Source of the DNA: an uncultured bacterium
Lineage (GTDB): Bacteria > Hinthialibacterota > Hinthialibacteria > Hinthialibacterales > Hinthialibacteraceae
Assembly (NCBI GenBank): GCA_964556895.1
Contig: CAZKYC010000001.1
Coordinates: 29,371-93,370 of the forward strand
Direction of reading: 5' to 3'
Length of the DNA stretch: 64,000 nucleotides
Positions 1 through 64,000 of this stretch are shown here, piece after piece. The position numbers and the translations under genes are program-made. Positions within the stretch are counted from its first letter, which is position 1; each line of letters opens with the position of its first letter. The notes under the pieces are model-generated. The model had not been told where the DNA came from, did no database searches, and saw only the letters and a program-made list of their open reading frames with translations.

Positions 1-943
1 CATCTATATTGGTTTGCAGGGTAATTTCGCCCCGGTGATAACCAGGCGTGTTTGGCACGGTGTAGCTGACCTTCAGGCGAATCTGGCCCAGCGCGTTCTT
101 GCCGATCACTTCGGCGTTGACGTCATCGCCGCCTAGTATGCTTTTGATTTCAAAACTATCGGCCATTGATTTATCTGTCAGCGTCAGGCGCAGTTCACGG
201 TCGACCGTCTTGCCTGCTGGCGTGCGGCCAAAGTAAAGAGTAGTCGGAGTGAACTTCACATACCCTGTGATCGACGCCATCACCCGGGCGCGGGCGCGCG
301 GTTGTTCGGAGTGGTCAGTCAATATTTCTAAACTGGCTGACATCGTTTCGCGTTTGGTCCCTGATTTGAAATACACCGTGATGGGCGTGCCCGCGTCGGT
401 TGGCTCTCCCGCCTCGACGCGAAACTCGACCCTATCAGCATGGGCCTCTAACACCTTGAAGGGCGCCCCTTCGGTATTGCTTAAATAGAACGTCTCTGAG
501 CGTTCAGTGTTGTAAGGAACATCGTTGAATTGAACCATCGACTTGGGCGAGAACGTCCAGATGTTGCGAACGTCGGCGATCAGGTTGACGCTGAGTTCTT
601 TGTTCTTTGGGTCATTGCTGACGATTTTGACTTGCTTTTCCATGCGAGAGGTGCTGCTATTCGCGGTCATGGTGACCGAGACGATGCTGGTCGCGCCCGA
701 TACGATCATGGAGGCCGAAGGCACCGCCGCGGTGCAGCCGCAAGTCGTACCGACGTTAATGATTTCTAGCGGTTGATCGCCGACATTTGTGATAACGATA
801 TCATGGCGCAGCTTTTCAAACGGCGCCGCTTTGCCAAAATCATGGCTGTCTTGGTTGAGTTTTATGCTCGGCTGCGCCTGAACCGCCGAAGAAAAAATGA
901 ATATCGCTAATCCTGAAAAAATGATGGATGCCAAACGGCCCAT
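1..943 (-). CDS. Secreted DUF1573-repeat protein, partial. The N-terminus is in the window and the C-terminus runs past the left edge.
   Basis: Minus-strand ATG at 943-941. I checked codon by codon and found no in-frame stop down to position 2. N-terminal signal peptide MGRLASIIFSGLAIFIFSSAVQA. Repeated HDFGK...NVG..PL.I.NV.TTCGCT modules are typical of DUF1573. The ORF track omits it because it runs off the window. Confidence 0.6.
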   Translation of the reverse strand, partial: MGRLASIIFSGLAIFIFSSAVQAQPSIKLNQDSHDFGKAAPFEKLRHDIVITNVGDQPLEIINVGTTCGCTAAVPSASMIVSGATSIVSVTMTANSSTSRMEKQVKIVSNDPKNKELSVNLIADVRNIWTFSPKSMVQFNDVPYNTERSETFYLSNTEGAPFKVLEAHADRVEFRVEAGEPTDAGTPITVYFKSGTKRETMSASLEILTDHSEQPRARARVMASITGYVKFTPTTLYFGRTPAGKTVDRELRLTLTDKSMADSFEIKSILGGDDVNAEVIGKNALGQIRLKVSYTVPNTPGYHRGEITLQTNID

Positions 944-1244
944 TTCGAATGTCTCCTCGCATCGATGCTGATGTTTATGTCTGGTAAAATTACTCAGAAG
1001 CACATCTTAATCGTAACATTAAAGGGCGTTTGTTCCAAGCGAATCTACGGGTTCTCTCAATCGTACGCCGCCGCCGCCCTCATCTGAGACGTTTCCCAGC
1101 AGAAAATCGACTGAATGCGGATTTTCATCCCCCATCTTACCATTAGGTGTCATGCGCACCCCGTCAACATTCAGCTCAGCGCAACCGTTCGAATCAACGC
1201 TTCGAGTATTCAGCGCTCGCAGCATGTTAATCTGTAAATTGGTC

Positions 1245-1321
1245 GGCGCCCGAATCCGCCGCGGCGGGCAGCGATAGATCCAGTCAGGACTCTTCAATCT
1301 GCACAGTATTTTGCCAACTAC
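1245..1321 (+). repeat. Intergenic repeat family 2, copy a. It contains the GC palindrome CCGCCGCGGCGG.
   Basis: About 80 bp, homologous to 48755-48836 (same orientation) and 22365-22440 (reverse complement). Shared block: gcgcccg(a/t)atccgccgcggcgg(g/a)cagcgatagat(c/a)cag....caatc(t/c)gcaca.aat...gcaac.ac. Confidence 0.7.
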
Positions 1322-1389
1322 AAAAAAAAGTTGGCATTGAGATTGAAATTTTATAGGATGAATTCTGTTTGTTGTAAGTCAGCCCTGAC

Positions 1390-1418
1390 TTGTCGTAAGA
1401 CAGGCGTCACGGTATAAT
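1390..1418 (+). promoter_or_regulatory. Sigma70-type promoter for trxA, TTGTCG-N17-TATAAT.
   Basis: -35 TTGTCG at 1390-1395, a 17-nt spacer, and -10 TATAAT at 1413-1418. This is about 37 nt upstream of the trxA ATG. RBS GAGGTG at about 1443. Confidence 0.5.
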
Positions 1419-1454
1419 ACTGACTCGTAAAAATCAGTTTGATGAGGTGAAAGT

Positions 1455-1781
1455 ATGTCAAATGCTCCCGAAGTAGCCACCGCTACATTTGAAAGTGAAG
1501 TTATCCAAGCCAATGTGCCTGTTTTAGTTGACTTTAGCGCGACTTGGTGCGGCCCCTGCCAAAAGATGGCGCCGTTAATTGATGAACTCGCCAGCGAGTA
1601 TGACGGCAAGGCCAAAGTCGTAACAGTTGACGTCGACAACAGCCAAGACCTCGCCACAAAGTATGGCGTCATGAGCGTTCCGACCATCGTTTTATTGAAT
1701 GGCGGCGAAATTGTTAACAAGTGGATCGGCTTCACCCCCAAACAAGCCTTGGCCGACGCGCTCGACGGCGTGGTTGGGTAA
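1455..1781 (+). CDS. trxA: Thioredoxin
   Basis: 108 aa with the WCGPC active-site motif and full-length thioredoxin-fold conservation (VLVDFSATWCGPCQKMAP...SVPTIVLL). Confidence 0.95.
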   Translation: MSNAPEVATATFESEVIQANVPVLVDFSATWCGPCQKMAPLIDELASEYDGKAKVVTVDVDNSQDLATKYGVMSVPTIVLLNGGEIVNKWIGFTPKQALADALDGVVG

Positions 1782-1803
1782 TGCCCCTCAGAATTCTAAG
1801 ATA

Positions 1804-1830
1804 AGGCCGCCAGTCAGGCGGCCTTTTTTA
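1804..1830 (+). terminator. Rho-independent terminator after trxA.
   Basis: Hairpin aggccgcc-agtc-aggcggcct followed by TTTTTT. Confidence 0.8.
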
Positions 1831-2001
1831 TTGCTTCCTTTTACTGCCCTCTGCTTTCATCTGATCCCTTAATTCACTACAGTAGTTATTAGAAAGAAAA
1901 ATTTGGACCCAATTAGCCGCCTTCTGAGGGCAACAGTGAGCAAAAAAAGGGGGAGGGCGAGTCTCCCGACGAGCCGGGCAAACACAAAACAAGTTCATTT
2001 T

Positions 2002-2260
2002 AGGCTCATCCGGGATTTGGATACGTTCTTTCAAATTGAAATATAAATTTCCAGACACGATCTCAAGGATGATTTTTTTATCGTTGTATTTGGCATGGGT
2101 ACAACTCTGCTCGCTTCAGTGCGGCTCCGCCTTTTTGCACAGGCGCTCCCAGAGTTGCACCCATGCCCGAGTTGGATTGTCTATTATTGATAGGACAAAT
2201 ATCGTTTTTTGACCAAATTCCAGGTTATTCAGCATGGGAAGTACTCAAATATCGGAAGAA
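2002..2260 (+). mobile_element. MITE-like repeat family 1, copy 1a. Full length, with a conserved 66-nt core hairpin at 2097-2162.
   Basis: Flanked by a perfect 9-bp direct repeat GTTCATTTT (1993-2001 and 2261-2269). Imperfect terminal inverted repeat tccgggatttggatac / gtactcaaatatcgga. The core is gggtacaactctg...cagagttgcaccc, a 13-bp stem. Near-identical copies lie at 23124-23381 (reverse complement), 43874-44041 and 54484-54900. Confidence 0.75.
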
Positions 2261-2409
2261 GTTCATTTTATTGTGGCTCACAAGACGCCCTCCCCATTAT
2301 TCAAGATCACTACATCATCCTGCATTAGGCAGGCTTCTCGCGATGACACAAACATAATTACGGGTGGCAAGGGCAAGACCGCGAAGCGGGCAGCCCTTGA
2401 ATCGACAAC

Positions 2410-4119
2410 ATGATGAGACGCCTCGGCGGTTGGTTTTATTCTTGGTTCCCCTTCTTTCGCGACAACCTGGTCCAAAACCCCATCCTGTCGCGCGAGATGA
2501 TACGCTATCTGCGCCAGACGCGCTCGTTTGTTTTGCTGGGGTGTATCTTACTCGGCGGCATGGCCCTGCTCACCTGGATGTGGTCGACGCCCTCTGACAA
2601 CCTATCGCCGGTTGGCCGGCGGCTGTTTTACGCCACCCTGGGCGGCGAGATCGCCGTATTATTACTGCTGCTGCCTGGCTACGCCGCCCAGTCATTCATC
2701 ACCGAACGCGAACGCAACACCCTGGCCCTCTTACTCACCAGCCCGCTCGGCGAAGAACGCATCGCCGCAGGCAAACTCGCATCGGTCATCGGCGTGATGG
2801 CGCTGATCTTATTCGCCACCTATCCGCTCATCGCTGTTTGTCTGGCGCGCGGCGGCGTCGCGCCGTGGGAGATACTCGCGGCGGGCGTGGGCATGTTAAT
2901 CGCCACATTTATCATTTCATCATTCGCGCTGTATTTTTCTCTGATCGCTAAAACGCTGTTTCGCGCCGTGATCATGACCCAGATGAGTATGTTCACCATC
3001 TATATCGGCGGTATGTTCGCCATGTTTATGTTGACCAGCGCTGCCATCCTGATCGTTTCGCTGGCGTCCATAGCCGCGCCGGGGATGCAACCCACTTTCG
3101 CAATCATTGTCGCCGTTGCCGTGGTCTGTATGGCGATTCCGCTCGCGTTGCTGGTTCCATTGGGCATGTTCAAACTTACCGCGATCAAACTTCGGACAAT
3201 TGGTTCTGAGTTGGTCAGCGCGCGGGGCTATGACCAGGAGGTCGCCTTTCAGTTTGGCCAGGAAACCGTCACTGAACCCATCAACCAACCGCGTTCCAAA
3301 TGGAACGTACCCGAACGCGGCAACGCCTTCTTTTGGCGCGAGAAACTAAGCAACGCGGTCGCATCGCCGTTCCTGGCGATGCCGTCATGGTATGTCGTCG
3401 CCATTCTGGTCTATCACTTGTGTCTAGTGACGCCGCTGCAAAATGGCAGATGGCTGGTAGTCGCTACGTTGTGCTTATTATCTCAAATGGGCGGGGCCTA
3501 TGCGGCGCGGGCGTTCGCAGGCGAGAGAGAAAATCAAACCTGGGACCTCTTGATCACCACCACCTGCCGCAACAACGACCTCTTACTGGGCAAACTCTAC
3601 GGCGCGCTTCACCCTTGCCTGGTTCGCGGCGCCGCAATGTTTTTCATCCCGGCGGGACTGTTCATGGTGATTGATTCTTGCATTTCTCTTTTCAACTACA
3701 GCTCGCCCGCCGGCATCGGCGTGCCCATGGTCCACCAACTGGTTTACGCGACTGTGATTGTGGTAAATGTATTTCTGGTATGCGCGCTGGGGTTGTATTA
3801 TTCGTCCATTAAAAAAAGCGTCAACCAAGCCTTGATGTGGACCTATGGGACCGTTGCGCTTCTTTACCTTGGGCCGATGGCTCTTTCAGCCGTTCGCGGC
3901 GGCTTAGAACATCTCTACATCTTCAGCCCATTGTCGACCTGTCTCATGATCGGATCCTCCAAGGCAACATCGTTAGAAGAAGCCTACACGCTGCCGACGA
4001 CTATTTTGTATGAGCCGATTCCAAACTACCCGATGGCGGTGATTCACGTTATGGTTGTGAGTTTGATGATCGCCATCTTGCTTTGGCTGACTCAGAAACA
4101 ATTACACCAAGCCCGATGA
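2410..4119 (+). CDS. Polytopic integral membrane protein, possibly an ABC-2-type permease-like protein. Function unknown.
   Basis: 569 aa. More than 10 hydrophobic segments. No soluble catalytic motifs recognised. Confidence 0.5.
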   Translation: MMRRLGGWFYSWFPFFRDNLVQNPILSREMIRYLRQTRSFVLLGCILLGGMALLTWMWSTPSDNLSPVGRRLFYATLGGEIAVLLLLLPGYAAQSFITERERNTLALLLTSPLGEERIAAGKLASVIGVMALILFATYPLIAVCLARGGVAPWEILAAGVGMLIATFIISSFALYFSLIAKTLFRAVIMTQMSMFTIYIGGMFAMFMLTSAAILIVSLASIAAPGMQPTFAIIVAVAVVCMAIPLALLVPLGMFKLTAIKLRTIGSELVSARGYDQEVAFQFGQETVTEPINQPRSKWNVPERGNAFFWREKLSNAVASPFLAMPSWYVVAILVYHLCLVTPLQNGRWLVVATLCLLSQMGGAYAARAFAGERENQTWDLLITTTCRNNDLLLGKLYGALHPCLVRGAAMFFIPAGLFMVIDSCISLFNYSSPAGIGVPMVHQLVYATVIVVNVFLVCALGLYYSSIKKSVNQALMWTYGTVALLYLGPMALSAVRGGLEHLYIFSPLSTCLMIGSSKATSLEEAYTLPTTILYEPIPNYPMAVIHVMVVSLMIAILLWLTQKQLHQAR

Positions 4120-4233
4120 ACGACCCCGCTTCAATATCTGAAATATCTATTCGTTTCATTTGAATCGATCTCAACACCATTTCGCTTGACAGAAATAACG
4201 ACCTGTCAAAAAAAGACCGGCCTAATTAGGCAT

Positions 4234-4302
4234 GGGTGTATCTCTGAGAGCGCCTGTGCTTTAAAGCCGCTGAAAATTACACTCACAAATCCAGATACAC
4301 CC
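4234..4302. repeat. Solo copy of the family-1 core hairpin, diverged. It overlaps the last codons of the gene at 4283-5356.
   Basis: ggcatgggtgtatctctgagagcgcctgtgc...cagatacaccc shares the 5' stem and the gagcgcctgtgc loop block with family 1. The 3' stem arm encodes the C-terminal residues VGVYLDL* of the minus-strand gene. Confidence 0.55.
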
Positions 4303-5356
4303 CGACGCCAACGTAGTCGCCGTCTTGGCTAAACGCAGGAAAATTCAATGGCCGCCCGTTGTAATACTCTAACAACAAGCGCAGCGCCTTGCTTCGAAAC
4401 GGCCAGTCTTTAAACTCGACGCCCGCCGTGTAGCGCTGGTTAAGTTCCCAGTCGTCTTCTTCCCAGGTGGTGAAGTGCACGCCAAACACGGGGTGAATCG
4501 ACAAATGAGACCAGGGACGGTACTCGCCGCCAAACACCATCTCAAGCGGGTCGATGTCGCCCACGTCATCAAAGATATACACCGGCCCGCCATACACCCG
4601 CCAATCGGGTTGGCTGTAAGCCAGCGTCAAGTCGACCAGGTTACGGTCAAGTTGGCGGCCCAGAATATCAAGAAACGGCGGCAGCTCGCGCACGATATGG
4701 TCGTCGCCCAAATGGCCGCTGCGGTGCATGTATCTCACCCGCGCAGTGAAGTCGTCATAGTGAAAGATGAATGGAAACCCGACCTGAAAGTCAGTGTTTT
4801 CGAGATCGCCGCCGTTTTCCATATTGAAGTGGCCAAACACGCCGCCTTCAATGTTCATCTGGACGGTCAACCCTGGCGTGAACACATTCGTCCAACGATA
4901 GAGCGGCAACACTTCGCCAAAGCCAACCACGCCCGAGTTGTCCATATCATCGCTCGCGCGGTAACTTAAAAAGAACCGCGATTCCCATGGGTCGGCGACC
5001 AGCGGCTCAAACAAATCGCCCTTGGGGAACAACCCTTCGGTCGATTCGTTGATTTCGCTCGCCCAGTCAGTTTCATTCACTTCTTCACCTTGTTGTTCAA
5101 AGCGAACAGAACGAACGCCCGGCGCGCTTTGTAATGCGTCTTGAATCTCATTGCGAATAGCCTGATCTTGTGGAGCGTTGAGAATGATAATCGCGCCGGC
5201 TTTGACGATCACGTCCGCTTTAATTTGGTGAGTGGTTTGCAGAATCGCCGTCGCGTATCCACGTAAAAACTCATCGCTGGATGACTGCTGTGAAACCGAA
5301 GAAGAACAAACCACGCCTATGGCTAGTATCATCACGACCAAATGTTTAACCATCAT
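4283..5356 (-). CDS. Secreted, likely outer-membrane-associated protein with an N-terminal BON-like domain and a beta-rich C-terminal domain.
   Basis: 357 aa. Signal peptide MMVKHLVVMILAIGVVCSS. BON-like segment IKADVIVKAGAIIILNAPQDQAIRNEIQDALQSAPGVRSV. The C-terminus is rich in aromatics and Gly. Function not assignable. Confidence 0.5.
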   Translation of the reverse strand: MMVKHLVVMILAIGVVCSSSVSQQSSSDEFLRGYATAILQTTHQIKADVIVKAGAIIILNAPQDQAIRNEIQDALQSAPGVRSVRFEQQGEEVNETDWASEINESTEGLFPKGDLFEPLVADPWESRFFLSYRASDDMDNSGVVGFGEVLPLYRWTNVFTPGLTVQMNIEGGVFGHFNMENGGDLENTDFQVGFPFIFHYDDFTARVRYMHRSGHLGDDHIVRELPPFLDILGRQLDRNLVDLTLAYSQPDWRVYGGPVYIFDDVGDIDPLEMVFGGEYRPWSHLSIHPVFGVHFTTWEEDDWELNQRYTAGVEFKDWPFRSKALRLLLEYYNGRPLNFPAFSQDGDYVGVGVYLDL

Positions 5357-5445
5357 GGTTCTCCTTGTTTAGCAGGCAAAAGCCATTTCAAACCAATCAA
5401 ATCAATAACATTTTTCAACTTTTCGAATAACGACTTGGTAAGTCT

Positions 5446-5521
5446 GGCCGGGGTGTGTCTCAGTGAGCGCCTGCGCCAAAAAGCGGAGCGGCGCCGAAGC
5501 GAACAGAGATGCACCCCGGCC
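5446..5521. repeat. Solo copy of the family-1 core hairpin. It lies just downstream of the 3' end of the M14 gene.
   Basis: Outer stem ggccggggtg / caccccggcc, 10 bp and perfect. The loop gtgagcgcctgcgccaaaaagcggagcggcgccgaagcgaacagag is nearly identical to the loop of copy 1b at 23222-23287. Confidence 0.65.
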
Positions 5522-5555
5522 TAGCATTAGGTGCATCAGAGACGGCTTCAATCCA

Positions 5556-7289
5556 TTACGGCAATTCAATCACCCTCTCGATGCGCCCGCCTTTGAGCGA
5601 GTCAACAACCAGGTTGGCCTTGCCGCGGCCTGACACGATAAACTGGACGCGCACCGCGCCCATGCCCGGCACGCGGTTGACCGCCAACCGCTCTGGCCGC
5701 GCCTTGACCGCGCTGACTTTCCCAAAAAAACGGTCGGTCACATGCCCGCCGCTGATCACTTCGATATCGGCGCCCGACAACATCACTAAGTCGGCGCGAT
5801 TAATGTTGTTCTTACTATCCTGCTGAAGCCGGGTCGGGATCATGCCCTGATTGCGAATCTCAACCCACACTTTAGACAAACCGTCGCGCAACCGCTCGAC
5901 CTCGATCTCGCCAAATTCGAGCAGCGGGGTTTGTGACGCATGATAGAGCGTAAACGCCATGTTGCGGTGGCATTCTTCTTCTAATAAAAACGACGGCGGC
6001 ACGCGGCCAAACTCTTTCTTGACGCCGCCGATCTCTATGGCGCCATATTGGGGGTGGTCGTATGGCCGCCACTCGACCACGCCGTCATTTAATAATAGAT
6101 ACCGCAAAAAATCGCCGCGCGCGACCGCGCCGGTGTCGTTACTGCGAAACATGTTTTTCGGCGTCCACAATTCGTTGGTGAAGGCCGAGATGCCCCGGCC
6201 AGCGTAAAACCAGTCGAACTGTCCGCCCCAGACTGGATACAGGTGTTCCCATGAGATGACGTTAACATATTGCGGCAGCATGCGCTCCCCGCGCTTGGCG
6301 ATATCAATCATCAGGCGCTCGTCTTCTGGCTCAAGCGGCCCGCCGTCGCGATTTGGCCCGCGCAAGATCATGCCGCCGTAATTATGAAACGAAACCATCC
6401 CGCCAATGTTCGGGCGCGACAACACAAACTCGCCCACCGCGCGAACCGCCGGGAACGAGAAGGGAAAATCTTTCGCCCAATATTGAACATAATGAGGCTG
6501 CCAGTCGAACGCCCAGTTTCGGTTGGGGTCATAGCCGCCGGGGTTGTCTTCGTTGACGCGGCCGTCGCCGTCGTTGTCGACGCCTTCATAGCCCAACATA
6601 CTATACTCGCCGCGCTCGTCAGGCTCCGCGGGGACCATCTGAAACTCCGGATAATCAGGATGAGGCAGATACCGCCCGTTGGGGTCGCGCTTGCGCATCA
6701 TGGTGATCGAGCCGTCGCCGTTTAAATCGTCGAACGGGTCTTCATCCATGCGCCCGTCTTTGTCTTCATCGGTGGGGATCTGGCCGGTGCGCGACGAATG
6801 TTGGGTATTGGCGTTGTGAAACCAATAGTCGCGTCCGTCTGGGTTCACACTTGGCAACAAATAAATCACCCGCGAATCAACCAGGTCTGTGACCAGTTCG
6901 TTCTTGCCGTAATTCTCACACAGATACCACGCGGTGTAAGCCACCACTTCGCCGGCTTGCACCTCGTTGCCGTGTATGTTGCCGTCGATATACATGCCCG
7001 GCTTTCGGTCAGGGTCGCCCATGTCGCGATTGGTGACTTCTAACACCCACACCGGGCGCCCCTGATATGACTCGCCAATGGAATACAACTTGGTAATTTT
7101 TGGATACGCCTGATGAAGTTGTTGTAAGATCGACGCCAGCCCGTCTACGTCGTAGAAGCGGTTCCACGACACATCGACGTTTCGCTGGGCCGGCGCGCCC
7201 AATGCCTTGAATGCGTTTTCATCAAGCGCAAACGACGTGACAGAAAATACGGCGACTAAGAATCCAGTCAGGAAGGTTCGCTGCGTCAT
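5556..7289 (-). CDS. Secreted M14-family zinc carboxypeptidase.
   Basis: The HxxE zinc motif is present (GNIHGNEVQAGE), as is NPDG. N-terminal signal peptide MTQRTFLTGFLVAVFSVTSFA. RBS GGAAGGAG lies 7 nt before the ATG at 7289; the track's earlier M overlaps this RBS. Contains a DEDPFDDLNGDG calcium-loop-like insert. Confidence 0.85.
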   Translation of the reverse strand: MTQRTFLTGFLVAVFSVTSFALDENAFKALGAPAQRNVDVSWNRFYDVDGLASILQQLHQAYPKITKLYSIGESYQGRPVWVLEVTNRDMGDPDRKPGMYIDGNIHGNEVQAGEVVAYTAWYLCENYGKNELVTDLVDSRVIYLLPSVNPDGRDYWFHNANTQHSSRTGQIPTDEDKDGRMDEDPFDDLNGDGSITMMRKRDPNGRYLPHPDYPEFQMVPAEPDERGEYSMLGYEGVDNDGDGRVNEDNPGGYDPNRNWAFDWQPHYVQYWAKDFPFSFPAVRAVGEFVLSRPNIGGMVSFHNYGGMILRGPNRDGGPLEPEDERLMIDIAKRGERMLPQYVNVISWEHLYPVWGGQFDWFYAGRGISAFTNELWTPKNMFRSNDTGAVARGDFLRYLLLNDGVVEWRPYDHPQYGAIEIGGVKKEFGRVPPSFLLEEECHRNMAFTLYHASQTPLLEFGEIEVERLRDGLSKVWVEIRNQGMIPTRLQQDSKNNINRADLVMLSGADIEVISGGHVTDRFFGKVSAVKARPERLAVNRVPGMGAVRVQFIVSGRGKANLVVDSLKGGRIERVIELP

Positions 7290-7291
7290 GA

Positions 7292-8992
7292 TTATTCTCC
7301 TTCCCAAGTGATTGTTTGAGTTACGCTTCCGCCAACGGCAGAGATCAATAAAAAGGCCGTCTTGCTGCCTGGCGCGGCCTGTACCACAACCCTGGCTTCA
7401 CCCACCTCGCCTTTGGCGAGGCGCCCGAATGTGGTTCGCGGTTCGCCTGCGAGAAAGGCGTCATCCGGCAAATCAATTTCCAACCGGGTCGGGACAATCT
7501 CCGTCGTGCGTACGCCGTGTTGTAACGCTGTAGGAAGATAACCGGTGTTGGTCACGCGCGCGGTGACTTCATACACGCCGCGCCGTAATGATTTGACCTC
7601 AATCCCTTCAATCTCAACCCGCGGCAGCGACTCGCCTAGCGAGAGCAGAAACTCAACATGGGATCGCTTCCAGTCGTCGAACACATCCATTGGCGGAGTG
7701 GTCAACGCATACGGCGCCCAACCACCAATCTCTACGGTCTGGCCTGGATAATCGGGATGGTCAAACCCGCGCCATGGAATGAAATAATCGCCAGCCCGGT
7801 CACCCAGCCAATTCAGGTATTCAACCTGGTCTTTCTCGCGTTCTTCTTGAGATGGCTCATCGTCGGTTTCTTCGCCTTCATCGTCTTTTGTCTCATCCTG
7901 CTTCATTGCCAATGCAACCGCTGGGCTCCAGCCTGAGGCGACCAATCCCATTCGCCCGCGATGAAAATACACCCAATCGGTCAACGCACCGCGCACGCTT
8001 TCAGTTTCATCAACCTCGTCAAGGCCAACTAGGTCGCGATAGGTTTCGCCGACGTGGGTGTAATACTCAGCGTCATCGTCTGTGATTTTGGTTTGGGGAG
8101 TCCTGCCTGAAGTTTGCTTTTCCGTAGCGGGCGCTTTCGCGAGGTTGTCGTTTGACGCGAAGGCAAACACCACCCCAATGTTTGGATGGTCAATAATAAA
8201 GCGCCCCAGCGCATTGGTGATGTCTTCTCGTAATGGATACGCTCCGGCCTGGGCGTCAAACCACGGGTAGTCAAACGTGAATTGCTTGTTGAAATTGACG
8301 CCGCCCACTCCATCTTCGTTGAGCATGGCGTCGGCGTCATTGTCTTTGCCCTCGCGCAAGTACACCCACTGGCCGTCTTCGCCTTTGACTGGGTCAGCTT
8401 CGATCAAGATGCGTTCATCATCTGGATGAGCGATGTAGGCGCCGTCGGCGTCTTTCACTCGCATCCAGGTGACAAGCCCGTCGCCGTTGAGGTCTTCGGG
8501 CGGGTCTTCATCAACAAACCCATCGCGGTCGTCATCGTATGGGGTGAGATTTGAATCGCGGTGAAATCGGGGCGAGCGAAAAAAACGCTCTGAGGCGTCT
8601 GGGTTCAATCGTGGAACCACATAGACGGTGATGTCATTCAGCCGCGCCTTGTTGTCAGCGCTGAGCAACGATTCAACGAACGCCAACGCCGCTTCGCTTC
8701 CCGCCGGGCGGTCGCCTTCGATGTCGCCGATCACCAACAATGCCGGACGGACGAGCCGCAGTTCAGCGCCGCCGGCGCCAAGTTCGATGAGCCATACATC
8801 GCGGCCTTCGTTTGATTTCGCTAGCGACGAGTGATGGGCGAGTTTAGAACTGCGGCTTAGCGTTTTCACCTGCTCAGTGAGTTGACGATGAGTCGAGAAC
8901 GGCGGCGCCGACTCGTTTGCAAAGCACATCCGTTGCAAAGGCAGTAGAGAGGCGGCGAACATACCAATGTACAACCAAGGGGAGCGTATCAC
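7292..8992 (-). CDS. M14-like paralog with degenerate zinc ligands, probably a pseudo-peptidase. Secreted.
   Basis: Homologous to the downstream M14 enzyme along its whole length, including the DEDPPEDLNGDG insert. At the position of the NIHGNE zinc motif it reads DIEGDR, so His becomes Glu and Glu becomes Arg. NPDG becomes NPDA. Hydrophobic N-terminus. Its stop is 3 nt from the next gene's start. Confidence 0.7.
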   Translation of the reverse strand: MIRSPWLYIGMFAASLLPLQRMCFANESAPPFSTHRQLTEQVKTLSRSSKLAHHSSLAKSNEGRDVWLIELGAGGAELRLVRPALLVIGDIEGDRPAGSEAALAFVESLLSADNKARLNDITVYVVPRLNPDASERFFRSPRFHRDSNLTPYDDDRDGFVDEDPPEDLNGDGLVTWMRVKDADGAYIAHPDDERILIEADPVKGEDGQWVYLREGKDNDADAMLNEDGVGGVNFNKQFTFDYPWFDAQAGAYPLREDITNALGRFIIDHPNIGVVFAFASNDNLAKAPATEKQTSGRTPQTKITDDDAEYYTHVGETYRDLVGLDEVDETESVRGALTDWVYFHRGRMGLVASGWSPAVALAMKQDETKDDEGEETDDEPSQEEREKDQVEYLNWLGDRAGDYFIPWRGFDHPDYPGQTVEIGGWAPYALTTPPMDVFDDWKRSHVEFLLSLGESLPRVEIEGIEVKSLRRGVYEVTARVTNTGYLPTALQHGVRTTEIVPTRLEIDLPDDAFLAGEPRTTFGRLAKGEVGEARVVVQAAPGSKTAFLLISAVGGSVTQTITWEGE

Positions 8993-9175
8993 GAGATTTT
9001 CCTTCTTACTTGTCAGAGTTTCAAAACAAGTTCAACAATTCAATTTCAACATAGAAACGTTCGCCGCCGACTTCAAGGCCTTGCGCTTGCATTCAACCGC
9101 CGAGTTCGGTTAGACTGTGTGGTTAATTGTCCTGCACGACACGCTCTGTCATCATATCGCCCTGGAGGGTCGTTT

Positions 9176-10798
9176 ATGTCGAACCAGAATTCGAACGGAA
9201 TGCCGCGCGAAAGTTGGGGAACAAAAATCGGGGTCATTCTGGCCGTCGCCGGCAGCGCGGTCGGGCTAGGCAACTTCTTACGCTTTCCTGGCGTCGCTGT
9301 TCAAAACGGCGGCGGCGCGTTTATGGTCCCTTACTTTATTTCGTTTCTCCTGGTCGGCATCCCCATCTGTTGGGCCGAGTGGATCATGGGCCGTCGCGCC
9401 GGGCGGTTGTCAGGCCTCGCCTCTGCGCCTGGGCTGTTTGGCGTATTGACCAACGGCAGCCCCATGCGCTATCTAGGGTCGCTCGGGTTGTTTGTTCCAT
9501 TCATCATCTATTTATATTATGTCTATATCGAGTCGTGGTGCCTCGCCTATTTCTTCTTTATGTTGTCAGGCGCCCTAGATTTAACCGACTCGGCCATCTC
9601 TGGCGTCTATGGCCAATTTTTCAATGAATTTGTCGGCAACTTTACCAGCGATGCCGTCGTGACCACAGATTTTTTCTCTGGCGTTAGCCTGGCTTATTTC
9701 TTTTTCCTCATCACATTCTTCATCAACTTCTTCTTTATCTATCGCGGATTGAGCCGCGGCATTGAACTGTTCTGCCGCTTCGCCATGCCCGCGCTGATGA
9801 TCATGGCGGTCATCATCGCGATTCGCGTTATCACACTTGGCAACGTCACCCCCGAAACCCCCGAACAAAACTTCATCAACGGTTTGGGGTATATGTGGAA
9901 CCCCGACTGGTCGACCCTGAAAAACCCAGAAGTCTGGATCAACGCCTGCGGCCAGATCTTCTTCTCGCTTTCGGTCGGGTTTGGCATCATCATCACCTAC
10001 GCCAGTTATCTCAGCAAAAAAGACGACGTTGTGCTCAGCGGCCTCACCGCCTGCTCAATGAACGAGTTTTGTGAAATTTGTCTGGGCGGGTTGATCGTCA
10101 TCCCGTCAGCGTTGATCTTTTTGGGCATCTCTCAAATGGAATCGGTCGCCCAGGCGGGCACCTTCAGCATTGGCTTTGTCGTCATGCCTGAGATCTTCGA
10201 CCAGATGCCGGCGGGCCATTTGTTTGGCGCCATGTTTTTCTTCTTGCTGTTTCTCGCGGGCGTCACCTCGTCGCTGTCGATGCTACAACCGGTCATCGCG
10301 TTTCTTGAAGAAGGCTTTGGCCTCAACCGAAAGTCGTCAGTCGCCATTTTGAGCCTGATCACCTTTCTCGGCGCCAGCTCGATTATTCTCTCGCCCGGCC
10401 TCACCGCGATGGACACCATCGACAAATATTCCAACAACTTGGGCATCCCGCTGCTCGCCTTGTTTGAAGTCATCATCTTTATCTTTGTGTTAAAAGTCTC
10501 GAATGGAATCAAAGAAGCCCAACACGGCGCTGACTTACAACTGCCCAAAGCGTTTGGGTATGTGATTTATATATCGCCCTTGTTCTTGCTGTTGATTTTG
10601 GGCTGGTGGGTCTACATTCAAGTGTCAGACTATTTAAAAGGGACCGCCCCACCGTTGGGAACGATTGAAACCGTCTCGATCTTAGGCATGATCGCCGTCT
10701 TGATCATGTTGGCGATATTACAAAAACTCGCCTGGCCGCGCATGCAGCGCCGCCACCGCGCATACAAAAAAATGATGGAAACCGAACCACTCGATTAG
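9176..10798 (+). CDS. Sodium-dependent transporter of the neurotransmitter:sodium symporter (NSS / SLC6-like) family.
   Basis: Hallmark N-terminal motif GSAVGLGNFLRFP...GGGAFMVPYFISFLLVGIPICWAEW. About 12 TM segments. RBS GGAGGG lies before the ATG at 9176; the track's start is further upstream in a stretch that is unlikely to be coding. Confidence 0.9.
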   Translation: MSNQNSNGMPRESWGTKIGVILAVAGSAVGLGNFLRFPGVAVQNGGGAFMVPYFISFLLVGIPICWAEWIMGRRAGRLSGLASAPGLFGVLTNGSPMRYLGSLGLFVPFIIYLYYVYIESWCLAYFFFMLSGALDLTDSAISGVYGQFFNEFVGNFTSDAVVTTDFFSGVSLAYFFFLITFFINFFFIYRGLSRGIELFCRFAMPALMIMAVIIAIRVITLGNVTPETPEQNFINGLGYMWNPDWSTLKNPEVWINACGQIFFSLSVGFGIIITYASYLSKKDDVVLSGLTACSMNEFCEICLGGLIVIPSALIFLGISQMESVAQAGTFSIGFVVMPEIFDQMPAGHLFGAMFFFLLFLAGVTSSLSMLQPVIAFLEEGFGLNRKSSVAILSLITFLGASSIILSPGLTAMDTIDKYSNNLGIPLLALFEVIIFIFVLKVSNGIKEAQHGADLQLPKAFGYVIYISPLFLLLILGWWVYIQVSDYLKGTAPPLGTIETVSILGMIAVLIMLAILQKLAWPRMQRRHRAYKKMMETEPLD

Positions 10799-10943
10799 GC
10801 AGCACACCCTCCCCCCAAGATGGGGGAAGATCAAGAGGGGGGTTGAAAGCCCAACGATACGCACTGCGAATCAAACAACCCCCACCCAGCCTCCCCCAAC
10901 TTGGGGGAGGAGTGAACTTTGCAACAAAGAAAGGAAACGAATC

Positions 10944-11132
10944 ATGGAACCAATGGGATGGGTGATCTTTCTAATTTCAAACGCCGCTGTAATCGCGTTG
11001 GTGGTCTTCTGTTTCAGCCGCGTGTTGTCAGTCGATTCAGAACACATGCACCCCACAGTCGAAATCGACACACATGACTTAAACGACAACGACAATGAAA
11101 ACGGCGACGCGCCGCTAAACCCCAACAACTGA
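10944..11132 (+). CDS. Small single-TM protein with an acidic tail, immediately downstream of the NSS transporter.
   Basis: 62 aa. One hydrophobic helix WVIFLISNAAVIALVVFCF followed by an Asp/Asn-rich tail. AGGAAA sits 8 nt before the ATG. Speculative. Confidence 0.35.
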   Translation: MEPMGWVIFLISNAAVIALVVFCFSRVLSVDSEHMHPTVEIDTHDLNDNDNENGDAPLNPNN

Positions 11133-11134
11133 CC

Positions 11135-11785
11135 TCACATCGAGCGGATCAGGCCCACCACGATGCCCAACAGCGCAAAACTTTGGCCGTTGTCTGGGCC
11201 GCCCGCGTCGGGGATATGAATCGGGGCGTATGCCCGGTTGGCCGGTTCCAAAACCACTTCGTTTGATCCGCGTTTATACCGCTTCACCGTCGCTTCATCT
11301 TCTAACCGCGCCACCACGATGTCGCCGTTATTGGCGTTGTCTTGTTGGCGCACTACCACAATGTCGCCGTCATGAATGCCCGCTTCGACCATACTGTCGC
11401 CACTCACGCGCAAACCAAACAAATCAGGCTCAGCCGCGCGGTCGCCGAAAAACTGTGGGTCAACTGTCAACTCGTCTTCGCGAATGTCAGGCTCAGCCAG
11501 GCTAAACGGCCCGGCGGGCACCCGCCCCACAATCGGCATCTGATACGTCCGTCTGGGCGGCGGCGGCGCGGGGCGGTCGGTGCGGCGCATTCCTCGCGAC
11601 GTGTTTGACTGCACTTCGAGATGCCCCATTTTCTGAAGCCGCAACAGGTGATAGCGAGCGCCATTGGTCGACGCAATTTTGAAGCGCTTACAAATTTCCC
11701 GTAGGGTTGGGGGGTAACCGCTTTCGTCCATACTTTCGTCGATGAATGCCAGAATTTCTTTTTGCCGCTTGGTCAATTCTTTCAT
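11135..11785 (-). CDS. lexA: LexA repressor (S24 peptidase).
   Basis: N-terminal winged HTH (TKRQKEILAFI...GYPPTLREICKRF...LLRLQKMGHLE). C-terminal S24 domain with the catalytic Ser (VSGDSM) and Lys (VKRYKR). RBS GGAGAG lies 5 nt before the ATG of MKELTK; the track's M at 11797 is a TTG overlapping this RBS. Confidence 0.9.
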   Translation of the reverse strand: MKELTKRQKEILAFIDESMDESGYPPTLREICKRFKIASTNGARYHLLRLQKMGHLEVQSNTSRGMRRTDRPAPPPPRRTYQMPIVGRVPAGPFSLAEPDIREDELTVDPQFFGDRAAEPDLFGLRVSGDSMVEAGIHDGDIVVVRQQDNANNGDIVVARLEDEATVKRYKRGSNEVVLEPANRAYAPIHIPDAGGPDNGQSFALLGIVVGLIRSM

Positions 11786-11827
11786 GGCGCTCTCCAAATG
11801 AGTGCTATTTTGTTCAATATTATATGT

Positions 11828-11839
11828 GTACGGATGTTC
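11828..11839. promoter_or_regulatory. Candidate SOS (LexA) box, GTAC-N4-GTTC, in the lexA promoter region.
   Basis: Near-palindrome tGTACggatGTTCa about 43 bp upstream of the lexA start codon. It resembles Gram-positive/cyanobacterial GAAC-N4-GTTC and RGTAC-N3-DGTWC LexA boxes. lexA autoregulation is the rule. Confidence 0.35.
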
Positions 11840-11939
11840 ACTGTCAAGAAGGTGTTTTCACTTTTTGTAAGTTGAGTAGCCCCAGTGGCGCGGGGCCGTT
11901 CTCTCACCTATAGTACTGGCAGATGATATCGGTGCGGCC

Positions 11940-12755
11940 ATGAAACAGCGAATCAAACACATTCTATTTCACCGTCATTTGATCTATGAATTTCTCAAGC
12001 GCGACCTTCAGGCGCGCTACCTGGGCAGCGCCATCGGGTTTTTCTGGTCGGTGATCAATCCGCTCATTTTATTGGCGGTTTATGCGGTGGTGTTTGGCTA
12101 CATTCTCAAGGCGAAATATGACGCTCTCGGCTTTGGCGAGGCAGGCACAGTGGCGTTTGCGTTTTATATCTTCAGCGGGCTGATGCCGTGGTTCGCCTTT
12201 CAAGAGTCGCTGATGCGCACCACCACCAGCATCGTTGACAACGCCCATTTGATCAAACAAGTTCGTTTCCCCGCGAAGGTGTTGCCCGCCTATCTCACCA
12301 TCTCAAGCCTGATCAACCAATTGATCGGGACAAGTATCTTCATGGCCGGCTATCTGGCGTTTACCTCAAGCGCCCATCTTACTTGGTTGGCGCTGCCGCT
12401 GGTGTTGGCGGTTGAGTTTGTCATGTTTTTTGGGCTGGGGTTGTTCTTCTCAACGCTGCATACCTACATCCGCGACGTGGGCCCGCTAATCAGCATCATC
12501 ACCATGATTATGATGTGGACGACGCCCATGCTCTATACGCTTGAGATGGCCCAACAGGCGCCGCAGTGGGTGCAGTCGGTTCTCTACGCCAACCCGATCA
12601 CCTATTTGATTCTAATTCACCATGATTTGATGTTGAAAGGCGTGTGGCCCGCGTTATGGCTGTGGCTGGTATTTGGCGGGATATCGTTTGTCTCTTTGAT
12701 ATTGGGGTATTGGTTGTTCACACGCTGCCATAGCGAATTCGCCGACCTACTCTGA
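11940..12755 (+). CDS. ABC-2 type (Wzm/KpsM/TagG-like) polysaccharide-export permease.
   Basis: 271 aa with 6 TM segments. The N-terminus RDLQARYLGSAIGFFWSVINPLILLAVYAVVF is typical of ABC-2 permeases. No ATPase partner is adjacent. Confidence 0.7.
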   Translation: MKQRIKHILFHRHLIYEFLKRDLQARYLGSAIGFFWSVINPLILLAVYAVVFGYILKAKYDALGFGEAGTVAFAFYIFSGLMPWFAFQESLMRTTTSIVDNAHLIKQVRFPAKVLPAYLTISSLINQLIGTSIFMAGYLAFTSSAHLTWLALPLVLAVEFVMFFGLGLFFSTLHTYIRDVGPLISIITMIMMWTTPMLYTLEMAQQAPQWVQSVLYANPITYLILIHHDLMLKGVWPALWLWLVFGGISFVSLILGYWLFTRCHSEFADLL

Positions 12756-13463
12756 TTCACAGGTCGTGTTTTCAAATTCGACTTTCTTTATCCACTCTAA
12801 CACCGCATCCGCCAATACCGCATCAAGTCTTGACGCGCGCATCCCCATCTGGATCAGCAACGGCAGCCCCCACGGTCTTGATGCGATCACTTTGAGTGAA
12901 GCGCCAATGTTGGGAAAACCGTCTTGCCCGATACAGCGAATCGCCTCTTCAGAAACCACTTCATCCGCGCCGTCTGAGATGGCTTTGATCCATGCGAAGC
13001 GTTCCCCGCGAGCCTTGGCGTGAATGGCGACTGCGGCGGATTCCATGTCGACTAAGTCGGCGTTCAACCGCTGTCGAACATCGCGCTTACTTTCAGGGGT
13101 CAACAGTGGTGTATTGCTGCAATAGAGAAAATGTGATTGGTTTACGGTAAAGCCCACGGTGTTTCCATCATTTGTGATGACAGAGCCGCCTTGATAACAG
13201 GTCCCAACTTCGATCTCATCATGCAGTGCGCCCGCCGCGCCAAACGAAAGCCAATACGAAACCGGATCGCTGCCAAGCGACTCGAGTTGGGCCTGCATGC
13301 GCGTTCGTCCCACTCCAGAGGCGATGAGGGTCAACTGTGCGCCGCCATACGGGCTGACGGTATGCACAACAGTACGCTTTGGAGCCAGCGGGGCGGTCCC
13401 CAACCGCTTACAGAGCGCTCGCGTCTCCATCGGCATGGCCGCGCACAATACAATTCGGTCCAT
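12747..13463 (-). CDS. PNP_UDP_1 family nucleosidase, either an MTA/SAH nucleosidase or a futalosine hydrolase MqnB-like enzyme.
   Basis: IVLCAAMPMETRAL...LIASGVG...FGAAGAL...DMESAAVA fits the nucleoside phosphorylase/nucleosidase fold. The start is taken at the internal Met (MDRIV) to avoid a 41-nt overlap with the upstream gene; it is uncertain. Confidence 0.5.
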   Translation of the reverse strand: MDRIVLCAAMPMETRALCKRLGTAPLAPKRTVVHTVSPYGGAQLTLIASGVGRTRMQAQLESLGSDPVSYWLSFGAAGALHDEIEVGTCYQGGSVITNDGNTVGFTVNQSHFLYCSNTPLLTPESKRDVRQRLNADLVDMESAAVAIHAKARGERFAWIKAISDGADEVVSEEAIRCIGQDGFPNIGASLKVIASRPWGLPLLIQMGMRASRLDAVLADAVLEWIKKVEFENTTCESE

Positions 13464-13542
13464 GGCTTCAGACTTTACAAAACGTTGTTGAATGAATGAT
13501 AAATAAAAACTACACTCATTTTTTCGAGTGAGATTGGCCGCT

Positions 13543-15006
13543 TTATTCGCCAAACGCCCACAAGGCGCTTTCTGTTCTGACAAAGAGGGCTTCGCCCGCG
13601 ATCATTGGCGTGGCGAAGACGCCTTCGCCCAATTCGTTCGCGCCTAACACGTCTGGCTCAGCGCCCGTTGTAAACGAAGTGATCTTACCGCCCTGTGATG
13701 AGATATAAATACGGCCGTTCGCCGAGACGGGCGAGGCCGAATAATTCTCCTTGACGCCCAGGCGCTTGCGGTAGACTTCTTCGCCTGTCTTTGCGTCTAA
13801 ACAGGTGACCACCCCGCCCGCTTTGCAGAGATACACCAGGCCATCGACATAGATGCAAGACGGCATGTAGGGAATCGAGCGTTCGTATGTCCAGACCACT
13901 TCGTTCTTGCCCTTACCGTCAGATTTGACCGCCTTGATCGATGAGCGAACGTTTAGCGAAACCATGGTAATAAAGTTAGTTAGTTCGTCTTCAGACATTG
14001 AGTTGCTTTTGTCGCGGTCGACCCATAGAATTACGCCTTCGGCGAGCATCTTGCCTTCCGGCAAGTCGGGGTCCATGACAATCATCACGTCATTGGGAAT
14101 CTCTTCGGCAGTGACTAATTTGTCGCCGTTCTTGTCAAACTGTACATAATAGTCCCACGAAAAATAATTCACTTTCGAGTCAGACTCAGTCGCTGAGAGC
14201 GTACTGGCCAATAAATAGTCGCTCCCCACGATTGGGATGGGAATCGCCGCGCCGAACCCATCCACCGTCCAGAGTTGGTTGCCTGAGAGCGGGTCGTATG
14301 AGGTGAGGCGCCCGCCGCCCAAGACAATGAGTTCGTCGCCCGAGTCTTTGCTCCACAATAGCGGCGTCGACCAGTTGGGGTTATACACTTCGCGCTTGGC
14401 CTTCCAGGCTTCTGTTCCGTCTTTTTTGTTCAGCGCTAAGAGATACGAGTCGCCGTCGAGGCTGTCGTGAATCAAATAGACGAAGTTCTTATACAGAACC
14501 GGCGAGGTCGCCGTTCCGTGCATGTTCATGGGGGTACGGACCGGCGTGGTCCAGACCTGGTTGCCGTGGTGGTCATAACACAACATGCCAAACGAACCAA
14601 AATAGATATACACCATGTTCTCATCAACGGCGGGCGACGAACTCGCCGGGCTGTTTTGGGGATGGTGAGGCTCGGCCTTGTCGACAGCGAAGGCTTTCTT
14701 CCAAATGGGGGCGCCCGTCTTGCGGTTGATGCAAATGGTGATCAGTGACGACTCTTCAAACCCGGTGATGAATATCTTGTCGCCCCACATCACCGGCGAC
14801 GATTGGCCCTTGGGCAGTTCGGCTTTCCATCTCAGGTTTTTGTCTGCTCCAAATTCAATGGGCGGATTGGCGTTTTCAGCGACGCCGCTGCCGTTTGGCC
14901 CGCGAAAACGGTCCCACTGGCTGTTCGCATTGACGGCCAAGCAAGCGGTCAAGGCGAAAACCGCCATGCCCCAAACTACATTTTGTGTACGAGAAAACAT
15001 ATTCAT
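13543..15006 (-). CDS. Secreted PQQ-like beta-propeller repeat protein.
   Basis: Signal peptide MNMFSRTQNVVWGMAVFALTACLAVNA, with RBS AAGGA 6 nt before the ATG. Repeated W-x-hydrophobic-G beta-propeller blades (IWKKAF, LWTVDG, VVWTYE). One EF-hand-like loop DKNGDKLVTAEE. Confidence 0.6.
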   Translation of the reverse strand: MNMFSRTQNVVWGMAVFALTACLAVNANSQWDRFRGPNGSGVAENANPPIEFGADKNLRWKAELPKGQSSPVMWGDKIFITGFEESSLITICINRKTGAPIWKKAFAVDKAEPHHPQNSPASSSPAVDENMVYIYFGSFGMLCYDHHGNQVWTTPVRTPMNMHGTATSPVLYKNFVYLIHDSLDGDSYLLALNKKDGTEAWKAKREVYNPNWSTPLLWSKDSGDELIVLGGGRLTSYDPLSGNQLWTVDGFGAAIPIPIVGSDYLLASTLSATESDSKVNYFSWDYYVQFDKNGDKLVTAEEIPNDVMIVMDPDLPEGKMLAEGVILWVDRDKSNSMSEDELTNFITMVSLNVRSSIKAVKSDGKGKNEVVWTYERSIPYMPSCIYVDGLVYLCKAGGVVTCLDAKTGEEVYRKRLGVKENYSASPVSANGRIYISSQGGKITSFTTGAEPDVLGANELGEGVFATPMIAGEALFVRTESALWAFGE

Positions 15007-15116
15007 TGCATGTCCTTTAATGGTGAATGATTTTAATAGTGAATTCGAAACGATAGAGTAATGGAATGATAAAGCAAGTCGTGATGAAGTCAAATTAAAA
15101 TGATGATGAGAAGAGT

Positions 15117-15881
15117 TTACCCGGTCCCCCACACGATCATTCGGGGTTGGGAAGCGTCAAACGCCTCGCCGTTGAAGTCGCCTAGAACGCCATCAACCTT
15201 GAGGTCAGCCGACGAGAGCATTTCGCAAATATCATCATACGAATAGAGCCTGACCGACTCGTGAAACGCCCGCGTCTCGCCGCCCCAGTTTTCGATCACG
15301 ATCTCTTTTTCGACCCGTTCGCCGTCGCCTGAAAACGACCGCGTCTCGCGAATGAGATAGGCGCCGTGTTTGCGTTCGCTGGTCGGCTCAAAGTTGGCGC
15401 GAACATGGTCGGGGTTGAGGTAATCAATCAAATAGCGCCCGCCCGCTTTAAGCGCACGGCGAATCTCATGTAATACCTTCAGGTTTTCAACATTGGTTTT
15501 GAAATACCCGAATGAAGTAAAAAACATCATAAGCGCGTCGATGCTGCCGTCGCGAAGCGGCAACATGCGCATGTCGCCGCGAAGATACCGCGCCCGCGGT
15601 TTTTCTGACTGGCCGAAGCGCAACAACGGGTACGAATAGTCAACCCCTGTCACATTCTCAAAACTCAGCCGTTTCAGCGCGCGGCTGTGCCGGCCATTGC
15701 CGCAGCATAAATCTAAAATTGCGTCTGTTGGTTTGAGAGCAAGCAGGTTGGCCGCCGCCAACGCTTCAATCCGGGCGCTGGCGTCGTCGCGATGAGAATA
15801 GACATCAAGGTAGATATCATTAAACCAGTCGCGCCACCATGCGTCAGTTTGTTTGGGTTGCGGTTGAGTCGCCATACTCAC
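15117..15881 (-). CDS. Class I SAM-dependent methyltransferase.
   Basis: Motif I ILDLCCGNGRHS, plus the motif post-I acidic residue and a following hydrophobic beta strand. Confidence 0.75.
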   Translation of the reverse strand: MSMATQPQPKQTDAWWRDWFNDIYLDVYSHRDDASARIEALAAANLLALKPTDAILDLCCGNGRHSRALKRLSFENVTGVDYSYPLLRFGQSEKPRARYLRGDMRMLPLRDGSIDALMMFFTSFGYFKTNVENLKVLHEIRRALKAGGRYLIDYLNPDHVRANFEPTSERKHGAYLIRETRSFSGDGERVEKEIVIENWGGETRAFHESVRLYSYDDICEMLSSADLKVDGVLGDFNGEAFDASQPRMIVWGTG

Positions 15882-16079
15882 GATGCGCTTTCGTATGCAG
15901 GGTGAGTTCTCAACCCACCCTCTTCAATGATCTCAAGATAACAGTGTATCAAACGACGCCCCAAATGCCGACAGACGGCCAGCGCTTTTATCAAGAGCTA
16001 CGCGAAAACTTGATTCAGGCTGCGCTTCATCATAGGGTAGTGTTCACCAATTCAATAAATCTAGATCGTGCGAGGCGAA

Positions 16080-17333
16080 ATGATGAAACGAATGAAACTG
16101 GGTGTGATCGGCGGCGGGTTTATCGCCAACTTTATGTCAGTCGCGATGGAGACGGTGCGCAATACAGAACTAGCGGGCATCTACGCGCCCGACGGCGCCG
16201 AGGCGTTGTCGAAATCGGCCCAGGAACGCGGGCTGGGCGACGCGGTGGTCTACCCCAACATCGCTGAACTCTGTAAAAACGTCGATGCGGTGGCGGTGTT
16301 CTGCCCCAACTTCGCCCGCATCGAAGTGATCGAACAGGTTCGCGACGCCGTCAAAGCCGGGGCCGAACTCAAAGGCCTGATCTGTGAGAAGCCGCTGGCG
16401 CGAAACCTCGCCGAAGCCAAACAGGTGTTGGCCATCGTCGGCGAGATCGGCGTCCCGACGGCGTATTTCGAAAACCAGCTTCACATGAAGCCCATCATTC
16501 GCCAGATGGAGCAACTAGGCCCCCAACAAAAGACCATGGGGCCGCTCTCGCTCACCCGATGCAGCGAAGAACACGCCGGGCCTCACAGCGGCTGGTTCTG
16601 GGACCCGACCCGCCAGGGCGGCGGCGTACTCAGCGACATGGGCTGCCACTCCATCGCGGTCGGCTGGTATGTGTTAAACCCCATCGGCAAACCGCTGACC
16701 TTCATGGAACCGGTCAGCGTGTCATGCGAAGTGGGCCTGCTCAAATGGGGGCTGCCCAAATGGCGCGGCGTGTTAAAAGACAAATTTGGGCTGGACTATG
16801 AAACATGCCCCGCTGAAGATTTCGTCACCGGCATGATCACCTACCGCAATCCCGAAACCGGGCAACTCGCCAAGTCACAGTTCACCAACTCATGGATGTT
16901 TGAGAAACAGGGCTTGCGCCTGTTTATGGACGGCATGGGGCCGGGCTACGCCTTCGAAGTCAATACTCTGGTCGCGCCGCTGACCATCTTCATCGGCGAT
17001 GAAGCGGCTGAAGCCGCCGCCGACGCTGAAACCGCGTTGGAGAAATCGACCTCCAGCCGCGGCCTGTTGGCGGTCCACCACAACGAAGCCGACGTGTATG
17101 GTTATAACGACGAACTGGTCGACGCTTCCGATAGTTTCATGGCGGGCAAGAGCGCCAAACTCACGCTCGACTATGGCTATGAGATCGTCAAGCTGTGTAT
17201 GGCGGCCTACATGGCGGCTGAAAAAGGCGTGACCCTCGACCTGACTGACCCCAAAGTGCAGGCCGAACTCGAGACCTATATCCCCGCCATTCAACAAGGC
17301 AACGGCGCTGATCAATTGTATGGCAAGAAATAG
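16080..17333 (+). CDS. Gfo/Idh/MocA family NAD(P)-dependent oxidoreductase.
   Basis: N-terminal Rossmann motif MKLGVIGGGFIANF, with the EKPLA motif and the family's C-terminal alpha/beta domain. RBS GAGG lies before the ATGATG at 16080. Confidence 0.75.
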   Translation: MMKRMKLGVIGGGFIANFMSVAMETVRNTELAGIYAPDGAEALSKSAQERGLGDAVVYPNIAELCKNVDAVAVFCPNFARIEVIEQVRDAVKAGAELKGLICEKPLARNLAEAKQVLAIVGEIGVPTAYFENQLHMKPIIRQMEQLGPQQKTMGPLSLTRCSEEHAGPHSGWFWDPTRQGGGVLSDMGCHSIAVGWYVLNPIGKPLTFMEPVSVSCEVGLLKWGLPKWRGVLKDKFGLDYETCPAEDFVTGMITYRNPETGQLAKSQFTNSWMFEKQGLRLFMDGMGPGYAFEVNTLVAPLTIFIGDEAAEAAADAETALEKSTSSRGLLAVHHNEADVYGYNDELVDASDSFMAGKSAKLTLDYGYEIVKLCMAAYMAAEKGVTLDLTDPKVQAELETYIPAIQQGNGADQLYGKK

Positions 17334-17370
17334 GCGGCGGTTAACTGAAACCCTATCGCGTTATTGTTAG

Positions 17371-17515
17371 GGAGCCTGCCTTTCGCAGGCAGGTTCGCCA
17401 ATTGGAGCGCGCGTGTCCACACGCGCATTGACACTTCGGGTGCAGCACGCCGCACCTCTGCTTTATCCCTCAGTTTTTAGCCCCCCTTTGTAAGGGGGGA
17501 TGTCCGCATCAGCGG
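17371..17515. repeat. Cluster of four different short GC-rich hairpins in the convergent intergenic region.
   Basis: cctgcc-tttcgc-aggcagg; gcgcgtg-tcca-cacgcgc; cccccc-tttgtaa-gggggg; gtccgc-atca-gcggac. None is followed by a U-tract. They lie between the 3' ends of convergent genes. Confidence 0.5.
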
Positions 17516-17620
17516 ACAGGGGGGATCATTCGTTTTACCGCATCCGCCATCGCCCAAAACGCCGCCAAACTCTTCTGCTTCGGCGCCGCGGTAAAGTTGA
17601 GGAAGTTGGAGCAAGAGCAA

Positions 17621-18364
17621 TTACCCTTTCACCGCTGCCGCCGCTTCTTCGATAGTGAATTTTTTTTCATAAAGCGCCTTGCCGACGATGACGCCGCTGA
17701 TTGAGCCTTGCTCAAGCGAGTGGGCGAGTTTGACCACATTGCGAATGTCATCCAGCGAGCCGATTCCGCCCGAAGCGATTATCGGGAACGTAGACGCCGC
17801 CGCCATATCTTTCAGTTGCTCAAGATTGGGGCCGACCAGCGTGCCGTCGCGCGCAATGTCAGTGTAAATCACCGCGCAATACTCCAAGCCGTCAAATTCT
17901 TTCACCAGGTCAACCGCCTTCACCTGGCTGGTCTCGCGCCAGCCGCGGGTGGCGACCAACCCATCGCGGGCGTCGATGCCGAGAATGATGCGCCCCGGGT
18001 AGGCCTGGGCCGCTTCGCGGGCGAAGCCGGGCTTTTCTAACAACACACTGCCGAGAATGGCGCGGACCACACCCAGTTCGCCCAACACGCGGTGGACAGC
18101 CTCCATATCGCGCAAGCCGCCGCCCAGTTCGGTCGGGACCGACAGCGTCTCAACAATGGCGCGGATGGCGTCGCGGTTTTGCATGGCGCCGTCGCGGGCG
18201 CCGTCGAGGTCGACGATGTGGACAATATCGCCGCCGCCGTCCTGCCAGGTTTTGGCGAACTCAGCAGGGGTATTAGAATAAACCGTCTCTTGGTCATACT
18301 CGCCGCGCAACAAACGTACTGCATTGCCGCCGCGTAAATCAATGGCGGGAATCAAATCAATCAC
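17621..18364 (-). CDS. hisA: Phosphoribosylformimino-5-aminoimidazole carboxamide ribotide isomerase (HisA/PriA family).
   Basis: VIDLIPAIDLRGGNAVRL...DIVHIVDLDGA...(beta/alpha)8 barrel motifs. Probable GTG start at 18364 preceded by GGAGGA. It overlaps the plsY stop in a GTGA arrangement. Confidence 0.85.
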   Translation of the reverse strand: MIDLIPAIDLRGGNAVRLLRGEYDQETVYSNTPAEFAKTWQDGGGDIVHIVDLDGARDGAMQNRDAIRAIVETLSVPTELGGGLRDMEAVHRVLGELGVVRAILGSVLLEKPGFAREAAQAYPGRIILGIDARDGLVATRGWRETSQVKAVDLVKEFDGLEYCAVIYTDIARDGTLVGPNLEQLKDMAAASTFPIIASGGIGSLDDIRNVVKLAHSLEQGSISGVIVGKALYEKKFTIEEAAAAVKG

Positions 18365-18993
18365 GAAGGCTCCTCCGTCTTGGGTTGGCCAATGCGCGGT
18401 TCCGTCCCCGCCCACAGGCGCAGAATGTTGGTTTTGTGTTTAATGATTACCATTGTTGCCGCGATGGTTGCGAAGATGGCGACTTCGACCGAAGGCGCAT
18501 ACTCGTTCTTCATCCAAAGAGCGACAAAGATGCAGCCAACCAGAATCACCGCCCCGCTAATCGAGGCGATCGACATATACCGCGTAGTGAACAAGATGAT
18601 GAGAAACAGGGTAAACGTAATCGCGAATGGAACCGGCGTCAGCGCAGCAAATACGCCCGCTGATGCGGCGACTCCCTTTCCGCCGCCTTTGAAGCCGAGA
18701 AAGATGGTCCAGTTGTGGCCCAGAATCGCGACCAGCCCGGCAGCAATCGCCAGCCATTCGACGTTTGGAACTAGCATCCGTGCGATAATCACCGCCGCCG
18801 CGCCCTTGCCGATGTCGAAAGCGAAAACCGGCAGGCTCATCCACAGGCCAAGAACGCGCCAGGCGTTGGTGAAGCCCAGGTTGCCGCTGCCGACCGTGCG
18901 CAGGTCAACGCCTTTGGCCCACTTGCCCATGTAATAGGCGGACGGGATCGAGCCGAGTAAGTAGGCGATGATGAGAGCAAGCGCGTCGTTCAT
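18361..18993 (-). CDS. plsY: Glycerol-3-phosphate acyltransferase PlsY.
   Basis: 210 aa. MNDALALIIAYLLGSIPSAYY...GSGNLGFTNAWRVLG is the characteristic PlsY N-terminus, followed by 5 TM helices. Confidence 0.9.
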   Translation of the reverse strand: MNDALALIIAYLLGSIPSAYYMGKWAKGVDLRTVGSGNLGFTNAWRVLGLWMSLPVFAFDIGKGAAAVIIARMLVPNVEWLAIAAGLVAILGHNWTIFLGFKGGGKGVAASAGVFAALTPVPFAITFTLFLIILFTTRYMSIASISGAVILVGCIFVALWMKNEYAPSVEVAIFATIAATMVIIKHKTNILRLWAGTEPRIGQPKTEEPS

Positions 18994-20324
18994 TCCTGGT
19001 TCTTTTCCCGCTTGCGAAAATACAACCGCAGCGGCACCCCCTCCAACTGAAAGTGTTGATAGAGTTGGTTCATCAAATAGCGCTCATACGAAAAGTGAAT
19101 CGCGCTGGGGTCGTTGACAAAGGCGAGAAAAGTCGGCGGCGCCGTACTCACCTGGGTCGAATAATACAACCGCGCCGGGCGCCCGTGATGTGACGGGGGC
19201 GGGTTTTGTGCGATGATGCGCTCCATCAGTTGGTTCAGCAAACTCGTCGACGCGCGAAACTGGTAGTTGGCGAGAATCTGCTCGACTTTGGGAAAAATAC
19301 GATGCAAGCGCTGTTTGGTCATGGCTGAGATAAATTCTAAAGGGGCGTATTGTAAAAACGGCAGGTCTTCGCGAATTTTCTTGGCAAACTCGCCCGCGCT
19401 TTTTTCGGTTTTGTTATCGATGGCGTCCCATTTGTTGACGAGAATCATCGCGGCTTTCCCCGTATCTTTGGCGAGGCGAAACACTTTGGCGTCGGTCTCG
19501 GTCAGCCCTTCAACCCCATCGATGACCAATAGCGCTAGGTCGCACCGTTCGAGCGCTTTTTCATTTCGTTTGAGGGCGTATCGTTCTAGCCCCTGGTTCA
19601 TCTTGCCGCGGCGGCGGATGCCTGCGGTGTCGATCAATAAATATTTTTTTTCATTGACTTCGACAATTTCATCAACCGGGTCGCGGGTGGTGCCGCCGAT
19701 GGGCGAGACAATGGCGCGTTCGCTGCCGCAGAGCGAGTTCAGTAAGGTTGACTTACCCACATTGGGCCGCCCCAGAATAGCGATGCCGGGCGGATCGTCT
19801 TCAAACTGCGCCTCGTTTTCAGGAATGCGATTGACAATCTCATCTAACAGGTCGCCTACGCCCAGGCCATGAGTTGATGAGACAGGCAAAAACGCGTCAG
19901 CGCCCAATTCAAAAAACGAGGCCATCACTTCGTTTTCGGTTTTGGGATTATCGACCTTATTGATCGCGCACAAAATCGGTTTGTGAGAACGCCGCAATAA
20001 ATTGAAAATCTCGTGATCCAGAGGTGTGGGGCCGTCGCGCCCGTCTAAAACAAAGACAATCAACACACATGCCTGAACCGCCCGTTCAATTTGGTTTTGA
20101 ATCGCCTTTGAAAACGGGTCTTCGTCCGGCCCGAAAATTCCGCCGGTGTCAACCAACTCAAATGGCTTTCCGTTCCAGTCGGTTGGCCGGTATTTCAGGT
20201 CGCGGGTAACGCCCGGCTGATCGTCAACAATCGCGTCGCGGCTGCCGATGATTCGGTTAAACAGCGTCGACTTGCCCACGTTGGGGCGTCCGACAATTGC
20301 GACCAGAGGTGGTTTTTTGGGCAT
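18990..20324 (-). CDS. der: Ribosome-biogenesis GTPase Der (EngA), with two GTPase domains.
   Basis: Two tandem G domains, each with G1 GRPNVGKST, a DTAG/DTGG motif and NKVD/NKWD, plus a KH-like C-terminus. ATGA overlap with plsY. Confidence 0.95.
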   Translation of the reverse strand: MPKKPPLVAIVGRPNVGKSTLFNRIIGSRDAIVDDQPGVTRDLKYRPTDWNGKPFELVDTGGIFGPDEDPFSKAIQNQIERAVQACVLIVFVLDGRDGPTPLDHEIFNLLRRSHKPILCAINKVDNPKTENEVMASFFELGADAFLPVSSTHGLGVGDLLDEIVNRIPENEAQFEDDPPGIAILGRPNVGKSTLLNSLCGSERAIVSPIGGTTRDPVDEIVEVNEKKYLLIDTAGIRRRGKMNQGLERYALKRNEKALERCDLALLVIDGVEGLTETDAKVFRLAKDTGKAAMILVNKWDAIDNKTEKSAGEFAKKIREDLPFLQYAPLEFISAMTKQRLHRIFPKVEQILANYQFRASTSLLNQLMERIIAQNPPPSHHGRPARLYYSTQVSTAPPTFLAFVNDPSAIHFSYERYLMNQLYQHFQLEGVPLRLYFRKREKNQE

Positions 20325-20612
20325 GCGCCTTACTCTTTCATTGAGACATAACCCGTAAGCTTGACTACGCCTCTCGTTTGTATATCAAGGCGTTTTCGTA
20401 AATAGCAATCAAGGCGCCTCGGCCTATCGAACGAAAAAACATCCTGATAGAATGCCATACTCGATTGGTTATTTGTCTGGACCTTACAGAAATGTCTTTT
20501 CCTGACCTTGTGATCAAAAATCAACATTGATTTTTAAACGATTGCGCTGCCGCCATGAATCCTACATTTTTGTAAGTACATAGGAATCAATCAATTGAGA
20601 TTGTTTGAGTTA

Positions 20613-20628
20613 TTGGCATGGCTTCTGC
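20613..20628 (+). promoter_or_regulatory. Candidate sigma-54 promoter for glnA, TGGCAT-N5-CTGCT (-24 GG and -12 GC).
   Basis: The GG at 20614-20615 and the GC at 20626-20627 are separated by exactly 10 nt. The site lies in a long AT-rich leader about 270 nt upstream of the glnA ATG. glnA is commonly NtrC/sigma-54 controlled. Confidence 0.35.
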
Positions 20629-20896
20629 TTCTATTTTTTGAAATTCAGCCAATTCTCGCGGTCTAATTGGATTGTAACCGGTAAGTTGATAGGTTGAGAG
20701 TCTAACGCAATATATCTGAGAATGGTATCTATTACCCGATCAGTGTTTGACAATGACCGAACCAATAACGTACCCACTGCAAGAGCCTTTCTTCATATTG
20801 ATTACATCCGGTTGAGGGCCGGAACACGGATTCACGCAATCGGCGCAAGCCGAACCAAGTATTCTATATCTCAACATTAGTAAGGAGAGCGGACAT

Positions 20897-22306
20897 ATGA
20901 CTCCAAAAGAAGTTATCACAATGATCAAAGAAAAAGGCATCCAATTTGTTGACTTTAAGTTCCAGGACCTTCCCGGCACTTGGCAACACACCAGCATTCC
21001 TTCTAACCATTTAGAAGAAGATTCTTTTGAAGATGGTTTTGGGTTTGATGGTTCATCGATTCGCGGCTGGAAGGCGATCAACGAGAGCGACATGTTGATT
21101 TTGCCTGACCCGACAACAGCGTTTGTTGATCCATTCATGCAGTACCCGACATTATCATTGACTTGTTCGATCCTCGACCCAATCACAAAAGAGCGTTACA
21201 CCCGCGACCCACGCAATGTTGCGTTTAAATGTGAAGAATACGTTAAATCAACCGGAATCGCAGACTCGATTTTTATCGGCCCTGAAGCGGAGTTTTTCTT
21301 GTTTGACAGCGTCCGTTATGGTCAAGAAGCCAACTTCGGCATGTTTGAAATCGATTCGCAAGAAGCGATTTGGAACTCGGCCAACGGCGATTCCAGCCTA
21401 GGCCACTTGGTGCGTCACAAAGAGGGGTACTTCCCCTGCGCGCCAGTCGATACGCTTCAAGACATTCGTTCAGAAATGGTCGCAACCATGATCGAACTTG
21501 GCATTAACGTCGAAGCCCTTCACCACGAAGTGGCGACCGCCGGCCAATGTGAAATCGACATGCGCTTTGCGCCGCTGTTAAAGATGGGCGACGACTTGAT
21601 GCTATACAAATATGTCGTCAAGAATGTCGCGAAAAAACATGGCAAGACAGCGACCTTTATGCCGAAGCCGATCTTTGGCGATAACGGCTCGGGTATGCAC
21701 GTTCACTCCAGCCTCTGGAAAGGCGATAAGCCTCTCTTCGCGGGCGATAAATACGCCGGGCTGTCTCAAGAGTGTTTGTGGTATATCGGCGGTATCTTAA
21801 AACACGCCAACGCCCTGATCGCGCTCACCAACCCGACCACCAACTCATTCAAACGTTTGGTTCCGGGTTATGAAGCGCCGGTCAACCTGGCTTACTCACA
21901 ACGCAACCGTTCTGCGGCCTGCCGTATCCCGATGTACTCGCCCAGCCCCAAAGCCAAACGGGTTGAGTTCCGTTGCCCCGACCCATCGTGCAACGGCTAC
22001 TTTGCCTTCTCAGCGATTGTCATGGCTGGCCTAGATGGAATCTTGAACAAGATTGATCCAGGCGATCCGCTCGACAAAAACATTTATGACTTGTCGCCGG
22101 AAGAAGCGGCTGGCGTTCCTCAAGTTCCCGGTTCATTGGGCGACGCACTCGACGCCTTAGAAAAAGACCACGACTTCTTGACCCATGGCGACGTCTTCAC
22201 TTCAGACTTAATCGAAACATGGATCGGCTATAAGCGCGAAAACGAAGTTGAACCCAACCAGTTGCGCCCGACTCCATACGAATTCTTCCTCTACTACGAT
22301 TGCTAA
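20897..22306 (+). CDS. glnA: Glutamine synthetase type I.
   Basis: 469 aa with GS-I signatures throughout (FKFQDLPG, the ATP-binding [35 protein letters not shown]). RBS AAGGAGAG. Confidence 0.95.
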
Positions 22307-22332
22307 GCAATTGTTGCAGATCGAAAACCAAA

Positions 22333-22365
22333 AGGCCGGGCGAATCGCCCGGCCTTTTTCGTTTT
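22333..22365 (+). terminator. Rho-independent terminator after glnA.
   Basis: aggccgggcg-aatc-gcccggcct followed by TTTTT. Confidence 0.85.
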
Positions 22366-22440
22366 ACAGTGGCTGTCAGAATTTGGTGCGGGTTGATTTT
22401 TTGTTATCTGTAATGATCGCTGTCCGCCGCGGCGGATACG
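22365..22440 (-). repeat. Intergenic repeat family 2, copy b, in reverse-complement orientation.
   Basis: atcgctgtccgccgcggcggatacgggcgcgctt is the reverse complement of the 1245-1321 and 48755-48836 copies. Palindrome at 22414-22425. Confidence 0.7.
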
Positions 22441-22550
22441 GGCGCGCTTGCCAAATCTAGTATTGATAAACGAAATACCCTAATCGCTAATTAACAAATT
22501 AGTCGTAGAATAACCGTATTCTTTTAATTGAATGAAACGGATAGGCCGAT

Positions 22551-23069
22551 ATGAGAAAGAGAAGCCAAGCGTTCACACTGATTGAACTGTTAATCGTCGT
22601 CGCCATTATTGGCATCCTGGCGGCGATTGCCGTCCCCAACTTTTTACAGGCCCAAGTCCGCGCCAAGGTGGCCCAGATGCAGGGAACATTTAAAACCATG
22701 GTGACCGCGCTTGAGACCTATCGCATTGACAATGGCGCGCCGCCCGTCCATTACAATGACCCCAAACAAAACGCTTGGATGACAACCCCCATCGCGTATG
22801 CGTCGACCCGGCCCTATGACATTTTTCAAGACTTTAACACTGGCGTTTCGAGATTAGGCTGGCATGACTATGGCCGTAAAGAACGCTATGGCTGCCCCCA
22901 CTATGAGACCGGCAGGCAAAACACCGAGTATTGGATCGTCGGCATCGGCCCCGACCAGATTTGGCAGACCTTCAGTACTGACGCCAAGACCTACGACATT
23001 ACAAATGGAGTGATGAGCCAGGGCGACATGTATGTTGTCGAATCGTCGCTGACCTACATTTTTCACTAA
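22551..23069 (+). CDS. Prepilin-type (type II secretion GspG-like) pseudopilin paralog.
   Basis: Prepilin leader and cleavage/methylation motif MRKRSQA|FTLIELLIVVAIIGILAAIAVPNF. The C-terminal part carries a GIGPDQ motif resembling the GspG S.GPDG signature. Confidence 0.8.
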   Translation: MRKRSQAFTLIELLIVVAIIGILAAIAVPNFLQAQVRAKVAQMQGTFKTMVTALETYRIDNGAPPVHYNDPKQNAWMTTPIAYASTRPYDIFQDFNTGVSRLGWHDYGRKERYGCPHYETGRQNTEYWIVGIGPDQIWQTFSTDAKTYDITNGVMSQGDMYVVESSLTYIFH

Positions 23070-23123
23070 TCTCAGAAACTTGGCGAGCTCGCGAAGCCGC
23101 CCACCAAGCCTGTTCAAATAAGG

Positions 23124-23381
23124 TTCTTCCGATATTTGAGTACTTCCCTTGCTGGATGACCTGGAATTTGGTCAAAAAACGATATTCATCCTATCAATAC
23201 TAGACAATCCTCCTCAGGCAAGGGTGCAACTCTGTGAGCGCCTGTGCAACAAAGCGGAGCGGCGCCGAAGCGAGTAGAGTTGTACCCATGCCAAATACAG
23301 CGATAAAAAAATCATCCTTGAAATGGTGTCTAAAAAAATTAATTCAATTTAAGAGAACGTATCCAAATCCCTGATGAGCCT
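23124..23381 (-). mobile_element. MITE-like repeat family 1, copy 1b. Full length, reverse orientation, core hairpin at 23222-23287.
   Basis: About 90% identical to copy 1a along all 258 bp. Flanked by similar 9-mers CAAATAAGG (23115-23123) and CAAATAACC (23382-23390), which I read as a roughly 7-bp target-site duplication CAAATAA. Confidence 0.75.
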
Positions 23382-23543
23382 CAAATAACCTTCAGCGGTG
23401 GGCGAACCCATCCTGCGGTGTTCCCCAGATAAATTTTCCCCGCACTCGTCGTTTTTCTGATCTCATACTATTCTACTACTGAACGAAAACATACCGCCTA
23501 ATGGCGCCAATCTTGTTACTGCTTACTGTAAATTCATAGGCTG

Positions 23544-24173
23544 ATGAAAGATCAACAAATGACAAAAATGAAATCAGGTTTTACCTTAATTGAATTGTTA
23601 ATTGTCGTCGCCATTATTGGCGTCCTCGCGGCCATCGCCGTGCCCAACTTTCTGAATGCGCAGATTCGCGCCAAGGTGGCGGCGGCCCAAAGCGACATGC
23701 GCGCGCTCGGAACCGCGCTCGAAATGTATTCACTCGACAACAACGCCTACCCGCCCTTTCGCCATGACATCAACGGCGAGTGGCGCTATAAGGGCGCGCT
23801 GGCGCGGCTGACCTCGCCAGTGTCATACATGAACACCATCCCCAACAGCGACCCATTTAATTCAGAGGCGCCATCGGCGTATGGCGGCGCAACCGACGAC
23901 GCCAATTATGGGTATACCTATGTCGATTACAAATCATTTTCGCCCAATAACTATTGGCCGTTGTGGGCCAAGCCGCTCAACATTCTGTGGGTGCTCTATA
24001 GTTTTGGCCCTGACCGCAACGATGACGTGGGCGTGGTGGCGATTGGTAAAGTGATCGGCCCGAATTTTGACATTCCCACATGGAACCCAAACCGGGTTCC
24101 CTATTCGTCATCAAATGGAATCATCTCCAACGGCGACCTCATGCGCTCCAACCACGGCGATCACAGTAAGTAG
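23544..24173 (+). CDS. Prepilin-type (GspG-like) pseudopilin paralog.
   Basis: MKSG|FTLIELLIVVAIIGVLAAIAVPNF prepilin motif. C-terminal SFGPDRNDD motif. 209 aa. Confidence 0.8.
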   Translation: MKDQQMTKMKSGFTLIELLIVVAIIGVLAAIAVPNFLNAQIRAKVAAAQSDMRALGTALEMYSLDNNAYPPFRHDINGEWRYKGALARLTSPVSYMNTIPNSDPFNSEAPSAYGGATDDANYGYTYVDYKSFSPNNYWPLWAKPLNILWVLYSFGPDRNDDVGVVAIGKVIGPNFDIPTWNPNRVPYSSSNGIISNGDLMRSNHGDHSK

Positions 24174-24298
24174 AAGTCAAGGAATTCTAAAAAAAAAAGA
24201 TAAAAAGATTGAAAAAACTAACCCACTAGATTCCTTCCTGTTCATTTACGCGTTATGTGTCTATAATTGCACAACTTGTTATATCAGCGGGGATCAAC

Positions 24299-24847
24299 GT
24301 GTCAAAAAAGAAAAACGGCTTTTGGGAAAGCCTTCGAGCGAACTATGATGAGATGCGAATCGTGTTTGTCTTTGAACATCTCCAAGAACAAGGATTTGAT
24401 TTAGACCAAATACTCCAATCAAATAATGTCTCAGACCGCATTCCACTCTTAAAAGCCTTCAAAGAATTTGAAAAACAAAAGCCTTGGTCAGATTTTGTTT
24501 TTGATAATGATGAGATATGTTATTTATTAGCGAGAATAGTAGATTATAGAGGAGTGTGTAGATTTCTTTATGATTTAGAAGACAAAAGTGTGTTAGAGCC
24601 AGATTTTAAACTTCATGAACATTCCGAAAAATATGATGACGAGAACGAGAACGACAAGTTACAGTTGCAAACAGACATAGAAAATGCTAAGAATTCTGTG
24701 AGTATTTTGTTGAAATACGAAATAATTGTAAAGAATGGAAGAAAATTTTCGTTAACTAAAGAAGGTAGAGAATCGTTTGTTAATGTACAGTATGAGAGAA
24801 TTGAAAAAAACGCAGTTCTTTCATATTGGAGGCCAAAGAAAGGATAA
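24299..24847 (+). CDS. Hypothetical acidic protein in the AT-rich islet. No recognisable domain.
   Basis: The ORF stays open from 24257. Candidate starts are the GTG at 24299, preceded by GGGGA, or the ATG at 24353. A TATAAT lies at about 24261. Composition is markedly AT-rich relative to the flanks. The C-terminal 40 aa (ILLKYEIIVKNGRKFSLTKEGRESF) loosely resemble a winged helix. Confidence 0.45.
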   Translation: MSKKKNGFWESLRANYDEMRIVFVFEHLQEQGFDLDQILQSNNVSDRIPLLKAFKEFEKQKPWSDFVFDNDEICYLLARIVDYRGVCRFLYDLEDKSVLEPDFKLHEHSEKYDDENENDKLQLQTDIENAKNSVSILLKYEIIVKNGRKFSLTKEGRESFVNVQYERIEKNAVLSYWRPKKG

Positions 24848-24852
24848 GAGCC

Positions 24853-25134
24853 ATGACAAATATCAGTCCTGATCGAATGATTGACGCTTATGGTCAGCTC
24901 ATTGAAGAAGATCCAAATTTGGTCGAATTTTTTTCCCGAATCAATGAAAAGAATACAATAAGGATACGTGATCTTGCTGGCCCTTTTCAGGATTACTACA
25001 ATGCGTTGCGTGGGTTTGGTTTTCTAGAAGCAGAAACTGACCATCTTAGCCGCGACACAAAAATAGTATTTGCTGAAACGGGGAAAAAGTTTTGGGAAAA
25101 ATACGGATCTAAAATCGAAGAGTTGCGTAACTAG
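24853..25134 (+). CDS. Hypothetical 93-aa protein in the AT-rich islet, translationally coupled to the upstream ORF.
   Basis: AAAGGA lies 8 nt before the ATG of MTNISPD. It overlaps or abuts the preceding ORF. No recognisable motif. Confidence 0.45.
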   Translation: MTNISPDRMIDAYGQLIEEDPNLVEFFSRINEKNTIRIRDLAGPFQDYYNALRGFGFLEAETDHLSRDTKIVFAETGKKFWEKYGSKIEELRN

Positions 25135-25163
25135 GAATTCATCTATATTACGACTTCTTATAA

Positions 25164-25190
25164 AGGCTCCTCCAAATGGAGCCTTTTTGT
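25164..25190. terminator. Bidirectional Rho-independent terminator between convergent genes.
   Basis: ggctcc-tccaaa-tggagcc hairpin with an A-tract on its 5' side and TTTTT on its 3' side. It lies between the 3' ends of 24853-25134 (+) and 25204-25806 (-). Confidence 0.7.
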
Positions 25191-25203
25191 ATTCTATATT
25201 CTA

Positions 25204-25806
25204 TCAATACGGCATGATCACGCCCTCGTGAGAGGCGTAGATCTCACCATTTGACTCAACGCCGTTTGAGATGTGATAGACGTGTTTGATTGCTTGTGAT
25301 GGTGTGTACATCCACATCATGTCTTCATCTAAATCCGGCCCCATGCTACTCAAAGTAAACGCTTGAGCGCCTAAATTATATCTTTCTCTTATCGTATTTG
25401 AATATTCATACAATGGATGGATTTTTCGCCCGTAGTTCCATCTTTCTTTGATCGCTTTTACATAAAACACGTCTTCTGGAATAGATGAAATATACGCCGT
25501 AGGGGTTGTCAATAGGGTGTATGAGTAGATTTCCGTTTGAAATTGAGCGCCTTGCGTTCCTTTTTGCGAATTAAACGCAGGAGAAAGGCTACTGTGATTA
25601 CCATCAAAATCAGGCGGGGTGTCTTTGTAGTCGAGATAATAGGCGTTAATCGCGTCTGACAGTTTTCCTAAGTCGGTCACTGCTTGAGCGAGATCAGCGC
25701 GAATTTGCGCCTTGGAGAATTTTGGCAGCGACACCGCGAATAAAAGCCCCAACACAACTACGACAACAATGATCTCAGCAATGTGAATTCGGCGAAGCGA
25801 TTTCAT
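25204..25806 (-). CDS. GspG-like pseudopilin paralog with a degenerate prepilin cleavage motif.
   Basis: Same fold signature as its neighbours (hydrophobic N-helix, ...SMGPDLDED motif). The leader reads MKSLRR-IHIAEIIVVVVVLGLL and lacks the Gly(-1)-Phe(+1) pair; the +5 Glu is kept. Confidence 0.65.
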   Translation of the reverse strand: MKSLRRIHIAEIIVVVVVLGLLFAVSLPKFSKAQIRADLAQAVTDLGKLSDAINAYYLDYKDTPPDFDGNHSSLSPAFNSQKGTQGAQFQTEIYSYTLLTTPTAYISSIPEDVFYVKAIKERWNYGRKIHPLYEYSNTIRERYNLGAQAFTLSSMGPDLDEDMMWMYTPSQAIKHVYHISNGVESNGEIYASHEGVIMPY

Positions 25807-25885
25807 GCGTCCCCCAAGAACTACGCGGATAAAGAATCCTAAAATGGTTACGTGTCAATTTATAGGGGGAGAAACACTATGGCGC

Positions 25886-26461
25886 TCAGCCTTTTTTGGC
25901 CTCGAGCGCCCGGCGGGCTTGGGAGAGGTGGCGCGATTGGTGAACGAGCAACAATACGACCCATTGGCCCACACTGACCTTCAACCACGACGCGGCGGGG
26001 GACGGCATTTTGGTTTTGGACGGGTCTTTTCCTTTGAGGTTTGAAATCACTTCGATGAGGTCGCCCTGCCAGCGTTCAAACTCTTCGAGCATCGGGTTGG
26101 TCTCAAGCGCGGCTTGAGGGACATACAGCGAAGGCGCTTTGAATCGCACCTTGGGCCGCTGCTCGCTTCCACTGGCGAGGTAGACGAACATGCGCTCAAA
26201 CATCGAATAGTGATAGCGGTCGGGGCGCTTTGACTCGTCGGCCTTCATCGACTCGACCACCTCGCCAAGGTTGGGCAGCATCTTCGACGACACTTCGATC
26301 AAATGTTGAAAACATTCCGCCGCCGACCAGCCGCCGTCGCTGGGGTGGGCCTGCCATAACGACGCGTCAGACGACTCAACGATACGACGCGCTTCGGCGT
26401 TGAGACGCTTGGCTTCATCAATCAAACTTGGTATGTCATCATCAGAATTAAATTGGATCAT
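25886..26461 (-). CDS. DinB/YfiT-like (DinB_2 superfamily) four-helix-bundle protein.
   Basis: GGWSAAECFQHLIEV and downstream His residues match the DinB_2 metal-binding pattern. 191 aa. Confidence 0.45.
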   Translation of the reverse strand: MIQFNSDDDIPSLIDEAKRLNAEARRIVESSDASLWQAHPSDGGWSAAECFQHLIEVSSKMLPNLGEVVESMKADESKRPDRYHYSMFERMFVYLASGSEQRPKVRFKAPSLYVPQAALETNPMLEEFERWQGDLIEVISNLKGKDPSKTKMPSPAASWLKVSVGQWVVLLLVHQSRHLSQARRALEAKKG

Positions 26462-26504
26462 AAACTTACTGTATCACTGAATTTTCCTACCTGAAAAAAA
26501 TACT

Positions 26505-27611
26505 TTACCTCTTCATATTCGATTGGATCCACTGTTCACGAAACGCCTCAAAAGTTCCTTCGCGGATAGTGTGGCGGCATTTAGCCATGAACTGTTGAAA
26601 GAAGGTGATGTTGTGAAGCGAGGCCAGGCGGGAGGCGAGAATCTCGCCCGCCTGAAAGAGATGGCGCAGATAGGCGCGGCTGTAGTTTTGACAGCAATAA
26701 CAGCCGCAGTTCTCATCAATGGGCGCCTCGTCTTCACGAAACTTGGCTTGTTTTAGCGTGAGTTTTCCGCCCCAGGTGAGCAGGTGGCTGGTGCGCGCCA
26801 GCCGGGTCGGGACAACACAGTCAAACATATCCACGCCGCGATAAATCGCTTCGAGAAAATCTTCGGGCGTGCCCACGCCCATCAGATAGCGCGGCTTGTC
26901 TTTGGGCAGAATCTCATTCATGGCGTCACAGATCGCCCAGGTCTTTTCTTTGTCTTCACCGAGCATCAACCCGCCGATGGCGTACCCGGGGAAATCCAGT
27001 TGCAGCAGGTCGTTGGCGCTGCGCTCGCGCAGGTCTTGATAAACCCCGCCCTGGACGATGCCAAACAGCGCCTGGTCGTCGCGCTGGTGAGACTCGACGC
27101 AGCGCCGCGCCCAGTTGGTAGTAATCTGCACCGAGTTTCCAGCGTACTCACGAGTGGCGGGGTAGGGCGTGCATTCATCGAAGCACATAATAATGTCAGC
27201 GCCGAGGTCGTTTTCGAGTTTCATCACGCGTTCGGGGGTGAAGCGGTGTTGGGCGCCGTCGATGTGCGAGCGAAACGAAACCCCGTCATCGTCGATCTTG
27301 CGCAGCGACGCCAAGCTGTAGACCTGAAAGCCGCCGCTGTCAGTGAGGATGGGGCCGCCCCAATTCATGAACGAATGCAGCCCGCCCATCTTGGCGACGA
27401 TGTCCTGCCCGGGGCGCATGTAGAGGTGGTAAGCATTACAGAGCAATATCTGAGAGCCTGTCTCAGCGACCTCTTCGGGCGTGAGCGACTTCACGGTGGC
27501 GTTGGTGCCGACTGGCATGAATGCTGGCGTGTCGAACGGGCCGTGAGGCGTGGTGACTGTCCCCACCCGCGCTCTTTGGTCAGATTGGTGAATTTCAAAT
27601 GAAAGAGACAT
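26505..27611 (-). CDS. tgt: Queuine tRNA-ribosyltransferase (tRNA-guanine transglycosylase).
   Basis: GTVTTPHGPFDTPAFMPVGT, LLCNAYHL, the catalytic Asp region, and the Zn site CGCYCCQNYSRAYLRHL. Confidence 0.9.
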   Translation of the reverse strand: MSLSFEIHQSDQRARVGTVTTPHGPFDTPAFMPVGTNATVKSLTPEEVAETGSQILLCNAYHLYMRPGQDIVAKMGGLHSFMNWGGPILTDSGGFQVYSLASLRKIDDDGVSFRSHIDGAQHRFTPERVMKLENDLGADIIMCFDECTPYPATREYAGNSVQITTNWARRCVESHQRDDQALFGIVQGGVYQDLRERSANDLLQLDFPGYAIGGLMLGEDKEKTWAICDAMNEILPKDKPRYLMGVGTPEDFLEAIYRGVDMFDCVVPTRLARTSHLLTWGGKLTLKQAKFREDEAPIDENCGCYCCQNYSRAYLRHLFQAGEILASRLASLHNITFFQQFMAKCRHTIREGTFEAFREQWIQSNMKR

Positions 27612-27854
27612 AGCAACGTATTGTAGGGCGGGAAAAGATTTTCAGAATATGCGCGCTTCGCCGACTGAACAACAACGGGCATCTGGCCGGGTGGGCCAAG
27701 TGAACGCCCCCGCAAGTTCCAAGTGCTAACCCTCCTTACAAACGTATGAACTCTTTGAGAAACTTGGGCCTTGCGTAGAACGCTCTCGATGTCGATCCAT
27801 GCCCTTGTCCTTTTGTTCGCGGTTGAATGTAAATCCCCATATGGCCCGTAAACT

Positions 27855-28067
27855 CTATTTGGGGGGTATATCTACTGGGTCCCAGTAATTTTCTTCTATG
27901 AAGCCGGAACCGACTAGACTTCTACAGAAGGCAGGATGCTCAGTAAGCATTGCCTGAAGAAATGACTGCATTCGAGTCGCATCTTCTGGAAACTCTTCAC
28001 ATCCGGCCCATTCGTCCATTACCCTTTTTGCAATGGCAGCAGCCCAATCTTCAATAGGTTTGTTCAT
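27855..28067 (-). CDS. Small 70-aa hypothetical protein co-transcribed with the HNH endonuclease, overlapping it by 17 nt.
   Basis: Lies in the low-GC islet. It starts inside the 3' end of the HNH gene. No recognisable motif (MNKPIEDWAAAIAKRVMDEWAGCEEFPED...). Confidence 0.45.
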   Translation of the reverse strand: MNKPIEDWAAAIAKRVMDEWAGCEEFPEDATRMQSFLQAMLTEHPAFCRSLVGSGFIEENYWDPVDIPPK

Positions 28068-28653
28068 ATTGCTTCCTAACTTGCTTCAGTAGATACTCCC
28101 GAATGGGGTTTGTTTCTTCTGGTCGGGCAAAGTGGGCCATCTTATGGTGATGGGCGCACAAGACAGCGAGATTCCAAAGACCATCCTCTCCACCCAAGTA
28201 AAGAGGAATAATATGGTGAACTTCGATATATCTTTCACCGTCCGGCTTGATGAAGGTATTTTCGCAGCTGTCCATTAGGCATCGTGAACCAAGAAATTCT
28301 TTTGCCCTACTTGCCCACTGTGTTTTACGGACATAAGACTCAACAAGATACTCCTTGCGTTCAGGCGTTTCTCCAGAGATATCAAGCGTGTGTGTTTCAT
28401 CCAGTTCACTGTCCAGCCATTCAACACCCCTTAGCGTATAGCAACCGGACTTATCAAGGAATGATAGAAAGCCCTCGTCACGAAGTTCCTGTAGGAGTCG
28501 TCGAACCGTTGCCTGTGGTGTTTGTCCCCCGATACCAATGGCTTCATAATTGCCGTGTGTTTCATTGATTTGCTTGAGCGTGAAGGTTCGTGAACCTTGC
28601 CGATTGCAGAATTCCAGTACCAGGCTTTTCAATCTATCTCTTTGCCCTATCAT
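28051..28653 (-). CDS. HNH (His-Me finger) endonuclease with an N-terminal winged-helix-like domain.
   Basis: C-terminal HNH module CLMDSCEN...EVHHIIPLYLGGEDGLWNLAVLCAHHHKMAH. The N-terminal roughly 110 aa is a wH-like DNA-binding region. Low G+C relative to the flanks. RBS GGGGA. Confidence 0.8.
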   Translation of the reverse strand: MIGQRDRLKSLVLEFCNRQGSRTFTLKQINETHGNYEAIGIGGQTPQATVRRLLQELRDEGFLSFLDKSGCYTLRGVEWLDSELDETHTLDISGETPERKEYLVESYVRKTQWASRAKEFLGSRCLMDSCENTFIKPDGERYIEVHHIIPLYLGGEDGLWNLAVLCAHHHKMAHFARPEETNPIREYLLKQVRKQYEQTY

Positions 28654-28660
28654 TGGTCCC

Positions 28661-28828
28661 CTAATAACGCCGCGATATATTGAATGTAAGATAAATTAAA
28701 CAACCGCATGTCAGCTTATTCATAATTAAATTAAAGAGATCGACGCTCTCTTCTGGCAGTTGGCGCAATACATCGATGACGTTTCCGAGAAAAAGTCGGA
28801 CACCCGGCTTTTTGAAATAGGCTTCCAT
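28661..28828 (-). pseudogene. Truncated 5' remnant of a DNA (N6-adenine/N4-cytosine) methyltransferase gene.
   Basis: A 55-codon ORF, MEAYFKKPGVRLFLGNVIDVLRQLPEESVDLF-NLIMNK..., matches the conserved MTase N-terminus (hydrophobic-x-x-G-D/N-x-hydrophobic-x-x-L-x-x-L-P-D/E-x-SVDL-I-x-TDPPY). It breaks off just before the DPPY motif. An intact TATAAT and RBS AAGGAAGG lie immediately upstream. Confidence 0.55.
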
Positions 28829-29195
28829 GACGTTCCTTCCTTAACAAATTATAACAGCACCGCCATAACGGTGTTGTTGGGTTGGCCTTCTACGGCTTTG
28901 TTGACGGCGAGAGCCTGTCTGCCGCGCCAGACTGTCAAACCCATCCAAAACAACCCATTTTTGAAACTCGTGAACTCAACTTAGAGTTTTATTGGACAGC
29001 ATTGATTGCCACCAGATAATACACCAGAAATCAAAAAGAAAATAGAACGTAGATGTCAATGGAAAAGCACAATGCGATCGAAAAAGAAGAAGCAATCAGA
29101 CGTTCAAGGTTAAATTAATTACCCAAAGAAACACAATCAGAAATCTAGGCGGGCTGCTTGGCTTCGCTGGCGAGGCGGGCTATCCAACCATTCAA

Positions 29196-30104
29196 TCAAC
29201 GTTTGGCGCTTCCCTCTCGCTCTCCGTCTTTCACAAAGAACATCATGTGTTGCCAGGGCAGGTTGTCATATTGGCTGGCGAGGCGGAAACCGTTGGCGGT
29301 GAATTCTTTCATAATTTGCTTCTTGCTCATTTTGTGAAGCGGCTTGATGGGCACATCGGGGTCTTCGGCGCGGTATTCCAACAGCGCCACCCGGCCCTCT
29401 GGCTTCAGGCTGTCGCGCACCGACTTCAACATCTCTTCAGGGTGTGAAAACTCATGGTAGACATCGACCAATAAGACCAGGTCGAGCGCCCCTTTGGGCA
29501 GCTTCGCGTTTGTGGCGGTATTAACAATCGGCTTGATGTTCTCTATGCCCGCCTTTTTCGCGCGCGTCTTCAACAGGTCTAACATCTCTATCTGAATATC
29601 GACCGCAAACACCCTACCTTCTTCGCCAACCAGTTCTGCGAGTTTTAAGGTGTAGAACCCGTTTCCGCATCCCAGGTCGGCCACCGCCATGCCTGGCTTC
29701 ACGCCCAAGTTGGCGGCCACTTCTCCGGTGGCTTCTTCGCGTTCGCGCGATTCGCGCAATAGCCATTCGGCCCCGGTGTAGTGCATGGTGCGGGCGATGG
29801 CGCGCCCCATGTAATGTTTGGGGCCGGGCGCGGACGCGCCGATAATCAAGGCGCCCTTGGCGTCGGTTTTGACAACCGCATAGCGCTGGTCGATGGTTCT
29901 CACCGAGAGGACGCCAGACACGGCTTCGAGCGCGTATTTCACTGAGCCGGATTGGTTGGTTGTGATGGTCGACAGGCCGACGAAATACTCGCCGTCGACG
30001 GCGACTACCTTATGCTGCTTGCCATTGCTTTGAAAGGTCGCGGCGTTGGCTGTTACTGCGATACACACAGACAAGCCGATAACCAAAAATCGAGTCAAGT
30101 TCAT
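29196..30104 (-). CDS. Secreted/periplasmic class I SAM-dependent methyltransferase.
   Basis: Signal peptide MNLTRFLVIGLSVCIAVTANA. MTase motif I VADLGCGNGFYTL, with the post-I acidic residue in VFAVDIQ. 302 aa. Confidence 0.7.
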   Translation of the reverse strand: MNLTRFLVIGLSVCIAVTANAATFQSNGKQHKVVAVDGEYFVGLSTITTNQSGSVKYALEAVSGVLSVRTIDQRYAVVKTDAKGALIIGASAPGPKHYMGRAIARTMHYTGAEWLLRESREREEATGEVAANLGVKPGMAVADLGCGNGFYTLKLAELVGEEGRVFAVDIQIEMLDLLKTRAKKAGIENIKPIVNTATNAKLPKGALDLVLLVDVYHEFSHPEEMLKSVRDSLKPEGRVALLEYRAEDPDVPIKPLHKMSKKQIMKEFTANGFRLASQYDNLPWQHMMFFVKDGEREGSAKR

Positions 30105-30344
30105 TCAGAGTCTCCTAGAGGGATCGAAAGATAGCCATGGATGGATTAGCCGTGAGGAAATGAAATATAGACTCCGTTTGGCTTTTAATGAAGCAAGAAG
30201 TTCAGGTTTTGTAAAATAAGTACCCTATTTTAATAGGTTTATACAATTATTTAACCTAGAGGCACACAAATCGTACATTCGGTGTTTCTTCCTAGGAAAT
30301 ATTTAGTTTAGAAGTCAATAAACCCGGTTATTGCCCGTTTCAAT

Positions 30345-30398
30345 GGATACGGGATGAAAACCCAGGGTGAGCACGCCTTCCCCAAACTTCGTATCCCG
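30345..30398. promoter_or_regulatory. Inverted repeat GGATACGGG...CCCGTATCC in the AT-rich leader of the T2SS operon.
   Basis: ggatacggga at 30345-30354 and cgtatcccg at 30390-30398, separated by about 35 bp. They sit 40-90 bp upstream of the gspE ATG. Possibly a regulator binding site or a 5'-UTR hairpin. Confidence 0.3.
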
Positions 30399-30434
30399 AA
30401 ACAAATCAAGAACTCATAGAAACGAGATTCTTTC

Positions 30435-32099
30435 ATGCCGAGTTTGCTTCAGTCGATGGTCGAGTTAAAGCAGCTCTCGAATGCTGATGCAGAGAAACTC
30501 TCTGCATTAATCGGCTGCGGCAAAGTCAAAGCCGTCACAGAAGAAGATGTTCTTCATTGGCTGGCGGTTGAATATCAACTCCCTATAACCTTGTTACAGG
30601 ATGTCCCAATCGACCGCCAGCTGCTTTCTGAGTTCCCCGCGCGCGTCTTGCTCAAAGAAGAGTTGCTGCCGCTTCAGCGAACGAATGGCTCAGTCGATAT
30701 CGCCACCAGCCGTTTGTTCGCCACCGACGGCTTTGACGCGTTGCGTTCAATCACAGGATTAAAACTCAAACCCGTGTTGGCGCCGCGCGAGACCATCTTG
30801 CGCGAACTCAAACAACGCCTGGGGGTTGGCGCCGACACCATCGACTCACTCGACGACGACATCAACCTTCAAATCGTCGATGAATCGTCTGACGAAAACG
30901 TCAACCTCGAACAGGCCGCCGAAGACGCATCGATCATTAAATTTGTGAATCAGGTGTTTAGCGACGCGATTGAGTTGCGCGCCACTGACATCCACATGGA
31001 GCCGTTTGAAGACGAGTTGCGCATCCGCTACCGCATCGACGGCGTATTGCAGAGCGTACCGGTGCCGTCGCAAATCAAACGCTTTCAGCCCGCGATTGTC
31101 TCCCGCGTTAAAATCCTCAGCCATTTAAATATCGCTGAAAAGCGCCTGCCCCAAGACGGACGCATCAAGATTCGCATTAAAGACGGCGAGGTCGATGTTC
31201 GCGTGTCGATTATCCCCATGCTTCACGGCGAGGCGGTAGTCATGCGTCTGCTGCGGCAAGATTCGACCATCCTCGCCTTGAGTGAATTACACATGGCGCC
31301 GCGCGAAGAAGACCTGTTTCGGTCGATTCTCGACCTGCCGCACGGCATTGTCTTGGTCACCGGGCCAACTGGCAGCGGCAAGACGACTTCGCTTTACACC
31401 GCGCTGAGCGAGATCAATGACCACGAACGTAAGATCATCACCATCGAAGACCCCATCGAATATCAACTCAAAGGCATCAACCAGATTCAGGTGTCTGAAA
31501 AATCGGGCCTCACCTTCGCGCGCGGGTTGCGTTCTATCCTTCGCCATGACCCGGATGTCATTCTCATCGGCGAGATTCGCGACGAAGAGACCGCCCAGAT
31601 CGCGGTGCAGGCGTCGTTGACCGGGCACCTGGTCTTCTCAACGCTTCACACCAACGACGCGCCCGGCGCGATTACGCGACTCGTCGACATGGGCGTCGAG
31701 CCTTACCTGGTCGCTTCGTCGCTCGAAGCCATCATGGCCCAGCGCCTGGTGAGGGTGTTGTGCCCCCATTGTAAACAAGAAGACCATACCGATAAAACCC
31801 AGACGCTGCGCCAACGGTTGGAGATATTAAACGGCTCAGTCATCTATCAGGCCGTTGGTTGTGAACAATGCCGCCACACCGGCTTCCATGGCCGCCGGGC
31901 AGTGTTTGAAGTCATAGGCATGACCACCGAGATTCGCGAGATGGTGTTGAAAGAGCACTCGTCCGGCGAGATCCGCCAGGCGGCGTTTCGATCAGGCATG
32001 AACTCGCTGAGCCACGACGGTTGGCGCCTAGTCGCACAGGGCGCCACCACCGTCAATGAAGTGTTGCGCGTCACCAAAGACGAAGGCATCCAGAACTAA
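30435..32099 (+). CDS. gspE: Type II secretion / type IV pilus assembly ATPase (GspE/PilB family).
   Basis: N-terminal T2SSE_N-like domain. Walker A LVTGPTGSGKTT. Asp and His boxes. The C-terminal tetracysteine CPHC...CEQC. Confidence 0.9.
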   Translation: MPSLLQSMVELKQLSNADAEKLSALIGCGKVKAVTEEDVLHWLAVEYQLPITLLQDVPIDRQLLSEFPARVLLKEELLPLQRTNGSVDIATSRLFATDGFDALRSITGLKLKPVLAPRETILRELKQRLGVGADTIDSLDDDINLQIVDESSDENVNLEQAAEDASIIKFVNQVFSDAIELRATDIHMEPFEDELRIRYRIDGVLQSVPVPSQIKRFQPAIVSRVKILSHLNIAEKRLPQDGRIKIRIKDGEVDVRVSIIPMLHGEAVVMRLLRQDSTILALSELHMAPREEDLFRSILDLPHGIVLVTGPTGSGKTTSLYTALSEINDHERKIITIEDPIEYQLKGINQIQVSEKSGLTFARGLRSILRHDPDVILIGEIRDEETAQIAVQASLTGHLVFSTLHTNDAPGAITRLVDMGVEPYLVASSLEAIMAQRLVRVLCPHCKQEDHTDKTQTLRQRLEILNGSVIYQAVGCEQCRHTGFHGRRAVFEVIGMTTEIREMVLKEHSSGEIRQAAFRSGMNSLSHDGWRLVAQGATTVNEVLRVTKDEGIQN

Positions 32100-32118
32100 A
32101 CCGGAAAGATCGTAAGCC

Positions 32119-33342
32119 ATGTCACAGTTTCGATACCGCGTGATGCAAAGCGACGGCTCTCTCGCCGAGGGGACCATCGAAGCGCAAGGCAAAAACGACG
32201 CCTTCAGCCAGTTGGAAGCGCGCGGTTGGGCCCCCATTCAAATTAAAGAAGCCCAGGCAGGCCAAAAACAAACGGGGCTGTTTGACGGCTTTCAATTCAG
32301 CAAACGCGTTTCATACGCTGAATTGGAGAATTTCACCCGCTTGCTTTCAAACCTGCTGGCGGCGGGCATCCCTCTCAGCCGCGCTTTGGTGTTGCTATAC
32401 AAAGAAACCTCAACCCCGGCAGCCTCATCGCGCTGGAAAGAACTACACGACATGGTAGTCGACGGCAACTCGCTGGCCGACTCGATGGCCCAGTTTCCTG
32501 ACACGTTCCCCAAGGTGTATGTGGCGATGGTCCAGGCGGGCGAGACCGGCGGCTTCTTGGATTTGGTGTTGAACCAGATCGCCGAGTTTCAATCGCGCGA
32601 AAAAGACCTGCGCTCTAAAGTCATGTCGGCTCTAATTTACCCAGCGGTGTTGTTGACGCTGGCGATTGGCGTGGTCATCTTTTTGATGGTGTTTTTTATC
32701 CCGCGTTTTCAAAAACTGTTCGCCGGGTTTGGCGCCGACCTGCCGCTATTAACTCAGATCATCGTCAGCGCCAGCGAACTAATACGCGACTACGGCCCCT
32801 TTGTCGCCGTCGCCCTGGGCGTAATCTATTACTTCACACGCGCGTGGTTAGAGACCAGCCAAGGCAAGCGCTTCAAAGAAACCGCCGTATTGAACTTGCC
32901 CGTGATTGGGCCGCTCAACGCCAAATTCGCCATGGCGCGATTCAGCCGCATGTTAGGCACGCTGCTCGGCGCGGGCGTTCCGCTGATCAACAGCCTCAAC
33001 GTGGCGCGAAAGTCGATTCAAAACCAGATACTCTTCGACGCGGTCTCTGAATCGATCGAGCGCGTAAAAAAAGGCGACCAACTGGCGAGTAGCTTTGTCG
33101 ATTGCAAGCAACTGTTCCCGGGCACAGTACTCGAAATGATCAAAGTCGCCGAAGAAACCGGGCGGCTGGATGAAGAACTCTTGCGCCTGGCGAATACCAC
33201 CGAGAGCGATCTGGAGCGCCAGCTGCGCACGGCGGTGTCGTTGTGCGAACCATTGATGTTGTTCATCATCGCTGGATTTATCGGAACCATTTTTGTCGGG
33301 ATGGTGATTCCGATCTTCACCATACAAGACTATATCAAGTGA
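32119..33342 (+). CDS. gspF: Type II secretion inner-membrane platform protein (GspF/PilC family).
   Basis: 407 aa with two T2SSF repeats and 3 TM segments. Typical GspF motifs (LLAAGIPLSRAL, LGAGVPLINSL). Confidence 0.9.
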   Translation: MSQFRYRVMQSDGSLAEGTIEAQGKNDAFSQLEARGWAPIQIKEAQAGQKQTGLFDGFQFSKRVSYAELENFTRLLSNLLAAGIPLSRALVLLYKETSTPAASSRWKELHDMVVDGNSLADSMAQFPDTFPKVYVAMVQAGETGGFLDLVLNQIAEFQSREKDLRSKVMSALIYPAVLLTLAIGVVIFLMVFFIPRFQKLFAGFGADLPLLTQIIVSASELIRDYGPFVAVALGVIYYFTRAWLETSQGKRFKETAVLNLPVIGPLNAKFAMARFSRMLGTLLGAGVPLINSLNVARKSIQNQILFDAVSESIERVKKGDQLASSFVDCKQLFPGTVLEMIKVAEETGRLDEELLRLANTTESDLERQLRTAVSLCEPLMLFIIAGFIGTIFVGMVIPIFTIQDYIK

Positions 33343-33362
33343 TGTATTAGAGGAGACGTACA

Positions 33363-33803
33363 ATGAATATTCAAACCAAACCGAGACAACGCCGCCGCGC
33401 CCAACGCGGCTTTACGCTGGTTGAAATGCTTTTGGTGCTGGTGATTCTGGCGACCTTGGCGGCCATTGTCGTCCCCAAATTCGCCGGACGATCCGAACAG
33501 GCCAAAGTCACCGCCGCGCAGACGCAAATTAAAAACTTTGAAATGTCGCTCTCGGCGTTTGAAGTTGACAACGGCTTCTACCCCAAAGGCAGCGACGGGC
33601 TTGAAGACCTGGTCGAGCCGCCCAACAACGCCGCCGATTGGCGCGGGCCGTATCTTGATGAGATTCCCCTCGACCCCTGGGGCGCCGCCTATGTCTACGC
33701 CTACCCCGGTAAGAACAATACGCGGGGGTTTGACATTCACTCGAAGGGGCCTGATGGGCGCACAGGCGGGGATGATGACATCAGCAACTGGTCAAAAAAA
33801 TAA
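33363..33803 (+). CDS. gspG: Major pseudopilin GspG.
   Basis: Leader MNIQTKPRQRRRAQRG|FTLVEMLLVLVILATLAAIVVPKF. The C-terminal DPWGAAYVYAYPG...GFDIHSKGPDG is the canonical GspG signature. Confidence 0.9.
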   Translation: MNIQTKPRQRRRAQRGFTLVEMLLVLVILATLAAIVVPKFAGRSEQAKVTAAQTQIKNFEMSLSAFEVDNGFYPKGSDGLEDLVEPPNNAADWRGPYLDEIPLDPWGAAYVYAYPGKNNTRGFDIHSKGPDGRTGGDDDISNWSKK

Positions 33804-34314
33804 TCGCCAGGGGTTTACCCTGATCGAGATGATCGTGGTGATGGCGATTTTGACCGTCGTCGCCCTGGTCTCGGCGCCGTCTTTGTCGCGCTTCTTTCGC
33901 GGAAACGAACTGCTCGACGAAGCGCGGCAGTTCCTCGCCCTGACGCGCTACGCCCGGGCGCAAGCGGTCTCGACAGGCGTTCCCATGGTGATGTGGGTTG
34001 ATGAACAGCAATTTGAATACGGCCTGCGGCCTCAGCCCGGCTTTGTACTCGAAACCGATGAAGTGATCGGTTACGAACTGCCGGAAACCATCGAAATCGT
34101 CGCCTACCCACTCAATGTGGATACCGACAATATACACTACTTCATGTATGACGCTGAGGGCGGGGTTGAGACCCAGCAAGTCACAATGTTGATCTTTCAG
34201 AGAACGGGGCAAGTAAAAAATCAAGACCGCGTCGTCATGGTTCAATCATTACTGCGGCCTGAGTTCGAAATTGTGGACGAAAATGATCCAAATCTGGCCT
34301 ACTACCTCCAATAA
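33772..34314 (+). CDS. Minor pseudopilin, GspH-like.
   Basis: MMTSATGQKNNRQG|FTLIEMIVVMAILTVVALV prepilin motif. It starts inside the 3' end of gspG in another frame. The track shows a longer, spurious N-terminal extension. Confidence 0.75.
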   Translation: MMTSATGQKNNRQGFTLIEMIVVMAILTVVALVSAPSLSRFFRGNELLDEARQFLALTRYARAQAVSTGVPMVMWVDEQQFEYGLRPQPGFVLETDEVIGYELPETIEIVAYPLNVDTDNIHYFMYDAEGGVETQQVTMLIFQRTGQVKNQDRVVMVQSLLRPEFEIVDENDPNLAYYLQ

Positions 34315-34720
34315 AGCGCGCCGCCAGCGCGTTACACATACCAGAGAGGAACGCGGGTTCACGTTTCCTGAAGTATTGGCGGCGATGGTGTTCACCGCGG
34401 TTGTGGTTCCGACCGCGCTGCAGGGCGTCGCCATCGCCCACCGCGCGTCGGTCTTTTCGCAACGGCAGGCGGTCGCAGTCAGATTGGCCGAACAGACCCT
34501 GAACGAAATCATCATCAGCCAATCGTGGCAGTCAGGCCTCAACGAAGGGGCGTATGGCGAAGACCACCCCAACGTTCATTGGAAACTGTTCTCTGAACAT
34601 TGGCAGCAAGACGACATGCGGGTATTGACCGTGGCCGTCTATTTTCCACTCCAGGGCCAAGAGCGCCATGTCAGGCTCAGCGCCCTGGTCAGCGACGATG
34701 AGTTAAATGAAGACGAATAG
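34283..34720 (+). CDS. Minor pseudopilin, GspI-like.
   Basis: ...REERG|FTFPEVLAAMVFTAVVV prepilin motif with an unusually long leader of about 25 aa. It overlaps the end of the GspH-like gene by about 30 nt. Confidence 0.65.
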   Translation: MIQIWPTTSNKARRQRVTHTREERGFTFPEVLAAMVFTAVVVPTALQGVAIAHRASVFSQRQAVAVRLAEQTLNEIIISQSWQSGLNEGAYGEDHPNVHWKLFSEHWQQDDMRVLTVAVYFPLQGQERHVRLSALVSDDELNEDE

Positions 34721-35531
34721 GCCCGCCGCCCATAGCCAATCTGGCTTCACTTTGATCGAGTTGCTCTCAGCGGCGGCGATCTCGGCGATTCTGATCTTGT
34801 CGCTCAACACGGTGTTGTATAACGCCTTCAACCTGCGCGACAGTTCGGTTGAGTCATCCAACAAAACCAGCGCCCAACTCTACGCCGTCAATCTGATGAC
34901 GCGCGACTTCAAACACATGCTGCCGCCCGGCGAAGGCCTCGCGGGCGACGTGTTTGGCGAAGACCTGGGCGGACGCTCCATGCCCATATCTGTCGTTGAA
35001 TTTTTTACATCAAATGGAGCGATAGAGCCGTCCGAACCGTGGGGCGACATTCAATTCGTCGAATATTCTCTCAAAGAAATCACCGCGTTAGAAACTGAAG
35101 AGACGCGAAACGACAACGTCTATTACCTGGTGCGGTCGGTAGAACAAAACATTCTCTCATACACCGAAGAAGAACCCGCCTACCAACCTGTGCTCGCCAA
35201 TGTGAAAGGCTTTTTGGTTTCGTATTACGACGGCGAAGTTTGGGCCGACTATTGGGATTCAGGCGAAATCGACGAAGAAGAAACCGAGCGCCTGCCCCAA
35301 GCGGTTCGCGTGCAAATCCTAATTGAAGATAAGAAAGACGGTTCATCTATCGCTGCTCAGTCAAACCAACAGCGACTGGAACAAATCGAGTTTATTGTTC
35401 CCATCACGACCCAATCCATCACGCAACCCGAAGACGAACAAGACGAACAAGAGGCGGGGGCCGAAGAAAACAATCAAGAAAACCAAGACCCAAATAACGA
35501 CGGCCAAAACCAGGGAGGCGGTGGACGATGA
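34707..35531 (+). CDS. Minor pseudopilin, GspJ-like.
   Basis: MKTNRPAAHSQSG|FTLIELLSAAAISAILIL prepilin motif. A larger globular body. An acidic low-complexity C-terminal tail (QPEDEQDEQEAGAEENNQENQDPNNDGQNQGGGGR). Confidence 0.7.
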   Translation: MKTNRPAAHSQSGFTLIELLSAAAISAILILSLNTVLYNAFNLRDSSVESSNKTSAQLYAVNLMTRDFKHMLPPGEGLAGDVFGEDLGGRSMPISVVEFFTSNGAIEPSEPWGDIQFVEYSLKEITALETEETRNDNVYYLVRSVEQNILSYTEEEPAYQPVLANVKGFLVSYYDGEVWADYWDSGEIDEEETERLPQAVRVQILIEDKKDGSSIAAQSNQQRLEQIEFIVPITTQSITQPEDEQDEQEAGAEENNQENQDPNNDGQNQGGGGR

Positions 35532-36871
35532 CCCCCCCAACGCCTCTCTGTCAAAACAACCAATGCGGCGCGGTGTTAATCATCGTGTTGTGGATCGCAA
35601 CCGGCCTGGTCACCATCGCCTTGTTGTTCGGCCAGTCGATGATGTTTGAATACCGCGTCTCAGAAAACGCTAAGGCGGGCGTCCAGGCCCAGTTCGCCGT
35701 CGAGAGCGCGGCGCGTTATGCGACATCTATTCTTAAAAACCTTGAGTCGCCCGGCGACGTTCCTCTTGGAGAAAACTACACCGCCGAGCTCGCCCAGGTA
35801 GGCGACTCGCTTTTATGGATGCTCGGGCGTAACCATCAAGACGCCGCCTATACCGACCCCCAGTTCGGCCTCATCGACGAAGGCGCAAAACTAAACCTGA
35901 ATACCGCATCACTCGAAATGTTACTGGAGCTGCCCGGCATGACCGAGCAATTCGCCGCCGCCATCGTTGATTGGCGCGATGAAGACGACGAGGCGTCTGA
36001 AAACGGCGCCGAGGCCGACGCCTATGCGTTATTAAACCCGTCGTATGAATGCAAAAACGCGCCGTTTGAAACCATCTTTGAATTGCGCCTGGTTTATGGC
36101 GCCGATGACGAAACCTTGTTCGGCGAAGACGCCAACCTCAACGGCCTGTTAGACCCAAACGAGAGCGACGGCGCCATTGCTCTGCCAGAAGACAACCGCG
36201 ACGGCGTCTTAGACATGGGCCTGTTTGAATATGTCACCGTTTTCAGCCGCGTCCCTAACACCAACAGCGAGGGCGAAGCGCGGGCCAATATCAACGGCGA
36301 CAACGATGACGCGCTGGAAGAGTTATTAACCGAGACCTTGGGTTCTGAGCGCATGGGCGAATTGAACACCAACCCCGGCCAGGGAGAAGAATTCACCAGC
36401 CTGCTTCACTTCTTCATTATCAGTGGAATGACCGAAGACGAGTTCGCCCAAATCGAAACCGAAATCTCAATCAACGAAGACGAATATCTGCCGGGCTTAA
36501 TCAACGTCAATACCGCCAGCGCCGCGGTATTGGCCTGCGTACCCGGAATCGATGAATCAAACGCCCAACAAATCGCCGCCGAACAAGAAGAGCGCCGCGA
36601 GTCTAACTCGGTCGCCTGGGTGAAAGACATCCTCGGCGACGACGCCGCCATCGAAGCGGGGCCTTATCTCACCGGACAGTCATATCAGTTCACCGTCGAC
36701 GCCGCGGCGGTGGGGCGGCTGGGCAAAGGCTATCGCCGGACGCGCTATGTCATCGACCTCAGCGAGGGCGACCCAAAACTTGTCTACCAGCGCGACCTGA
36801 GCGGCCTGGGCTGGGCGTTGGGCGAGCGCCTGCGCCGCGATCTTATGGTATGGAAGGAACAAGCGTTGTGA
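35528..36871 (+). CDS. gspK: GspK-like minor pseudopilin / pseudopilus cap.
   Basis: N-terminal TM helix without a prepilin Phe. Internal helix-hairpin-helix/SAM-like repeats (LNLNTASLEMLLELPGMTEQFAAAIVDWR; INVNTASAAVLACVPGIDESNAQQI) are typical of GspK. Confidence 0.7.
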   Translation: MTPPTPLCQNNQCGAVLIIVLWIATGLVTIALLFGQSMMFEYRVSENAKAGVQAQFAVESAARYATSILKNLESPGDVPLGENYTAELAQVGDSLLWMLGRNHQDAAYTDPQFGLIDEGAKLNLNTASLEMLLELPGMTEQFAAAIVDWRDEDDEASENGAEADAYALLNPSYECKNAPFETIFELRLVYGADDETLFGEDANLNGLLDPNESDGAIALPEDNRDGVLDMGLFEYVTVFSRVPNTNSEGEARANINGDNDDALEELLTETLGSERMGELNTNPGQGEEFTSLLHFFIISGMTEDEFAQIETEISINEDEYLPGLINVNTASAAVLACVPGIDESNAQQIAAEQEERRESNSVAWVKDILGDDAAIEAGPYLTGQSYQFTVDAAAVGRLGKGYRRTRYVIDLSEGDPKLVYQRDLSGLGWALGERLRRDLMVWKEQAL

Positions 36872-38274
36872 TTGGTTCGCCAACACCATCCTACAAATCT
36901 ATCGTCAGCATCGAATTTGGGCGCGAATCGGTCAAAGCGGTTTCAGCGGCCAAAAACGGGCGCGGGCTCAAGATCAAAAAGACGCTTGATTGCCCGATTG
37001 ACGCCTGCCTGCTTACAACCGACCCTGACGCGCTGGGCGAGGCCTTGCGCATGCGTATGACTGAGACGGGCATGTATGATGCGCATTGTATGGTCAGCGT
37101 CCCGCTGCAATGGGTGCTGAAACACCGCATCGAGGTCCCTGAATTGTCGCCGGACGATGTCGAGAGCTATATCCGCCTTCAAGCCGAGCGCGCGTTTCCC
37201 TTCCCGCTTGATGAACTATCGATATCAACCTCATGGTTTGAAGCCGCCGATGGAAAGCGCTATGCGTCGATCCATGCGGTGCGCCTGTCACAAATTGAAG
37301 CGCTGCGCGCGGTATGCAAAAAAGCCAAACTCACGCCGCTGAGTTTCACCATTGGCCAACCGTCTGAGTTTAACGGCCAAACAAGCGGCCACGCAGTGCA
37401 TTTACGGCAGCGCGACGACGGCGTCGATTGTCAGATCATTCACAACAACGAATTGATTGGCTTTCGCTTTTTTGAAGCCGACTGGTCAGAAGGCGCACAC
37501 AAAGGAATTCCATCGCTGTTTCGCGACATTCGCGTGACGCTTAGCGAATTGCCCCTGGCGCTGCAATCATCGTTTGGCGCCATCGTGGTTTGCGGCCCCA
37601 GAGAATGGGCAGACGCGTTCATACAAGCGGCGGGGCCTGCGGCGAGCTTGATGAACATGCGCCTGGAGACAGCGGCGCCAATATCGCCCAAGCCGATCAA
37701 CGTAAACGGCGACGCCTATTGGGTCGGCCCTATCTATCACACCGCCAACCAGTTTTATCTAAACCAGAAGTCGCAGGTTGAATTTCTACCGCCGAGGGTG
37801 AACCGCTTTAAACAATGGGCGTCAAAAATTTCTTCGCGCGGCAGCCTGGTCGCGGGCGCAAGCGCCACCGCGGTGATGGTTGTCGTCTGCGCCGCGTTCG
37901 TCTACCAGTATTACACTTGGTCGAGCCTCAATTCGCGCTGGCAATCCATCCGCGATCAGGTCGATGAAGTCAGCGTCATTCAAGACAACGTCAGGCTGTT
38001 TCGCCCCTGGTTTGACGAATCGCTGCCTGCGTTATCCAGCCTCCATACCTTGGTCGAGGCGTTCCCCGAAGCAGGCAGCATCTGGGTCCAAGTGGTTGAG
38101 ATTGACCAAAGCCGCCGCGTGTCATTCTCCGGCTTCGCCGAAGACAGCCACGCGCTGCTCATGCTTCACGAAACCTTGAAACAAGACGAGCGCGTCCAAT
38201 ACCTGACGGTCGAACAGATGTTGGGCGAGCCGCCGATAAAATTTGCATTCAACTTTCAATGGATAGGCAACTGA
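36850..38274 (+). CDS. GspL-like assembly protein, a fusion of a PilM-like actin-fold cytoplasmic domain, one TM segment and a PilN-like periplasmic domain.
   Basis: PilM-like N-terminus IVSIEFGRESVKAVSAAKNG. TM LVAGASATAVMVVVCAAFVY at about residue 340. Periplasmic C-terminus. An alternative GTG start at 36868, preceded by GGAAGGA, makes a GTGA overlap with the gspK stop. Confidence 0.65.
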   Translation: MEGTSVVIGSPTPSYKSIVSIEFGRESVKAVSAAKNGRGLKIKKTLDCPIDACLLTTDPDALGEALRMRMTETGMYDAHCMVSVPLQWVLKHRIEVPELSPDDVESYIRLQAERAFPFPLDELSISTSWFEAADGKRYASIHAVRLSQIEALRAVCKKAKLTPLSFTIGQPSEFNGQTSGHAVHLRQRDDGVDCQIIHNNELIGFRFFEADWSEGAHKGIPSLFRDIRVTLSELPLALQSSFGAIVVCGPREWADAFIQAAGPAASLMNMRLETAAPISPKPINVNGDAYWVGPIYHTANQFYLNQKSQVEFLPPRVNRFKQWASKISSRGSLVAGASATAVMVVVCAAFVYQYYTWSSLNSRWQSIRDQVDEVSVIQDNVRLFRPWFDESLPALSSLHTLVEAFPEAGSIWVQVVEIDQSRRVSFSGFAEDSHALLMLHETLKQDERVQYLTVEQMLGEPPIKFAFNFQWIGN

Positions 38275-38276
38275 CC

Positions 38277-38813
38277 ATGAATATCGAAAACCGGCAACGC
38301 AACCTGGTCATATTCGCCATCGCCTGTCTCGCCCTGCTCGCGGGCGACAAACTGGTGGCGACGCCGTTGATCGCCTATTGGCAAGACGCCGCCGAAGACA
38401 TCGAAGCGCTGCGCCTGTCGCTCGACGAGGGCGAGCTGTTGCTCTCGCGCGAAGACGCCCTGCGCCAGCGGTGGGGCCTGATGCAGCGAAACGCCATGCC
38501 CGAAAGCAAAGCCCAAGCCGAAAATCTGGTGTTAAACGCGGTCGACGAATGGGTCAACCAAAGCGGCGTCAATATTTTTTCATTCAAACCGCAATGGAAA
38601 GACCAGAGCGACGACCACTTCACCTTAGAGTGCCGTGCGTCGCTTCAGGGCGACATGGAGGCGATGGTCAAGTTTTTATACACCCTCGAAACCGACCCGC
38701 TCGCGCTCAACGTCGAAGACATCGACTTGACATCGCGCGACGAAAACGGCAATAACCTGGCGCTGACGGTGGTATTCAGTGGATTGCAATTCAAACCCGA
38801 TACGGACGAATAA
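38277..38813 (+). CDS. GspM/PilO-like bitopic assembly protein.
   Basis: A short cytoplasmic N-terminus, TM LVIFAIACLALLAG, then coiled-coil and a ferredoxin-like periplasmic domain. Its position in the operon supports the call. The ATG is 3 nt after the upstream stop. Confidence 0.6.
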   Translation: MNIENRQRNLVIFAIACLALLAGDKLVATPLIAYWQDAAEDIEALRLSLDEGELLLSREDALRQRWGLMQRNAMPESKAQAENLVLNAVDEWVNQSGVNIFSFKPQWKDQSDDHFTLECRASLQGDMEAMVKFLYTLETDPLALNVEDIDLTSRDENGNNLALTVVFSGLQFKPDTDE

Positions 38814-38814
38814 C

Positions 38815-39369
38815 ATGAACAAACGACAACTGAATCATATCCTTTGGCCTGCGTTGTGGATGATGGCAATACTTAGCCCCACAGCCCCTGGGCAAAGCCA
38901 AGAGGCGCGCCGCCCGTCAATTGAGTTGGACGCCTTTCGGCTCATCGTTGAACGCAACATCTTTGACCCCAGCCGCGAAAAGCCCGGAGGCGAAGCCCCT
39001 CCCATCGAGCGCGCCCCCCAGGCAGACGAAATCGTCTTAGTTGGAACCTTAGTCACCGAATCTCAACGTTTCGCCTTCTTTGACGGATCGTCTTCCAGCT
39101 ACCGCCGCGTGTTGACAGTCGGCGCAGACATCGCTGGCGGCGCCGTTGCGGCGATTGAGTCAGCGACCATCTCCATTCGTCTTGATGACAACACCTTTGA
39201 CCTGCCGATTGGCATGAGTCTAAGCAGAGAAGACGACCAGCCCTGGCGCATCGAAACCGTTAAGCGCCGCATAGAGCCTGAAAAAGAAGAAGACAACAAA
39301 CAACCGGCCCCCGCCAACGATATTCTACGAAAACTCATGGAACGACGCAGTCAGGAGCAAAATCAATGA
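38815..39369 (+). CDS. PilP/GspC-like periplasmic linker protein.
   Basis: Signal-anchor MNKRQLNHILWPALWMMAILSP. A Pro/Glu-rich linker. A C-terminal beta domain (VLVGTLVTESQRFAFFDGSSSSYRRV). It lies immediately upstream of the secretin genes. ATGA overlaps at both ends. Confidence 0.55.
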   Translation: MNKRQLNHILWPALWMMAILSPTAPGQSQEARRPSIELDAFRLIVERNIFDPSREKPGGEAPPIERAPQADEIVLVGTLVTESQRFAFFDGSSSSYRRVLTVGADIAGGAVAAIESATISIRLDDNTFDLPIGMSLSREDDQPWRIETVKRRIEPEKEEDNKQPAPANDILRKLMERRSQEQNQ

Positions 39370-40757
39370 AAGCCGTGCAAACCATCCTACTGATTTCTAC
39401 AATGATCTTCATCGCCCAGCCGTTGGTTGGCCAAGACCAACCCGCCAACGGCGACAATGAGATTCGCCTCAATTTTCGCGGGGCCAGCCTCGACGCCGTG
39501 CTCGATTATTTGAGTGAAGTTGCGGGGTATGTCATTGTCAAACAAACCGAAGTCGACGGCCAGATCGACGTGTGGAGCCGCCAGCCGCTCAACCAAGAAG
39601 AAGCCATCAACCTGCTCAACACGGTGCTTCACGAAAAAGGCTACGCCGCCTTACGAAACGGGCGCATCCTCACCGTGGTCGACCGCGACGACGCCCGAGA
39701 GAAAGACATCCCCGTCAAAATCGGCAACGAGCCGCGCGCGCTGCCCAAAACCGACGAGATGATCACTCAGATTATCCCGGTGCGTTACACCGACGCCATG
39801 GCGTTGATCGACAATTTATCGCCGCTCCTGCCTGAATACGCCGACCTGTCAGCCAATGAAAGCAGCAACGCGGTCATCATCACCGACACCCAGGCCAATG
39901 TTCGCCGCATGATGATGATTGTCCGCGCGCTCGACACCTCAATCTCAAGCATCTCGGCGATCAACGTCTATCGGCTGCAATACTCAGACGCGACTCAAAT
40001 CGCTGAGATCGTCAACGAACTGTTTGAAGTCGAAGACGATGACACCCGTGGACGCGGCGGCGGGCCGGGCGGGTTCTTTGGCCGCGGCGGGCGCGACGGC
40101 GGCAATGAGAATGAATCTGACAGCGAAGCGCGAAAGGCCGCCTCTCGCGTGGTTGCGGTCGCTGACGAAAACACCAACTCGCTCATCGTTAGCGCGCCCG
40201 AAGAATATATGTCCACCCTCACCGAACTCGTCGACAAAGTCGACCAGCCGGTCTCTGACATTACCGAGATCCAAGTGTTTCGCCTGGAATACGCCGACGC
40301 CTACGAAATGGCCGACCAGATCCAAGAGTTGTTCCCTGATGAATCGTCCCAAGAACAAACCACCTTGGCGCCGCGCTTCGGGCCAGGCGCGTTCTTTGGC
40401 CGCGACGGTGGACGAAACAACCAACAATCTGACGACAGCGAGCGCCAACTACAGCAAGCCACCGTGCGCAGCGTCGCCGACCCGCGCACAAACTCTGTTG
40501 TGGTGTTCGCCGCCCAAGAGACCATGGCCCAAATCGCCCAGATGGTTCAGCGGCTTGATTCAGACACATCGAAGAAACAGAAAGTGTTTGTCTACCGCCT
40601 CGAATACGCCGACGTCGACAACCTCGCCGAGATATTGCGCAACATCTTTGAATCTCAAAACACCAACATCAACCGAACCGCCGACACCAACCAAAACACG
40701 CTCTCAAACCGCCAAGTCAATTTAAACACAGCCGACAACGACCAGCCGTTTAACTAA
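39366..40757 (+). CDS. Secretin N-domain protein. It has a signal peptide, an N0-like domain and three secretin_N-type repeats, but no pore domain.
   Basis: Signal peptide MKAVQTILLISTMIFIAQPLVGQ. N0-like IRLNFRGASLDAVLDYLSEVAGYVIV. Three repeats of the form (I/V)xV(Y/F)RL(Q/E)Y(S/A)DA...(A/I)(E/D)I(V/L)...F, separated by Gly/Arg/Phe low-complexity linkers (GRGGGPGGFFGRGGRDGG; RFGPGAFFGRDGG). A real TAA stop at 40758. Confidence 0.75.
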   Translation: MKAVQTILLISTMIFIAQPLVGQDQPANGDNEIRLNFRGASLDAVLDYLSEVAGYVIVKQTEVDGQIDVWSRQPLNQEEAINLLNTVLHEKGYAALRNGRILTVVDRDDAREKDIPVKIGNEPRALPKTDEMITQIIPVRYTDAMALIDNLSPLLPEYADLSANESSNAVIITDTQANVRRMMMIVRALDTSISSISAINVYRLQYSDATQIAEIVNELFEVEDDDTRGRGGGPGGFFGRGGRDGGNENESDSEARKAASRVVAVADENTNSLIVSAPEEYMSTLTELVDKVDQPVSDITEIQVFRLEYADAYEMADQIQELFPDESSQEQTTLAPRFGPGAFFGRDGGRNNQQSDDSERQLQQATVRSVADPRTNSVVVFAAQETMAQIAQMVQRLDSDTSKKQKVFVYRLEYADVDNLAEILRNIFESQNTNINRTADTNQNTLSNRQVNLNTADNDQPFN

Positions 40758-40778
40758 ACCGGAGCCAAGGCCGAAACC

Positions 40779-41939
40779 ATGAAAACCAAACTGACCTCAT
40801 TCATCCTAATCACCCTACTTACAACGGCGACCGCCTTCGCCCAACGCGCGTTTAACTTCAACCAGACCCAAAACGCGTCAAGCGCTTCTGGAACGCAGCG
40901 CACCTACTATTCAAACGGCATGATCGGCGAAGCCATCATCGAAGCCGACCGCGACACGCGTTCAATCATCGTGATCGCCGACGACTACACCAACGAACAC
41001 ATCAAGCGAATCATCGAAAACCTCGACCGCCCCGTCCAACAGGTGTTGATCAAAGTGTTGTTCGTCGAAGTGACCTATCGCGATGATTATGACTTTGGCC
41101 TTGAAGGCGCCCTTGATCTCAACAACAGCCGCCCCGGCTCCAATGTGTTTGACACCGCCTTTGGCGTGGCCGCTGAGTCGGCGGGCGGGTTTTACCGCCT
41201 GCTTGAGAGCGACGTCAACGTAACCATCCGCGCCATTCAAGAAGTCGGCAAGACCGAAGTCTTGTCGCGCCCGTCGATTCTGACCCGAAACAATCAAGAA
41301 GCGGTCATCACAGTAGGGCAGGAAGTGCCCTTCATCACCAGCAGCCAGACCACCGAACAGGGCAACACCATCAACGTCATCCAATATGAAGACATCGGCA
41401 TCATCCTGCGAGTGACCCCCTTCATCACCAAAGACGGCCTGGTCGAGATGATTCTCGCCCCCGAAATTTCCACCATCACCGATGAAACCGTGCCCATTTC
41501 AGAGACCGTCAACTCGCCGGTGTTCGCGAAACGCTCAGCCGACACCGTGGTGGTGACCCCCAACGGCCAGACGGTGGTCATCGGCGGCATGATGGAAGAC
41601 AACAACATCGAAGTGGAAAACAAGGTCCCTATTTTGGGCGACATCCCACTGTTGGGCTCGATCTTTCGCCGCACTCAAAAAAACAACTCAAAAACCGAAC
41701 TGTTAATCTTTCTGACGCCCTATGTCATGGAAGGCCCCGAACGCCTAGTTGAGCGCACCGCCATCGAGCGCAATGAATCAGACCTGGTGCCGAAGGCGTT
41801 TACACCGGAACAAATCGAAAAATACTTCGACAGCCCCCAGCCCCAAAATGAGGGCGAGGCCAACGAAACCCAAAAAAGGGAACCCAACACGCCGCCCTCA
41901 CGCCCAAGACAATCAAACAGCAAAGGGCGGCCATACTAA
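40779..41939 (+). CDS. gspD: Secretin (GspD/PilQ family) pore subunit. It has its own signal peptide, a single N3-like domain and the secretin C-domain.
   Basis: Signal peptide MKTKLTSFILITLLTTATAFAQ. N3-like IIEADRDTRSIIVIADDYTNEHIKRIIENLD. Secretin domain VLSRPSILTRNNQEAVITVGQEVPFITS...VVIGGMMEDNNIEVENKVPILGDIPLLGSIFRRTQKNNSKTELLIFLTPYVM. Confidence 0.85.
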   Translation: MKTKLTSFILITLLTTATAFAQRAFNFNQTQNASSASGTQRTYYSNGMIGEAIIEADRDTRSIIVIADDYTNEHIKRIIENLDRPVQQVLIKVLFVEVTYRDDYDFGLEGALDLNNSRPGSNVFDTAFGVAAESAGGFYRLLESDVNVTIRAIQEVGKTEVLSRPSILTRNNQEAVITVGQEVPFITSSQTTEQGNTINVIQYEDIGIILRVTPFITKDGLVEMILAPEISTITDETVPISETVNSPVFAKRSADTVVVTPNGQTVVIGGMMEDNNIEVENKVPILGDIPLLGSIFRRTQKNNSKTELLIFLTPYVMEGPERLVERTAIERNESDLVPKAFTPEQIEKYFDSPQPQNEGEANETQKREPNTPPSRPRQSNSKGRPY

Positions 41940-42057
41940 ACACGCACCGCCCAAAAACCGCGCCTCAAACACAAAACAAGCCGGCCCGATTTTGGCGGAA
42001 TACCCAGGCAACGCCGACCCGCACTGCACCTTCATGGACAAGGTCGAGTAGCCGCGC

Positions 42058-42627
42058 TTATTCGCCGCGCCCCAGCAAGCCGAGTTCTTCGGCGCGAGGT
42101 TTGAGCGCGTCGATGATAAACTGGATGTGTTCGCCCAGCTCAACGCCGAGTTGTTCGGCGCCACGGTTGACTTCGTCGCGGTTTACCTTGGCGGCGAAAC
42201 TCTTGTCTTTCAATTTTTTCTTAACGCTCTTCGGCGCCAGCGTGTGAATGCCGTCGGGGCGCACAAAACAACACGCGCCGATAAAGCCCGTGATTTCGTC
42301 GCAGGCCAACAGCGATTTGTCTAACGGGCTCTTACACTCTTCGCCCCATTGGGTGAAATGACAGGCGATGGCGTGGGCCATCTCGTCTTCGCCGCGCTCG
42401 CGCAGCCAGGCCATGATGCGCTTGGGGTGGTCGTCGGGCCATTGTTCATAATCCGCGTCATGAAGCAGCCCGGTCACGCCCCATCGTTCGACGTCGCTCT
42501 CGCCGCCGCCATACTTGAGCGCCGCCGCTCGCATCACCACCTCCACCGAACGCGCATGAATGCGCAGCGCCTCGCCCGGCGTCCATTCACAGAGAAGTTC
42601 CCAAGCTTCATCGCGGCTGATTGTCAT
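42058..42627 (-). CDS. HD-domain phosphohydrolase (YfbR/HDIG-like).
   Basis: His...HD...D pattern (IHARSVEVV...GLLHDADYEQW...H). 189 aa. Confidence 0.6.
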   Translation of the reverse strand: MTISRDEAWELLCEWTPGEALRIHARSVEVVMRAAALKYGGGESDVERWGVTGLLHDADYEQWPDDHPKRIMAWLRERGEDEMAHAIACHFTQWGEECKSPLDKSLLACDEITGFIGACCFVRPDGIHTLAPKSVKKKLKDKSFAAKVNRDEVNRGAEQLGVELGEHIQFIIDALKPRAEELGLLGRGE

Positions 42628-42648
42628 CGTTCACCTTCATTTCAATTT

Positions 42649-43767
42649 TCAAAACCCAAACAGTTGGCGGTAGTCTTCTTCGGCGTAGCGGTCGGTCATG
42701 CCTGAAATATAGTCGCAGGTGCAGCGTTCAAGACGATAATCGCCTATTCGCGCCTGGAACGATTCCGGCATCTGGTCTGGATGGTTGGTGTAGTTCTCAA
42801 ACAGGCGCTGAATAATCAACCCACAACGGGAGTTTGAACGCAACACCTGCGGATGGCGATAGAGGTGGTCAAATAAAAACCGCCGCGCTGACTGAACATG
42901 GTCCTGCATCGCCGGGCTAAAGCCGACCAGCCCGTCTTGGATCTCGCCTGCGTGGTGATTCAGCCGCCGTATGGTCTCTTCGGCGAGGTCGGTGACCTGC
43001 CAGTTGATCAAGTGAAGAATGAGTGGATACCGCCGCCGTTTTCCGCGCCATTCGGCGACCTGGTCACGCACCTGCTCAGCCGCCTCGCGCCACAGAGGCA
43101 CGGTCATCACGTCGTCAGGGTGAAGCAGGCCCGAATCGATGCCGTCGTCTAGATCATGGCTGCAATACGATATTTCATCTGCGGCGTCGACGACTTGGGC
43201 CTCGATACAGGGCGCGCCTTCGAGGCCTTTCCCCATGCCCACATAGGGCGCGTGGCCTTTGAGGATGCCGCGGCGGGTTTCTTCAGTCAGATTGAGCCCG
43301 ACGAACTGGGGGTAGCGCACTTCGAGATAATCGACGATGCACAACGCTTGGGCGTTGTGTTCAAACCCGCCCGACGCCTGGGCGAGATCGTTTAACACGC
43401 GTTCGCCCGCGTGGCCAAACGGCGGGTGGCCCAGGTCGTGGGCCAGGGCGATGGCCTCGCACAGGTCTTCATTGAGCGAGAGCGCCCGCGCCAGCGTGCG
43501 AGCGATTTGGGCGACTTCGAGGGTATGAGTCAGCCGGGTGCGGTAGTGGTCGCTGGCTTTGTTGATAAACACCTGGGTTTTATATTCCAGCCGCCGAAAG
43601 GCGCTGCTATGGATGATGCGGTCGCGGTCGCGCTGGTAACAGGTGCGGTAGCCGTGCTCGCGTTCGGAGTAGATGCGTCCACGCGAATTGGCCGACTTAG
43701 CGGCGTAGGGCGCCAGTCGTTCGCTCTCCCATTGTTCAAAACGCTCACGCGACAGAATTGATGCCAT
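42649..43767 (-). CDS. dgt: Deoxyguanosinetriphosphate triphosphohydrolase-like protein (dGTPase family HD hydrolase).
   Basis: The N-terminal PYAAKSANSRGR...QRDRDRIIHSSAFRRLEYKTQVF, HD-domain TRLTHTLEVAQI and HDLGHPPFGHAGE are diagnostic. The start is taken at the Met of MASILS; the track's start is 23 codons upstream. Confidence 0.85.
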   Translation of the reverse strand: MASILSRERFEQWESERLAPYAAKSANSRGRIYSEREHGYRTCYQRDRDRIIHSSAFRRLEYKTQVFINKASDHYRTRLTHTLEVAQIARTLARALSLNEDLCEAIALAHDLGHPPFGHAGERVLNDLAQASGGFEHNAQALCIVDYLEVRYPQFVGLNLTEETRRGILKGHAPYVGMGKGLEGAPCIEAQVVDAADEISYCSHDLDDGIDSGLLHPDDVMTVPLWREAAEQVRDQVAEWRGKRRRYPLILHLINWQVTDLAEETIRRLNHHAGEIQDGLVGFSPAMQDHVQSARRFLFDHLYRHPQVLRSNSRCGLIIQRLFENYTNHPDQMPESFQARIGDYRLERCTCDYISGMTDRYAEEDYRQLFGF

Positions 43768-43873
43768 TTTCGTGGAGTTGACCATAGTGGTTTTTATCTT
43801 AAATAGACTGTATGTGGTGATGGGGTGAGAACCCACCCTTCATTTGCTCTCTTCTTGATTTACACCCAGTGTG

Positions 43874-44041
43874 GCATGGGTACAACTCTACTCGCTTCAG
43901 TGCGGCTCCGCCTTTTTGCACAGGCGCTCACAGAGTTGCACCCATGCCTGAGTTGGATTGTCTATTATTGAAAGGACGAATATCGTTTTTTGACCCAATT
44001 CCAGGTCATCCATCAAGGGAAATACTCAAATTTCGGATGAA
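43874..44041 (+). mobile_element. MITE-like repeat family 1, copy 1c. It is 5'-truncated: it has the core hairpin at 43878-43943 and the right arm but no left arm.
   Basis: It aligns with copy 1a from ggcatggg through aatttcggatgaa. Confidence 0.7.
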
Positions 44042-44062
44042 CCTGTATTTTGATATTTCTCC

Positions 44063-44644
44063 TTACTTCAAATACGCGTCTGGCGGCACATAGCCCGGGC
44101 GCACATCGCTCATATCGAGAATGCGACGCCCTACGCGGTAGCGGGCGCCGCCCATGTAATACAATAACAGTTCTTCGGGCTGCCAGCCGATCTGATCAAT
44201 CTGTTCATGCATGCCGACATATAAGACTTCCGCCGTGATCATCGGGCGCCCCATGCCTGGAATAATGTCTCTCACCCGACATTCGATTTGGGCCAGGCAT
44301 TCGGTAATCATGAGAGGCGTGACGGTTTTCGCCCGCGCAGTCGTTAAATTTAATATCCGTATTTTGTCGACGTCGCGCCCAGAATGGACGCCGCAAAAAT
44401 GAGCCTCTTTGACCAGCGACTCGCCCGCCACGCCTAAAATAAAATCGCCCGACTCTCTGACAAAATGATAACTCTGTGAACTGGGCTTTAACGAAATCGC
44501 CACCATGGGCGGGTCTAAACTAACAGGCATATACCACAAAACAGGCGAAACTGCGTTGAAACGACCCTTACGCGCAGAGAGCAAAAGCACCGGATGAGAA
44601 ACAATCAAGTTCGAAAAATCGCCTATCGGTTTAGAGATCATCAC
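44063..44644 (-). CDS. Flavin reductase-like (FMN-binding split-barrel) domain protein.
   Basis: 193 aa. LLLSARKGRFNAVSPVLWYMPVSLDPPMVAISL... matches the flavin_reduct fold pattern. Confidence 0.6.
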   Translation of the reverse strand: MMISKPIGDFSNLIVSHPVLLLSARKGRFNAVSPVLWYMPVSLDPPMVAISLKPSSQSYHFVRESGDFILGVAGESLVKEAHFCGVHSGRDVDKIRILNLTTARAKTVTPLMITECLAQIECRVRDIIPGMGRPMITAEVLYVGMHEQIDQIGWQPEELLLYYMGGARYRVGRRILDMSDVRPGYVPPDAYLK

Positions 44645-44806
44645 CCGGCCCTTTCTGCCAGCAACAAATAGCGATTCAGTAAATTATGCCCGAATGACCT
44701 CATTCGCCAAGTTGCACTTGCTACAATGCGCCTGATTCATTACAATCGTTCCACTGCCTATAAATCGGCATTTACACAAAACTAACTCGACTGACGACAA
44801 CGAATT

Positions 44807-46093
44807 GTGGATACGAACACCGTAACACTCACACGCTCTCCTTATGAGGTCCTCAAAGTCAACCCTTGGGCTGACATAGAGACCATCAAAGCCCAGTATT
44901 TTCACTTGGTGAAACAATACAATCCAGAATATTATCCCCAAGAATTTATTGAGATTCGTACGGCGTTTGACATTCTCAAAGAACCAGCCAGCCGCGCGGT
45001 CTCAGATATCGAAAACTTTTCGCCGCCGCCCTCGTTTAACCATAGCGATTATAAAGGGATGGACATTCACTCCATCTCTCTCTTCAAACTCAACCAAGAG
45101 ATGAAAACGCTCTGCGGCGAACGCGAATTACACCAACTTGAAGGCGCAGAAAAAGACAAGGCGCTTCACCTGCTTCACGGCGCAGCCCTCTACCAGTCAA
45201 TTCACGGACACATCGAAGAAGCCAAAGAGGTCTGGAGCAAGATTCTCCAACTCTACCCTGACGACGAAGAGTCAAAAAGCAACCTTACCTATACCACATG
45301 GCAAGAAGCCTTTGACCGGTTCTCTGACGGCCAATATGAGAAAGCCGAAACCGCCTTTACCCAACTCGCCGAGTCAGGCTTCACCAACGCCGCCATTTAT
45401 AAAAATATTGCCCTCGCCCAAGAAAAGCAGGGCAAAAAAGACGAAAGCCGCGACTCGTGGAAGCAGACGATTGACTCACTCAACCAAGAATTAAAGTCTG
45501 ACCCCGAAAATGATTATCTGAAGGCCTTGGTTATCGCCGCCCATAAATACACCGGCGGCTACCACCTTGAAAGCCACGAAAACGGCGAAGGCAGCGAAGA
45601 CAATATCACCGCCGGGTCGGCAAAAGAACTTGGCTACGCTTGCATCAAACAAGGCAACTGGCGCCAAGCGCTTGAAGCGCTCGAGCGCGCCCGCAAAGAC
45701 AACGAAAAAGACATCGATGTCTTATGCCAACTTGGATGGGCGTATCTCAATACAAATCAACATAAAATCGCGTTTCAAACCTGGAACCACGCGCTAAAAA
45801 TCGCCCCGTCTAAACAGGGTGTCATCGACCACCTGGTCAAAGGACACACCATTTTTGGAAAACGCCTCGTCGAACAACGTATCTTTAACCAGGCGCTGGT
45901 TCAATTCAAAAACGCATTAAAACACGAGCCAAATAACATCGAACTCAGACTGTTAGTAGGCGAAACCTTTTTTAATATGAAAAACTACACCTCCGCCTTG
46001 TCTGAATTTCAGCGAGTGATGGAGCACGAACCACGAAACAAGGTCGCCCGGCAGGGCGTGAGAGAGTGTAAACGTCTCGGAGGATTTCGATGA
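44807..46093 (+). CDS. J-like domain (HPD replaced by NPE) plus TPR-repeat protein, a putative Hsp70 co-chaperone-like adaptor.
   Basis: N-terminal roughly 65 aa: SPYEVLKVNPWADIETIKAQYFHLVKQYNPEYYPQEFIEIRTAFDILKEP. This has J-domain helix II/III spacing but reads KQYNPE where K.YHPD is expected. It is followed by at least 6 TPR-like repeats. GTG start. ATGA overlap with the downstream grpE-like gene. Confidence 0.65.
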   Translation: MDTNTVTLTRSPYEVLKVNPWADIETIKAQYFHLVKQYNPEYYPQEFIEIRTAFDILKEPASRAVSDIENFSPPPSFNHSDYKGMDIHSISLFKLNQEMKTLCGERELHQLEGAEKDKALHLLHGAALYQSIHGHIEEAKEVWSKILQLYPDDEESKSNLTYTTWQEAFDRFSDGQYEKAETAFTQLAESGFTNAAIYKNIALAQEKQGKKDESRDSWKQTIDSLNQELKSDPENDYLKALVIAAHKYTGGYHLESHENGEGSEDNITAGSAKELGYACIKQGNWRQALEALERARKDNEKDIDVLCQLGWAYLNTNQHKIAFQTWNHALKIAPSKQGVIDHLVKGHTIFGKRLVEQRIFNQALVQFKNALKHEPNNIELRLLVGETFFNMKNYTSALSEFQRVMEHEPRNKVARQGVRECKRLGGFR

Positions 46094-46632
46094 TTGGTTG
46101 GTTGACCCGGTCAACTCAACTCGATCCTCGAGACGTATTTCCAATCGACAATATGCCGATTGAGACGTATGGAGGAAAAGGGACCAGCGCAATCAGGCTG
46201 ATGTATAAAAAGACGCCTGCCTTGCCCGCTCCCGGCGATACGCGGCGCCTGGCCGCCAAAAACGGCCTGGACAAGAATAAAGAAGATTTTTTCCGCCGCA
46301 TTCTCCCAATACTAGATAGCTTTGACACAATCTTTAACTATGCAAAAAACAACCACTTAGAGAGCAATGAGACCATCACCAACTGGGTAAGAACGCTAGA
46401 ATCGCTCTATAGGCGATTGTTCTCGGCTCTAGAAAAAGAAGGCTTGGTTAAGATAGAATCGCAGGGGCGTCAACTCAACCTCTCAGTTCATGAGGTGGTT
46501 GAAACCCGTGAAGCGCCAGAAAAGCCTGACCAATTGATTTTAGAGGAATTACTGAAGGGGTATCAATACGGGAACCGGGTCTTACGCGACGCCAAAGTGG
46601 TCGTGGTTAAGAACCCTCGCGTTGAAGATTAA
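46090..46632 (+). CDS. GrpE-like nucleotide exchange factor, short form.
   Basis: ILPILDSFDTIF...LESLYRRLFSALEKEGLVKIESQGRQLNLSVHEVV...GYQYGNRVLRDAKVVV matches the GrpE coiled-coil and beta-sheet domain pattern. 180 aa. RBS GGAGGA. Confidence 0.65.
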   Translation: MIGWLTRSTQLDPRDVFPIDNMPIETYGGKGTSAIRLMYKKTPALPAPGDTRRLAAKNGLDKNKEDFFRRILPILDSFDTIFNYAKNNHLESNETITNWVRTLESLYRRLFSALEKEGLVKIESQGRQLNLSVHEVVETREAPEKPDQLILEELLKGYQYGNRVLRDAKVVVVKNPRVED

Positions 46633-46787
46633 ACCATTACACGCGTTCTTCTTCATGATATGTTATCATCGAAGATTGCGTCAATCGAAAAAAACTTGAT
46701 TGATCGGCCAGATTTAGACGACAAGTTCACTGAACTTATGATATATCTTGGCCATATACCGAACGCGCGCCGGAGGAAGCAGAATAG

Positions 46788-48542
46788 ATGGCTAGGATTT
46801 TAGGCATCGACCTTGGAACAACAAACTCCGTAGTTGCTTATATGGCGGGCGAAAAGCCCACCATTATTCCCAACGACCTAGGAGACCGGATTACACCGTC
46901 GATTGTTTACTACCAGGATGACGGTTCCGTCCTAGTCGGTAAAAAAGCCCGGCGGGCGGCGGGGATGAACCCTGACCGCTCAATCTTTTCAATTAAGCGT
47001 CATATGGGTACGGCTTATCGCGTCGACATCGACGACCTGAGCCACACCCCGCAAGAGATTTCGGCCTGCGTGTTGCAGAAATTGAAATCCGACGCCGAAG
47101 AGTTTCTTGGTGAAGAGTGCCCTCAAGCAGTCATCACCGTCCCGGCCTATTTTACGGATGCGCAACGCCAAGCGACCCGCGACGCGGGCGAAATCGCTGG
47201 ATTCACCGTACGCCGCATTATCGACGAACCGACCGCCGCGGCCATTTCGTATGGCCTCGAACGCGAAAACGACCAAATTCTCATGGTCTATGACCTTGGC
47301 GGCGGTACGTTTGACGTCTCGATCATTGAAATGGTCGAAGGCGTATTTCAGGTTCTCTCAATCAAAGGCAATAACCACCTCGGCGGCGACGACTTTGACC
47401 AACGCATCGTCGAAAACATGGTCGAACGCTTTAAAGAAAAAGAAGGCGTCGACCTGACCAATGACACCAAGGCCATGTTCCGCCTTCGCGAGGCGGCCCA
47501 AGAAGCCAAAATCGAACTCTCAGGCGTGACCAAGACTGAGATCATCGTCGAAGCCATCGCCATGACCGACCGCGGCCCGGTGACGCTCGCCGAAGAACTC
47601 ACCCGCGCCGAATTTGAGAGCCTAGTTCACGACCTGATCGACATGACCACCCAGCCAACCCTTGACGCCATTCAAGACGCCGGGCTGAAACCAGATGATA
47701 TTTCAAACATTCTTCTGGTTGGCGGCAGCACCCGCATCCCTTACGTTCAACAAACCGTGGCGAAGGTTGTCGCCAAAGAACCGCGCAAGGACGTCAGCCC
47801 TGACGAATGCGTCGCCTTGGGCGCCGCCGTTCAGGCGTCGATTTTGGCCCCGCTTGATGACGAATTACATCATTCAGCGGCTGACGCGGTCAACAAAGAC
47901 GGCCCGGTCATCGTTCACTTGACGCCGTTCTCACTGGGCGTCGGCTTAGCTGAAGACCGCTATGGCGTGTTGATCGAACGCAACTCGACCTACCCGACCG
48001 AAGCCAAAGACCTGTTTACCACGACGCGCGACTTCCAAGATGCGATCAGCTTCCCCATTTATGAGGGTGAAGAAAACATCGCCTCGGCCAACACCTTTTT
48101 AGACATGTTGCGCATTGATAAGATTCCGCCCGCACCGCGCGGCGTGCCGCGAATCGAAGTCACCTTCCGCCTCAACCAAGACCGTATTCTTGAAGCGACG
48201 GCGAAAGACCTCACCACCGACACCGAAGTCAGCATCACCGTTATGGCGACTGACAACCGCCTCAGCGACGACGAACGCAACGCACTGAAACAACAGACCC
48301 AAGAACGCGTCGCCCAACAAATGACCGCCCGCCAGCGACAAGACATGGCGAATGAGGTTGATAGTTTGGTCTTCCGCGCTAAGCGCGTGTTTGGCGAATC
48401 TGAAGACCCAATGGCTGAAGAAGCCATGCGCGTTCTCAGCGACCTCGAAGAAGCGCGGACCCAGTCGGATGAATCATCTGTACAAGAAAAAATGGGCCAG
48501 TTGAACGAAATGTTGGCCCGCTACGAAACAGCCGATTATTAA
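46788..48542 (+). CDS. Hsp70-family chaperone (DnaK paralog), C-terminally short form.
   Basis: ILGIDLGTTNSVVAY, DLGGGTFDVSIIE, IDEPTAAAISYGL and LVGGSTRIP are all present. 584 aa. The substrate-binding domain is present but the usual C-terminal lid/tail is shortened. Confidence 0.9.
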   Translation: MARILGIDLGTTNSVVAYMAGEKPTIIPNDLGDRITPSIVYYQDDGSVLVGKKARRAAGMNPDRSIFSIKRHMGTAYRVDIDDLSHTPQEISACVLQKLKSDAEEFLGEECPQAVITVPAYFTDAQRQATRDAGEIAGFTVRRIIDEPTAAAISYGLERENDQILMVYDLGGGTFDVSIIEMVEGVFQVLSIKGNNHLGGDDFDQRIVENMVERFKEKEGVDLTNDTKAMFRLREAAQEAKIELSGVTKTEIIVEAIAMTDRGPVTLAEELTRAEFESLVHDLIDMTTQPTLDAIQDAGLKPDDISNILLVGGSTRIPYVQQTVAKVVAKEPRKDVSPDECVALGAAVQASILAPLDDELHHSAADAVNKDGPVIVHLTPFSLGVGLAEDRYGVLIERNSTYPTEAKDLFTTTRDFQDAISFPIYEGEENIASANTFLDMLRIDKIPPAPRGVPRIEVTFRLNQDRILEATAKDLTTDTEVSITVMATDNRLSDDERNALKQQTQERVAQQMTARQRQDMANEVDSLVFRAKRVFGESEDPMAEEAMRVLSDLEEARTQSDESSVQEKMGQLNEMLARYETADY

Positions 48543-48579
48543 ACACGTTTAACTTGAATTACGCTTACTACCATTGATC

Positions 48580-48613
48580 CCAGACGGCCTCGCGCCGTCT
48601 GGTTTTTTGTTTT
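48580..48613 (+). terminator. Rho-independent terminator after the Hsp70 gene.
   Basis: ccagacggc-ctcgc-gccgtctgg followed by TTTTTTGTTTT. Confidence 0.85.
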
Positions 48614-48754
48614 CATGCTTATCTGCATGTAATTATTACCAGGAGGTTCGCCCTCCCCGTAATACCGAAAGCAAGTCAATATAAATTGAGCAGAGACGCG
48701 TTCAAGAAAGTGTAAGTTTGATTTCTAGAGCGTTTGTCAAAAAATGTGCGTAAA

Positions 48755-48836
48755 GCGCGCCCGTATCCGCCGCGGCGGACAGCGATAGATACAGTTACGT
48801 AAACTCAATCCGCACATAATTCTGGCAACCACTATA
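48755..48836 (+). repeat. Intergenic repeat family 2, copy c.
   Basis: gcgcgcccgtatccgccgcggcggacagcgatagatacag...caatccgcacataattctggcaaccac aligns with 1245-1321. Confidence 0.7.
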
Positions 48837-48986
48837 AAACTGAAAAAATGAATTGGTCAGCCTAACGAGACGTTTTGTCCAATCGTTATTTATAGATTGA
48901 AGGCGCATACCCTGCGATAAATCAGGGATTTCGCGATACAATAGTCAGCAACACCGGCTTTGAAAGCCTACCCAAGGAGATTTTGA

Positions 48987-50591
48987 ATGGACGCCATCCT
49001 TTGTCCAGAATGTGGCGCGAGCAACCCGGTTGAGGCGCAAGTTTGTGAAGAATGCAACGCTGACCTGTCAGCCGTCAAAAGCATAATCGATACCGCAAAC
49101 ACCCATTACAACGAAGCGCTCGCCCTCGCCCATAACGGCAAATTAGACGAAGCCCTCGGCCAAATCGAAGCCGCGTTGGCGTTGTCGTCAGAGAACCCCC
49201 AATTCCATAACTTAATGGGCACCATCTACGCCCAAAAAGGCCTGTACACCGAAGCCATGCGCGCCTGGGAACGTTGCATGGCGCTCGACCCGGAATTTGA
49301 AAAAGCCTACAAAAATATGGAAAAAGCCCGTCATATGGAAGAAGAAGCGGTCGAAGAAGAAGAACGCCGCCCCTACATCATGAAAACCTATATCGCCTAT
49401 GCGGCCGCGGCCTTGATGTTGGTTGTCACCATCTATTTTGGTTTTCGCCTCAATACCAAAAACCGAATGATTGACGACTATGCGGTACAATTGAGCGCCA
49501 AAGACCAGGCGATCAGCGCCCAAAAAGACCGCCTCAACAAAGCCGACGCCGAATTGAACGCCTATAAATCAAATTTCCCTGAGGGCGGCATTGAAGGCAT
49601 CCTGCAAAAAATGAGTCAATCTGAATCGCTGGCCGAAACCCGCGAAGCCCAGATTCGCCGGCTGACCGAGATGCGTAACAAAGAGCGCGACAGTTTTCGC
49701 GACCAGATCGCCGCGCTGCAGAAAGAAAAAGACGACCTGGTTCGTGAAACCCAAAAAATTAACGCCTTATCAACCGAAGTCAGGACCCGCGACGCAAAAG
49801 TTAACGCACTCCAAAAACAGCTGACCGATACCCAACACGCTCTCACGCTCGCCCAAGAGCAAGCGGAAACCTACCGCACCCAACTCGAAACCGAACAACA
49901 GAGCGCTCAACAGGCCCGTCTCACCCACGAAGACGAAATCAAAACCATTCGGCGCACCTACGACCAAAACATAGAAACCCTGCGCGAAGACAACCGAAAA
50001 CTGCGCGATGAAATCGCCGCGCTGCAACGCAGCATGGATGACTACAAATACGCCAACGAACTGGCGGTCCAAGCCCAAGAACAGTTGGAGCAAAACAACT
50101 ACCAATTGGCCCTGCAAAACGTCGACGCCGGGTTGAACCGCGCCAGCGGCCATGCCTTGTTGGTTTCCATGCAAGAAGCCATTCAAAAAATTCTCGACGA
50201 CCCGCTCGAACAAGCGCTTCGCCTCGAAGAAGCCCGAAACCGTGAAGAACAGATGCAGGCCAAACGCCAACAGTTAGCGTCTCGCTTGCTCAAAGACGCC
50301 AACACCAGCCTCTCGAACGGCAAACTCGACGAATCGGTCGAACTCGCCGAACAGGCGATGAAACTACTGCCCGACGATGAGCGCCAAATTGCCGATGCGC
50401 AAAAAGTCATCGACCGGGCGGAAGAGCAAAAAACCAAACTGCGCCTGATTTTACTTGAAGCCAAAGAGTCAATCACCGACAATAACCTGAGCGACGCTCG
50501 ACGCAAACTGCAACAAGCGATGAAACTCTCATCCTCACACCCCGAAGTCAAAGCGTTGGAGGCGCAACTCAACGAAAACCAGGAATCGTAA
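48987..50591 (+). CDS. Zinc-ribbon, TPR, single-TM and long coiled-coil protein.
   Basis: N-terminal CPECG...CEEC zinc ribbon. TPR-like repeats. TM YIAYAAAALMLVVTIYFGF. About 330 aa of heptad-rich coiled coil. Confidence 0.6.
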   Translation: MDAILCPECGASNPVEAQVCEECNADLSAVKSIIDTANTHYNEALALAHNGKLDEALGQIEAALALSSENPQFHNLMGTIYAQKGLYTEAMRAWERCMALDPEFEKAYKNMEKARHMEEEAVEEEERRPYIMKTYIAYAAAALMLVVTIYFGFRLNTKNRMIDDYAVQLSAKDQAISAQKDRLNKADAELNAYKSNFPEGGIEGILQKMSQSESLAETREAQIRRLTEMRNKERDSFRDQIAALQKEKDDLVRETQKINALSTEVRTRDAKVNALQKQLTDTQHALTLAQEQAETYRTQLETEQQSAQQARLTHEDEIKTIRRTYDQNIETLREDNRKLRDEIAALQRSMDDYKYANELAVQAQEQLEQNNYQLALQNVDAGLNRASGHALLVSMQEAIQKILDDPLEQALRLEEARNREEQMQAKRQQLASRLLKDANTSLSNGKLDESVELAEQAMKLLPDDERQIADAQKVIDRAEEQKTKLRLILLEAKESITDNNLSDARRKLQQAMKLSSSHPEVKALEAQLNENQES

Positions 50592-50655
50592 TCTTGTCGA
50601 TGCGCCTGAGTTTGCGATACTGTCAGCCGCATGGCGGCGTGGACGAGAGGAAGCG

Positions 50656-51441
50656 ATGCACCCAGATCGGATACGAGATGTATTAGAGCAAGTCAGCCAG
50701 GGCCAAGCGTCAGTTGACGACGCCTTGCTCTTGCTGCGCGATTTGCCCTACGAAGACCTTGGCTTCGCCAACATCGACCATCACCGCGCGCTTCGCCAAG
50801 GCCAGCCCGAAGTCGTGTTCGGCCAAAACAAAACCATCCAAGAGATTGTCGACATCGTCGGCGCGATTCGCGAGAAAAACATGCCCGTTCTGACTACACG
50901 CGCGTCAGAAGACGCGCTGGCGAAGTTAAAAGAAGCCTATCCGAATGGAACGCTGCACCAACGCGCCCGGGCGTTCACCGTCGGCGACGATGAAATCGGC
51001 GAGGCTGTCGGCAACGTCTTGGTCGTTTGCGCCGGGACCTCAGACCTGCCCGTCGCCGAAGAAGCCGCCCTCACCGCGCGCTTTACCGGCTCAAAGGTGA
51101 AACGCTTGTCAGACGTGGGCGTGGCGGGCATCCACCGCCTGTTAGGACGAATCGACGTCTTACGCAACGCCGATGTGATCGTGGTTGTCGCGGGCATGGA
51201 AGGCGCGCTGGCTAGCGTCGTCGGCGGCCTGGTCGACTGTCCGGTGATCGGCGCGCCCACCAGCGTCGGCTATGGCGCCAGTTTTGGCGGCGTGTCAGCG
51301 TTGTTGACCATGTTGAACAGCTGCAGCGCAGGCGTCACGGTCGTGAATATCGACAACGGCTTTGGCGCCGGGTTCGCCGCCAGCGTAATCAACAAAAAAA
51401 TTCACCATGCAAAAAAACACGCGAAGGAACCAGTCGGATGA
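50656..51441 (+). CDS. larB: LarB-like PurE-family enzyme, the nickel-pincer nucleotide cofactor biosynthesis carboxylase/hydrolase.
   Basis: N-terminal extension followed by a PurE-fold core (VVCAGTSDLPVAEEAA...VIVVVAGMEGALASVVGGLVDCPVIGAPTSVGYG...GVTVVNIDNGFGAG). This is the LarB length and architecture. Confidence 0.7.
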   Translation: MHPDRIRDVLEQVSQGQASVDDALLLLRDLPYEDLGFANIDHHRALRQGQPEVVFGQNKTIQEIVDIVGAIREKNMPVLTTRASEDALAKLKEAYPNGTLHQRARAFTVGDDEIGEAVGNVLVVCAGTSDLPVAEEAALTARFTGSKVKRLSDVGVAGIHRLLGRIDVLRNADVIVVVAGMEGALASVVGGLVDCPVIGAPTSVGYGASFGGVSALLTMLNSCSAGVTVVNIDNGFGAGFAASVINKKIHHAKKHAKEPVG

Positions 51442-52796
51442 CCCTCTCACGTTTGCGCGCTTGTTGTTTCATTGCGTTATCGCTGGGCATTTTGGCAGCG
51501 GCAATCGCGCCAACCTATGCGGATGTTGTCTTCTTAAAAGACGGCGCCAGGCTGCGCTGTGAACTGGTCTCTTCTGAAGAAGCCAACAACCCGACCAATG
51601 AGTACATCCAGATCCGGCTCAACCAATCAACGGTCTGGCTCAAGCGCGAAGCGGTGGAGCGCATCGAAGAAACCGACGCCGAACCTCCCTCCGAGCTCAA
51701 CAATGACGAACTCGTCAAACGCCTCATCGAAGTAGGCTATATCTTAAAAGAAGACAACTCGGCGCCCCCGACAACAGGCGATAGCGCCAGCGGCGACGCC
51801 ATGCGCCTCAGCGTAAAATCGGTTCGTGGATGGGCGTATGTGTCAGACACCCGGCGGGTCGATTCATCCCAAAACCGAGAGCCGCTCCAAGAGGGCCAAG
51901 AAATTCCTCTGGGGCGAATGATTCTGGTCTCAGGCAACTCGCGCGTCACCCTGAATATCGAAGAGATGGGCGAAATCGGGTTGATGCCCGGCGCCCATAT
52001 TCGCTTTGATCAATTGATCTGGGACCCGTCCGTTCAAAACTACCGCATCCACCTTCGCCTTGAGAACGGCGGCGTCTGGTTTAACATCGGCCAGGGCAAG
52101 TCTCAGTGGCGCCGCGTTATCTTAAGCGTCAACTCCGTCCAGACCATTCTTCAAACGGGTGTGTTGCTGGCTGAAGCGACCCAGATGAGCGGCGGCGCCA
52201 ATTTACATTACCTCGAAGGCTCCGCAGACCTGCGCTTTTGGCGGGGCAGCGACCCCTATTTAGTGCCCTCCGGGCAATCGCTTCGCGTGTCGCCCGACTC
52301 AAACAAACTCAATCTGCAAGAATTCGCCGGCGCCCAATCAAAACTGGCGGCAATCAAAGACTGGGACAATTGGCAGCCCGAACCACTGGGGTTGTCCTTT
52401 GACTTTCAACCGCCGCCGCTAAACCGCTTTCGCCTGTTTGGCCCGCTGCCTGCAATGTATCCACATAAAATCCCCATTGACTTGTCGATCGCGTTTCCGC
52501 CCATCGCCCAGGGCCTTGGCGAAGTGTTTACCGAATACAAAAAGGCCTTAGACCAATACAAGTTTGATACAGGAAAGTATCCCTCAGAAGAACTCGGCCT
52601 CGGCGCCTTACAACAGTCGTATGGCGTCCCTGGCTGGCAAGGCCCCTATCTAAAACCCAGCGTGCCCTTGCGTGACATGTGGGGCAGCCCCTTTGTCTAC
52701 GACTACTTCAAAGACGGCAATAAGGAGTACGTCAGCGTGCGCAGTTTTGGCCCCAACCAATACGACGACAATGGGCTGTTAGACGATTTGCGTTAA
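51438..52796 (+). CDS. Secreted protein with a FecR-like beta domain and a C-terminal GspG-like pseudopilin domain. It has no prepilin leader.
   Basis: Sec signal peptide MTLSRLRACCFIALSLGILAAAIAPTYA. The C-terminal 100 aa, YKFDTGKYPSEELGLGALQQSYGVPGWQGPYLKPSVPLRDMWGSPFVYDY...VRSFGPNQYDDNG, reproduce the GspG globular-domain signature. ATGA overlap with larB. Confidence 0.6.
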   Translation: MTLSRLRACCFIALSLGILAAAIAPTYADVVFLKDGARLRCELVSSEEANNPTNEYIQIRLNQSTVWLKREAVERIEETDAEPPSELNNDELVKRLIEVGYILKEDNSAPPTTGDSASGDAMRLSVKSVRGWAYVSDTRRVDSSQNREPLQEGQEIPLGRMILVSGNSRVTLNIEEMGEIGLMPGAHIRFDQLIWDPSVQNYRIHLRLENGGVWFNIGQGKSQWRRVILSVNSVQTILQTGVLLAEATQMSGGANLHYLEGSADLRFWRGSDPYLVPSGQSLRVSPDSNKLNLQEFAGAQSKLAAIKDWDNWQPEPLGLSFDFQPPPLNRFRLFGPLPAMYPHKIPIDLSIAFPPIAQGLGEVFTEYKKALDQYKFDTGKYPSEELGLGALQQSYGVPGWQGPYLKPSVPLRDMWGSPFVYDYFKDGNKEYVSVRSFGPNQYDDNGLLDDLR

Positions 52797-53305
52797 GAGG
52801 TTTCTGGCAGAATCTGTTGGATGGCTTTGAGAAGTTTCTTGGGTTCTTGAGAACCGATCAAGATATGCTTCCCGTTTTTGTAGTGAATCCTCACGCCCTC
52901 ATTGCCTGACACGTTGTAGGCTTTGCCCTTCCAGACATAGCGAATGCCCCAGCCGCCATAGCCGAGAATTGGCCTGTATTCTTTGGCTTCGACTGACTCG
53001 ACTTCATCTAAACTGACAGAAATATCTTTCCAATACAGCCCGCGATAATAGAGAAACAGCCCATCCGGCCTCACTGTGGTTGTCATCTTCAACCACAACA
53101 ACCAGGCCGAAATTGAGATACTGACATAGAGACTAAACAACAGGCCATAGAGGGCCTCCCACCAACCGTCCGATCCGCTTTCCGTTCCAACAAGCTCAAC
53201 CGTCAATGCTATCGGCGCATACATCAACGCGGCGCCGACAATCAGCCAAAACCAGATAACGCGGAACGCCTGTTCTTCGACATACAGCGGCTTCGATTTG
53301 TTCAT
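52793..53305 (-). CDS. Membrane protein with two TM helices and a bacterial PH-like (bPH/DUF304-type) domain.
   Basis: Two N-terminal TM helices, then the pattern RPDGLFLYYRGLYWKDISVSLDEVESVE...GIRYVWKGKAYNV. Confidence 0.5.
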   Translation of the reverse strand: MNKSKPLYVEEQAFRVIWFWLIVGAALMYAPIALTVELVGTESGSDGWWEALYGLLFSLYVSISISAWLLWLKMTTTVRPDGLFLYYRGLYWKDISVSLDEVESVEAKEYRPILGYGGWGIRYVWKGKAYNVSGNEGVRIHYKNGKHILIGSQEPKKLLKAIQQILPETS

Positions 53306-53487
53306 GGGTTGTCCTCATGTGGAGAGGCGGTTTTCTCATTGACGCGCTTGCGCCTCCGATTCACCGCCTCCCGCAGTAGAAATTCGATTTGGCCATTCAC
53401 GCTGCGCAGTTCCTGATCCGCCCAGGCGTTAATTTCATCCCAGAGTTTCGGGTCCATCCGCAGCAAAAAACTTTTCCGTTTAGCCAT
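53302..53487 (-). CDS. Ribbon-helix-helix (CopG/Arc/MetJ-type) DNA-binding protein.
   Basis: A 61-aa RHH pattern: KSFLLRMDPKLWDEINAWADQELRSVNGQIEFLLREAV. 4-nt overlap with the downstream gene. Confidence 0.6.
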   Translation of the reverse strand: MAKRKSFLLRMDPKLWDEINAWADQELRSVNGQIEFLLREAVNRRRKRVNEKTASPHEDNP

Positions 53488-53492
53488 TCGTC

Positions 53493-54383
53493 TTAATTAA
53501 ATAACGTGCCTGTGTTCACAATCGGCTGTGCGTGTTCTTCACCGCAGAGCACCACCAACAGGTTGCTGACCATTGCCGCTTTGCGATCTTCGTCGAGGTC
53601 GACAACTTGTTTTTCGCTGAGCTGCAGCAGCGCCAGTTCGACCATGCTCACCGCGCCCTGGACGATCAACTTACGCGCGGCGATGACCGCCTGGGCCTGT
53701 TGGCGGCGCAACATCGCCCCGGCGATTTCAGCCGCGTAAGCGAGATGGCTGATACGCGCTTCTTCGATCTCAACGCCGGCTTTGGCTAGGCGCTCTTGCA
53801 ACTCGCCCATCAATTGTACGTTGACCTCATCCGTCCCTTGGCGCAGCGAGATTTCCTCTTCTTCTTCAGAATCGTAAGGATACCGCCCCGCCAGATGGCG
53901 GATCGCCGCTTCGCTCTGGGTTTCGACATATTCTTCATAGTCATCAACTTCAAACAGCGCCTGAGCGGTGTCTTTCACCTTCCACACCACCACGGCGGCG
54001 ATCTCAATGGGGTTGCCGTTGTGGTCATTCACTTTGAGTTTTTCGCCATTCAGGTTCCGGGAGCGAAGCGAAATTTTTTTGACCGTTGTGAACGGATTGC
54101 GCCAACAAAAGCCCGATTGTTTCACCGTACCCTGATAGTGGCCAAACAACACATAAGCCCCTGCTTGATTTGGGTTTAGAATGAACAGACCAGTCATGAA
54201 TACTATATTGCATACACCAATAATTATCGCTGGGACATAAAACCCGATCGGATTGCCTCTTTGGATAGAAACCATGATTCCAGATACAACCAACCAGATA
54301 ATCACAGCGATGACTACCAGCCCGATAATCAGAAACATCCATCCTGATTTTGGTTGTAAATCTTGCTCTTCTGTTTTCATCAT
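53493..54383 (-). CDS. SPFH/Band-7 (stomatin/prohibitin-like) domain membrane protein.
   Basis: N-terminal [24 protein letters not shown]. The SPFH core carries the conserved Ala/Glu-rich C-terminal helix ([37 protein letters not shown]). Confidence 0.75.
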
Positions 54384-54483
54384 GCCCTCCGATGATATAA
54401 TTATGATATCACTACCATATCATATTATACGCAAGAGTTAAATAAAAAGTTCAAAAAAAATTCCAAAGGGGAAAAATTTTAAA

Positions 54484-54900
54484 AATCCAGAAACCATGTC
54501 AAAACACAGCAACCTAATATCGGCTTGGGTGCAACTCTGGAAGCGCCTGTGCAAAAGGGCCTGAAAGCCCGCACTGAAGCGAGCAGAGATGTACCCAAGC
54601 CAGACACAGCAAAATCTCAATTCAATATACGGAAAAAACCTAAAATGAATGACCCCGCCCCAAAGGGCGAGGAATTAAACCCGAATTAGATAAAATCCAG
54701 AAACCATGTCAAAAACACAGCAACCTAATATCGGCTTGGGTGCAACTCTGTGAGCGCCTGTGCAAAAGGGCCTGAAAGCCCGCACTGAAGCGAGCAGAGT
54801 TGTACCCAAGCCAAATACAACGATAAAAAAATCATCCTTGAGATCGTGTCTGGAAATTTTAATTCAATTTGAGAGAACGTATCCAAATCCCGGATGAGCC
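54484..54900 (-). mobile_element. MITE-like repeat family 1, tandem pair. D1 is a partial copy with its core at 54527-54596. D2 has its core at 54738-54807 plus the full left arm. Both are in reverse orientation.
   Basis: The block aaaatccagaaaccatgtcaaaa(a)cacagcaacctaatatcggcttgggtgcaactctg occurs twice, 208 bp apart. The left arm at 54808-54900 matches the left arm of copy 1a at about 90%. The right arm belongs to a different subtype (aagccgatattaggttgctgtgtttttgacatgg...). Confidence 0.7.
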
Positions 54901-54928
54901 TTTTTTTTGCAAAAATCTATAAACCGAG

Positions 54929-55483
54929 TTAGATGGTGGGTTTCCAGATCACTTCTGGGGTTTCATCAACGGCGTTTTGATAGCGCGCCATGACAAACAA
55001 CAGGTCAGAAAGCCGATTGAGATACTGCAATAATGTATCACTAACCGGCTCGCTGTGGCGTAACGTAACGACCCGACGTTCAGCACGGCGGCAAACCGAA
55101 CGCCCCATGTGAAGGTAAGATGCCGGCCTTGATCCGCCCGGCAGAATGAACTGACGCAGCGGCTCAAGACAGGCTTCGTAATGGTCGATCCAGCCTTCAA
55201 GCTCAACAACATGGGCATCCTGGATGCGCGGCACGACCATCTTGCTTTTCTCATCGGGCGGACAGGCTAAATCCGCCCCCAGGTCGAACAGCGTCGACTG
55301 AACCTTCAGAATAGCGGGTTGAAGCGGCTCAGACACACCATGGGCGACAGCCAGACCCAGCAGCGAGTTGAGTTCGTCTACCTCGCCATAAGCCTCTACC
55401 CGCAACGCGTCTTTATTGATGCGGCGCCCGGTAGCCAGGCAGGTGACGCCGTCATCTCCAGTCTTCGTATAAATTTTGACCAT
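54929..55483 (-). CDS. PduO-type ATP:cob(I)alamin adenosyltransferase.
   Basis: MVKIYTKTGDDGVTCLATGRRINKDALRVEAYGEVDELNSLLGLA is the hallmark PduO/MMAB N-terminus. 184 aa. Confidence 0.85.
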   Translation of the reverse strand: MVKIYTKTGDDGVTCLATGRRINKDALRVEAYGEVDELNSLLGLAVAHGVSEPLQPAILKVQSTLFDLGADLACPPDEKSKMVVPRIQDAHVVELEGWIDHYEACLEPLRQFILPGGSRPASYLHMGRSVCRRAERRVVTLRHSEPVSDTLLQYLNRLSDLLFVMARYQNAVDETPEVIWKPTI

Positions 55484-55643
55484 TTATCGCACCTTATTTC
55501 ATTTGTTCCTAACTGTACCCAAATGTAATGGGCAAACAACAAGAATACAATAGCGCATTTGTTGAAATTCCCAGCCGATAACCCGTTCAATATGCGCCTG
55601 AGTTTCTATCAAAGAGAAGAATTGTACTTTTGTGGAGGTTCCC

Positions 55644-56333
55644 ATGAAACAGGGTTTCGTATTCGCGTCTATTCTTGGGCTTCAGCTAGCCGCCCAGGCT
55701 CAAGTTATTGAAATTCGATATCAAGAGAGTGGATTGACTGAGTATCACGACGTCCAGATTTATAAATGGGACACAGACGAAAGCGACGGGGCGTCAGGCG
55801 TGGTAGAATATAATGAGAACCACATGCTTCTCAAATTTGGCGGAGTAGAAGTCCCAGCAGGGCTATATGACTTAGATTTACAGATCAAGTTGTCTTCCGT
55901 ATCCACTCCAGGCGACATGAGAGTCTATTTTTTAACGGATTATGATTGGGCCGACCCGGGGACCCAGTTAAACCCGCCTTCTGCGTCGAGTCTAAACCCA
56001 ACCTGGTCACATATCAATTATAACAGCCGCGCCTGGTCGACGCCTGGTGCGGTGGGCGGCGCCGAAGCTAACCAATTGATGGACTCAAAAACGATCTCAA
56101 CCGCAGGCGTCCACATCTTTGATGGGACCTCTGTGAGCATGACCAGCCAGGCCGATTTTGCGTTCGCCATTACCATGCAGACCAGCGCAGTGATGTACAC
56201 CAAAGAGAGCGCTCCTACCAACACCTACCTGCCGACGCTTCGCTTCACGTTAATTGAGTCATATGAAGCGGCGCCCCGCTTTGGCGGATTGGATTGGAAC
56301 GGTTTCTTTTACCCGTTCCATCTCATGCGGTAA
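55644..56333 (+). CDS. Secreted hypothetical protein.
   Basis: Signal peptide MKQGFVFASILGLQLAAQAQ. A beta-rich mature part with no recognised domain. Confidence 0.5.
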   Translation: MKQGFVFASILGLQLAAQAQVIEIRYQESGLTEYHDVQIYKWDTDESDGASGVVEYNENHMLLKFGGVEVPAGLYDLDLQIKLSSVSTPGDMRVYFLTDYDWADPGTQLNPPSASSLNPTWSHINYNSRAWSTPGAVGGAEANQLMDSKTISTAGVHIFDGTSVSMTSQADFAFAITMQTSAVMYTKESAPTNTYLPTLRFTLIESYEAAPRFGGLDWNGFFYPFHLMR

Positions 56334-56443
56334 GCCGTTTTATCAGAGTGAACCGTTCACAGCGGCCATGTTGCTTTCAACACTGATTCGAGTATCATCA
56401 TATTCGTTTGTTTGGTTGAAATTCACCGAAAGAGCTTTCATTC

Positions 56444-57385
56444 ATGACGCGTTTTTTGGTCTCTGGCGGCGCAGGGTTTATCGGCTCTCATATTGTTGAA
56501 CGGTTGTTGAACGACGGCCACGACGTCACCGTTATTGACGACCTCAGCACGGGGCGCATCGAAAATGCGAATGAGTTTGAAGGGCGCGTCGATTTTCACA
56601 AGATCGACCTGAGAAACCTCGACGATGTGCAACGCGCAACCGAAGGCGTTGACCACATCTTTCACCAAGCGGCGCTGCCGTCTGTTCCACGTTCAATCGA
56701 GAACCCTCTCGAAAGCCATCATGTCAACGTCACCGGAACCGTCAACCTGCTCATCGCCGCCAAAGAAGCGGCCGTGAAGCGGTTTGTTTACGCCGCCTCG
56801 TCTTCAGCCTATGGCGACGCTGAAATCGACTATAAACATGAAGAAATAAACCCGGCCCCGCTGTCGCCCTATGGCGCCGCGAAACTGTCAGGCGAGCTTT
56901 ATTGCCAGGCGTTTTATCATTCGTATGGGCTTGAGACTGTTTGCTTACGCTATTTCAACGTGTTTGGCCCGCGCCAAAACCCGTTTTCGGCGTATACGGG
57001 CGTGTTGGCGATCTTCATTCCACTCATGCTCAAAGGCAAACAGCCCACCATCTACGGCGACGGATCCGCGTCACGCGATTTTACCTTTGTGAAAAACAAC
57101 GTCGAAGCCAACCTGTTAGCCATTGAGGCCAAAGACGCGCCCGGCGAAGTGATCAACATCGCCTGCGGCAGGCAATACACCATTCTCGAAATCGTTGACG
57201 CGATCAACCAAATTTTAGGAACAACCATCAAGCCCAAATTTGAAGCGCCCCGCGCCGGCGACATCAAACACTCGCTCGCCTCCATTGAGAAAGCCAAAAC
57301 TGTATTAAATTACGACCCCGCGATCCGTTTTGAAGACGGCCTGCGCACGACCATCGACTGGTACCGCAAGGAACTGGGGCTTTAA
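56444..57385 (+). CDS. NAD-dependent epimerase/dehydratase (UDP-sugar 4-epimerase-like extended SDR).
   Basis: GGAGFIGSH, the YxxxK catalytic pair (YGAAKL) and the typical extended-SDR length of 313 aa. Confidence 0.85.
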   Translation: MTRFLVSGGAGFIGSHIVERLLNDGHDVTVIDDLSTGRIENANEFEGRVDFHKIDLRNLDDVQRATEGVDHIFHQAALPSVPRSIENPLESHHVNVTGTVNLLIAAKEAAVKRFVYAASSSAYGDAEIDYKHEEINPAPLSPYGAAKLSGELYCQAFYHSYGLETVCLRYFNVFGPRQNPFSAYTGVLAIFIPLMLKGKQPTIYGDGSASRDFTFVKNNVEANLLAIEAKDAPGEVINIACGRQYTILEIVDAINQILGTTIKPKFEAPRAGDIKHSLASIEKAKTVLNYDPAIRFEDGLRTTIDWYRKELGL

Positions 57386-59106
57386 GACGTCTTGGTTTTC
57401 TTCCAGTTCAAATACTGTTTATAGGTCATGGTGTTAATGACATCGCCTGGCGCCAGCCCGCCGCGGCGCGCCATTTTGACGCCCAGTTCCAGGTGATCAA
57501 AATGGCCCACCGTATGAGTGTCGGTATTGATCGAAAACTGAACGCCGTGCGCCTTGGCCTGGCGGATATGCGCATCATTGAGGTCGAGGCGAGTTGGGTA
57601 ACAGTTGATCTCCATCACTGTGTTGGTTTCAGCGGCCTTGGCGAAGACCGCTTCAGCGTCAAATTCAATTGGCGGGCGCCTGCCGATCAGGCGCCCGGTC
57701 GGATGGGCGATAATGTCAACGTATGGGTTTTCAATCGCCTTGAGAATTCGGGCGGTCATCTTGTCTTTGGGCTGTTCAAGCGCGGTATGGACTGACGCGA
57801 TTACGATGTCTAGCTCGCTCAACAGTTCATCGTCATAATCCAGACGCCCATCAGAACGAATATCGACTTCGGCGCCAGCCAAGACCACAATGCCCTTGGT
57901 TTTCTCATTGTATTCGCGCACCCGTTCGATCTGTTGTTTGAGTTGATCGTTCGACAAACCGCCGGCGACGCCCAGCGAGGCCGAGTGGTCTGTGACCGCG
58001 ATGTAGAAATACCCCCGTTGTTTGGCTTGGCTGGCGAGTTCTTTCAACGACATGGCGCCGTCGCTGTCGGTGGTGTGGTTGTGCAGCGCCGACCGAATGT
58101 GCTTGGCCTCGATCAATTCAGGCAGGGCGCCTTCTTCGGCCAAGCTGATTTCGTCGCGGCCTTCACGCAATTCAGGCGCAACCCACGCCAGCCCCAACGA
58201 CTGATAGACATCGTCTTCGGTCTCGCCCGCGACGCGTTTTTCAGATTCGGTTTCGAACACGCCGTATTCGTTTACTTTCAGTTGTTTCTTCACAGCCCGC
58301 TCGCGCAGTTTGACATTGTGTTCTTTGGAGCCGGTGAAGTATTGCAGCGCCGCACCGAACGCCTGTTGTTCAACCACGCGAAGATCAACTTGAAGGCCGT
58401 TGTCTAATACGATGCTTGACTTGGTCTCGCCTTTGGCCAACACATCGCGAACCTCAGGGGTTGAAAGAAACTCATCCATTACCGCCGAAGCGTTTTTGGC
58501 GGACACCAATAGATCAACATCGCCGACGGTCTCGCGGCCCCGCCTGAGGCTGCCCGCGATGTCAGCCTGGACGACCCCCTTCACCGCTTTGACCCGCTCA
58601 AGAATTTCACGGGCGATGGGCGCGGCGACGCCCAGGTCATAGCGCCCGCTGGATTGCTCAAGGTTGGCGATGCCTTTCAGAATCTTCTCTTCGCTTTTCT
58701 TGCCCATCGTGGGCAGCGACTGCAACTTGCCCGCTTTAGCGGCTTGTTTGAGATCATCAATCGACGACACGCCCAACTCTTCATAGACCAATTTGACCGT
58801 CTTCGGCCCCATGCCGTTTACCTTGAGCAGGCCAAGAATGCCGTCAGGAAACTCGCTTTTCAGCGTTTCATGGGCGCTGACTTTTCCGGTCTCGATAAAC
58901 TCAGCGGTTTTTTCGACAATCGCCTTACCGAAACCGTCGATGGTTTTCAATTCGTCGCGTTCATACAAGTCGCGCAACGGCTGGCCCAGATCGCCAATCG
59001 TGCGCACGGCGTTTTGATAAGCGCGTATCTTAAATGGATTTTCGCCTTTCATTTGCAACAGGCTGGCCATTTCATCAAAGACTTGCGCGATTTGTTTGTT
59101 TTCCAT
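57382..59106 (-). CDS. polX: Family X DNA polymerase with a C-terminal PHP phosphoesterase domain (PolX).
   Basis: N-terminal Pol-beta-like 8-kDa, fingers and palm region (IAQVFDEMASLLQMKGENPFKIRAYQNA...GSLRRGRETVGDVDLLV). C-terminal PHP (LHNHTTDSDGA...VTDHS). Start taken at MENKQ. Confidence 0.85.
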   Translation of the reverse strand: MENKQIAQVFDEMASLLQMKGENPFKIRAYQNAVRTIGDLGQPLRDLYERDELKTIDGFGKAIVEKTAEFIETGKVSAHETLKSEFPDGILGLLKVNGMGPKTVKLVYEELGVSSIDDLKQAAKAGKLQSLPTMGKKSEEKILKGIANLEQSSGRYDLGVAAPIAREILERVKAVKGVVQADIAGSLRRGRETVGDVDLLVSAKNASAVMDEFLSTPEVRDVLAKGETKSSIVLDNGLQVDLRVVEQQAFGAALQYFTGSKEHNVKLRERAVKKQLKVNEYGVFETESEKRVAGETEDDVYQSLGLAWVAPELREGRDEISLAEEGALPELIEAKHIRSALHNHTTDSDGAMSLKELASQAKQRGYFYIAVTDHSASLGVAGGLSNDQLKQQIERVREYNEKTKGIVVLAGAEVDIRSDGRLDYDDELLSELDIVIASVHTALEQPKDKMTARILKAIENPYVDIIAHPTGRLIGRRPPIEFDAEAVFAKAAETNTVMEINCYPTRLDLNDAHIRQAKAHGVQFSINTDTHTVGHFDHLELGVKMARRGGLAPGDVINTMTYKQYLNWKKTKTS

Positions 59107-59279
59107 TGAGTCGCCCTTTCGTGTACGCAACTATTGTAAGCGGGTATGGCTTTGTGAGAACGGCGCCTAGGCCTGAATTGGCTGGAGTAAACCGACAGGA
59201 TGTGATACCCTCTATACCTTTGAGATGGCTTTTTGTGAATCGCCGAATGGTTTACAGAGCGCCCTGCCCAAAACACATT

Positions 59280-60584
59280 ATGAAATCATTTCAGACCAAA
59301 CCTCGCATCGCGTTCGTTGACCTGACCTTCAACTGGCCCCCAGTGGGCGGCTGTTGGATTGACCTGCATCATGTCATGCAGGGGCTACAGGCGCGCGGCG
59401 CTGAGGTATCGCTATTTACGCCTGACTTTTCGACGTATTACCCCAGAGGGCAAGTCAAACAGACAATGCCCTACCCGGTGGTTGGCATTCCTTTCAACCG
59501 GTATACCTACAACTACGCGACGGTGATGAAGCGCTTTCGCCACTGCGTCGAGAATTTCCAACCCGACCTGGTTGTCATTGGCGACGGCTATCACATGAAA
59601 AACCACCTCATGACCGCCTTGGGGCCTCAGCGCTGTTGGCTGCGGTTTTATGCGTATGAGATGCTTTGCATCAACCTTCACTACTACCGCTATCATGAAG
59701 GCCGGGTATGCGACCAGGGCTATTTTGACAACCCGCGCGAATGCCACCGCTGTTGGTTTCGCCGCATGCCCGCGGTTGGGCGCGCCGCCCAAATCGCCGT
59801 CGGCTGGCCCGAACGCCACCCCAACCTGCATTTCTCACACGAATACATCGCCAGCCTGGCGTTCACCGAAGGCTATCGCCGGCGCCTGATCGAAAATTTC
59901 TCACAACTGGCGGGCGCCATCGTCTACAACCCCTTCATCCAATCAAAACTCGAGCCCTACATTGAGACCATTCACAGGGTCCCATCGGGCGTTGATCCAA
60001 ACCAGTTCACACCGCCAGACAAAGCCCCCAAGAATGATGGAATCAAACTGTTCTTACCGGGCCGCGCCAATGATCCATTAAAAGGGCTGGAGGTCTTAAT
60101 CAAAGCCTGTGACTTATTGCATGAAGAAGGCGTCTGGTTTGAGGTGCATTACACCGCCGCGATGGACTGTCCATCGAAGCGGTCGTGGCTGTTTAACCGC
60201 GGCTGGACCGGGCCTGACCAGCTGCCTCAACTCTATCACGAGATGGATGTCGTGGTCGCGCCCTCAACCTGGATCGAGCCGTTTGGCATCACCGCGCTCG
60301 AAGGCATGGCGTCGGGCCTGCCCGTGGTGGCCAGCAACGCGGGCGGCTTCGCCCAGACCGTCGTCCACACAGTGACCGGAAAACACTTCGAACCCGGCGA
60401 CCCGCGCAGTTTGGCGAACGCGCTGCGCCCCTTAATCGCTGACCAGGAGTTGCGCCAACAGCTGGGCCGCAACGGGCGCGAGCGCGTCATGCAGCATTAC
60501 GCCTGGCAGCGCATTCTCGACGACCGCTACGTCCCCATGGTCGAGGCGTTTCTTGACACCAACCCAAAGGCGCCGGCGCCATGA
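59280..60584 (+). CDS. GT4-family (GT-B) glycosyltransferase.
   Basis: The C-terminal VVAPSTWIEPFGITALEGMASGLPVVASNAGG...TG is the GT4 EX7E-type motif. The start is ambiguous: the ORF stays open from 59034, and an internal Met at 59280 (MKSFQTKPRIAFVD) is plausible. Confidence 0.7.
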   Translation: MKSFQTKPRIAFVDLTFNWPPVGGCWIDLHHVMQGLQARGAEVSLFTPDFSTYYPRGQVKQTMPYPVVGIPFNRYTYNYATVMKRFRHCVENFQPDLVVIGDGYHMKNHLMTALGPQRCWLRFYAYEMLCINLHYYRYHEGRVCDQGYFDNPRECHRCWFRRMPAVGRAAQIAVGWPERHPNLHFSHEYIASLAFTEGYRRRLIENFSQLAGAIVYNPFIQSKLEPYIETIHRVPSGVDPNQFTPPDKAPKNDGIKLFLPGRANDPLKGLEVLIKACDLLHEEGVWFEVHYTAAMDCPSKRSWLFNRGWTGPDQLPQLYHEMDVVVAPSTWIEPFGITALEGMASGLPVVASNAGGFAQTVVHTVTGKHFEPGDPRSLANALRPLIADQELRQQLGRNGRERVMQHYAWQRILDDRYVPMVEAFLDTNPKAPAP

Positions 60585-61894
60585 ACAGACTGTGGTATTG
60601 GGGCCCCATCATGTACGCCGGTTACGCGCTGGCGGCGCCCATCTTCGCCGCGCGCATGGCGACATCTGACAAATACCGCATCGGCTTGTCACAGCGCCTG
60701 ACGCTTTACCCCAGCGAACTGCAGGAAAAACTGCGGCGCAAACCCAACATCTGGCTTCATGCGGTTTCGGTGGGAGAACTACAGGCGGCCAAGGGCGTGC
60801 TTTCATCATTACGAAACGCATTTCCAAACACTCAACTCGCGGTCAGCACGGTCACCAACACCGGACAAAGCCTGGCCCGCCAACTCGAAGCAATCGACGC
60901 GCCGTTTTATCTGCCGCTTGACCTTTACCCGCTCTGCAGGCGGGCGCTCCAAATGACGAAACCTGCCGCGCTCATCATTATGGAAACCGAACTGTGGCCC
61001 AACTTGATTCGCGCGGCGTCAGATGAAGGCGTGCCTATTTTTTTGGTGAATGCGCGGCTGTCAGACAAATCGTTTGGCAACTACTACCGCGCCCGGGCGC
61101 TGTTTGGGCCGTTGCTGAACCGCTTACATGGCGTGTTGGCGCAAAGCGACGAAGACGCGCGGCGCTTCATTCAACTGGGCGCCCATCAAGAGCGGGTCAC
61201 CAGCGCGGGCAATATCAAATTTGAGATTGGCGCGCCTCAAGACAATGACCAAGAACGGCGCCATTGGCGGGCTTTGTTCCAGATTGACGATGACGAATTG
61301 CTACTGGTGGCTGGCTCGACCTTTGACGGCGAAGAGGGTCTCCTGGCCAGAACAGCCGCAGCCATTCGCAAGACTGGCGTCCCACTTCGTATTGTCATCG
61401 CGCCGCGCCACCTCGAGCGCACGGAGGCGATTGTCTCCAGCCTTGCGGCGATGAAGCCGGTGCGCCGCTCTCAGATCAATGAATCAGAACCGTTGGATTC
61501 AAACGCGCCGGTTCTGTTAGACACCATCGGCGAGTTGGGCCGGGTCTACGCCGCCGCTGACCTGGTGTTTATCGGCAAGTCGATTGGCGCCAAAGGCGGC
61601 CAAAACCCCATCGAACCCGCCGCATGGTCGAAGCCGATTGTGTTTGGCCCCAACATGCAAAACTTCCGCGATGCGGCGGCGATGCTCTTGCGCGAAGGCG
61701 GCGCCCGCCAGGTAGAAGACGAACGCCAACTCACCACCGTATTGTGTGAGTTGTGTCAGTCCGCCGATATTCGCAACACGATGGGCCAACACGCGCTGCA
61801 AGTGGTTCAAGCCAACCGGGGGGCGCTGAAACGCGCCCTGGATGTCATCACCCCAATCATTCAATCTCGGCTCAACCAGGCCAACCAACTATGA
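60581..61894 (+). CDS. waaA: 3-deoxy-D-manno-octulosonic acid (Kdo) transferase.
   Basis: IWLHAVSVGE and the GT30 family pattern through the C-terminal EPAAWSKPIVFGPNMQNF. Confidence 0.85.
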   Translation: MNRLWYWGPIMYAGYALAAPIFAARMATSDKYRIGLSQRLTLYPSELQEKLRRKPNIWLHAVSVGELQAAKGVLSSLRNAFPNTQLAVSTVTNTGQSLARQLEAIDAPFYLPLDLYPLCRRALQMTKPAALIIMETELWPNLIRAASDEGVPIFLVNARLSDKSFGNYYRARALFGPLLNRLHGVLAQSDEDARRFIQLGAHQERVTSAGNIKFEIGAPQDNDQERRHWRALFQIDDDELLLVAGSTFDGEEGLLARTAAAIRKTGVPLRIVIAPRHLERTEAIVSSLAAMKPVRRSQINESEPLDSNAPVLLDTIGELGRVYAAADLVFIGKSIGAKGGQNPIEPAAWSKPIVFGPNMQNFRDAAAMLLREGGARQVEDERQLTTVLCELCQSADIRNTMGQHALQVVQANRGALKRALDVITPIIQSRLNQANQL

Positions 61895-62970
61895 GTGGAA
61901 TGCTGCGCCGCGCCTGGATGGAACTGGCCTACCAAAACCGCGGGCCGTTGAAGCCTGCGGCCGCGCTGCTCTCGCCGCTCTCTCATCTTTACGGCGCCAT
62001 CGCGAAGCGAAAGCGCTCTGGCGCTTCTCACAAAGAGACGTGCGGTCTGCCCGTGATATCAGTAGGCAACCTCACCGTTGGCGGCTCGGGCAAGACGCCG
62101 CTGGTTCACTATCTCGCCCGAATTCTCCAAGCCCAGGGGCGCCGCCCCGGCGTGTTGTTGCGCGGCTATAAGCGCCACTCAAACCAAACCCTGGTGGTCA
62201 CTCCAGAAACGTTTGAACCCGGCCGCGTCAACGAATACGGCGACGAGGCGGCGTTGTATGTATTTCGCCACGGCCTGCCCGTCGGCGTCGCCGCCAACCG
62301 CGCCAACGCGGCCAGAATGCTTACAGCGCAAAGCGACTGCGACATCGTGTTACTCGACGACGGCTTTCAACACTACCAGTTTCACCGCGATGTTGATCTG
62401 GTCTTGCTCAATGGCGACAACCCGTTTGGCAACGGGCTGTGTCTTCCATTCGGCCCCTTGCGCGAACCCGCGGCGGCGGCGGCCCAGGCAGACGCTATCA
62501 TCGTTCGCGGCGGCGATATTGATTTGCCCATGGTTGAAGCCATGCCGCTCTTTCAAGGCGGCTTCGAGTGGTTGTCAATCACCCCTTACACCGAATGGCG
62601 CCAGCGCAACTTTGATACCGGCGCTGCTGTTCAATCGTTTGGCGCCAAGCGGGCGGCGCTGCTATCGGGCCTGGGCGACCCGGCGCGGTTTGAAACTCAA
62701 GCCCGCAACATGGGCCTAGAGATTGAAGCCCATTACGCCTTTTCTGATCATCACTGGTATTCAGCCAGCGAGATAAAAAAAATCGCCGCCAAACAGGATG
62801 TAATACTCACAACCGAAAAAGACGCCGCGCGGTTGTTGCCGCTAGACTCAAGCATGAATGAGATAATGGCGGCGATTTATGTCATTCAGGCCGAATGGCG
62901 CATGAAGGAAGACAGAAAATTTCACCAATGGCTGTTTGGCCGTCTCGAAGACGTCTGTTCGGTTGAATGA
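61891..62970 (+). CDS. lpxK: Tetraacyldisaccharide 4'-kinase.
   Basis: P-loop ISVGNLTVGGSGKTPLV and the LpxK family core. Start at the Met of MSGMLRRAW, with an ATGA overlap with waaA. The track's N-terminal extension lies inside waaA. Confidence 0.85.
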   Translation: MSGMLRRAWMELAYQNRGPLKPAAALLSPLSHLYGAIAKRKRSGASHKETCGLPVISVGNLTVGGSGKTPLVHYLARILQAQGRRPGVLLRGYKRHSNQTLVVTPETFEPGRVNEYGDEAALYVFRHGLPVGVAANRANAARMLTAQSDCDIVLLDDGFQHYQFHRDVDLVLLNGDNPFGNGLCLPFGPLREPAAAAAQADAIIVRGGDIDLPMVEAMPLFQGGFEWLSITPYTEWRQRNFDTGAAVQSFGAKRAALLSGLGDPARFETQARNMGLEIEAHYAFSDHHWYSASEIKKIAAKQDVILTTEKDAARLLPLDSSMNEIMAAIYVIQAEWRMKEDRKFHQWLFGRLEDVCSVE

Positions 62971-63025
62971 ACGGCGCCGCGTCGATAGAGTGAAAGGTTC
63001 ACTTTGATTTGAGGAGCGAAACACG

Positions 63026-64000
63026 ATGAACCAACACGCCCACTGGGACCAAAACTACCAAGCCGCCTACCAACGCGGCCTGAAGCGCATCGCCGCGCTG
63101 GAGGGTGTGTGCTGCGCCTTTCACTCAGTCATTGACGGCGTGATTCATCTCACGCCCGAACTCATCGCGCCTGTCTTAGAGTCAGACCCCGCCCTCAAAG
63201 AGGCGGCGCTAGCGGGATGCCGCGGCGAGACGCCGCTGGAGATCCAGTCGCCCGCCGACTTTATTCAAGGCATGTTTTACGGCGTCAAACGCGGCAGCGC
63301 CCTACAGCGCATGGTGCGCTCAAAAGAAACCTACGAATGGGCGCTGAAAACCTTTGGCCCCGGCGAACTCAGGCTGGGCGGCACCTCCGCCAACATGGCG
63401 CGTTCATTGGCCCCGCTTGAGATTCCGGTCACGGTATACGCCAACCCGCTGACGGTCGAGCTCGCCGAACTGTTTGGCGAGTCAGACCACATGCGCGTCA
63501 TCGCCCGAGACGGCGACGGCTATTCGCTCAAACGGCCCATCGAGGCCGCAACCGAACGCGGCGTGTTCGCCATCCATTGGATCTTTGAATATGACCCCTC
63601 GTTTGAACTCGCGCTCGACGGCGAGACCATCAAGCCCCACCGCTCAAACCGGTATATCCCCTCATGGAACCCGGCCAACAACCAATTCAAGATGGCGCCG
63701 CTGTTCGCTGAAGGCTTCAAGGCGCGGTTAGACCACTATAGCCACCTACTCTTTTCGGGCTTTCACATCTTGTCCGAAACCTATCCCGACGGGCAAACCT
63801 GTGAAGACGTGGTCAGACCGCTGGGCGACTATCTGGCTGACATTCGCGCCCAAAAACCTGAACTGAAAATTCATCTTGAAATGGCGTCGATTGCGTCGGC
63901 CCGCGTACGCCAGGCGGTGATTGATTTTGTCTTGCCCTACATTGACAGCCTGGGCCTGAACGAGACCGAACTGCCGCTACTACTCGAAAACATCGGCCAG
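63026..64000 (+). CDS. ADP-dependent sugar kinase family protein (ADP-glucokinase/phosphofructokinase-like), partial. The C-terminus runs beyond the window.
   Basis: RBS GAGGAG lies 9 nt before the ATG. The ORF is open to the window end (325 codons). GGTSANMARSLA and the NETELPLL (NEXE) motif are characteristic of ADP-dependent kinases. The ORF track omits it because it runs off the edge. Confidence 0.55.
   Translation, partial: MNQHAHWDQNYQAAYQRGLKRIAALEGVCCAFHSVIDGVIHLTPELIAPVLESDPALKEAALAGCRGETPLEIQSPADFIQGMFYGVKRGSALQRMVRSKETYEWALKTFGPGELRLGGTSANMARSLAPLEIPVTVYANPLTVELAELFGESDHMRVIARDGDGYSLKRPIEAATERGVFAIHWIFEYDPSFELALDGETIKPHRSNRYIPSWNPANNQFKMAPLFAEGFKARLDHYSHLLFSGFHILSETYPDGQTCEDVVRPLGDYLADIRAQKPELKIHLEMASIASARVRQAVIDFVLPYIDSLGLNETELPLLLENIGQ

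Follow-up and report, generated by a model that had tools for sequence, protein, structure and literature searches.

Why should the gene for an apparently sound nuclease lie in the remains of a DNA methyltransferase gene? The question is raised by a low-GC islet in the 64,000-nt stretch of DNA analysed here (the window). An earlier note had taken the islet for a degraded or remodelled restriction locus, and had offered three ways in which such a nuclease might be tolerated: it is inactive, it is modification-dependent (type IV-like), or it is held in check by the product of the small gene that follows it, as in a nuclease/immunity pair.

Four-part anatomy of the islet

The islet consists of four colinear parts on the minus strand. 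Three had been recognised before and are present as ORFs at 28661-28828 (55 aa), 28051-28653 (200 aa) and 27855-28067 (70 aa), but the count of three falls short by one, as the 3′-end of a restriction endonuclease gene was found at 27736-27852. The AT-rich composition already remarked on is evident in a GC content of 0.457 over 27700-29190, compared with an average of 0.534 for the window (sd 0.039, 1.5-kb windows). Just 2.9% of 1.5-kb windows have an equally low GC content, and all the others are at 23.1-24.7 kb.

The first part (28661..28828, minus strand) is the 5′ stump of a gene for a beta-class (DPPY-first) N6-adenine DNA methyltransferase of the kind belonging to GATC (DpnII-type) restriction-modification (R-M) systems. 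That its start is a methyltransferase N-terminus, as had been claimed, is borne out by an HMM built from six related beta-class methyltransferases with the window locus left out. When the 1,913 segments from all six frames of the window were scanned, the HMM matched this ORF only (E 2.4e-4), at model positions 39-71, stopping just short of DPPY, and no further relative of this methyltransferase family was found in the 64 kb. A homologous stump in a related locus, L087, matches it by BLASTP with an E value of 4e-13 and retains FADPPY; DNA alignment shows that the window stump is missing IFADPP through an 18-nt loss. The recognisable part comprises codons 1-31 (28736-28828) and the remainder of the 55 codons is decayed. 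Generic searches gave weak matches to methyltransferase N-termini (NCBIfam, E 0.13; PADLOC, E 0.048), nothing in Pfam and irrelevant PDB phmmer matches, and as these are not significant by themselves the assignment is based on the custom HMM and the homologous stumps. Full-length relatives adjoin genes for DpnII or MutH-like endonucleases, the partner being a DpnII-family enzyme (PF04556, 2e-58) in L136 and a MutH-like enzyme in L144.

A putative promoter and ribosome binding site (RBS) that appear to derive from the methyltransferase gene can be read at 28835..28856 (minus strand). Both elements noted previously, the TATAAT and the RBS, were seen, as an extended -10 element TGTTATAAT at 28848-28856 and an RBS AAGGAAGG at 28835-28842, 6 nt upstream of the stump ATG, but a consensus scan of the interval found no -35 element and no full -35/-10 promoter. 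An AT-rich non-coding stretch (28829..29195) separates the stump from the adjoining 302-aa gene; it has no Rfam match, no flanking repeats and no similarity to the upstream DNA of L087.

The second part (28051..28653, minus strand) predicts a 200-aa endonuclease with an N-terminal winged helix and a C-terminal HNH domain (wH-HNH). Pfam matches are HNH (9.5e-7) and DpnI_C (0.0014), the latter below the family threshold (19.2 vs 23 bits), and the best PADLOC match is mREase_IV (2.8e-8). More than 300 homologues were found, many with PF17726+PF01844; there were none in phages, and plasmids gave matches at the level of the HNH domain only. A profile of the family matches the EcoKMcrA HNH domain (E 3.9e-12) and the DpnI winged helix (residues 195-251, E 9.4e-6) in the PDB, which supports the winged-helix-like domain postulated earlier. 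The AF2 model (pLDDT 85) includes a winged helix, and its top Foldseek matches are EcoKMcrA and ScoMcrA, two type IV HNH enzymes, with DpnI also listed. The HNH beta-beta-alpha-metal core with its Cys/His zinc site is at aa 125-175 (28129..28281, minus strand), from alignment to EcoKMcrA (6ghc) and within the family. The HNH motif is canonical, as had been stated: H146, H147, N161, H170 and H174 and the zinc ligands C125, C130, C166 and H169 are all present and invariant in an alignment of 30 family sequences. With a conserved ORF and no catalytic residue lost, an inactive nuclease is unlikely.

The reader domain occupies aa 4-76 (28426..28644, minus strand; AF2 secondary structure and DpnI alignment), with the recognition helix TPQATVRRLLQELRD at aa 45-59 (28477-28521, minus strand). 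The residues that form the methyl pocket of DpnI, E228/K229/R231/Q232/Q235 (PMC3424567), align with A48/T49/R51/R52/Q55, so that two of five are kept (R51, Q55); a sister subfamily keeps four of five, and both subfamilies are found beside GATC methyltransferase stumps. Given the partial pocket and the sub-threshold DpnI_C match, the specificity of the window nuclease could be a different one.

The third part, orf70 (27855..28067, minus strand), overlaps the nuclease gene by 17 nt, the extent given earlier, and has its own RBS, AGGAAG. The fourth (27736..27852, minus strand) is the last 37 codons and stop of a gene for a MutH/Sau3AI-like GATC endonuclease. It is the sole window match (E 1.5e-17, model positions 137-173 of 176) to an HMM built from four MutH-like endonucleases, and its relatives in L172 and L144 match Pfam MutH. 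By their homologies, the two truncated genes are judged to be GATC-specific.

Searches in or near the islet found neither a tRNA nor an Rfam RNA, and no direct repeats flank it. The 302-aa neighbour was considered as a cognate DNA methyltransferase and rejected, as it belongs to a conserved class I SAM methyltransferase family of the small-molecule type, and apparently carries an N-terminal signal peptide. No pre-insertion allele was found in 80 Pirellulales loci around homologues of this gene, and in all 80, tgt, the nuclease and the small ORFs were missing up to 6 kb from the homologue. The observed/expected ratio for GATC is 0.78, which is ordinary among palindromes and therefore uninformative on GATC avoidance.

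Probable replacement of a GATC restriction-modification operon

With a methyltransferase 5′ stump on one side and an endonuclease 3′ stump on the other, the cassette between them appears to have taken the place of the middle part of a two-gene GATC R-M operon, and neither gene of a type II system is intact. It is probable, though some way from certain, that the islet is the wreck of such an operon and that the nuclease is a Gm6ATC-dependent type IV restriction enzyme. The ancestral operon would have comprised the beta-class m6A methyltransferase gene followed by the MutH/Sau3AI-like endonuclease gene, and a two-gene cassette, encoding the 200-aa wH-HNH endonuclease and a 70-aa acidic partner, would have taken its interior. 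The old methyltransferase promoter and RBS probably now drive the cassette genes, which would be co-transcribed, and the stump ORF, ending 7 nt upstream of the nuclease ATG, probably couples their translation. Incoming DNA with adenine methylation at GATC-type sites is predicted to be read by the DpnI-like winged helix, and to be nicked or cut near the recognised site by the McrA-like HNH domain. A nuclease of this specificity would be incompatible with a GATC adenine methyltransferase in the same cell, which would explain why it is found in the wreck of the gene for one: it displaced its antagonist, much as drg displaced dam in Neisseria. The remodelled restriction locus suggested earlier is thus strengthened by the endonuclease stump, and by the like architecture of unrelated metagenomic loci described below. 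Among the three options of the earlier note, modification dependence has the best support from these comparisons, namely the DpnI and EcoKMcrA profile matches, the mREase_IV assignment and the predicted GATC specificity of the displaced genes, and from the Dam-dependent toxicity of other wH-HNH enzymes.

The closest precedents are the wH-HNH enzymes described by Helbrecht (2024), which are toxic in Dam+ but not in Dam- E. coli, and in some wH-fusion loci of that study adjacent methyltransferases are inactivated (PMC11037411). Like the window nuclease, these have a DpnI-like winged helix at the N-terminus and a McrA-like HNH domain after it, are mostly solitary genes and are predicted to read methylated GATC. 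The window nuclease has three features expected of this class, a winged helix homologous to the DpnI reader (PF17726), the HNH His/Asn/His and zinc ligands, and a stand-alone position, the adjacent methyltransferase having been reduced to 31 codons that lack DPPY, with the 64-kb window as the scope. However, the enzymes tested are archaeal and of 224-283 aa, whereas the window nuclease belongs to a bacterial clade, with the recognition helix given above in place of the DpnI-like EAKIRQQLQ type. This clade has a conserved partner gene of 65-70 aa, on which that paper is silent.

In Neisseria, dam is truncated by the insertion of drg, a gene of low GC (PMC4269198). The window locus has the same arrangement, a lower-GC gene for a predicted methyl-GATC-directed nuclease inside a truncated gene for a predicted GATC adenine methyltransferase. 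The winged-helix reader is homologous to that of DpnI and Drg (NmeBII), but the DpnI/Drg family has a PD-(D/E)XK catalytic domain, DpnI being a Gm6ATC-specific PD-(D/E)XK-wH protein, whereas the window nuclease has an HNH one, with the two domains in the opposite order. What was displaced also differs, an orphan dam in Neisseria and a beta-class R-M methyltransferase with its endonuclease here. By this comparison, the locus would work in the manner of drg, although its nuclease falls outside the Drg family. The DpnI and DpnII cassettes of Streptococcus pneumoniae are likewise mutually exclusive methyl-dependent and methyl-sensitive GATC systems at one locus, but in the window the ends of the losing genes are still in place, pointing to replacement in situ. 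EcoKMcrA and ScoMcrA, which provide the closest solved HNH domains by sequence and fold, share the reader plus HNH architecture, though their readers recognise m5C or phosphorothioate and are unrelated to the DpnI-type winged helix.

On this interpretation the locus would be a molecular fossil of two opposed defence strategies at one DNA site, in which a system that methylated GATC and cut unmethylated DNA gave way to a predicted cutter of methylated GATC, with both ends of the losing operon still readable. The dam-replacing phenomenon, familiar in Neisseria and pneumococci, would then also include enzymes of the HNH type, both in Planctomycetota and in many uncultured bacteria. The replacement event is of an already known kind; the partner protein is the new lead.

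Recurrence of the arrangement

Such replacements recur. Methyltransferase 5′ fragments with differing cut points are located directly upstream of the nuclease gene in L087, L102, L106, L118, L129, L132, L134 and L169, and stumps of the Dam-type (D12) class were found in L085, confirmed by Pfam, and in L097, from one weak tblastn match. The other end is also represented: L100 and L110 carry a 3′ fragment of a MutH-like endonuclease gene behind orf70, and in L142 the nuclease gene is followed by a DpnII C-terminus.

Three loci are of another form, with a seemingly intact GATC methyltransferase gene beside an intact wH-HNH gene. In L136 and L144, intact GATC methyltransferase and endonuclease genes are directly upstream of it, and in L142 an intact methyltransferase, fused to a winged helix of its own (wH::MTase), is accompanied by an intact wH-HNH gene and a truncated DpnII gene, resembling a working R-M pair. 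If all family members cut Gm6ATC, these loci would be self-destructive. They lend some weight to the proposal that the wH-HNH protein is a conventional, methylation-sensitive GATC endonuclease that succeeded the MutH-like enzyme, with a protecting GATC methyltransferase elsewhere in the genome. DpnII-type systems often include two methyltransferases, which would also suit this proposal. However, most loci of the nuclease family are without a nearby methyltransferase gene (87% in PMC11037411), and where one is directly upstream it is usually truncated, in at least 9 cases against 3 intact. The homology of the winged helix to the methyl-reading domain of DpnI, the toxicity of tested wH-HNH enzymes in Dam+ cells only and the lack of a second relative of the stump's methyltransferase in the window all argue in the same direction, and a conventional endonuclease is considered improbable.

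The 70-aa partner and the methyltransferase stump

The third part, orf70, is a conserved partner of the nuclease. It predicts an acidic protein (pI about 4.4, range 4.1-4.7) of three helices (AF2 pLDDT 93). A word-indexed search returned orf70 alone, and the family was recovered with a profile built from locus-derived homologues; it has at least 609 members of ∼65 aa, unannotated and with no Pfam domain. Scanned against all of Pfam-A at E≤1, orf70 had no match, and no PDB fold match was found. The cassette of DpnI has a second gene, dpnD, of unknown function, and Pfam-A, the library of that scan, includes a DpnD/PcfM family. In all six contexts sampled, homologues follow a nuclease gene, of three types in total, and in five of the six the nuclease has a wH or HTH-type N-terminal domain. 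The orf70 domain also occurs in fusion proteins, behind many unrelated N-terminal regions, and the family is absent from viral contigs.

These features recall the colicin HNH DNases E7 and E9 and their immunity proteins Im7 and Im9, where a gene for a small acidic helical protein likewise follows that of the nuclease, and a toxin/immunity pair in which orf70 blocks the nuclease regardless of methylation was weighed. The 17-nt overlap and separate RBS would fit, and the conserved position behind three kinds of nuclease suggests a physical or regulatory link with them. Yet among the 62 related loci with enough downstream sequence, an orf70 homologue is directly downstream of the wH-HNH gene in 15 and absent from 47, where the nuclease is tolerated all the same, so that orf70 is not needed for tolerance. 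There is no likeness in sequence or fold to Im proteins or any solved structure, and no secretion or toxin context; the downstream position, the fusions to unrelated regions and the absence from viral contigs also weigh against this explanation, which is given a low probability, much like that of a conventional endonuclease. The comparisons neither support nor refute the nuclease/immunity pair suggested earlier: orf70 is a conserved partner, but one that tolerance does not require. Our best guess is that orf70 regulates or binds reader-nuclease fusions and is not an obligatory immunity protein.

An extension of the preferred interpretation, the replacement of a GATC operon by a methyl-dependent nuclease, would make the stump, reader, nuclease and orf70 one coherent methylase-displacing module. 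The acidic 65-aa protein would then be an establishment or control factor for methyl-directed nucleases of at least three types, for example keeping the reader off a still-methylated chromosome until methylation is diluted. The stump, as a ∼56-aa DPPY-bearing product, would be kept by selection and could be a micro-protein, or its DNA a recombination arm targeting the cassette into resident GATC methyltransferase genes. Selective retention of the stump is suggested by L087 and L169, which share a stump/nuclease junction with the window and in which the stump protein shows higher conservation (69%) than does the nuclease (57%), although synonymous sites are saturated. The module as a whole is a tentative proposal and on balance unlikely. 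The locus itself provides two leads, an unannotated 65-aa family found in company with methyl-directed nucleases, of three catalytic types, and a stump of a methyltransferase gene that in some lineages seems to be selectively maintained; if the partner does control the nuclease, it would bear on how a methylation-dependent nuclease gains a foothold while the host chromosome still carries methylation.

The common junction could also be the footprint of site-specific insertion by a selfish, homing-like HNH element aimed at GATC methyltransferase genes, with selection against methylation playing no part in it. Over the 21 junction-proximal codons, the L087 and L169 proteins are identical while third positions match in 6 of 21, as would be expected if functional genes had been captured repeatedly at a single codon, and HNH is a classic homing-endonuclease fold. 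As a general rule, site-specific homing was rejected because truncation points differ among loci (model positions 72, 130, 183 and 263 elsewhere), some of which have a methyltransferase of the Dam D12 class. The domain make-up is moreover that of type IV enzymes and not of homing enzymes, and no phage, plasmid or viral copies were found, making this origin very unlikely.

That the islet is decaying junk, with a non-functional nuclease and chance ORFs, is hardly credible: two flanking genes are already stumps and the tail of the stump ORF has decayed, but the nuclease ORF runs its full length and lacks none of the residues invariant in the family, its pN is far below pS in comparisons with relatives, orf70 has every residue that is invariant in the two family alignments, A2 and A3, and the AF2 models of both proteins are confident. 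The one further observation in its favour is a polymorphic segment in the nuclease gene (28390..28565, minus strand). In L002, from a sister sample, two ATGAAACACAC repeats (28390-28400 and 28555-28565) bound an in-frame deletion of 165 bp that removes aa 34-88, including the recognition helix, and the nuclease may thus be dispensable or costly.

Layout and composition of the islet

The islet, a low-GC segment on the minus strand, is flanked by tgt (26505-27611) on one side and by a gene for a 302-aa class I SAM methyltransferase (29196-30104), with homologues from the Pirellulales group, on the other. The three minus-strand ORFs described in the earlier note are present between these genes, namely an ORF of 55 aa (28661-28828), a gene for a 200-aa winged-helix (wH)-HNH nuclease (28051-28653), and orf70 for a 70-aa protein (27855-28067), which overlaps the nuclease gene by 17 nt. 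Only 7 nt separate the end of the 55-aa ORF from the nuclease ATG (TAGGGGACCAATG), and an RBS of its own, AGGAAG, precedes orf70. Given this tight spacing, the three genes appear to form one transcription and translation unit. The putative promoter and RBS noted previously were located upstream of the 55-aa ORF as an extended -10 element, TGTTATAAT (28848-28856), and AAGGAAGG (28835-28842), with no -35 element detected there in a simple consensus scan.

The region is also AT-rich as originally described. Segment 27700-29190 has a GC content of 0.457, and the whole window averages 0.534 (sd 0.039); equally low values occur in just 2.9% of 1.5-kb windows, the remaining ones all falling at 23.1-24.7 kb. 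This second low-GC patch (23100-25150) lies amid prepilin-type genes, has a still lower GC content (to 0.32) and includes two unannotated plus-strand ORFs, 24257-24847 (196 aa) and 24826-25134 (102 aa). Across the window, trinucleotide frequencies predict 137 AGCT sites and 47 are present, a strong depletion (O/E 0.34); the O/E is 0.56 for GTAC and an unremarkable 0.78 for GATC. The scarcity of AGCT and GTAC may reflect other restriction pressure on the genome.

Restriction-modification remnants around the nuclease gene

Generic libraries gave hints at most for the 55-aa ORF (NCBIfam 'DNA methyltransferase', E 0.13; PADLOC MTase_II, E 0.048), with no match in Pfam or PDB, and its origin was settled from its context in relatives. 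Metagenomic locus L087, where the nuclease is 66% identical to that in the window, has the same three-gene layout, and its 56-aa upstream ORF is an unmistakable N-terminus of a beta-class methyltransferase (MTase) including the DPPY motif. The two short ORFs match with a BLASTP E of 4e-13. An HMM made from six longer or full-length MTase relatives, with the window and L087 excluded, matched only the 55-aa ORF among 1,913 six-frame window segments (E 2.4e-4; model positions 39-71), and the match ends just short of DPPY. Relative to L087, the window ORF is missing 18 nt encoding IFADPP and its tail has drifted. On these comparisons it is almost certainly the 5′ stump of a beta-class MTase gene, in keeping with the decayed methyltransferase proposed earlier. 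Full-length relatives of this MTase belong to GATC systems, the next gene encoding a complete endonuclease of the DpnII family (PF04556, 2e-58) in L136 and a MutH-like endonuclease in L144.

A remnant was also found at the other end. The orf70 homologue of L100 and L110 is followed by a gene for a MutH-like endonuclease ending in ...GHMGVYIQPRTKGAGHGSTSRAFYARPKFLAEFITI, and the small window ORF directly 3′ of orf70 has the sequence MGIYIQPRTKGQGHGSTSRAFYARPKFLKEFIRL. Four such MutH-like restriction endonucleases (REases) were used to build an HMM, which matched the window segment 27739-27921 (minus strand) with an E of 1.5e-17 at model positions 137-173 of 176, and had no second match in the window. 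The islet is therefore almost certainly composed of an MTase 5′ stump, the wH-HNH gene, orf70 and an REase 3′ stump, and the nuclease and its partner almost certainly lie inside a relic two-gene GATC R-M operon whose interior was replaced. This bears out the degraded or remodelled restriction locus suggested before, and adds the REase stump as a fourth element.

Profiles were mapped onto 86 metagenomic loci with nuclease-family members, as well as the window. Fragments of beta-class MTase 5′ ends are found immediately upstream of the nuclease gene in L087, L102, L106, L118, L129, L132, L134 and L169/L170, with cut points that vary (model positions 72, 94, 130, 183 and 263). A truncated Dam-type (D12) MTase (PF02086, 2.3e-26, 125/253 positions) is upstream in L085, and a weaker D12-like match in L097. 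Downstream, MutH-like REases have left 3′ fragments in L100, L110 and L138, as in the window. L142 has the C-terminus of a DpnII in this place, and a PDDEXK_11-like ORF is found in L101, L102, L106, L116, L118, L123, L163 and L164. In these eight loci the PDDEXK_11-like ORF (119 aa) replaces orf70 and starts at about the same residue throughout, with an ORF of ∼85 aa ahead of it in L106 and L118. The L106 islet is flanked by a duplicated serS 5′ end of ∼37 codons (2117-2260 and 4259-4400), and the methyltransferase frame there opens with a Seryl_tRNA_N match. The arrangement suggests an insertion that duplicated a long stretch of its target.

One junction between stump and nuclease gene is common to the window, L087 (stump at 1303-1473) and L169/L170 (3235-3418), the truncation point being identical. 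Between L087 and L169, the stump shares 69% protein identity (pN 0.17, pS 0.87, synonymous divergence being saturated), and values for the nuclease (57%, pN 0.31) and the orf70 protein (56%, pN 0.29) are both below this. Over the 21 codons adjacent to the junction the amino acids are identical, and third positions agree at 6/21. This reflects either selection on the stump peptide in these lineages or repeated capture of functional MTase genes by the cassette at one codon. The DPPY part has decayed in the window, and any such role of the stump is therefore dispensable here.

Predicted specificity of the wH-HNH nuclease

The winged-helix-HNH assignment in the earlier note was confirmed by a Pfam HNH match (9.5e-7) and an AF2 model (pLDDT 85) in which a beta-beta-alpha core comes after a winged helix. 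DpnI_C ('Dam-replacing HTH') is sub-threshold (0.0014), and PADLOC reports a type IV methyl-directed restriction enzyme (2.8e-8). The nearest solved sequence is the EcoKMcrA HNH domain; Foldseek places EcoKMcrA and ScoMcrA at the top, with DpnI among the winged-helix matches. The family has >300 members of ∼196 aa, many annotated with PF17726+PF01844, and a 30-sequence profile matches EcoKMcrA (3.9e-12) and the methyl-reading winged helix of DpnI (residues 195-251, 9.4e-6). Catalytic residues H146/H147, N161 and H170/H174 are all present and, like zinc ligands C125/C130/C166/H169, invariant in these 30 sequences. DpnI recognition-helix residues E228, K229, R231, Q232 and Q235, which wall the methyl pockets (PMC3424567), align to A48, T49, R51, R52 and Q55, so two of the five are retained. 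Four of five are retained in a sister subfamily whose helix reads EAKIRQQLQ, and both helix types are found beside GATC MTase stumps and beside orf70.

Of the three options raised previously (inactive, modification-dependent or restrained by the 70-aa protein), modification dependence is best supported, and methyl-dependence and GATC specificity of the nuclease are well motivated and fairly probable. In the work of Helbrecht et al., wH-HNH enzymes were toxic to Dam+ E. coli and tolerated by Dam- cells; most were solitary, and adjacent MTases were inactivated in some wH-fusion loci (PMC11037411). Most of the mapped loci have no intact MTase gene nearby, in agreement with the published figure of 87% (PMC11037411). 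Alternatively, though less probably, the nuclease could be an ordinary REase partner. The main support for this comes from L136 (1029-3576) and L144 (427-2773), where apparently intact M and R genes, the latter DpnII or MutH-like, are immediately upstream of an intact wH-HNH gene, and from L142 (1466-3682), where an apparently intact MTase, its reading frame beginning with its own winged helix, adjoins an intact wH-HNH gene with the DpnII stump after it. These three loci conflict with a uniform methyl-dependent model; their nucleases, at 40-45% identity, are among those least similar to the window protein.

The closest precedent is Neisseria drg, a low-GC (40.5% vs 52%) gene for a Gm6ATC-specific nuclease that is inserted in dam and truncates it (PMC4269198). 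The islet follows the logic known from drg, DpnI and the wH-HNH enzymes already published, but differs in its distinct bacterial clade, changed recognition helix, conserved partner that was previously unremarked, and readable scars on both sides.

In a sister sample (Logan SRR7048221), locus L002 is the window's locus with an in-frame loss of 165 bp between two 11-bp direct repeats, ATGAAACACAC (window 28390-28565; L002 2551-2561). The deletion removes nuclease residues 34-88, the winged-helix core including the recognition helix. The nuclease may be costly, or useful only under some conditions.

The orf70 family

Of the 62 loci with enough downstream sequence to score, 15 have an orf70 homologue (41-49% identity) directly 3′ of the nuclease gene, and the family motif is AIA-R-SDEW-G--FPED---L------P--C--LIGTGIIEE-YF. 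A profile search found at least 609 family members, which are acidic (pI 4.1-4.7) and nearly all 64-67 aa long, none with a Pfam domain or informative name, and none was found in viral contigs. The 70-aa protein is thus genuine and conserved. It cannot be an obligatory antidote because most wH-HNH genes are without it, and a regulatory or adaptor role would be only a guess.

Six members on longer contigs were sampled for context, and all six are just 3′ of a nuclease gene. The gene follows wH-HNH in L170, L181 and L182, a 244-aa HARE-HTH/NmeDI_C protein with fragments of an MTase (161 aa) and of a MutH on either side in L172-L180, and in L171 a 325-aa NucS_C-type protein that adjoins an MTase and has no detected reader domain. 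The orf70 partner therefore accompanies nucleases of three catalytic types.

An extra ORF of ∼73 aa separates the nuclease gene and orf70 in L100 (1643-1861), L115 (1060-1296) and L110 (3548-3743). An exhaustive search also found ∼130-136-aa proteins with a C-terminal orf70 domain and an N-terminal extension of ∼70 aa; P0247, the sole one inspected, has no obvious resemblance to the ∼73-aa ORF. The domain also ends, or sometimes begins, various longer, mostly unannotated proteins. In P0254, P0341, P0253, P0266 and P0384 the remaining regions are unrelated and mostly unannotated, with a weak Cro/C1-type HTH in P0254 and a weak HATPase_c_3 match in P0341 (610 aa).

What the first reader, a model, noticed from the sequence alone, without database searches (positions are those of the whole stretch)
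30435..41939. Complete T2SS/T4P-like operon that lacks a prepilin peptidase and GspC in cis, with several pseudopilin paralogs encoded elsewhere.
The operon runs GspE, GspF, GspG, GspH-like, GspI-like, GspJ-like, GspK-like, GspL-like (a PilM/N fusion), PilO-like, PilP-like, secretin N-domain protein, then secretin. Every gene is joined by 0-30 nt overlaps, including the GTGA and ATGA motifs. No GspO/PilD peptidase is present. Three more GspG-like genes lie 8-5 kb upstream (22551, 23544, 25204). One has lost the Gly-Phe cleavage site. Another secreted protein, at 51438-52796, carries only the GspG globular domain behind a Sec signal. Together these suggest a pseudopilin-domain toolkit used beyond the pseudopilus itself, possibly as cargo or adhesin modules.
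Basis: partly seen in the sequence, partly recalled or inferred. Interest (0 to 1): 0.5.

Follow-up and report, generated by a model that had tools for sequence, protein, structure and literature searches.

The report
Type II secretion operon, split secretin
This is a complete type II protein-secretion gene cluster from an uncultured Hinthialibacterota-like bacterium; its outer-membrane pore protein is encoded as two separately exported pieces cut through the middle of a domain, a layout shared by Verrucomicrobia-like phyla that I could not find described for type II secretion.

Summary
The operon at 30435-41939 is real: 12 tightly packed genes, GspE-F-G-H-I-J-K-L-M, a PilP/GspC-like protein, then the secretin. 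No prepilin peptidase lies anywhere in the 64-kb window. That is ordinary, because unlinked peptidases are common. "No GspC" is doubtful, because the 184-aa protein before the secretin gives its only matches, all weak, to GspC and PilP.

The three upstream GspG-like genes exist. Two are normal prepilins. The third (25204-25806, minus strand) has Arg in place of Gly at -1 and is a near-orphan in a low-GC patch.

The 452-aa protein is a Sec-signal protein with a FecR-like beta-sandwich and a GspG head lacking the pilin helix. About 30 related clusters share this build, and other exported proteins carry one to five such heads. Nothing shows they are cargo or adhesins.

The more notable feature is the secretin. 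It is two proteins, each with its own signal peptide. The break falls in a loop inside the last Secretin_N domain: each half scores below threshold and the joined halves score as a full domain. All 81 related loci across about five phyla share this. Nine carry a second break of the same kind. I infer that the domain re-forms from the two chains.

The parts
30435..32099 (+). GspE-type secretion ATPase (554 aa) with an N-terminal MshEN domain
   Evidence: Pfam T2SSE 1.2e-139 and MshEN 2.1e-15
32119..33342 (+). GspF inner-membrane platform protein (407 aa)
   Evidence: Pfam T2SSF 2e-56, two repeats
33363..33803 (+). GspG major pseudopilin (146 aa), class III signal QRG|FTLVEM
   Evidence: Pfam T2SSG 1.1e-31 and N_methyl 1.1e-8; motif scan
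33772..34314 (+). GspH-like minor pseudopilin; probable ATG at 33772 or 33775; signal RQG|FTLIEM
   Evidence: Pfam N_methyl 9e-10 and GspH 1e-4; candidate starts
34283..34720 (+). GspI-like minor pseudopilin; signal ERG|FTFPEV
   Evidence: No Pfam hit; NCBIfam gspI 9e-5, below cut-off; conserved at this position in all related loci that reach it
34707..35531 (+). GspJ minor pseudopilin (274 aa)
   Evidence: Pfam T2SSJ 3.4e-10 and N_methyl
35528..36871 (+). GspK minor pseudopilin (447 aa); N-terminus lacks Glu+5, as is usual for GspK
   Evidence: Pfam T2SSK_1st 8.6e-14, T2SSK 1.1e-8 and HHH_3
36850..38274 (+). GspL-like protein (474 aa): PilM-like cytoplasmic domain, one membrane segment near aa 335-358, periplasmic C-terminal domain
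   Evidence: Pfam PilM_2 7e-10 over aa 21-163; pilM 6e-11; sequence
38259..38813 (+). GspM (184 aa)
   Evidence: NCBIfam T2SS_GspM_XpsM 2.5e-13; Pfam T2SSM_b 1.3e-4
38815..39369 (+). GspC/PilP-like protein (184 aa from the ATG at 38815): N-terminal hydrophobic segment plus an HR-like beta domain
   Evidence: NCBIfam GspC_delta 2.8e-5, below cut-off; ortholog profile hits only PilP and GspC-HR in the PDB, E 0.12-0.38; found in 76 loci, in every one that reaches this position
39366..40757 (+). Secretin N-part, here called DN (463 aa): signal peptide, N0, three full Secretin_N repeats with Gly/Phe/Arg-rich loops, first half of a fourth repeat, Asn/Thr-rich tail
   Evidence: Pfam N0 2.8e-11 and Secretin_N 2.4e-45, 4 stretches; covers GspD model positions 1-333 of 600
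40572..40664 (+). First half (beta1-alpha1) of the split Secretin_N domain, at the C-terminus of DN
   Evidence: The fragment matches Secretin_N profile positions 1-44 of 69; present at the end of DN in 81 of 81 loci
40779..41939 (+). Secretin C-part, here called DC (386 aa): own signal peptide (MKTKLTSFILITLLTTATAFA|Q), low-complexity stretch, second half of the Secretin_N domain, secretin barrel, C-terminal helices and tail
   Evidence: Pfam Secretin 6.5e-50; GspD model positions 283-595; more than 120 homologues of 334-481 aa; AF2 model plus Foldseek match to PulD/GspD at 5e-17
40932..41045 (+). Second half (beta2-beta3-alpha2) of the split Secretin_N domain, at the N-terminus of mature DC
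   Evidence: The fragment matches Secretin_N profile positions 32-69 of 69; the joined halves match 1-69 at 41.9 bits; the model shows only beta-beta-alpha before the barrel
22551..23069 (+). Stand-alone GspG-like prepilin (172 aa), signal SQA|FTLIEL
   Evidence: Pfam N_methyl 3e-9; NCBIfam gspG 1.2e-13, below cut-off
23544..24173 (+). Stand-alone GspG-like prepilin (209 aa), signal KSG|FTLIEL
   Evidence: Pfam N_methyl 2.5e-8 and T2SSG 6e-6
25204..25806 (-). Degenerate GspG-like paralogue (200 aa): RR-IHIAE replaces G-FTLIE; GC 0.44
   Evidence: NCBIfam gspG 4.6e-10; alignment; one homologue at 33% identity that keeps N_methyl; GC
51438..52796 (+). Exported 452-aa protein: Sec signal, small beta domain, FecR-like beta-sandwich, Pro-rich linker, GspG head without the pilin helix
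   Evidence: Pfam T2SSG 9.4e-13; PDB profile hit PulG 4.5e-5; Foldseek 4m0n 8.5e-6 and PupR 6ovk; family breadth

Best explanation
The region encodes a functional type II secretion system (T2SS) of a type shared by Hinthialibacterota, Verrucomicrobiota, Sumerlaeota, Kiritimatiellota and Lentisphaerota.

Shown: all core parts are present in a fixed 12-gene order. They are the ATPase GspE, the platform GspF, the major pseudopilin GspG, the tip pseudopilins H-I-J-K, GspL, GspM and a secretin; a 184-aa protein at the position where PilP/GspC would sit gives only weak GspC/PilP matches.

Shown: the secretin is made as two Sec-exported polypeptides. DN carries N0, three Secretin_N repeats and the first half (beta1-alpha1) of a fourth repeat. 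DC carries the second half (beta2-beta3-alpha2) of that repeat and the outer-membrane barrel. The cut lies in the variable alpha1-beta2 loop.

Inferred: in the periplasm the two half-domains pair to rebuild the membrane-proximal N-domain ring. This ties the DN ring stack, one DN per DC, to the DC pore. The N0 end of DN docks on the GspC/PilP-like protein and so on the GspL/M/E/F motor, which drives a GspG pseudopilus piston.

Inferred: at least six class III signal peptides in the window (G, H, I, J and two stand-alone paralogues) are cut by a prepilin peptidase encoded elsewhere in the genome.

The extra GspG-like genes and the FecR-like plus GspG-head protein are separate, unlinked genes. 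The latter belongs to a wider, uncharacterised set of exported proteins that reuse the pseudopilin head, most plausibly as a protein-binding module.
For: Gene content and order. Tight coupling of the genes.

The same E-F-G-H-I-J-K-L-M-C-DN-DC order holds wherever the contig reaches, with DN and DC always separate, in 81 of 81 loci. These include a 6.1-Mb and a 10.5-Mb closed verrucomicrobial chromosome. DN and DC are in different frames in 43 loci and the same frame in 38, so read-through cannot be the general route.

All 24 aligned DC proteins start with a signal peptide ending in an invariant Gln, then a low-complexity stretch, then the conserved half-domain. All 81 DN proteins end with the first half-domain plus a low-complexity tail of 31-65 aa.

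Pfam Secretin_N scores: the DN end covers profile positions 1-44 (24 bits) and the DC start covers 32-69 (18.7 bits). The two joined cover 1-69 at 41.9 bits, against a cut-off of 28.2 and 45.9 bits for the intact N1 repeat. NCBIfam GspD model: DN covers 1-333 and DC covers 283-595.

The DC model has only beta-beta-alpha before the barrel, and its best structural matches are T2SS secretins. Nine loci carry a second cut at the same loop of an earlier repeat, again followed by a new signal peptide.

KdtA and LpxK in the window indicate an LPS outer membrane. The mitochondrial T2SS gives a precedent: separate GspD and GspDN1 interact in yeast two-hybrid, and GspDN2 and GspDN3 are half N-domains (PMC8134430).
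Against: No experiment or complex prediction shows that DN and DC bind; pairing of the half-domains is an inference from sequence. The AF2 models are of moderate confidence (pLDDT 63-65). Assignments of GspI, GspH, GspL and GspC/PilP rest on weak or below-threshold matches plus conserved position. Neither secretin half reaches the curated GspD cut-off on its own (233 and 240 bits against 351). No substrate, pilotin or peptidase was identified. The system could build a fibre rather than secrete. My literature check covers only open-access papers and preprints.
Confidence: 0.72

Rival explanations
1. The secretin split is an artefact or a pseudogene. On this view a nonsense mutation or sequencing error put an in-frame TAA into one gspD gene, and the system is dead or relies on read-through.
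For: In this window the two ORFs are in the same frame, separated by a TAA and 21 nt.
Against: All 81 related loci from independent assemblies are split at the same place, 43 of them in different frames. The downstream protein has its own conserved signal peptide in all 24 aligned sequences. More than 120 homologues are 334-481 aa with only the Secretin domain.
Confidence: 0.02
2. DN and DC are separate proteins but do not rebuild a shared domain. DN would form an independent periplasmic ring or scaffold that contacts DC loosely or through another partner, and the half-domains would be decaying remnants.
For: Each half alone scores below the Pfam cut-off. No interaction data exist. Both loose ends are long and of low complexity.
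Against: Both halves are among the most conserved segments of their proteins across phyla, with invariant or near-invariant residues. That is not expected of remnants. The two halves add up exactly to one domain. Second cuts in nine loci fall in the same loop of another repeat.
Confidence: 0.15
3. The cluster builds a type IV pilus-like surface fibre, for adhesion, motility or DNA uptake, rather than a secretion piston.
For: There are PilM_2, PilO and PilP-type matches for the L, M and C-like proteins. The extra pilin-like genes lie nearby.
Against: The major subunit is a short GspG (T2SSG 1e-31). The H-I-J-K tip set with GspK is present. GspM_XpsM is the best match for M. Both secretin parts match GspD better than PilQ (233 and 240 bits against 77 and 162). 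No PilT-type second ATPase was found among the ORFs scanned in the window.
Confidence: 0.1
4. One reading: the scattered GspG-like genes and the 452-aa protein form a toolkit serviced by this operon, acting as cargo or adhesin modules.
For: GspG heads without a pilin helix recur in many exported multidomain proteins. The 452-aa family is conserved at 42-75% identity.
Against: There is no linkage to the operon. The 452-aa gene overlaps a LarB-like gene within a conserved chaperone block. The degenerate paralogue is a near-orphan in low-GC DNA. Nothing bears on secretion or adhesion.
Confidence: 0.1

Closest known systems
Canonical proteobacterial T2SS (Gsp/Pul/Eps/Xcp)
   Same: It has the same parts list (E, F, G, H, I, J, K, L, M, a GspC-type HR protein, a GspD-type secretin) and a similar order. 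The DC model matches PulD/GspD structures at E 5e-17.
   Different: The secretin is two polypeptides cut inside an N-domain. There are four Secretin_N-type repeats instead of three, with Gly/Phe/Arg-rich loops. The GspC equivalent is short (about 184 aa) and has no Pfam match of any kind, PDZ included. No peptidase or pilotin gene lies in the cluster.
Split secretin of rhizobial-type T3SS (RhcC1/NolW plus RhcC2; HrcIIC1/HrcIIC2)
   Same: The secretin is encoded as separate N-terminal and C-terminal genes. In one strain the C-part gene is split again. The functional meaning is stated to be unknown (PMC3574062).
   Different: That is a type III system with a SctC-type secretin. The two genes are separated by other genes or lie in different segments, whereas here they are adjacent. 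Whether that cut also bisects a domain was not examined here.
Mitochondrial T2SS-derived system of some protists (GspD plus GspDN1-3)
   Same: GspD is broken into several polypeptides. [quoted passage not shown] GspD and GspDN1 interact in yeast two-hybrid. No GspO is known. One co-occurring family (Gcp16) is shared with PVC bacteria (PMC8134430).
   Different: [quoted passage not shown] That paper treated the split as a eukaryotic event and could not identify a bacterial donor. Homology of the break points was not tested here.
Type IVa pilus PilMNOPQ module
   Same: A PilM-like cytoplasmic domain, a PilO/GspM-like protein and a PilP-like HR protein lie just upstream of the secretin.
   Different: PilM and PilN equivalents are fused as in GspL. 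The pseudopilin set is GspG-K. No retraction ATPase is present. The secretin N-part is GspD-like, not AMIN/PilQ-like.
Amuc_1098-1102 pilus cluster of Akkermansia muciniphila
   Same: It is a verrucomicrobial cluster with a secretin and a PilM-like protein. A MAG labelled A. muciniphila also carries the present operon type (L017).
   Different: It is a different system. DC scores 85.8 bits against the 750 cut-off of Amuc_1098_fam, and the L-like protein scores 28 against 650 for Amuc_1101_fam.

Membership tests
Type II secretion system (T2SS) | GspE-family hexameric ATPase and GspF platform protein | tested here: met
   T2SSE 1.2e-139 and T2SSF 2e-56
Type II secretion system (T2SS) | Major pseudopilin GspG with a class III (prepilin) signal | tested here: met
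   T2SSG 1.1e-31 and N_methyl; RG|FTLVEM
Type II secretion system (T2SS) | Minor pseudopilins GspH, I, J, K | tested here: met
   J 3.4e-10 and K 8.6e-14 are clear. H (1e-4) and I (gspI 9e-5, below cut-off) are weak, but both have class III signals and a conserved position
Type II secretion system (T2SS) | GspL and GspM assembly-platform proteins | tested here: inconclusive
   M: GspM_XpsM 2.5e-13, 50 bits against a cut-off of 60. L: only the PilM-like N-domain is detected (7e-10); the topology fits GspL
Type II secretion system (T2SS) | GspC, an HR-domain protein linking the platform to secretin N0 | tested here: inconclusive
   The protein at 38815-39369 scores GspC_delta 2.8e-5 (24 bits against a cut-off of 150). 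Its profile hits only PilP and GspC-HR in the PDB at E 0.12-0.38.
Type II secretion system (T2SS) | GspD secretin carrying N0, N1-N3 and the secretin domain on one polypeptide | tested here: not met
   All the domains are present but lie on two proteins. DN covers model positions 1-333 (233 bits) and DC covers 283-595 (240 bits); each is below the 351-bit cut-off. The split is conserved in 81 of 81 loci
Type II secretion system (T2SS) | Prepilin peptidase (GspO/PilD, peptidase A24) somewhere in the genome | not testable with these tools
   It is absent from the 64-kb window. The rest of the genome was not available
Type II secretion system (T2SS) | No retraction ATPase; secretes folded periplasmic proteins across the outer membrane | not testable with these tools
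   GspE is the only T2SSE-type ATPase among the ORFs scanned in the window. Secretion itself needs experiments
GspG major pseudopilin (TIGR01710), as NCBI names the orthologue of the 452-aa protein | Class III signal peptide and hydrophobic N-terminal helix followed by the globular head | tested here: not met
   The head is present (aa 367-443, 39.6 bits against a cut-off of 88.85). The N-terminus is a Sec signal and about 330 aa of other domains intervene
FecR-like periplasmic domain | Beta-sandwich of anti-sigma/FecR C-terminal domains | tested here: inconclusive
   No Pfam FecR hit. The Foldseek match of the AF2 model (this region pLDDT about 75-87) to 4m0n is 8.5e-6 and to PupR 6ovk is 5.7e-4. 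A related Sumerlaeia protein is named FecR domain-containing by NCBI
Split secretins (Rhc T3SS type) | N- and C-parts of one secretin encoded by separate genes within a T3SS cluster | tested here: not met
   The separate genes are present, but the context is T2SS and the best family is GspD, not SctC (46 and 118 bits)

The most novel reading that the evidence does not exclude
Bacterial T2SS secretins cut inside Secretin_N domains, into two or three Sec-exported chains, are the ancestral state from which the fragmented mitochondrial GspD/GspDN system of protists descends. If so, the donor of the mitochondrial T2SS carried a system of this type, and the break-up did not happen in eukaryotes. A weaker form is that the two are independent cases showing that Secretin_N domains are generally able to assemble from two chains.
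Probability: 0.06. Interest if true: 0.85.

Novelty: new variant of a known kind. Interest (0 to 1): 0.55.

Why it matters
Secretins are usually treated as single large polypeptides, and their N3 domain is reported to be needed for pore assembly (as cited in PMC8134430). Here a widespread clade of type II systems has a pore and a periplasmic ring stack on separate proteins, apparently joined by a domain built from two chains. The clade includes genomes labelled Akkermansia and many environmental Verrucomicrobiota.

This gives a natural system for asking how secretin rings assemble and couple to the inner-membrane motor. It also gives a bacterial counterpart to the fragmented mitochondrial secretin.

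There is a practical consequence too. Genome annotation and secretion-system detectors that expect one full-length GspD may under-score these systems, since neither half reaches NCBI's curated GspD cut-off. The 452-aa family is also currently mislabelled GspG.

Tried and rejected
1. Pseudogene or read-through of the in-frame TAA between the secretin ORFs. Rejected by 81 of 81 split loci, 43 of them out of frame, and by the conserved signal peptide.

2. Identity with the Akkermansia Amuc_1098-1102 (Amuc_1100) cluster. Rejected because scores are far below the family cut-offs and the orthologue of the 184-aa protein in L017 is a different kind of protein.

3. My first guess that the 10.5-Mb genome (L003/L012) was a planctomycete, based on DUF1501/PSCyt neighbours. 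The record title says Limisphaerales.

4. Structure prediction of the GspC/PilP-like protein using the ortholog alignment.

5. Promoter and terminator scan of the operon. Counts were at or near the level of shuffled sequence, so the scan was uninformative.

6. Homologue search for the degenerate pseudopilin. Only one distant relative was found, so its conservation cannot be judged.

7. Cluster look-up for names or taxa of the GspG-head proteins. Almost none carry names.

8. Literature searches for a split T2SS secretin, using several phrasings. They returned only the Rhc T3SS and mitochondrial cases. The Hinthialibacter paper does not discuss secretion systems or pilins in its text.

9. TIGR04294 (H-X9-DG) membership of the paralogues. 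No hit.

Full report
**Origin of the window.** The C-terminal secretin protein is 100% identical to a protein on a 139.5-kb NCBI contig. It is 84% identical to one from Candidatus Hinthialibacter antarcticus, phylum Candidatus Hinthialibacterota. The 452-aa protein's nearest named relative is from the same species. The window also encodes KdtA and LpxK. The organism therefore most likely makes LPS and has an outer membrane.

**Checking the observation.** ORF listing and Pfam/NCBIfam scans confirm twelve co-directional genes between 30435 and 41939:
- GspE: T2SSE 1e-139, plus MshEN.
- GspF: 2e-56.
- GspG: T2SSG 1e-31.
- A GspH-like prepilin: GspH 1e-4.
- A GspI-like prepilin: no Pfam hit; gspI 9e-5.
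- GspJ (3e-10) and GspK (9e-14).
- A 474-aa GspL-like protein with a PilM-type N-domain and one membrane segment.
- GspM: GspM_XpsM 2.5e-13.
- A 184-aa protein.
- A 463-aa protein with N0 and Secretin_N repeats.
- A 386-aa protein with the Secretin domain.

Junctions are gaps of 1-21 nt or overlaps of 4-32 nt, including two ATGA overlaps. No peptidase A24 was found among the ORFs of 150 aa or more that I scanned. The A24 active-site motif GxGDxK is absent from all six frames. Six class III signal peptides occur in the window: G, H, I, J and the two stand-alone genes. A peptidase must therefore exist elsewhere. Unlinked prepilin peptidases are common (established knowledge, for example PilD/XcpA serving Xcp in Pseudomonas aeruginosa), so this is not unusual.

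**GspC.** The 184-aa protein at 38815-39369 has no Pfam hit. Its only NCBIfam hit is the deltaproteobacterial GspC model (E 2.8e-5, below cut-off). A profile of 43 orthologues searched against all PDB sequences returns only three chains: two PilP and one GspC HR domain, at E 0.12-0.38. With its position between GspM and the secretin, this makes it the probable GspC/PilP equivalent. 'Lacks GspC' is therefore not supported, although the assignment remains weak.

**The paralogues.** The genes at 22551-23069 and 23544-24173 are ordinary prepilin-type GspG-like genes, with signals SQA|FTLIEL and KSG|FTLIEL. The gene at 25204-25806 is on the minus strand and aligns position for position with them. 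It reads RR-IHIAE, with Arg at -1 and Ile at +1 but Glu+5 kept. By established knowledge of prepilin peptidase specificity (Gly or a small residue is needed at -1), it should not be cleaved. Its GC is 0.44, and it sits beside two ORFs of GC 0.34 and 0.40 that have no family match. Its only homologue among 5.8 billion clustered proteins is 33% identical and keeps the cleavage motif. It may be a decaying copy or a newly anchored membrane protein; the data cannot decide.

**The 452-aa protein.** Its C-terminal 80 residues match the GspG head by Pfam (9e-13), by NCBIfam and by a family profile against PulG, EpsG and XcpT structures (best 4.5e-5). The N-terminus is a Sec signal (…APTYA|DVV), not a prepilin signal. 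An AF2 model (pLDDT 65) shows a small beta domain, a beta-sandwich and a disordered Pro-rich linker before the head. The beta-sandwich matches FecR/anti-sigma periplasmic domains (4m0n 8.5e-6; PupR).

The word-indexed search found only six relatives. An exhaustive profile search found 3,168 hits. About 30 are full-length clusters of the same build, and many others are exported proteins with one to five GspG heads and no pilin helix. The gene overlaps a LarB-like gene and follows a block of DnaJ-TPR, GrpE, Hsp70 and TPR/coiled-coil genes. This order is conserved in relatives at 42-51% identity.

The 'cargo or adhesin' reading has no support, and NCBI's label 'GspG' for the orthologue fails the family's defining N-terminus.

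**The secretin is split.** In this window the two secretin ORFs are in one frame, separated by a TAA and 21 nt, which at first looks like a nonsense mutation. It is not.
- The downstream protein begins with its own signal peptide.
- More than 120 homologues are 334-481 aa with only the Secretin domain.
- All 24 aligned homologues share the signal peptide with an invariant Gln at its end.
- A scan of one genome per species returned 584 relatives. In the best 80, plus loci fetched earlier, the order E-F-G-H-I-J-K-L-M-C-DN-DC is kept wherever the contig reaches.
- DN and DC are separate in 81 of 81 loci, in different frames in 43.
- The carriers are labelled Verrucomicrobiota (Limisphaerales, Verrucomicrobiales, Chthoniobacterales, Pedosphaera and a MAG named Akkermansia muciniphila), Sumerlaeota/BRC1, Kiritimatiellota, Lentisphaeria/Victivallales, Hinthialibacter-like 'Omnitrophota' MAGs and one Haliangiales MAG.

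**Where the cut falls.**
- DN ends with KKQKVFVYRLEYADVDNLAEILRNIF, the beta1-alpha1 of a Secretin_N repeat, followed by an Asn/Thr-rich tail.
- Mature DC starts with a low-complexity stretch and then GEAIIEADRDTRSIIVIADDYTNEHIKRIIENLD, the beta2-beta3-alpha2, which leads straight into the barrel.
- In Pfam the DN end matches Secretin_N profile positions 1-44 (24 bits) and the DC start matches 32-69 (18.7 bits).
- The two joined match 1-69 at 41.9 bits, above the 28.2 cut-off and close to the intact N1 repeat at 45.9 bits.
- The NCBIfam GspD model is tiled 1-333 by DN and 283-595 by DC.
- The AF2 model of DC has only beta-beta-alpha before the barrel and matches PulD/GspD structures at 5e-17.
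- The cut lies in the same alpha1-beta2 loop that carries long Gly/Phe/Arg-rich inserts in the two preceding repeats of DN.
- All 81 DN orthologues end with this half-domain plus a tail of 31-65 aa.
- In nine loci from at least three lineages, DN is cut again at the equivalent loop of an earlier repeat. The new downstream piece has its own signal peptide, and seven of the nine pairs are out of frame.

Repeated cuts at the same structural position, each repaired with a signal peptide, argue for biology rather than assembly error.

**Mechanism.** Shown: there are two (sometimes three) Sec-exported chains that together contain one complete GspD-like domain set, with a bisected membrane-proximal N-domain. 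Inferred: the half-domains pair in the periplasm to rebuild that domain. This locks one DN to each DC, so the N0-N ring stack hangs beneath the pore and reaches the GspC/PilP-like protein and the GspL/M/F/E motor. Because N3 is reported to be needed for pore assembly (cited in PMC8134430), pore formation may depend on DN.

**Comparison with what is known.** The system works like a canonical T2SS and has its parts. It fails the single-polypeptide GspD criterion, and neither half reaches the curated GspD score. Split secretins are described for rhizobial-type T3SS (RhcC1/RhcC2), where the significance is unknown (PMC3574062). In the mitochondrial T2SS-derived system, GspDN2 and GspDN3 are half N-domains and GspD binds GspDN1 in yeast two-hybrid. 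There the split was attributed to eukaryotes and no bacterial donor could be named (PMC8134430). I found no paper in the searchable library describing a split bacterial T2SS secretin. That library lacks most subscription journals, so prior description cannot be excluded.

**Verdict.** The finding as written is largely accurate but mostly ordinary: a complete T2SS operon, an unlinked peptidase and extra pseudopilin genes. Its 'no GspC' claim is doubtful and its functional reading is unsupported. The GspG-head reuse is real and under-described. The feature that merits attention is the conserved, intradomain-split secretin, which is a new variant of a known machine.

Noticed in passing
Loci L016, L018, L034, L043, L049, L053, L067, L078, L082 (N-domain secretin genes just upstream of position ~10000 or equivalent): The N-domain secretin protein is itself split in two at the alpha1-beta2 loop of an earlier Secretin_N repeat. 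The downstream piece has its own signal peptide, giving a three-piece secretin in Verrucomicrobiales, Limisphaerales and Sumerlaeota MAGs.
   Followed up: partly
window 39366-40757 (DN aa ~225-250 and ~335-350): The loops of two Secretin_N repeats carry Gly/Phe/Arg-rich inserts (GGGPGGFFGRGGRDGG and RFGPGAFFGRDGG). Orthologues have RFGGG-type repeats at the same place. Their role is unknown.
   Followed up: no
window 24257-25134, next to 25204-25806: Two overlapping ORFs (196 and 102 aa) with GC 0.34 and 0.40 and no Pfam match form a low-GC patch beside the degenerate pseudopilin gene (GC 0.44). The window average is 0.53. This is possibly acquired DNA.
   Followed up: partly
window 28051-28653 (-): A 200-aa protein with an HNH endonuclease domain and a weak DpnI_C-like HTH domain, standing alone between tgt and a methyltransferase gene.
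   Followed up: no
window 44807-52796; L084 1-7350; L085 1-7311: A conserved gene block: DnaJ-TPR protein, GrpE, an Hsp70, a zinc-ribbon/TPR/coiled-coil membrane protein, a LarB-like AIR-carboxylase-fold protein, then the FecR-like plus GspG-head protein. The last overlaps the LarB-like gene by 4 nt.
   Followed up: partly
proteins P0144, P0148, P0152, P0164: Exported or lipoprotein-signal proteins made of 2-5 tandem GspG-head domains. One also has leucine-rich repeats and one an N-terminal zinc ribbon plus a membrane segment.
   Followed up: no
window 60581-62970: KdtA (Kdo transferase) and LpxK genes are present, which indicates LPS synthesis and a true outer membrane in this little-known phylum.
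   Followed up: no
window 5556-8992 (-): Two adjacent genes of about 570-580 aa, each with a Peptidase_M14 domain (zinc carboxypeptidases). They are possible secreted enzymes, but signal peptides were not examined.
   Followed up: no
L017 (MAG labelled Akkermansia muciniphila), 1-11044: The same 12-gene operon with the split secretin is present. It is distinct from the known Amuc_1098-1102 pilus cluster. The type strain was not checked.
   Followed up: partly

What the first reader, a model, noticed from the sequence alone, without database searches (positions are those of the whole stretch)
44807..48542. Self-contained Hsp70 module in which the J-like partner has lost the HPD motif (NPE instead), followed by a short GrpE-like protein and a lid-shortened Hsp70.
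Three co-directional, overlapping or tightly spaced genes. The first is a J-domain-like N-terminus reading KQYNPE, where the HPD tripeptide essential for stimulating Hsp70 ATPase should be, fused to a TPR array. The second is a 180-aa GrpE-like protein. The third is a 584-aa Hsp70 with all nucleotide-binding-domain signatures and a truncated C-terminal lid. A strong terminator follows. No canonical dnaJ or hrcA/CIRCE is present. This looks like a specialised Hsp70 system, with an HscA/HscC-type division of labour, whose co-chaperone tethers substrates through TPRs without triggering ATP hydrolysis in the canonical way.
Basis: partly seen in the sequence, partly recalled or inferred. Interest (0 to 1): 0.55.

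Follow-up and report, generated by a model that had tools for sequence, protein, structure and literature searches.

The report
Rewired Hsp70 chaperone module without HPD
This is a conserved operon, found in several uncultured bacterial phyla, that encodes a specialised Hsp70 chaperone with its own exchange factor and a helper protein lacking the supposedly essential His-Pro-Asp motif; the Hsp70 carries matching changes at the site where that motif normally acts.

Summary
The three genes are real. They are a J-like/TPR protein (44807-46093), a short GrpE (46090-46632) and a 584-aa Hsp70 (46788-48542), followed by a strong terminator. NPE in place of HPD is not a sequencing error. In about 50 loci from Hinthialibacterota, Sumerlaeota and other uncultured lineages the motif is [N/S/D/T/P]-P-E and never HPD. 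None of the 150 closest cluster representatives in a 1.84-billion-protein library has HPD. The partner Hsp70 is just as distinctive. All roughly 114 family members checked carry N170D, D393H and D477R/K (E. coli DnaK numbering) and an altered substrate pocket. All 120 canonical DnaKs checked keep N/D/D. The J-like domain has lost the basic residues (K26, R27, K48) that pair with the acidic Hsp70 residues lost here. In Sumerlaeota a canonical DnaK lies on the same contig as the trio, so there the trio Hsp70 is a paralogue. I could not show this for the window's own lineage. The "truncated lid" is wrong: the lid helices are present, and only the disordered tail and an NBD insert are missing. Best reading: a dedicated Hsp70 system, insulated from DnaK/DnaJ, with a co-evolved non-HPD J interface. 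Whether the J-like domain still triggers ATP hydrolysis is untested.

The parts
44063..44644 (-). Flavin-reductase-like gene, a divergent upstream neighbour
   Evidence: Pfam Flavin_Reduct 88.6 bits. The same neighbour occurs in most Hinthialibacterota-type loci and in no Sumerlaeota locus. It is probably context and not part of the module.
44718..44746 (+). Sigma-70-like promoter candidate for the J-TPR/GrpE bicistron (TTGCTA-17-TACAAT)
   Evidence: Consensus scan, 9 of 12 matches; sequence checked. Not tested for conservation.
44807..46093 (+). J-like/TPR co-chaperone gene (428 aa, GTG start)
   Evidence: Pfam DnaJ plus many TPR families. 48 orthologues at 39-100% identity share the same N-terminus. 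AlphaFold pLDDT 88.
44837..45013 (+). J-like domain (residues 11-69; helices 12-16, 24-37, 44-58, 60-69)
   Evidence: Pfam PF00226 37.9 bits; four-helix J fold in the model. The basic residues of DnaJ helices II and III (K26, R27, K48) are replaced by F, H and I.
44921..44929 (+). N39-P40-E41, the tripeptide in the place of HPD
   Evidence: P40 and E41 are invariant in 34 orthologues. The motif is xPE in all loci of several phyla and in nearly all of 150 library representatives, none of which has HPD.
45143..46081 (+). TPR array (about 16 helices, residues 113-425), with a disordered loop at 256-265 and a conserved C-terminal R..RLGG.R
   Evidence: Pfam TPR families; model; Foldseek gives only generic TPR matches.
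46090..46632 (+). Short GrpE-like nucleotide exchange factor (180 aa). Its start overlaps the J-TPR stop (ATGA).
   Evidence: Pfam GrpE 85.9 bits, covering profile positions 57-165 only. It aligns to E. coli GrpE 89-194 and G. kaustophilus GrpE 111-211, which are the four-helix bundle and beta domain; the long N-terminal helix is missing. The N-terminal motif FPI[DE]xxP is conserved. An overlap of -4 or -1 nt is conserved in both phyla.
46713..46742 (+). Internal promoter-like element upstream of hsp70 (GACGACAA...N...TATGAT), followed by the Shine-Dalgarno sequence GGAGGA
   Evidence: Consensus scan. A GCGACAAAA-N~15-GATAtAT block and the GGAGGA are conserved in 10 Hinthialibacterota intergenic regions.
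46788..48542 (+). Divergent Hsp70 (584 aa)
   Evidence: Pfam HSP70 577 bits. The NCBIfam DnaK equivalogs score below their cut-offs (636.7 vs 648; 607.8 vs 822.55). More than 120 orthologue clusters of 580-587 aa were found. Identity to E. coli DnaK is 44%. 33 positions are fixed differently from canonical DnaK.
47223..47225 (+). D146, equivalent to E. coli DnaK N170, one helical turn from R167 (R143 here)
   Evidence: D in 114 of 114 family members and N in 120 of 120 canonical DnaKs.
47904..47936 (+). Interdomain linker PVIVH377LTPFSL (canonical DVLLLDVTPLSL); H377 corresponds to D393
   Evidence: H in 114 of 114 family members and D in 120 of 120 canonical DnaKs. V389P, L390V and L397F are also fixed. 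D393 is the linker partner of R167 (PMC7289447).
48168..48170 (+). R461, equivalent to E. coli DnaK D477, the salt-bridge partner of J-domain K48
   Evidence: R or K in 112 of 114 family members and D in 120 of 120 canonical DnaKs. The J-like K48 equivalent is Ile. The contact is described in PMC8215388.
48522..48539 (+). Conserved C-terminal hexapeptide YETADY-COOH
   Evidence: [YML]E[TSA][AD][DE][YF] is the C-terminus of almost all Hinthialibacterota-type and 'Omnitrophica'-type family members. Sumerlaeota members end in ...LEAAG. Its role as a TPR ligand is an inference.
48580..48612 (+). Intrinsic terminator
   Evidence: 9-bp stem with 7 G-C pairs, 5-nt loop, then TTTTTTGTTT.
48987..50591 (+). 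Zn-ribbon / TPR / single transmembrane helix / long coiled-coil protein (534 aa), a conserved downstream neighbour and possible fourth component
   Evidence: Pfam zinc-ribbon and TPR hits. One hydrophobic segment at 131-155. The gene lies downstream of the Hsp70 in most Hinthialibacterota loci. In several Sumerlaeota loci and in L006, its N-terminal ~150 aa match a gene 55-83 nt after hsp70.

Best explanation
This is a dedicated Hsp70 system encoded as one module. It contains:
- a cytoplasmic J-like/TPR co-chaperone;
- a GrpE-type exchange factor translationally coupled to it;
- a divergent but catalytically intact Hsp70 with its own promoter;
- probably a membrane-anchored Zn-ribbon/TPR/coiled-coil protein.

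Shown:
- the module and its derived residues are conserved across at least two phyla;
- in Sumerlaeota it coexists with a canonical DnaK.

Inferred:
- The J-like domain still docks at the NBD/linker/SBD-beta junction of its own Hsp70, but through a remodelled interface. The electrostatic steering pairs are removed on both sides: K26, R27 and K48 of the J domain, and E217, D211 and D477 of the Hsp70.
- The His of HPD is dispensable. Pro-Glu is kept and faces a changed R167 network (N170D, D393H; D481 and Q378 kept).
- This would make the pair orthogonal, so canonical DnaJ should not drive this Hsp70 and the J-like protein should not drive DnaK.
- The changed pocket (I401V, T403L, A429T, V436I, I438F) would restrict the clients.
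- The dedicated GrpE implies DnaK-like slow ADP release, so the ATPase cycle is really used.
- The TPR array binds either a specific client or the conserved Hsp70 C-terminus (YETADY), as eukaryotic TPR co-chaperones bind EEVD.
For: Anatomy.

Conservation of xPE:
- P40 and E41 are invariant in 34 orthologues.
- The motif reads DPE in L004 (Sumerlaeia), SPE in L005 ('Omnitrophica'-labelled) and PPE in L006 (unnamed lineage).
- About 50 loci were checked and none has HPD.
- None of the 150 best representatives of 1.84 billion proteins has HPD (PPE 63, SPE 34, TPE 16, NPE 10).

Synteny: the trio is present in about 47 of 53 loci with the same gene order and a conserved stop/start overlap.

Hsp70 derived characters:
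- D170, H393 and R/K477 occur in essentially all 114-120 members, against N, D, D in 120 canonical DnaKs.
- The catalytic and allosteric residues K70, E171, P143, D148, R167, Q378, P419, D326 and N415 are kept.
- The fixed differences cluster in the linker, the J/SBD-beta interface and the substrate pocket.

Roles of these residues come from PMC8215388 and PMC7289447.

J-side loss of K26, R27 and K48.

Paralogy:
- L031 carries a canonical DnaK (RIINEPTAA, DVLLLDVTPLSLG) 2 kb from the trio.
- P0182 (canonical) and the trio lie on the same 519-kb contig.

Other points:
- HPE is functional with HscC (PMC13254874).
- The GrpE core is retained.
- The C-terminal motif is conserved.
Against: - There is no biochemical evidence.
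- In every system tested, changing H33 abolishes ATPase stimulation (PMC8215388). A non-stimulating J-like domain is therefore the default expectation.
- Position 33 varies within the family (N/S/D/T/P), so no single replacement residue takes over the role of His.
- The covariation is between clades and is confounded by phylogeny.
- A canonical DnaK could not be shown in the window's own lineage, Hinthialibacterota.
- AlphaFold gave low confidence for the SBD-beta, and no complex could be modelled.
- A few Sumerlaeota loci have the J-TPR gene without an adjacent GrpE or Hsp70.
- The TPR ligand is a guess.
Confidence: 0.55

Rival explanations
1. Pseudo-JDP tether. The J-like domain only holds the TPR protein on the Hsp70, or does not bind it at all, and does not trigger hydrolysis. 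ATP turnover comes from the substrate and from a raised basal rate caused by the altered linker (D393H).
For: H33 replacements abolish stimulation in every system tested, and non-HPD JDPs are regarded as presumably non-functional (PMC8215388; PMC13254874). Altering R167 or its partners D393 and D481 disrupts interdomain communication, somewhat raises basal ATPase activity and makes stimulation by the JDP partner ineffective (PMC7289447). The residue at position 33 is not conserved within the family.
Against: P and E of the loop are invariant across phyla, although a pure tether would not need them. R167, Q378 and P419, the receivers of the Pro and Asp of HPD, are all kept. A dedicated GrpE implies a regulated cycle.
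Confidence: 0.27
2. In the window's lineage (Hinthialibacterota) this is simply the only, housekeeping Hsp70/GrpE system. It would have drifted as a unit, with a canonical DnaJ elsewhere or none at all.
For: No canonical DnaK from a Hinthialibacterota MAG was found. None of the top 120 relatives of the Sumerlaeota canonical DnaK carries an 'Omnitrophota' or 'Hinthialibacter' name or shares a contig with a Hinthialibacterota-type trio. Some orthologues are named DnaK by PGAP. The Hsp70 is highly conserved, at 57-92% identity.
Against: The same family, with the same derived residues, coexists with a canonical DnaK in Sumerlaeota. In a survey of 130 genomes, derived DnaK paralogues never occurred without a bona fide DnaK (PMC13580251). 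The substrate pocket is altered at five fixed positions. The search could list only 120 of more than 8000 DnaKs, so absence is not shown.
Confidence: 0.13
3. Pam16/Pam18-like regulator. The J-like domain pairs with, and controls, a genuine HPD J-protein encoded elsewhere, or it regulates GrpE. It would not touch the Hsp70 itself.
For: There is a precedent: the J-like protein Pam16 binds the J-domain of Pam18 (PMC13254874). The J-TPR and grpE genes are translationally coupled.
Against: No HPD J-protein gene is part of the conserved neighbourhood in about 50 loci. The matched changes on the J-binding face of the Hsp70 are not explained by this model.
Confidence: 0.05

Closest known systems
E. 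coli HscC with DjlB/DjlC
   Same: A specialised, shorter Hsp70 paralogue encoded next to its own exclusive J-protein. The loop of that J-protein also ends in Pro-Glu (HPE). It lacks the NBD insert at residues 76-101 and has a changed substrate pocket. It coexists with DnaK (PMC8215388, PMC13254874).
   Different: DjlB and DjlC keep the His and are tail-anchored proteins without TPRs. HscC has no GrpE and lacks the GrpE-binding features. The Hsp70 here is far closer to DnaK (NCBIfam DnaK 636.7 bits; no HscC-type insertion in loop L1,2). D393H, N170D and D477R/K are not described for HscC.
Canonical DnaK-DnaJ-GrpE
   Same: The same three protein families and the same catalytic and allosteric core. 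Dependence on a GrpE-type exchange factor is inferred.
   Different: The J partner has no HPD, no G/F region, no zinc finger and no C-terminal client-binding domains. The linker reads PVIVHL and not DVLLLD. N170D, D477R/K and E217Q are present. GrpE lacks the long helix. The Hsp70 has no disordered tail. The scores fall below the DnaK equivalog cut-offs.
Type IV / pseudo-JDPs (J-like proteins without HPD, e.g. Pam16, DNAJB13)
   Same: A recognisable J fold with a non-conservative replacement in HPD (PMC13254874).
   Different: Here the variant motif is conserved across phyla, is encoded in an operon with an Hsp70 and a NEF, and is matched by changes in that Hsp70. Known examples are isolated and have no dedicated Hsp70.
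Eukaryotic TPR J-proteins DNAJC7 (TPR2) and DNAJC3 (p58IPK)
   Same: A J domain combined with a TPR array. DNAJC7 needs a contact between its TPR and the Hsp70 C-terminal EEVD motif (PMC13254874). The Hsp70 here also has a conserved acidic/aromatic C-terminus.
   Different: The domain order is reversed: TPR then J in eukaryotes, J then TPR here. The eukaryotic proteins keep HPD. No sequence relationship beyond generic TPR was found.

Membership tests
J-domain proteins (JDP, Pfam PF00226) | Four-helix J fold recognised by the family profile | tested here: met
   PF00226 37.9 bits against a cut-off of 27.8. AlphaFold helices at 12-16, 24-37, 44-58 and 60-69.
J-domain proteins (JDP, Pfam PF00226) | His-Pro-Asp in the loop between helices II and III | tested here: not met
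   The window has NPE. Orthologues have [N/S/D/T/P]PE and never HPD.
J-domain proteins (JDP, Pfam PF00226) | Stimulates the ATPase of a partner Hsp70 | not testable with these tools
   This needs biochemistry. Only genomic linkage to an Hsp70 is shown.
Type IV / J-like (pseudo-JDP) | Clear J fold with a non-conservatively replaced HPD | tested here: met
   Definition from PMC13254874.
GrpE nucleotide exchange factors (PF01025) | Profile match over the four-helix bundle and the C-terminal beta domain | tested here: met
   85.9 bits against a cut-off of 25.8. Aligns to PDB 4ani residues 111-211 and 1dkg residues 89-194.
GrpE nucleotide exchange factors (PF01025) | Long paired N-terminal helix (E. 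coli residues ~40-88) | tested here: not met
   Only profile positions 57-165 match. The N-terminal 64 aa are unrelated apart from a short conserved FPI[DE]xxP motif. All NCBIfam GrpE equivalogs score below their cut-offs.
DnaK (NCBIfam NF001413 / TIGR02350 equivalogs) | Score at or above the curated equivalog cut-off | tested here: not met
   636.7 against 648, and 607.8 against 822.55.
DnaK (NCBIfam NF001413 / TIGR02350 equivalogs) | Conserved linker D-V/L-L-L-L-D and the RIINEPTAA motif | tested here: not met
   The family has PVIVHL and RIIDEPTAA, invariant within it. All 120 canonical DnaKs checked have the canonical forms.
Hsp70 superfamily (PF00012) | NBD, linker, SBD-beta and helical lid, with catalytic K70, E171, D194, T199 and D201 | tested here: met
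   577 bits over profile positions 1-592 of 599. Invariant catalytic residues. Lid helices present.
HscA | Equivalog score; HscB partner; no GrpE | tested here: not met
   TIGR01991 scores 438.9 against 708.55. The partner is a J-TPR protein and a GrpE gene is present.
HscC | No GrpE dependence, tail-anchored HPE J partners, an L1,2 insertion and a helix B deletion | tested here: not met
   A dedicated GrpE is present. The J partner is soluble (no hydrophobic segment) and lacks the His. The alignment to DnaK shows no L1,2 insertion. No HscC profile was available in the libraries used.

The most novel reading that the evidence does not exclude
This is a fourth class of prokaryotic Hsp70 machine, beside DnaK, HscA and HscC. 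Its J-domain trigger has been re-engineered by evolution. The histidine of HPD is given up, and an invariant histidine appears in the Hsp70 linker (D393H) next to a new acidic residue (N170D). The conserved Pro-Glu loop therefore still fires ATP hydrolysis, but only on its own Hsp70. The TPR array docks on the conserved C-terminal YETADY, a bacterial counterpart of EEVD recognition. The membrane Zn-ribbon/TPR/coiled-coil neighbour is the client or the anchor.
Probability: 0.25. Interest if true: 0.85.

Novelty: new variant of a known kind. Interest (0 to 1): 0.62.

Why it matters
HPD is treated as the defining and indispensable feature of J-domains. [quoted passage not shown] This family offers a natural answer.

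- The non-HPD loop is conserved across phyla.
- It is always encoded with its own Hsp70 and exchange factor.
- That Hsp70 is changed at the very residues known to read the J-domain signal: the R167 network, the linker D393, and D477.

This gives a ready-made orthogonal J/Hsp70 pair for testing the current two-step model of J-domain action, and perhaps for building insulated chaperone circuits. It would also extend the list of bacterial Hsp70 types beyond DnaK, HscA and HscC. The possible TPR/C-terminal-tail contact would be a bacterial parallel to EEVD recognition.

Tried and rejected
Canonical DnaK in the window's own lineage: looked for and not found.
- Three homologue searches were run. The last used the Sumerlaeota canonical DnaK as query.
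- I matched contig lengths between the hit lists.
- Four contig look-ups gave WGS prefixes that match none of the Hinthialibacterota MAGs: P0257, P0294, P0205 and P0277.
- Cluster-member names were not informative.
- The exact Hsp70 of the window is not on record.

Literature that gave nothing:
- The Hinthialibacter paper does not mention chaperones, and no supplements are held.
- No paper combines Sumerlaeota with DnaK.
- Barriot et al. 2020 is not held.
- Searches for a described J-like/TPR/GrpE/Hsp70 cluster found nothing relevant.

Searches that gave nothing specific:
- Foldseek of the J-TPR model against the PDB returned only generic TPR proteins.
- Rfam found nothing above noise in 44000-51000.
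- There is no CIRCE element.

Rejected readings:
- Sequencing error or pseudogene, because of conservation across phyla.
- HscA or HscC membership, on scores and the presence of GrpE.
- A truncated lid.

AlphaFold gave low confidence for the Hsp70 SBD-beta, so no structural argument is made about the pocket.

Full report
OBSERVATION

- ORF1 scores 37.9 bits on Pfam DnaJ (cut-off 27.8) at residues 12-65, followed by many TPR hits.
- ORF2 scores 85.9 bits on Pfam GrpE.
- ORF3 scores 577 bits on Pfam HSP70.
- ORF1 and ORF2 overlap by ATGA.
- A 9-bp, 7-GC hairpin with a T-run follows ORF3 at 48580-48602.
- The tripeptide at the HPD position is N39-P40-E41.
- An AlphaFold model built on 34 orthologues (pLDDT 88) puts it in the loop between helices II (24-37) and III (44-58) of a four-helix J fold. 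About 16 TPR helices follow.
- The window holds no other Hsp70 and no DnaJ-like protein, and no CIRCE element.

One detail is wrong: the lid is not truncated.
- The alignment to E. coli DnaK runs to about residue 603.
- The model has lid helices at 494-535, 541-558 and 562-582.
- What is missing is the disordered tail and the NBD insert of about 24 residues that Gram-positive-type DnaKs also lack. About 12 residues are inserted before the linker.

NOT AN ERROR, AND NOT LOCAL

A homologue search with ORF1 found 48 proteins at 39-100% identity. They come from MAGs named Candidatus Hinthialibacter or, by older labelling, 'Omnitrophota'. In an alignment of 34 of them, P40 and E41 are invariant and position 39 is N or S.

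The most distant members sit in the same gene order: a flavin-reductase-like gene on the other strand, then J-TPR, GrpE, Hsp70 and a Zn-ribbon/TPR protein.

The Hsp70 has more than 120 orthologue clusters of 580-587 aa at 57-92% identity, including proteins labelled Sumerlaeota. Their neighbourhoods in three further lineages again show J-TPR, GrpE and Hsp70. The J-like loop reads DPE, SPE and PPE there.

A scan of one genome per GTDB species with a J-TPR alignment returned 47 loci. About half are Hinthialibacterota-type and half Sumerlaeota.
- The trio is intact in about 47 of the 53 loci examined (the six fetched earlier plus these 47).
- The loop is always [N/S/D/T/P]-P-E, with one DNE, and never HPD.
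- The J-TPR stop overlaps the GrpE start by 4 or 1 nt in most loci of both phyla.

A search of 1.84 billion cluster representatives with the N-terminal 118 residues gave 333 hits at E<=1e-3. Of the best 150, none has HPD. The counts are PPE 63, SPE 34, TPE 16, NPE 10, DPE 4, RPE 4 and HPE 2. Several of these representatives share a contig length with a trio-type Hsp70.

THE HSP70 IS CHANGED WHERE THE J-DOMAIN ACTS

Background from the literature:
- H33 of DnaJ bonds the backbone of linker residue L391. P34 touches P419. D35 bonds R167 and Q378.
- The J-domain is steered by R22, K26, R27, K48 and K51 onto E206, D211, E217 and D477 (PMC8215388).
- R167 is held by D393 of the linker and D481 of the SBD-beta. 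The Asp of HPD competes for it (PMC7289447).

All trio-type Hsp70s checked read RR[ILV]IDEPTAA, V[IV][IV]H[LMVR]TPFSLG and EVxF[RK]. In E. coli numbering these are N170D, D393H and D477R/K. All 120 canonical DnaKs retrieved with a Sumerlaeota DnaK keep N, D and D.

A systematic comparison (114 against 120 sequences) finds 33 positions fixed differently. They fall in three places:
- the linker (V389P, L390V, D393H, L397F);
- the J/NBD/SBD-beta junction (N170D, T221I, D477R/K, D479N, G482R, and E217Q in 93%);
- the substrate pocket (I401V, E402G, T403L, A429T, V436I, I438F).

K70, E171, P143, D148, R167, Q378, P419, D326 and N415 are all kept.

On the J side, R22 is K and K51 is R, but K26 is F/Y, R27 is H or variable, and K48 is I. 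The charge pairs have therefore gone from both partners, while the Pro-Glu and its receivers remain. The residue after H393 also tracks the x of xPE: N/S with L, D with M, P with V, and N/T in Sumerlaeales with R. This involves only a few clades and is confounded by phylogeny.

PARALOGUE OR SOLE HSP70?

- In locus L031 (a Sumerlaeota MAG) a second Hsp70 lies 2 kb from the trio. It is 62% identical to E. coli DnaK and has RIINEPTAA, DVLLLDVTPLSLG, TFDIDANG and the NBD insert.
- The canonical DnaK P0182 lies at about 405 kb on contig JBMFRB010000001.1. The trio is at 272-285 kb on the same contig.
- A 13,110-bp contig length is shared by a canonical hit and a trio-type hit.

In Sumerlaeota the trio Hsp70 is therefore a paralogue. 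For Hinthialibacterota I could not find a canonical DnaK. The search lists only 120 of more than 8000 hits, so this is not evidence of absence, and the question stays open. A 2026 survey found no derived DnaK paralogue without a bona fide DnaK in 130 genomes (PMC13580251).

OTHER PARTS

- The GrpE-like protein aligns only to the four-helix bundle and beta domain of solved GrpEs. It lacks the long N-terminal helix but has a conserved N-terminal FPI[DE]xxP motif.
- In Hinthialibacterota the gap between grpE and hsp70 is 54-328 nt. It holds a conserved promoter-like block and a strong Shine-Dalgarno sequence. In Sumerlaeota the genes abut.
- The Hsp70 C-terminus is conserved as [YML]E[TSA][AD][DE][YF]; the window has YETADY. 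Given the TPR partner, and the report that DNAJC7 needs a TPR-EEVD contact (PMC13254874), this tail is a candidate TPR ligand. That is an inference only.
- The downstream gene (48987-50591) encodes a zinc ribbon, TPRs, one hydrophobic helix (131-155) and a long coiled coil. It is a conserved neighbour in most Hinthialibacterota loci, in several Sumerlaeota loci and in L006.

COMPARISON AND NOVELTY

Reviews list three prokaryotic Hsp70 types: DnaK, HscA and HscC (PMC8215388). They state that HPE, found in DjlB and DjlC with HscC, is the only tolerated HPD variant, and that other variants are enigmatic (PMC13254874).

This module works most like HscC with DjlB/DjlC, as a private J/Hsp70 pair. 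It is not a member of that type. It has its own GrpE, a soluble TPR partner without the His, and a DnaK-like sequence that falls just under the DnaK equivalog cut-off.

I found no description of it in the literature held. Barriot et al. 2020 could not be read.

I rate it a new variant of a known kind. The main open points are whether the xPE loop still fires hydrolysis, what the TPRs bind, and whether the window's lineage also has a canonical DnaK.

Noticed in passing
window 46633-46787: The grpE-hsp70 spacer holds a promoter-like block (GCGACAAAA, about 15 nt, GATAtAT) and a GGAGGA Shine-Dalgarno sequence. Both are conserved in 10 Hinthialibacterota loci. The Hsp70 can probably be transcribed separately from the J-TPR/GrpE pair. 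In Sumerlaeota the spacer is absent.
   Followed up: partly
window 48987-50591: The gene for a zinc-ribbon/TPR/single-TM/long coiled-coil protein is a conserved downstream neighbour of the Hsp70 in most Hinthialibacterota loci, in several Sumerlaeota loci and in L006. It may be a membrane anchor or a client of the module.
   Followed up: partly
window 39366-40757 and 40779-41939: The secretin of a type II secretion / type IV pilus-like cluster (30435-41939) is split into two ORFs. One carries the N0/Secretin_N domains and the other the Secretin domain, 21 nt apart. This is either a real split or a frameshift or stop.
   Followed up: no
L031 11374-13257 (-): A canonical DnaK lies only about 2 kb from the trio Hsp70 in one Sumerlaeota MAG. 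It carries the NBD insert and the canonical linker. This is the clearest direct evidence that the two Hsp70 types coexist.
   Followed up: yes
L039, L044, L054 (J-TPR at ~6001-7335): Three Sumerlaeota loci have a DPE-type J-TPR gene that is not followed by GrpE and Hsp70. In L044 the next gene is an M3 peptidase. These may be second copies or rearranged loci.
   Followed up: partly
window 46090-46280 (GrpE-like residues 1-64): The N-terminus of the short GrpE has a conserved FPI[DE]-N[LM]P motif in Hinthialibacterota and EF.[IV]DE.P in Sumerlaeota. It may be a pseudo-substrate segment for the Hsp70, like the N-terminal tail of E. coli GrpE (my recollection of the literature; not tested).
   Followed up: no
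window 47850-48100 (Hsp70 residues 356-438): AlphaFold was confident for the NBD and the lid but gave pLDDT below 50 for the insertion, the linker and the first half of the SBD-beta. This is where most family-specific substitutions lie. It may only reflect the shallow 40-sequence alignment.
   Followed up: no
window 24001-26000: G+C drops to 0.41 against about 0.53 for the rest of the window.
   Followed up: no
window 50656-52796: A LarB/AIR-carboxylase-like gene (50656-51441) overlaps the start of a 452-aa protein that has a C-terminal T2SS protein G (pseudopilin) domain.
   Followed up: no
window 46788-48542: The exact Hsp70 sequence of the window is not on record in the gene-position index, although the J-TPR protein is (P0001, 100% identity, contig of 139,525 bp). 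The nearest Hsp70 cluster is 92% identical.
   Followed up: no
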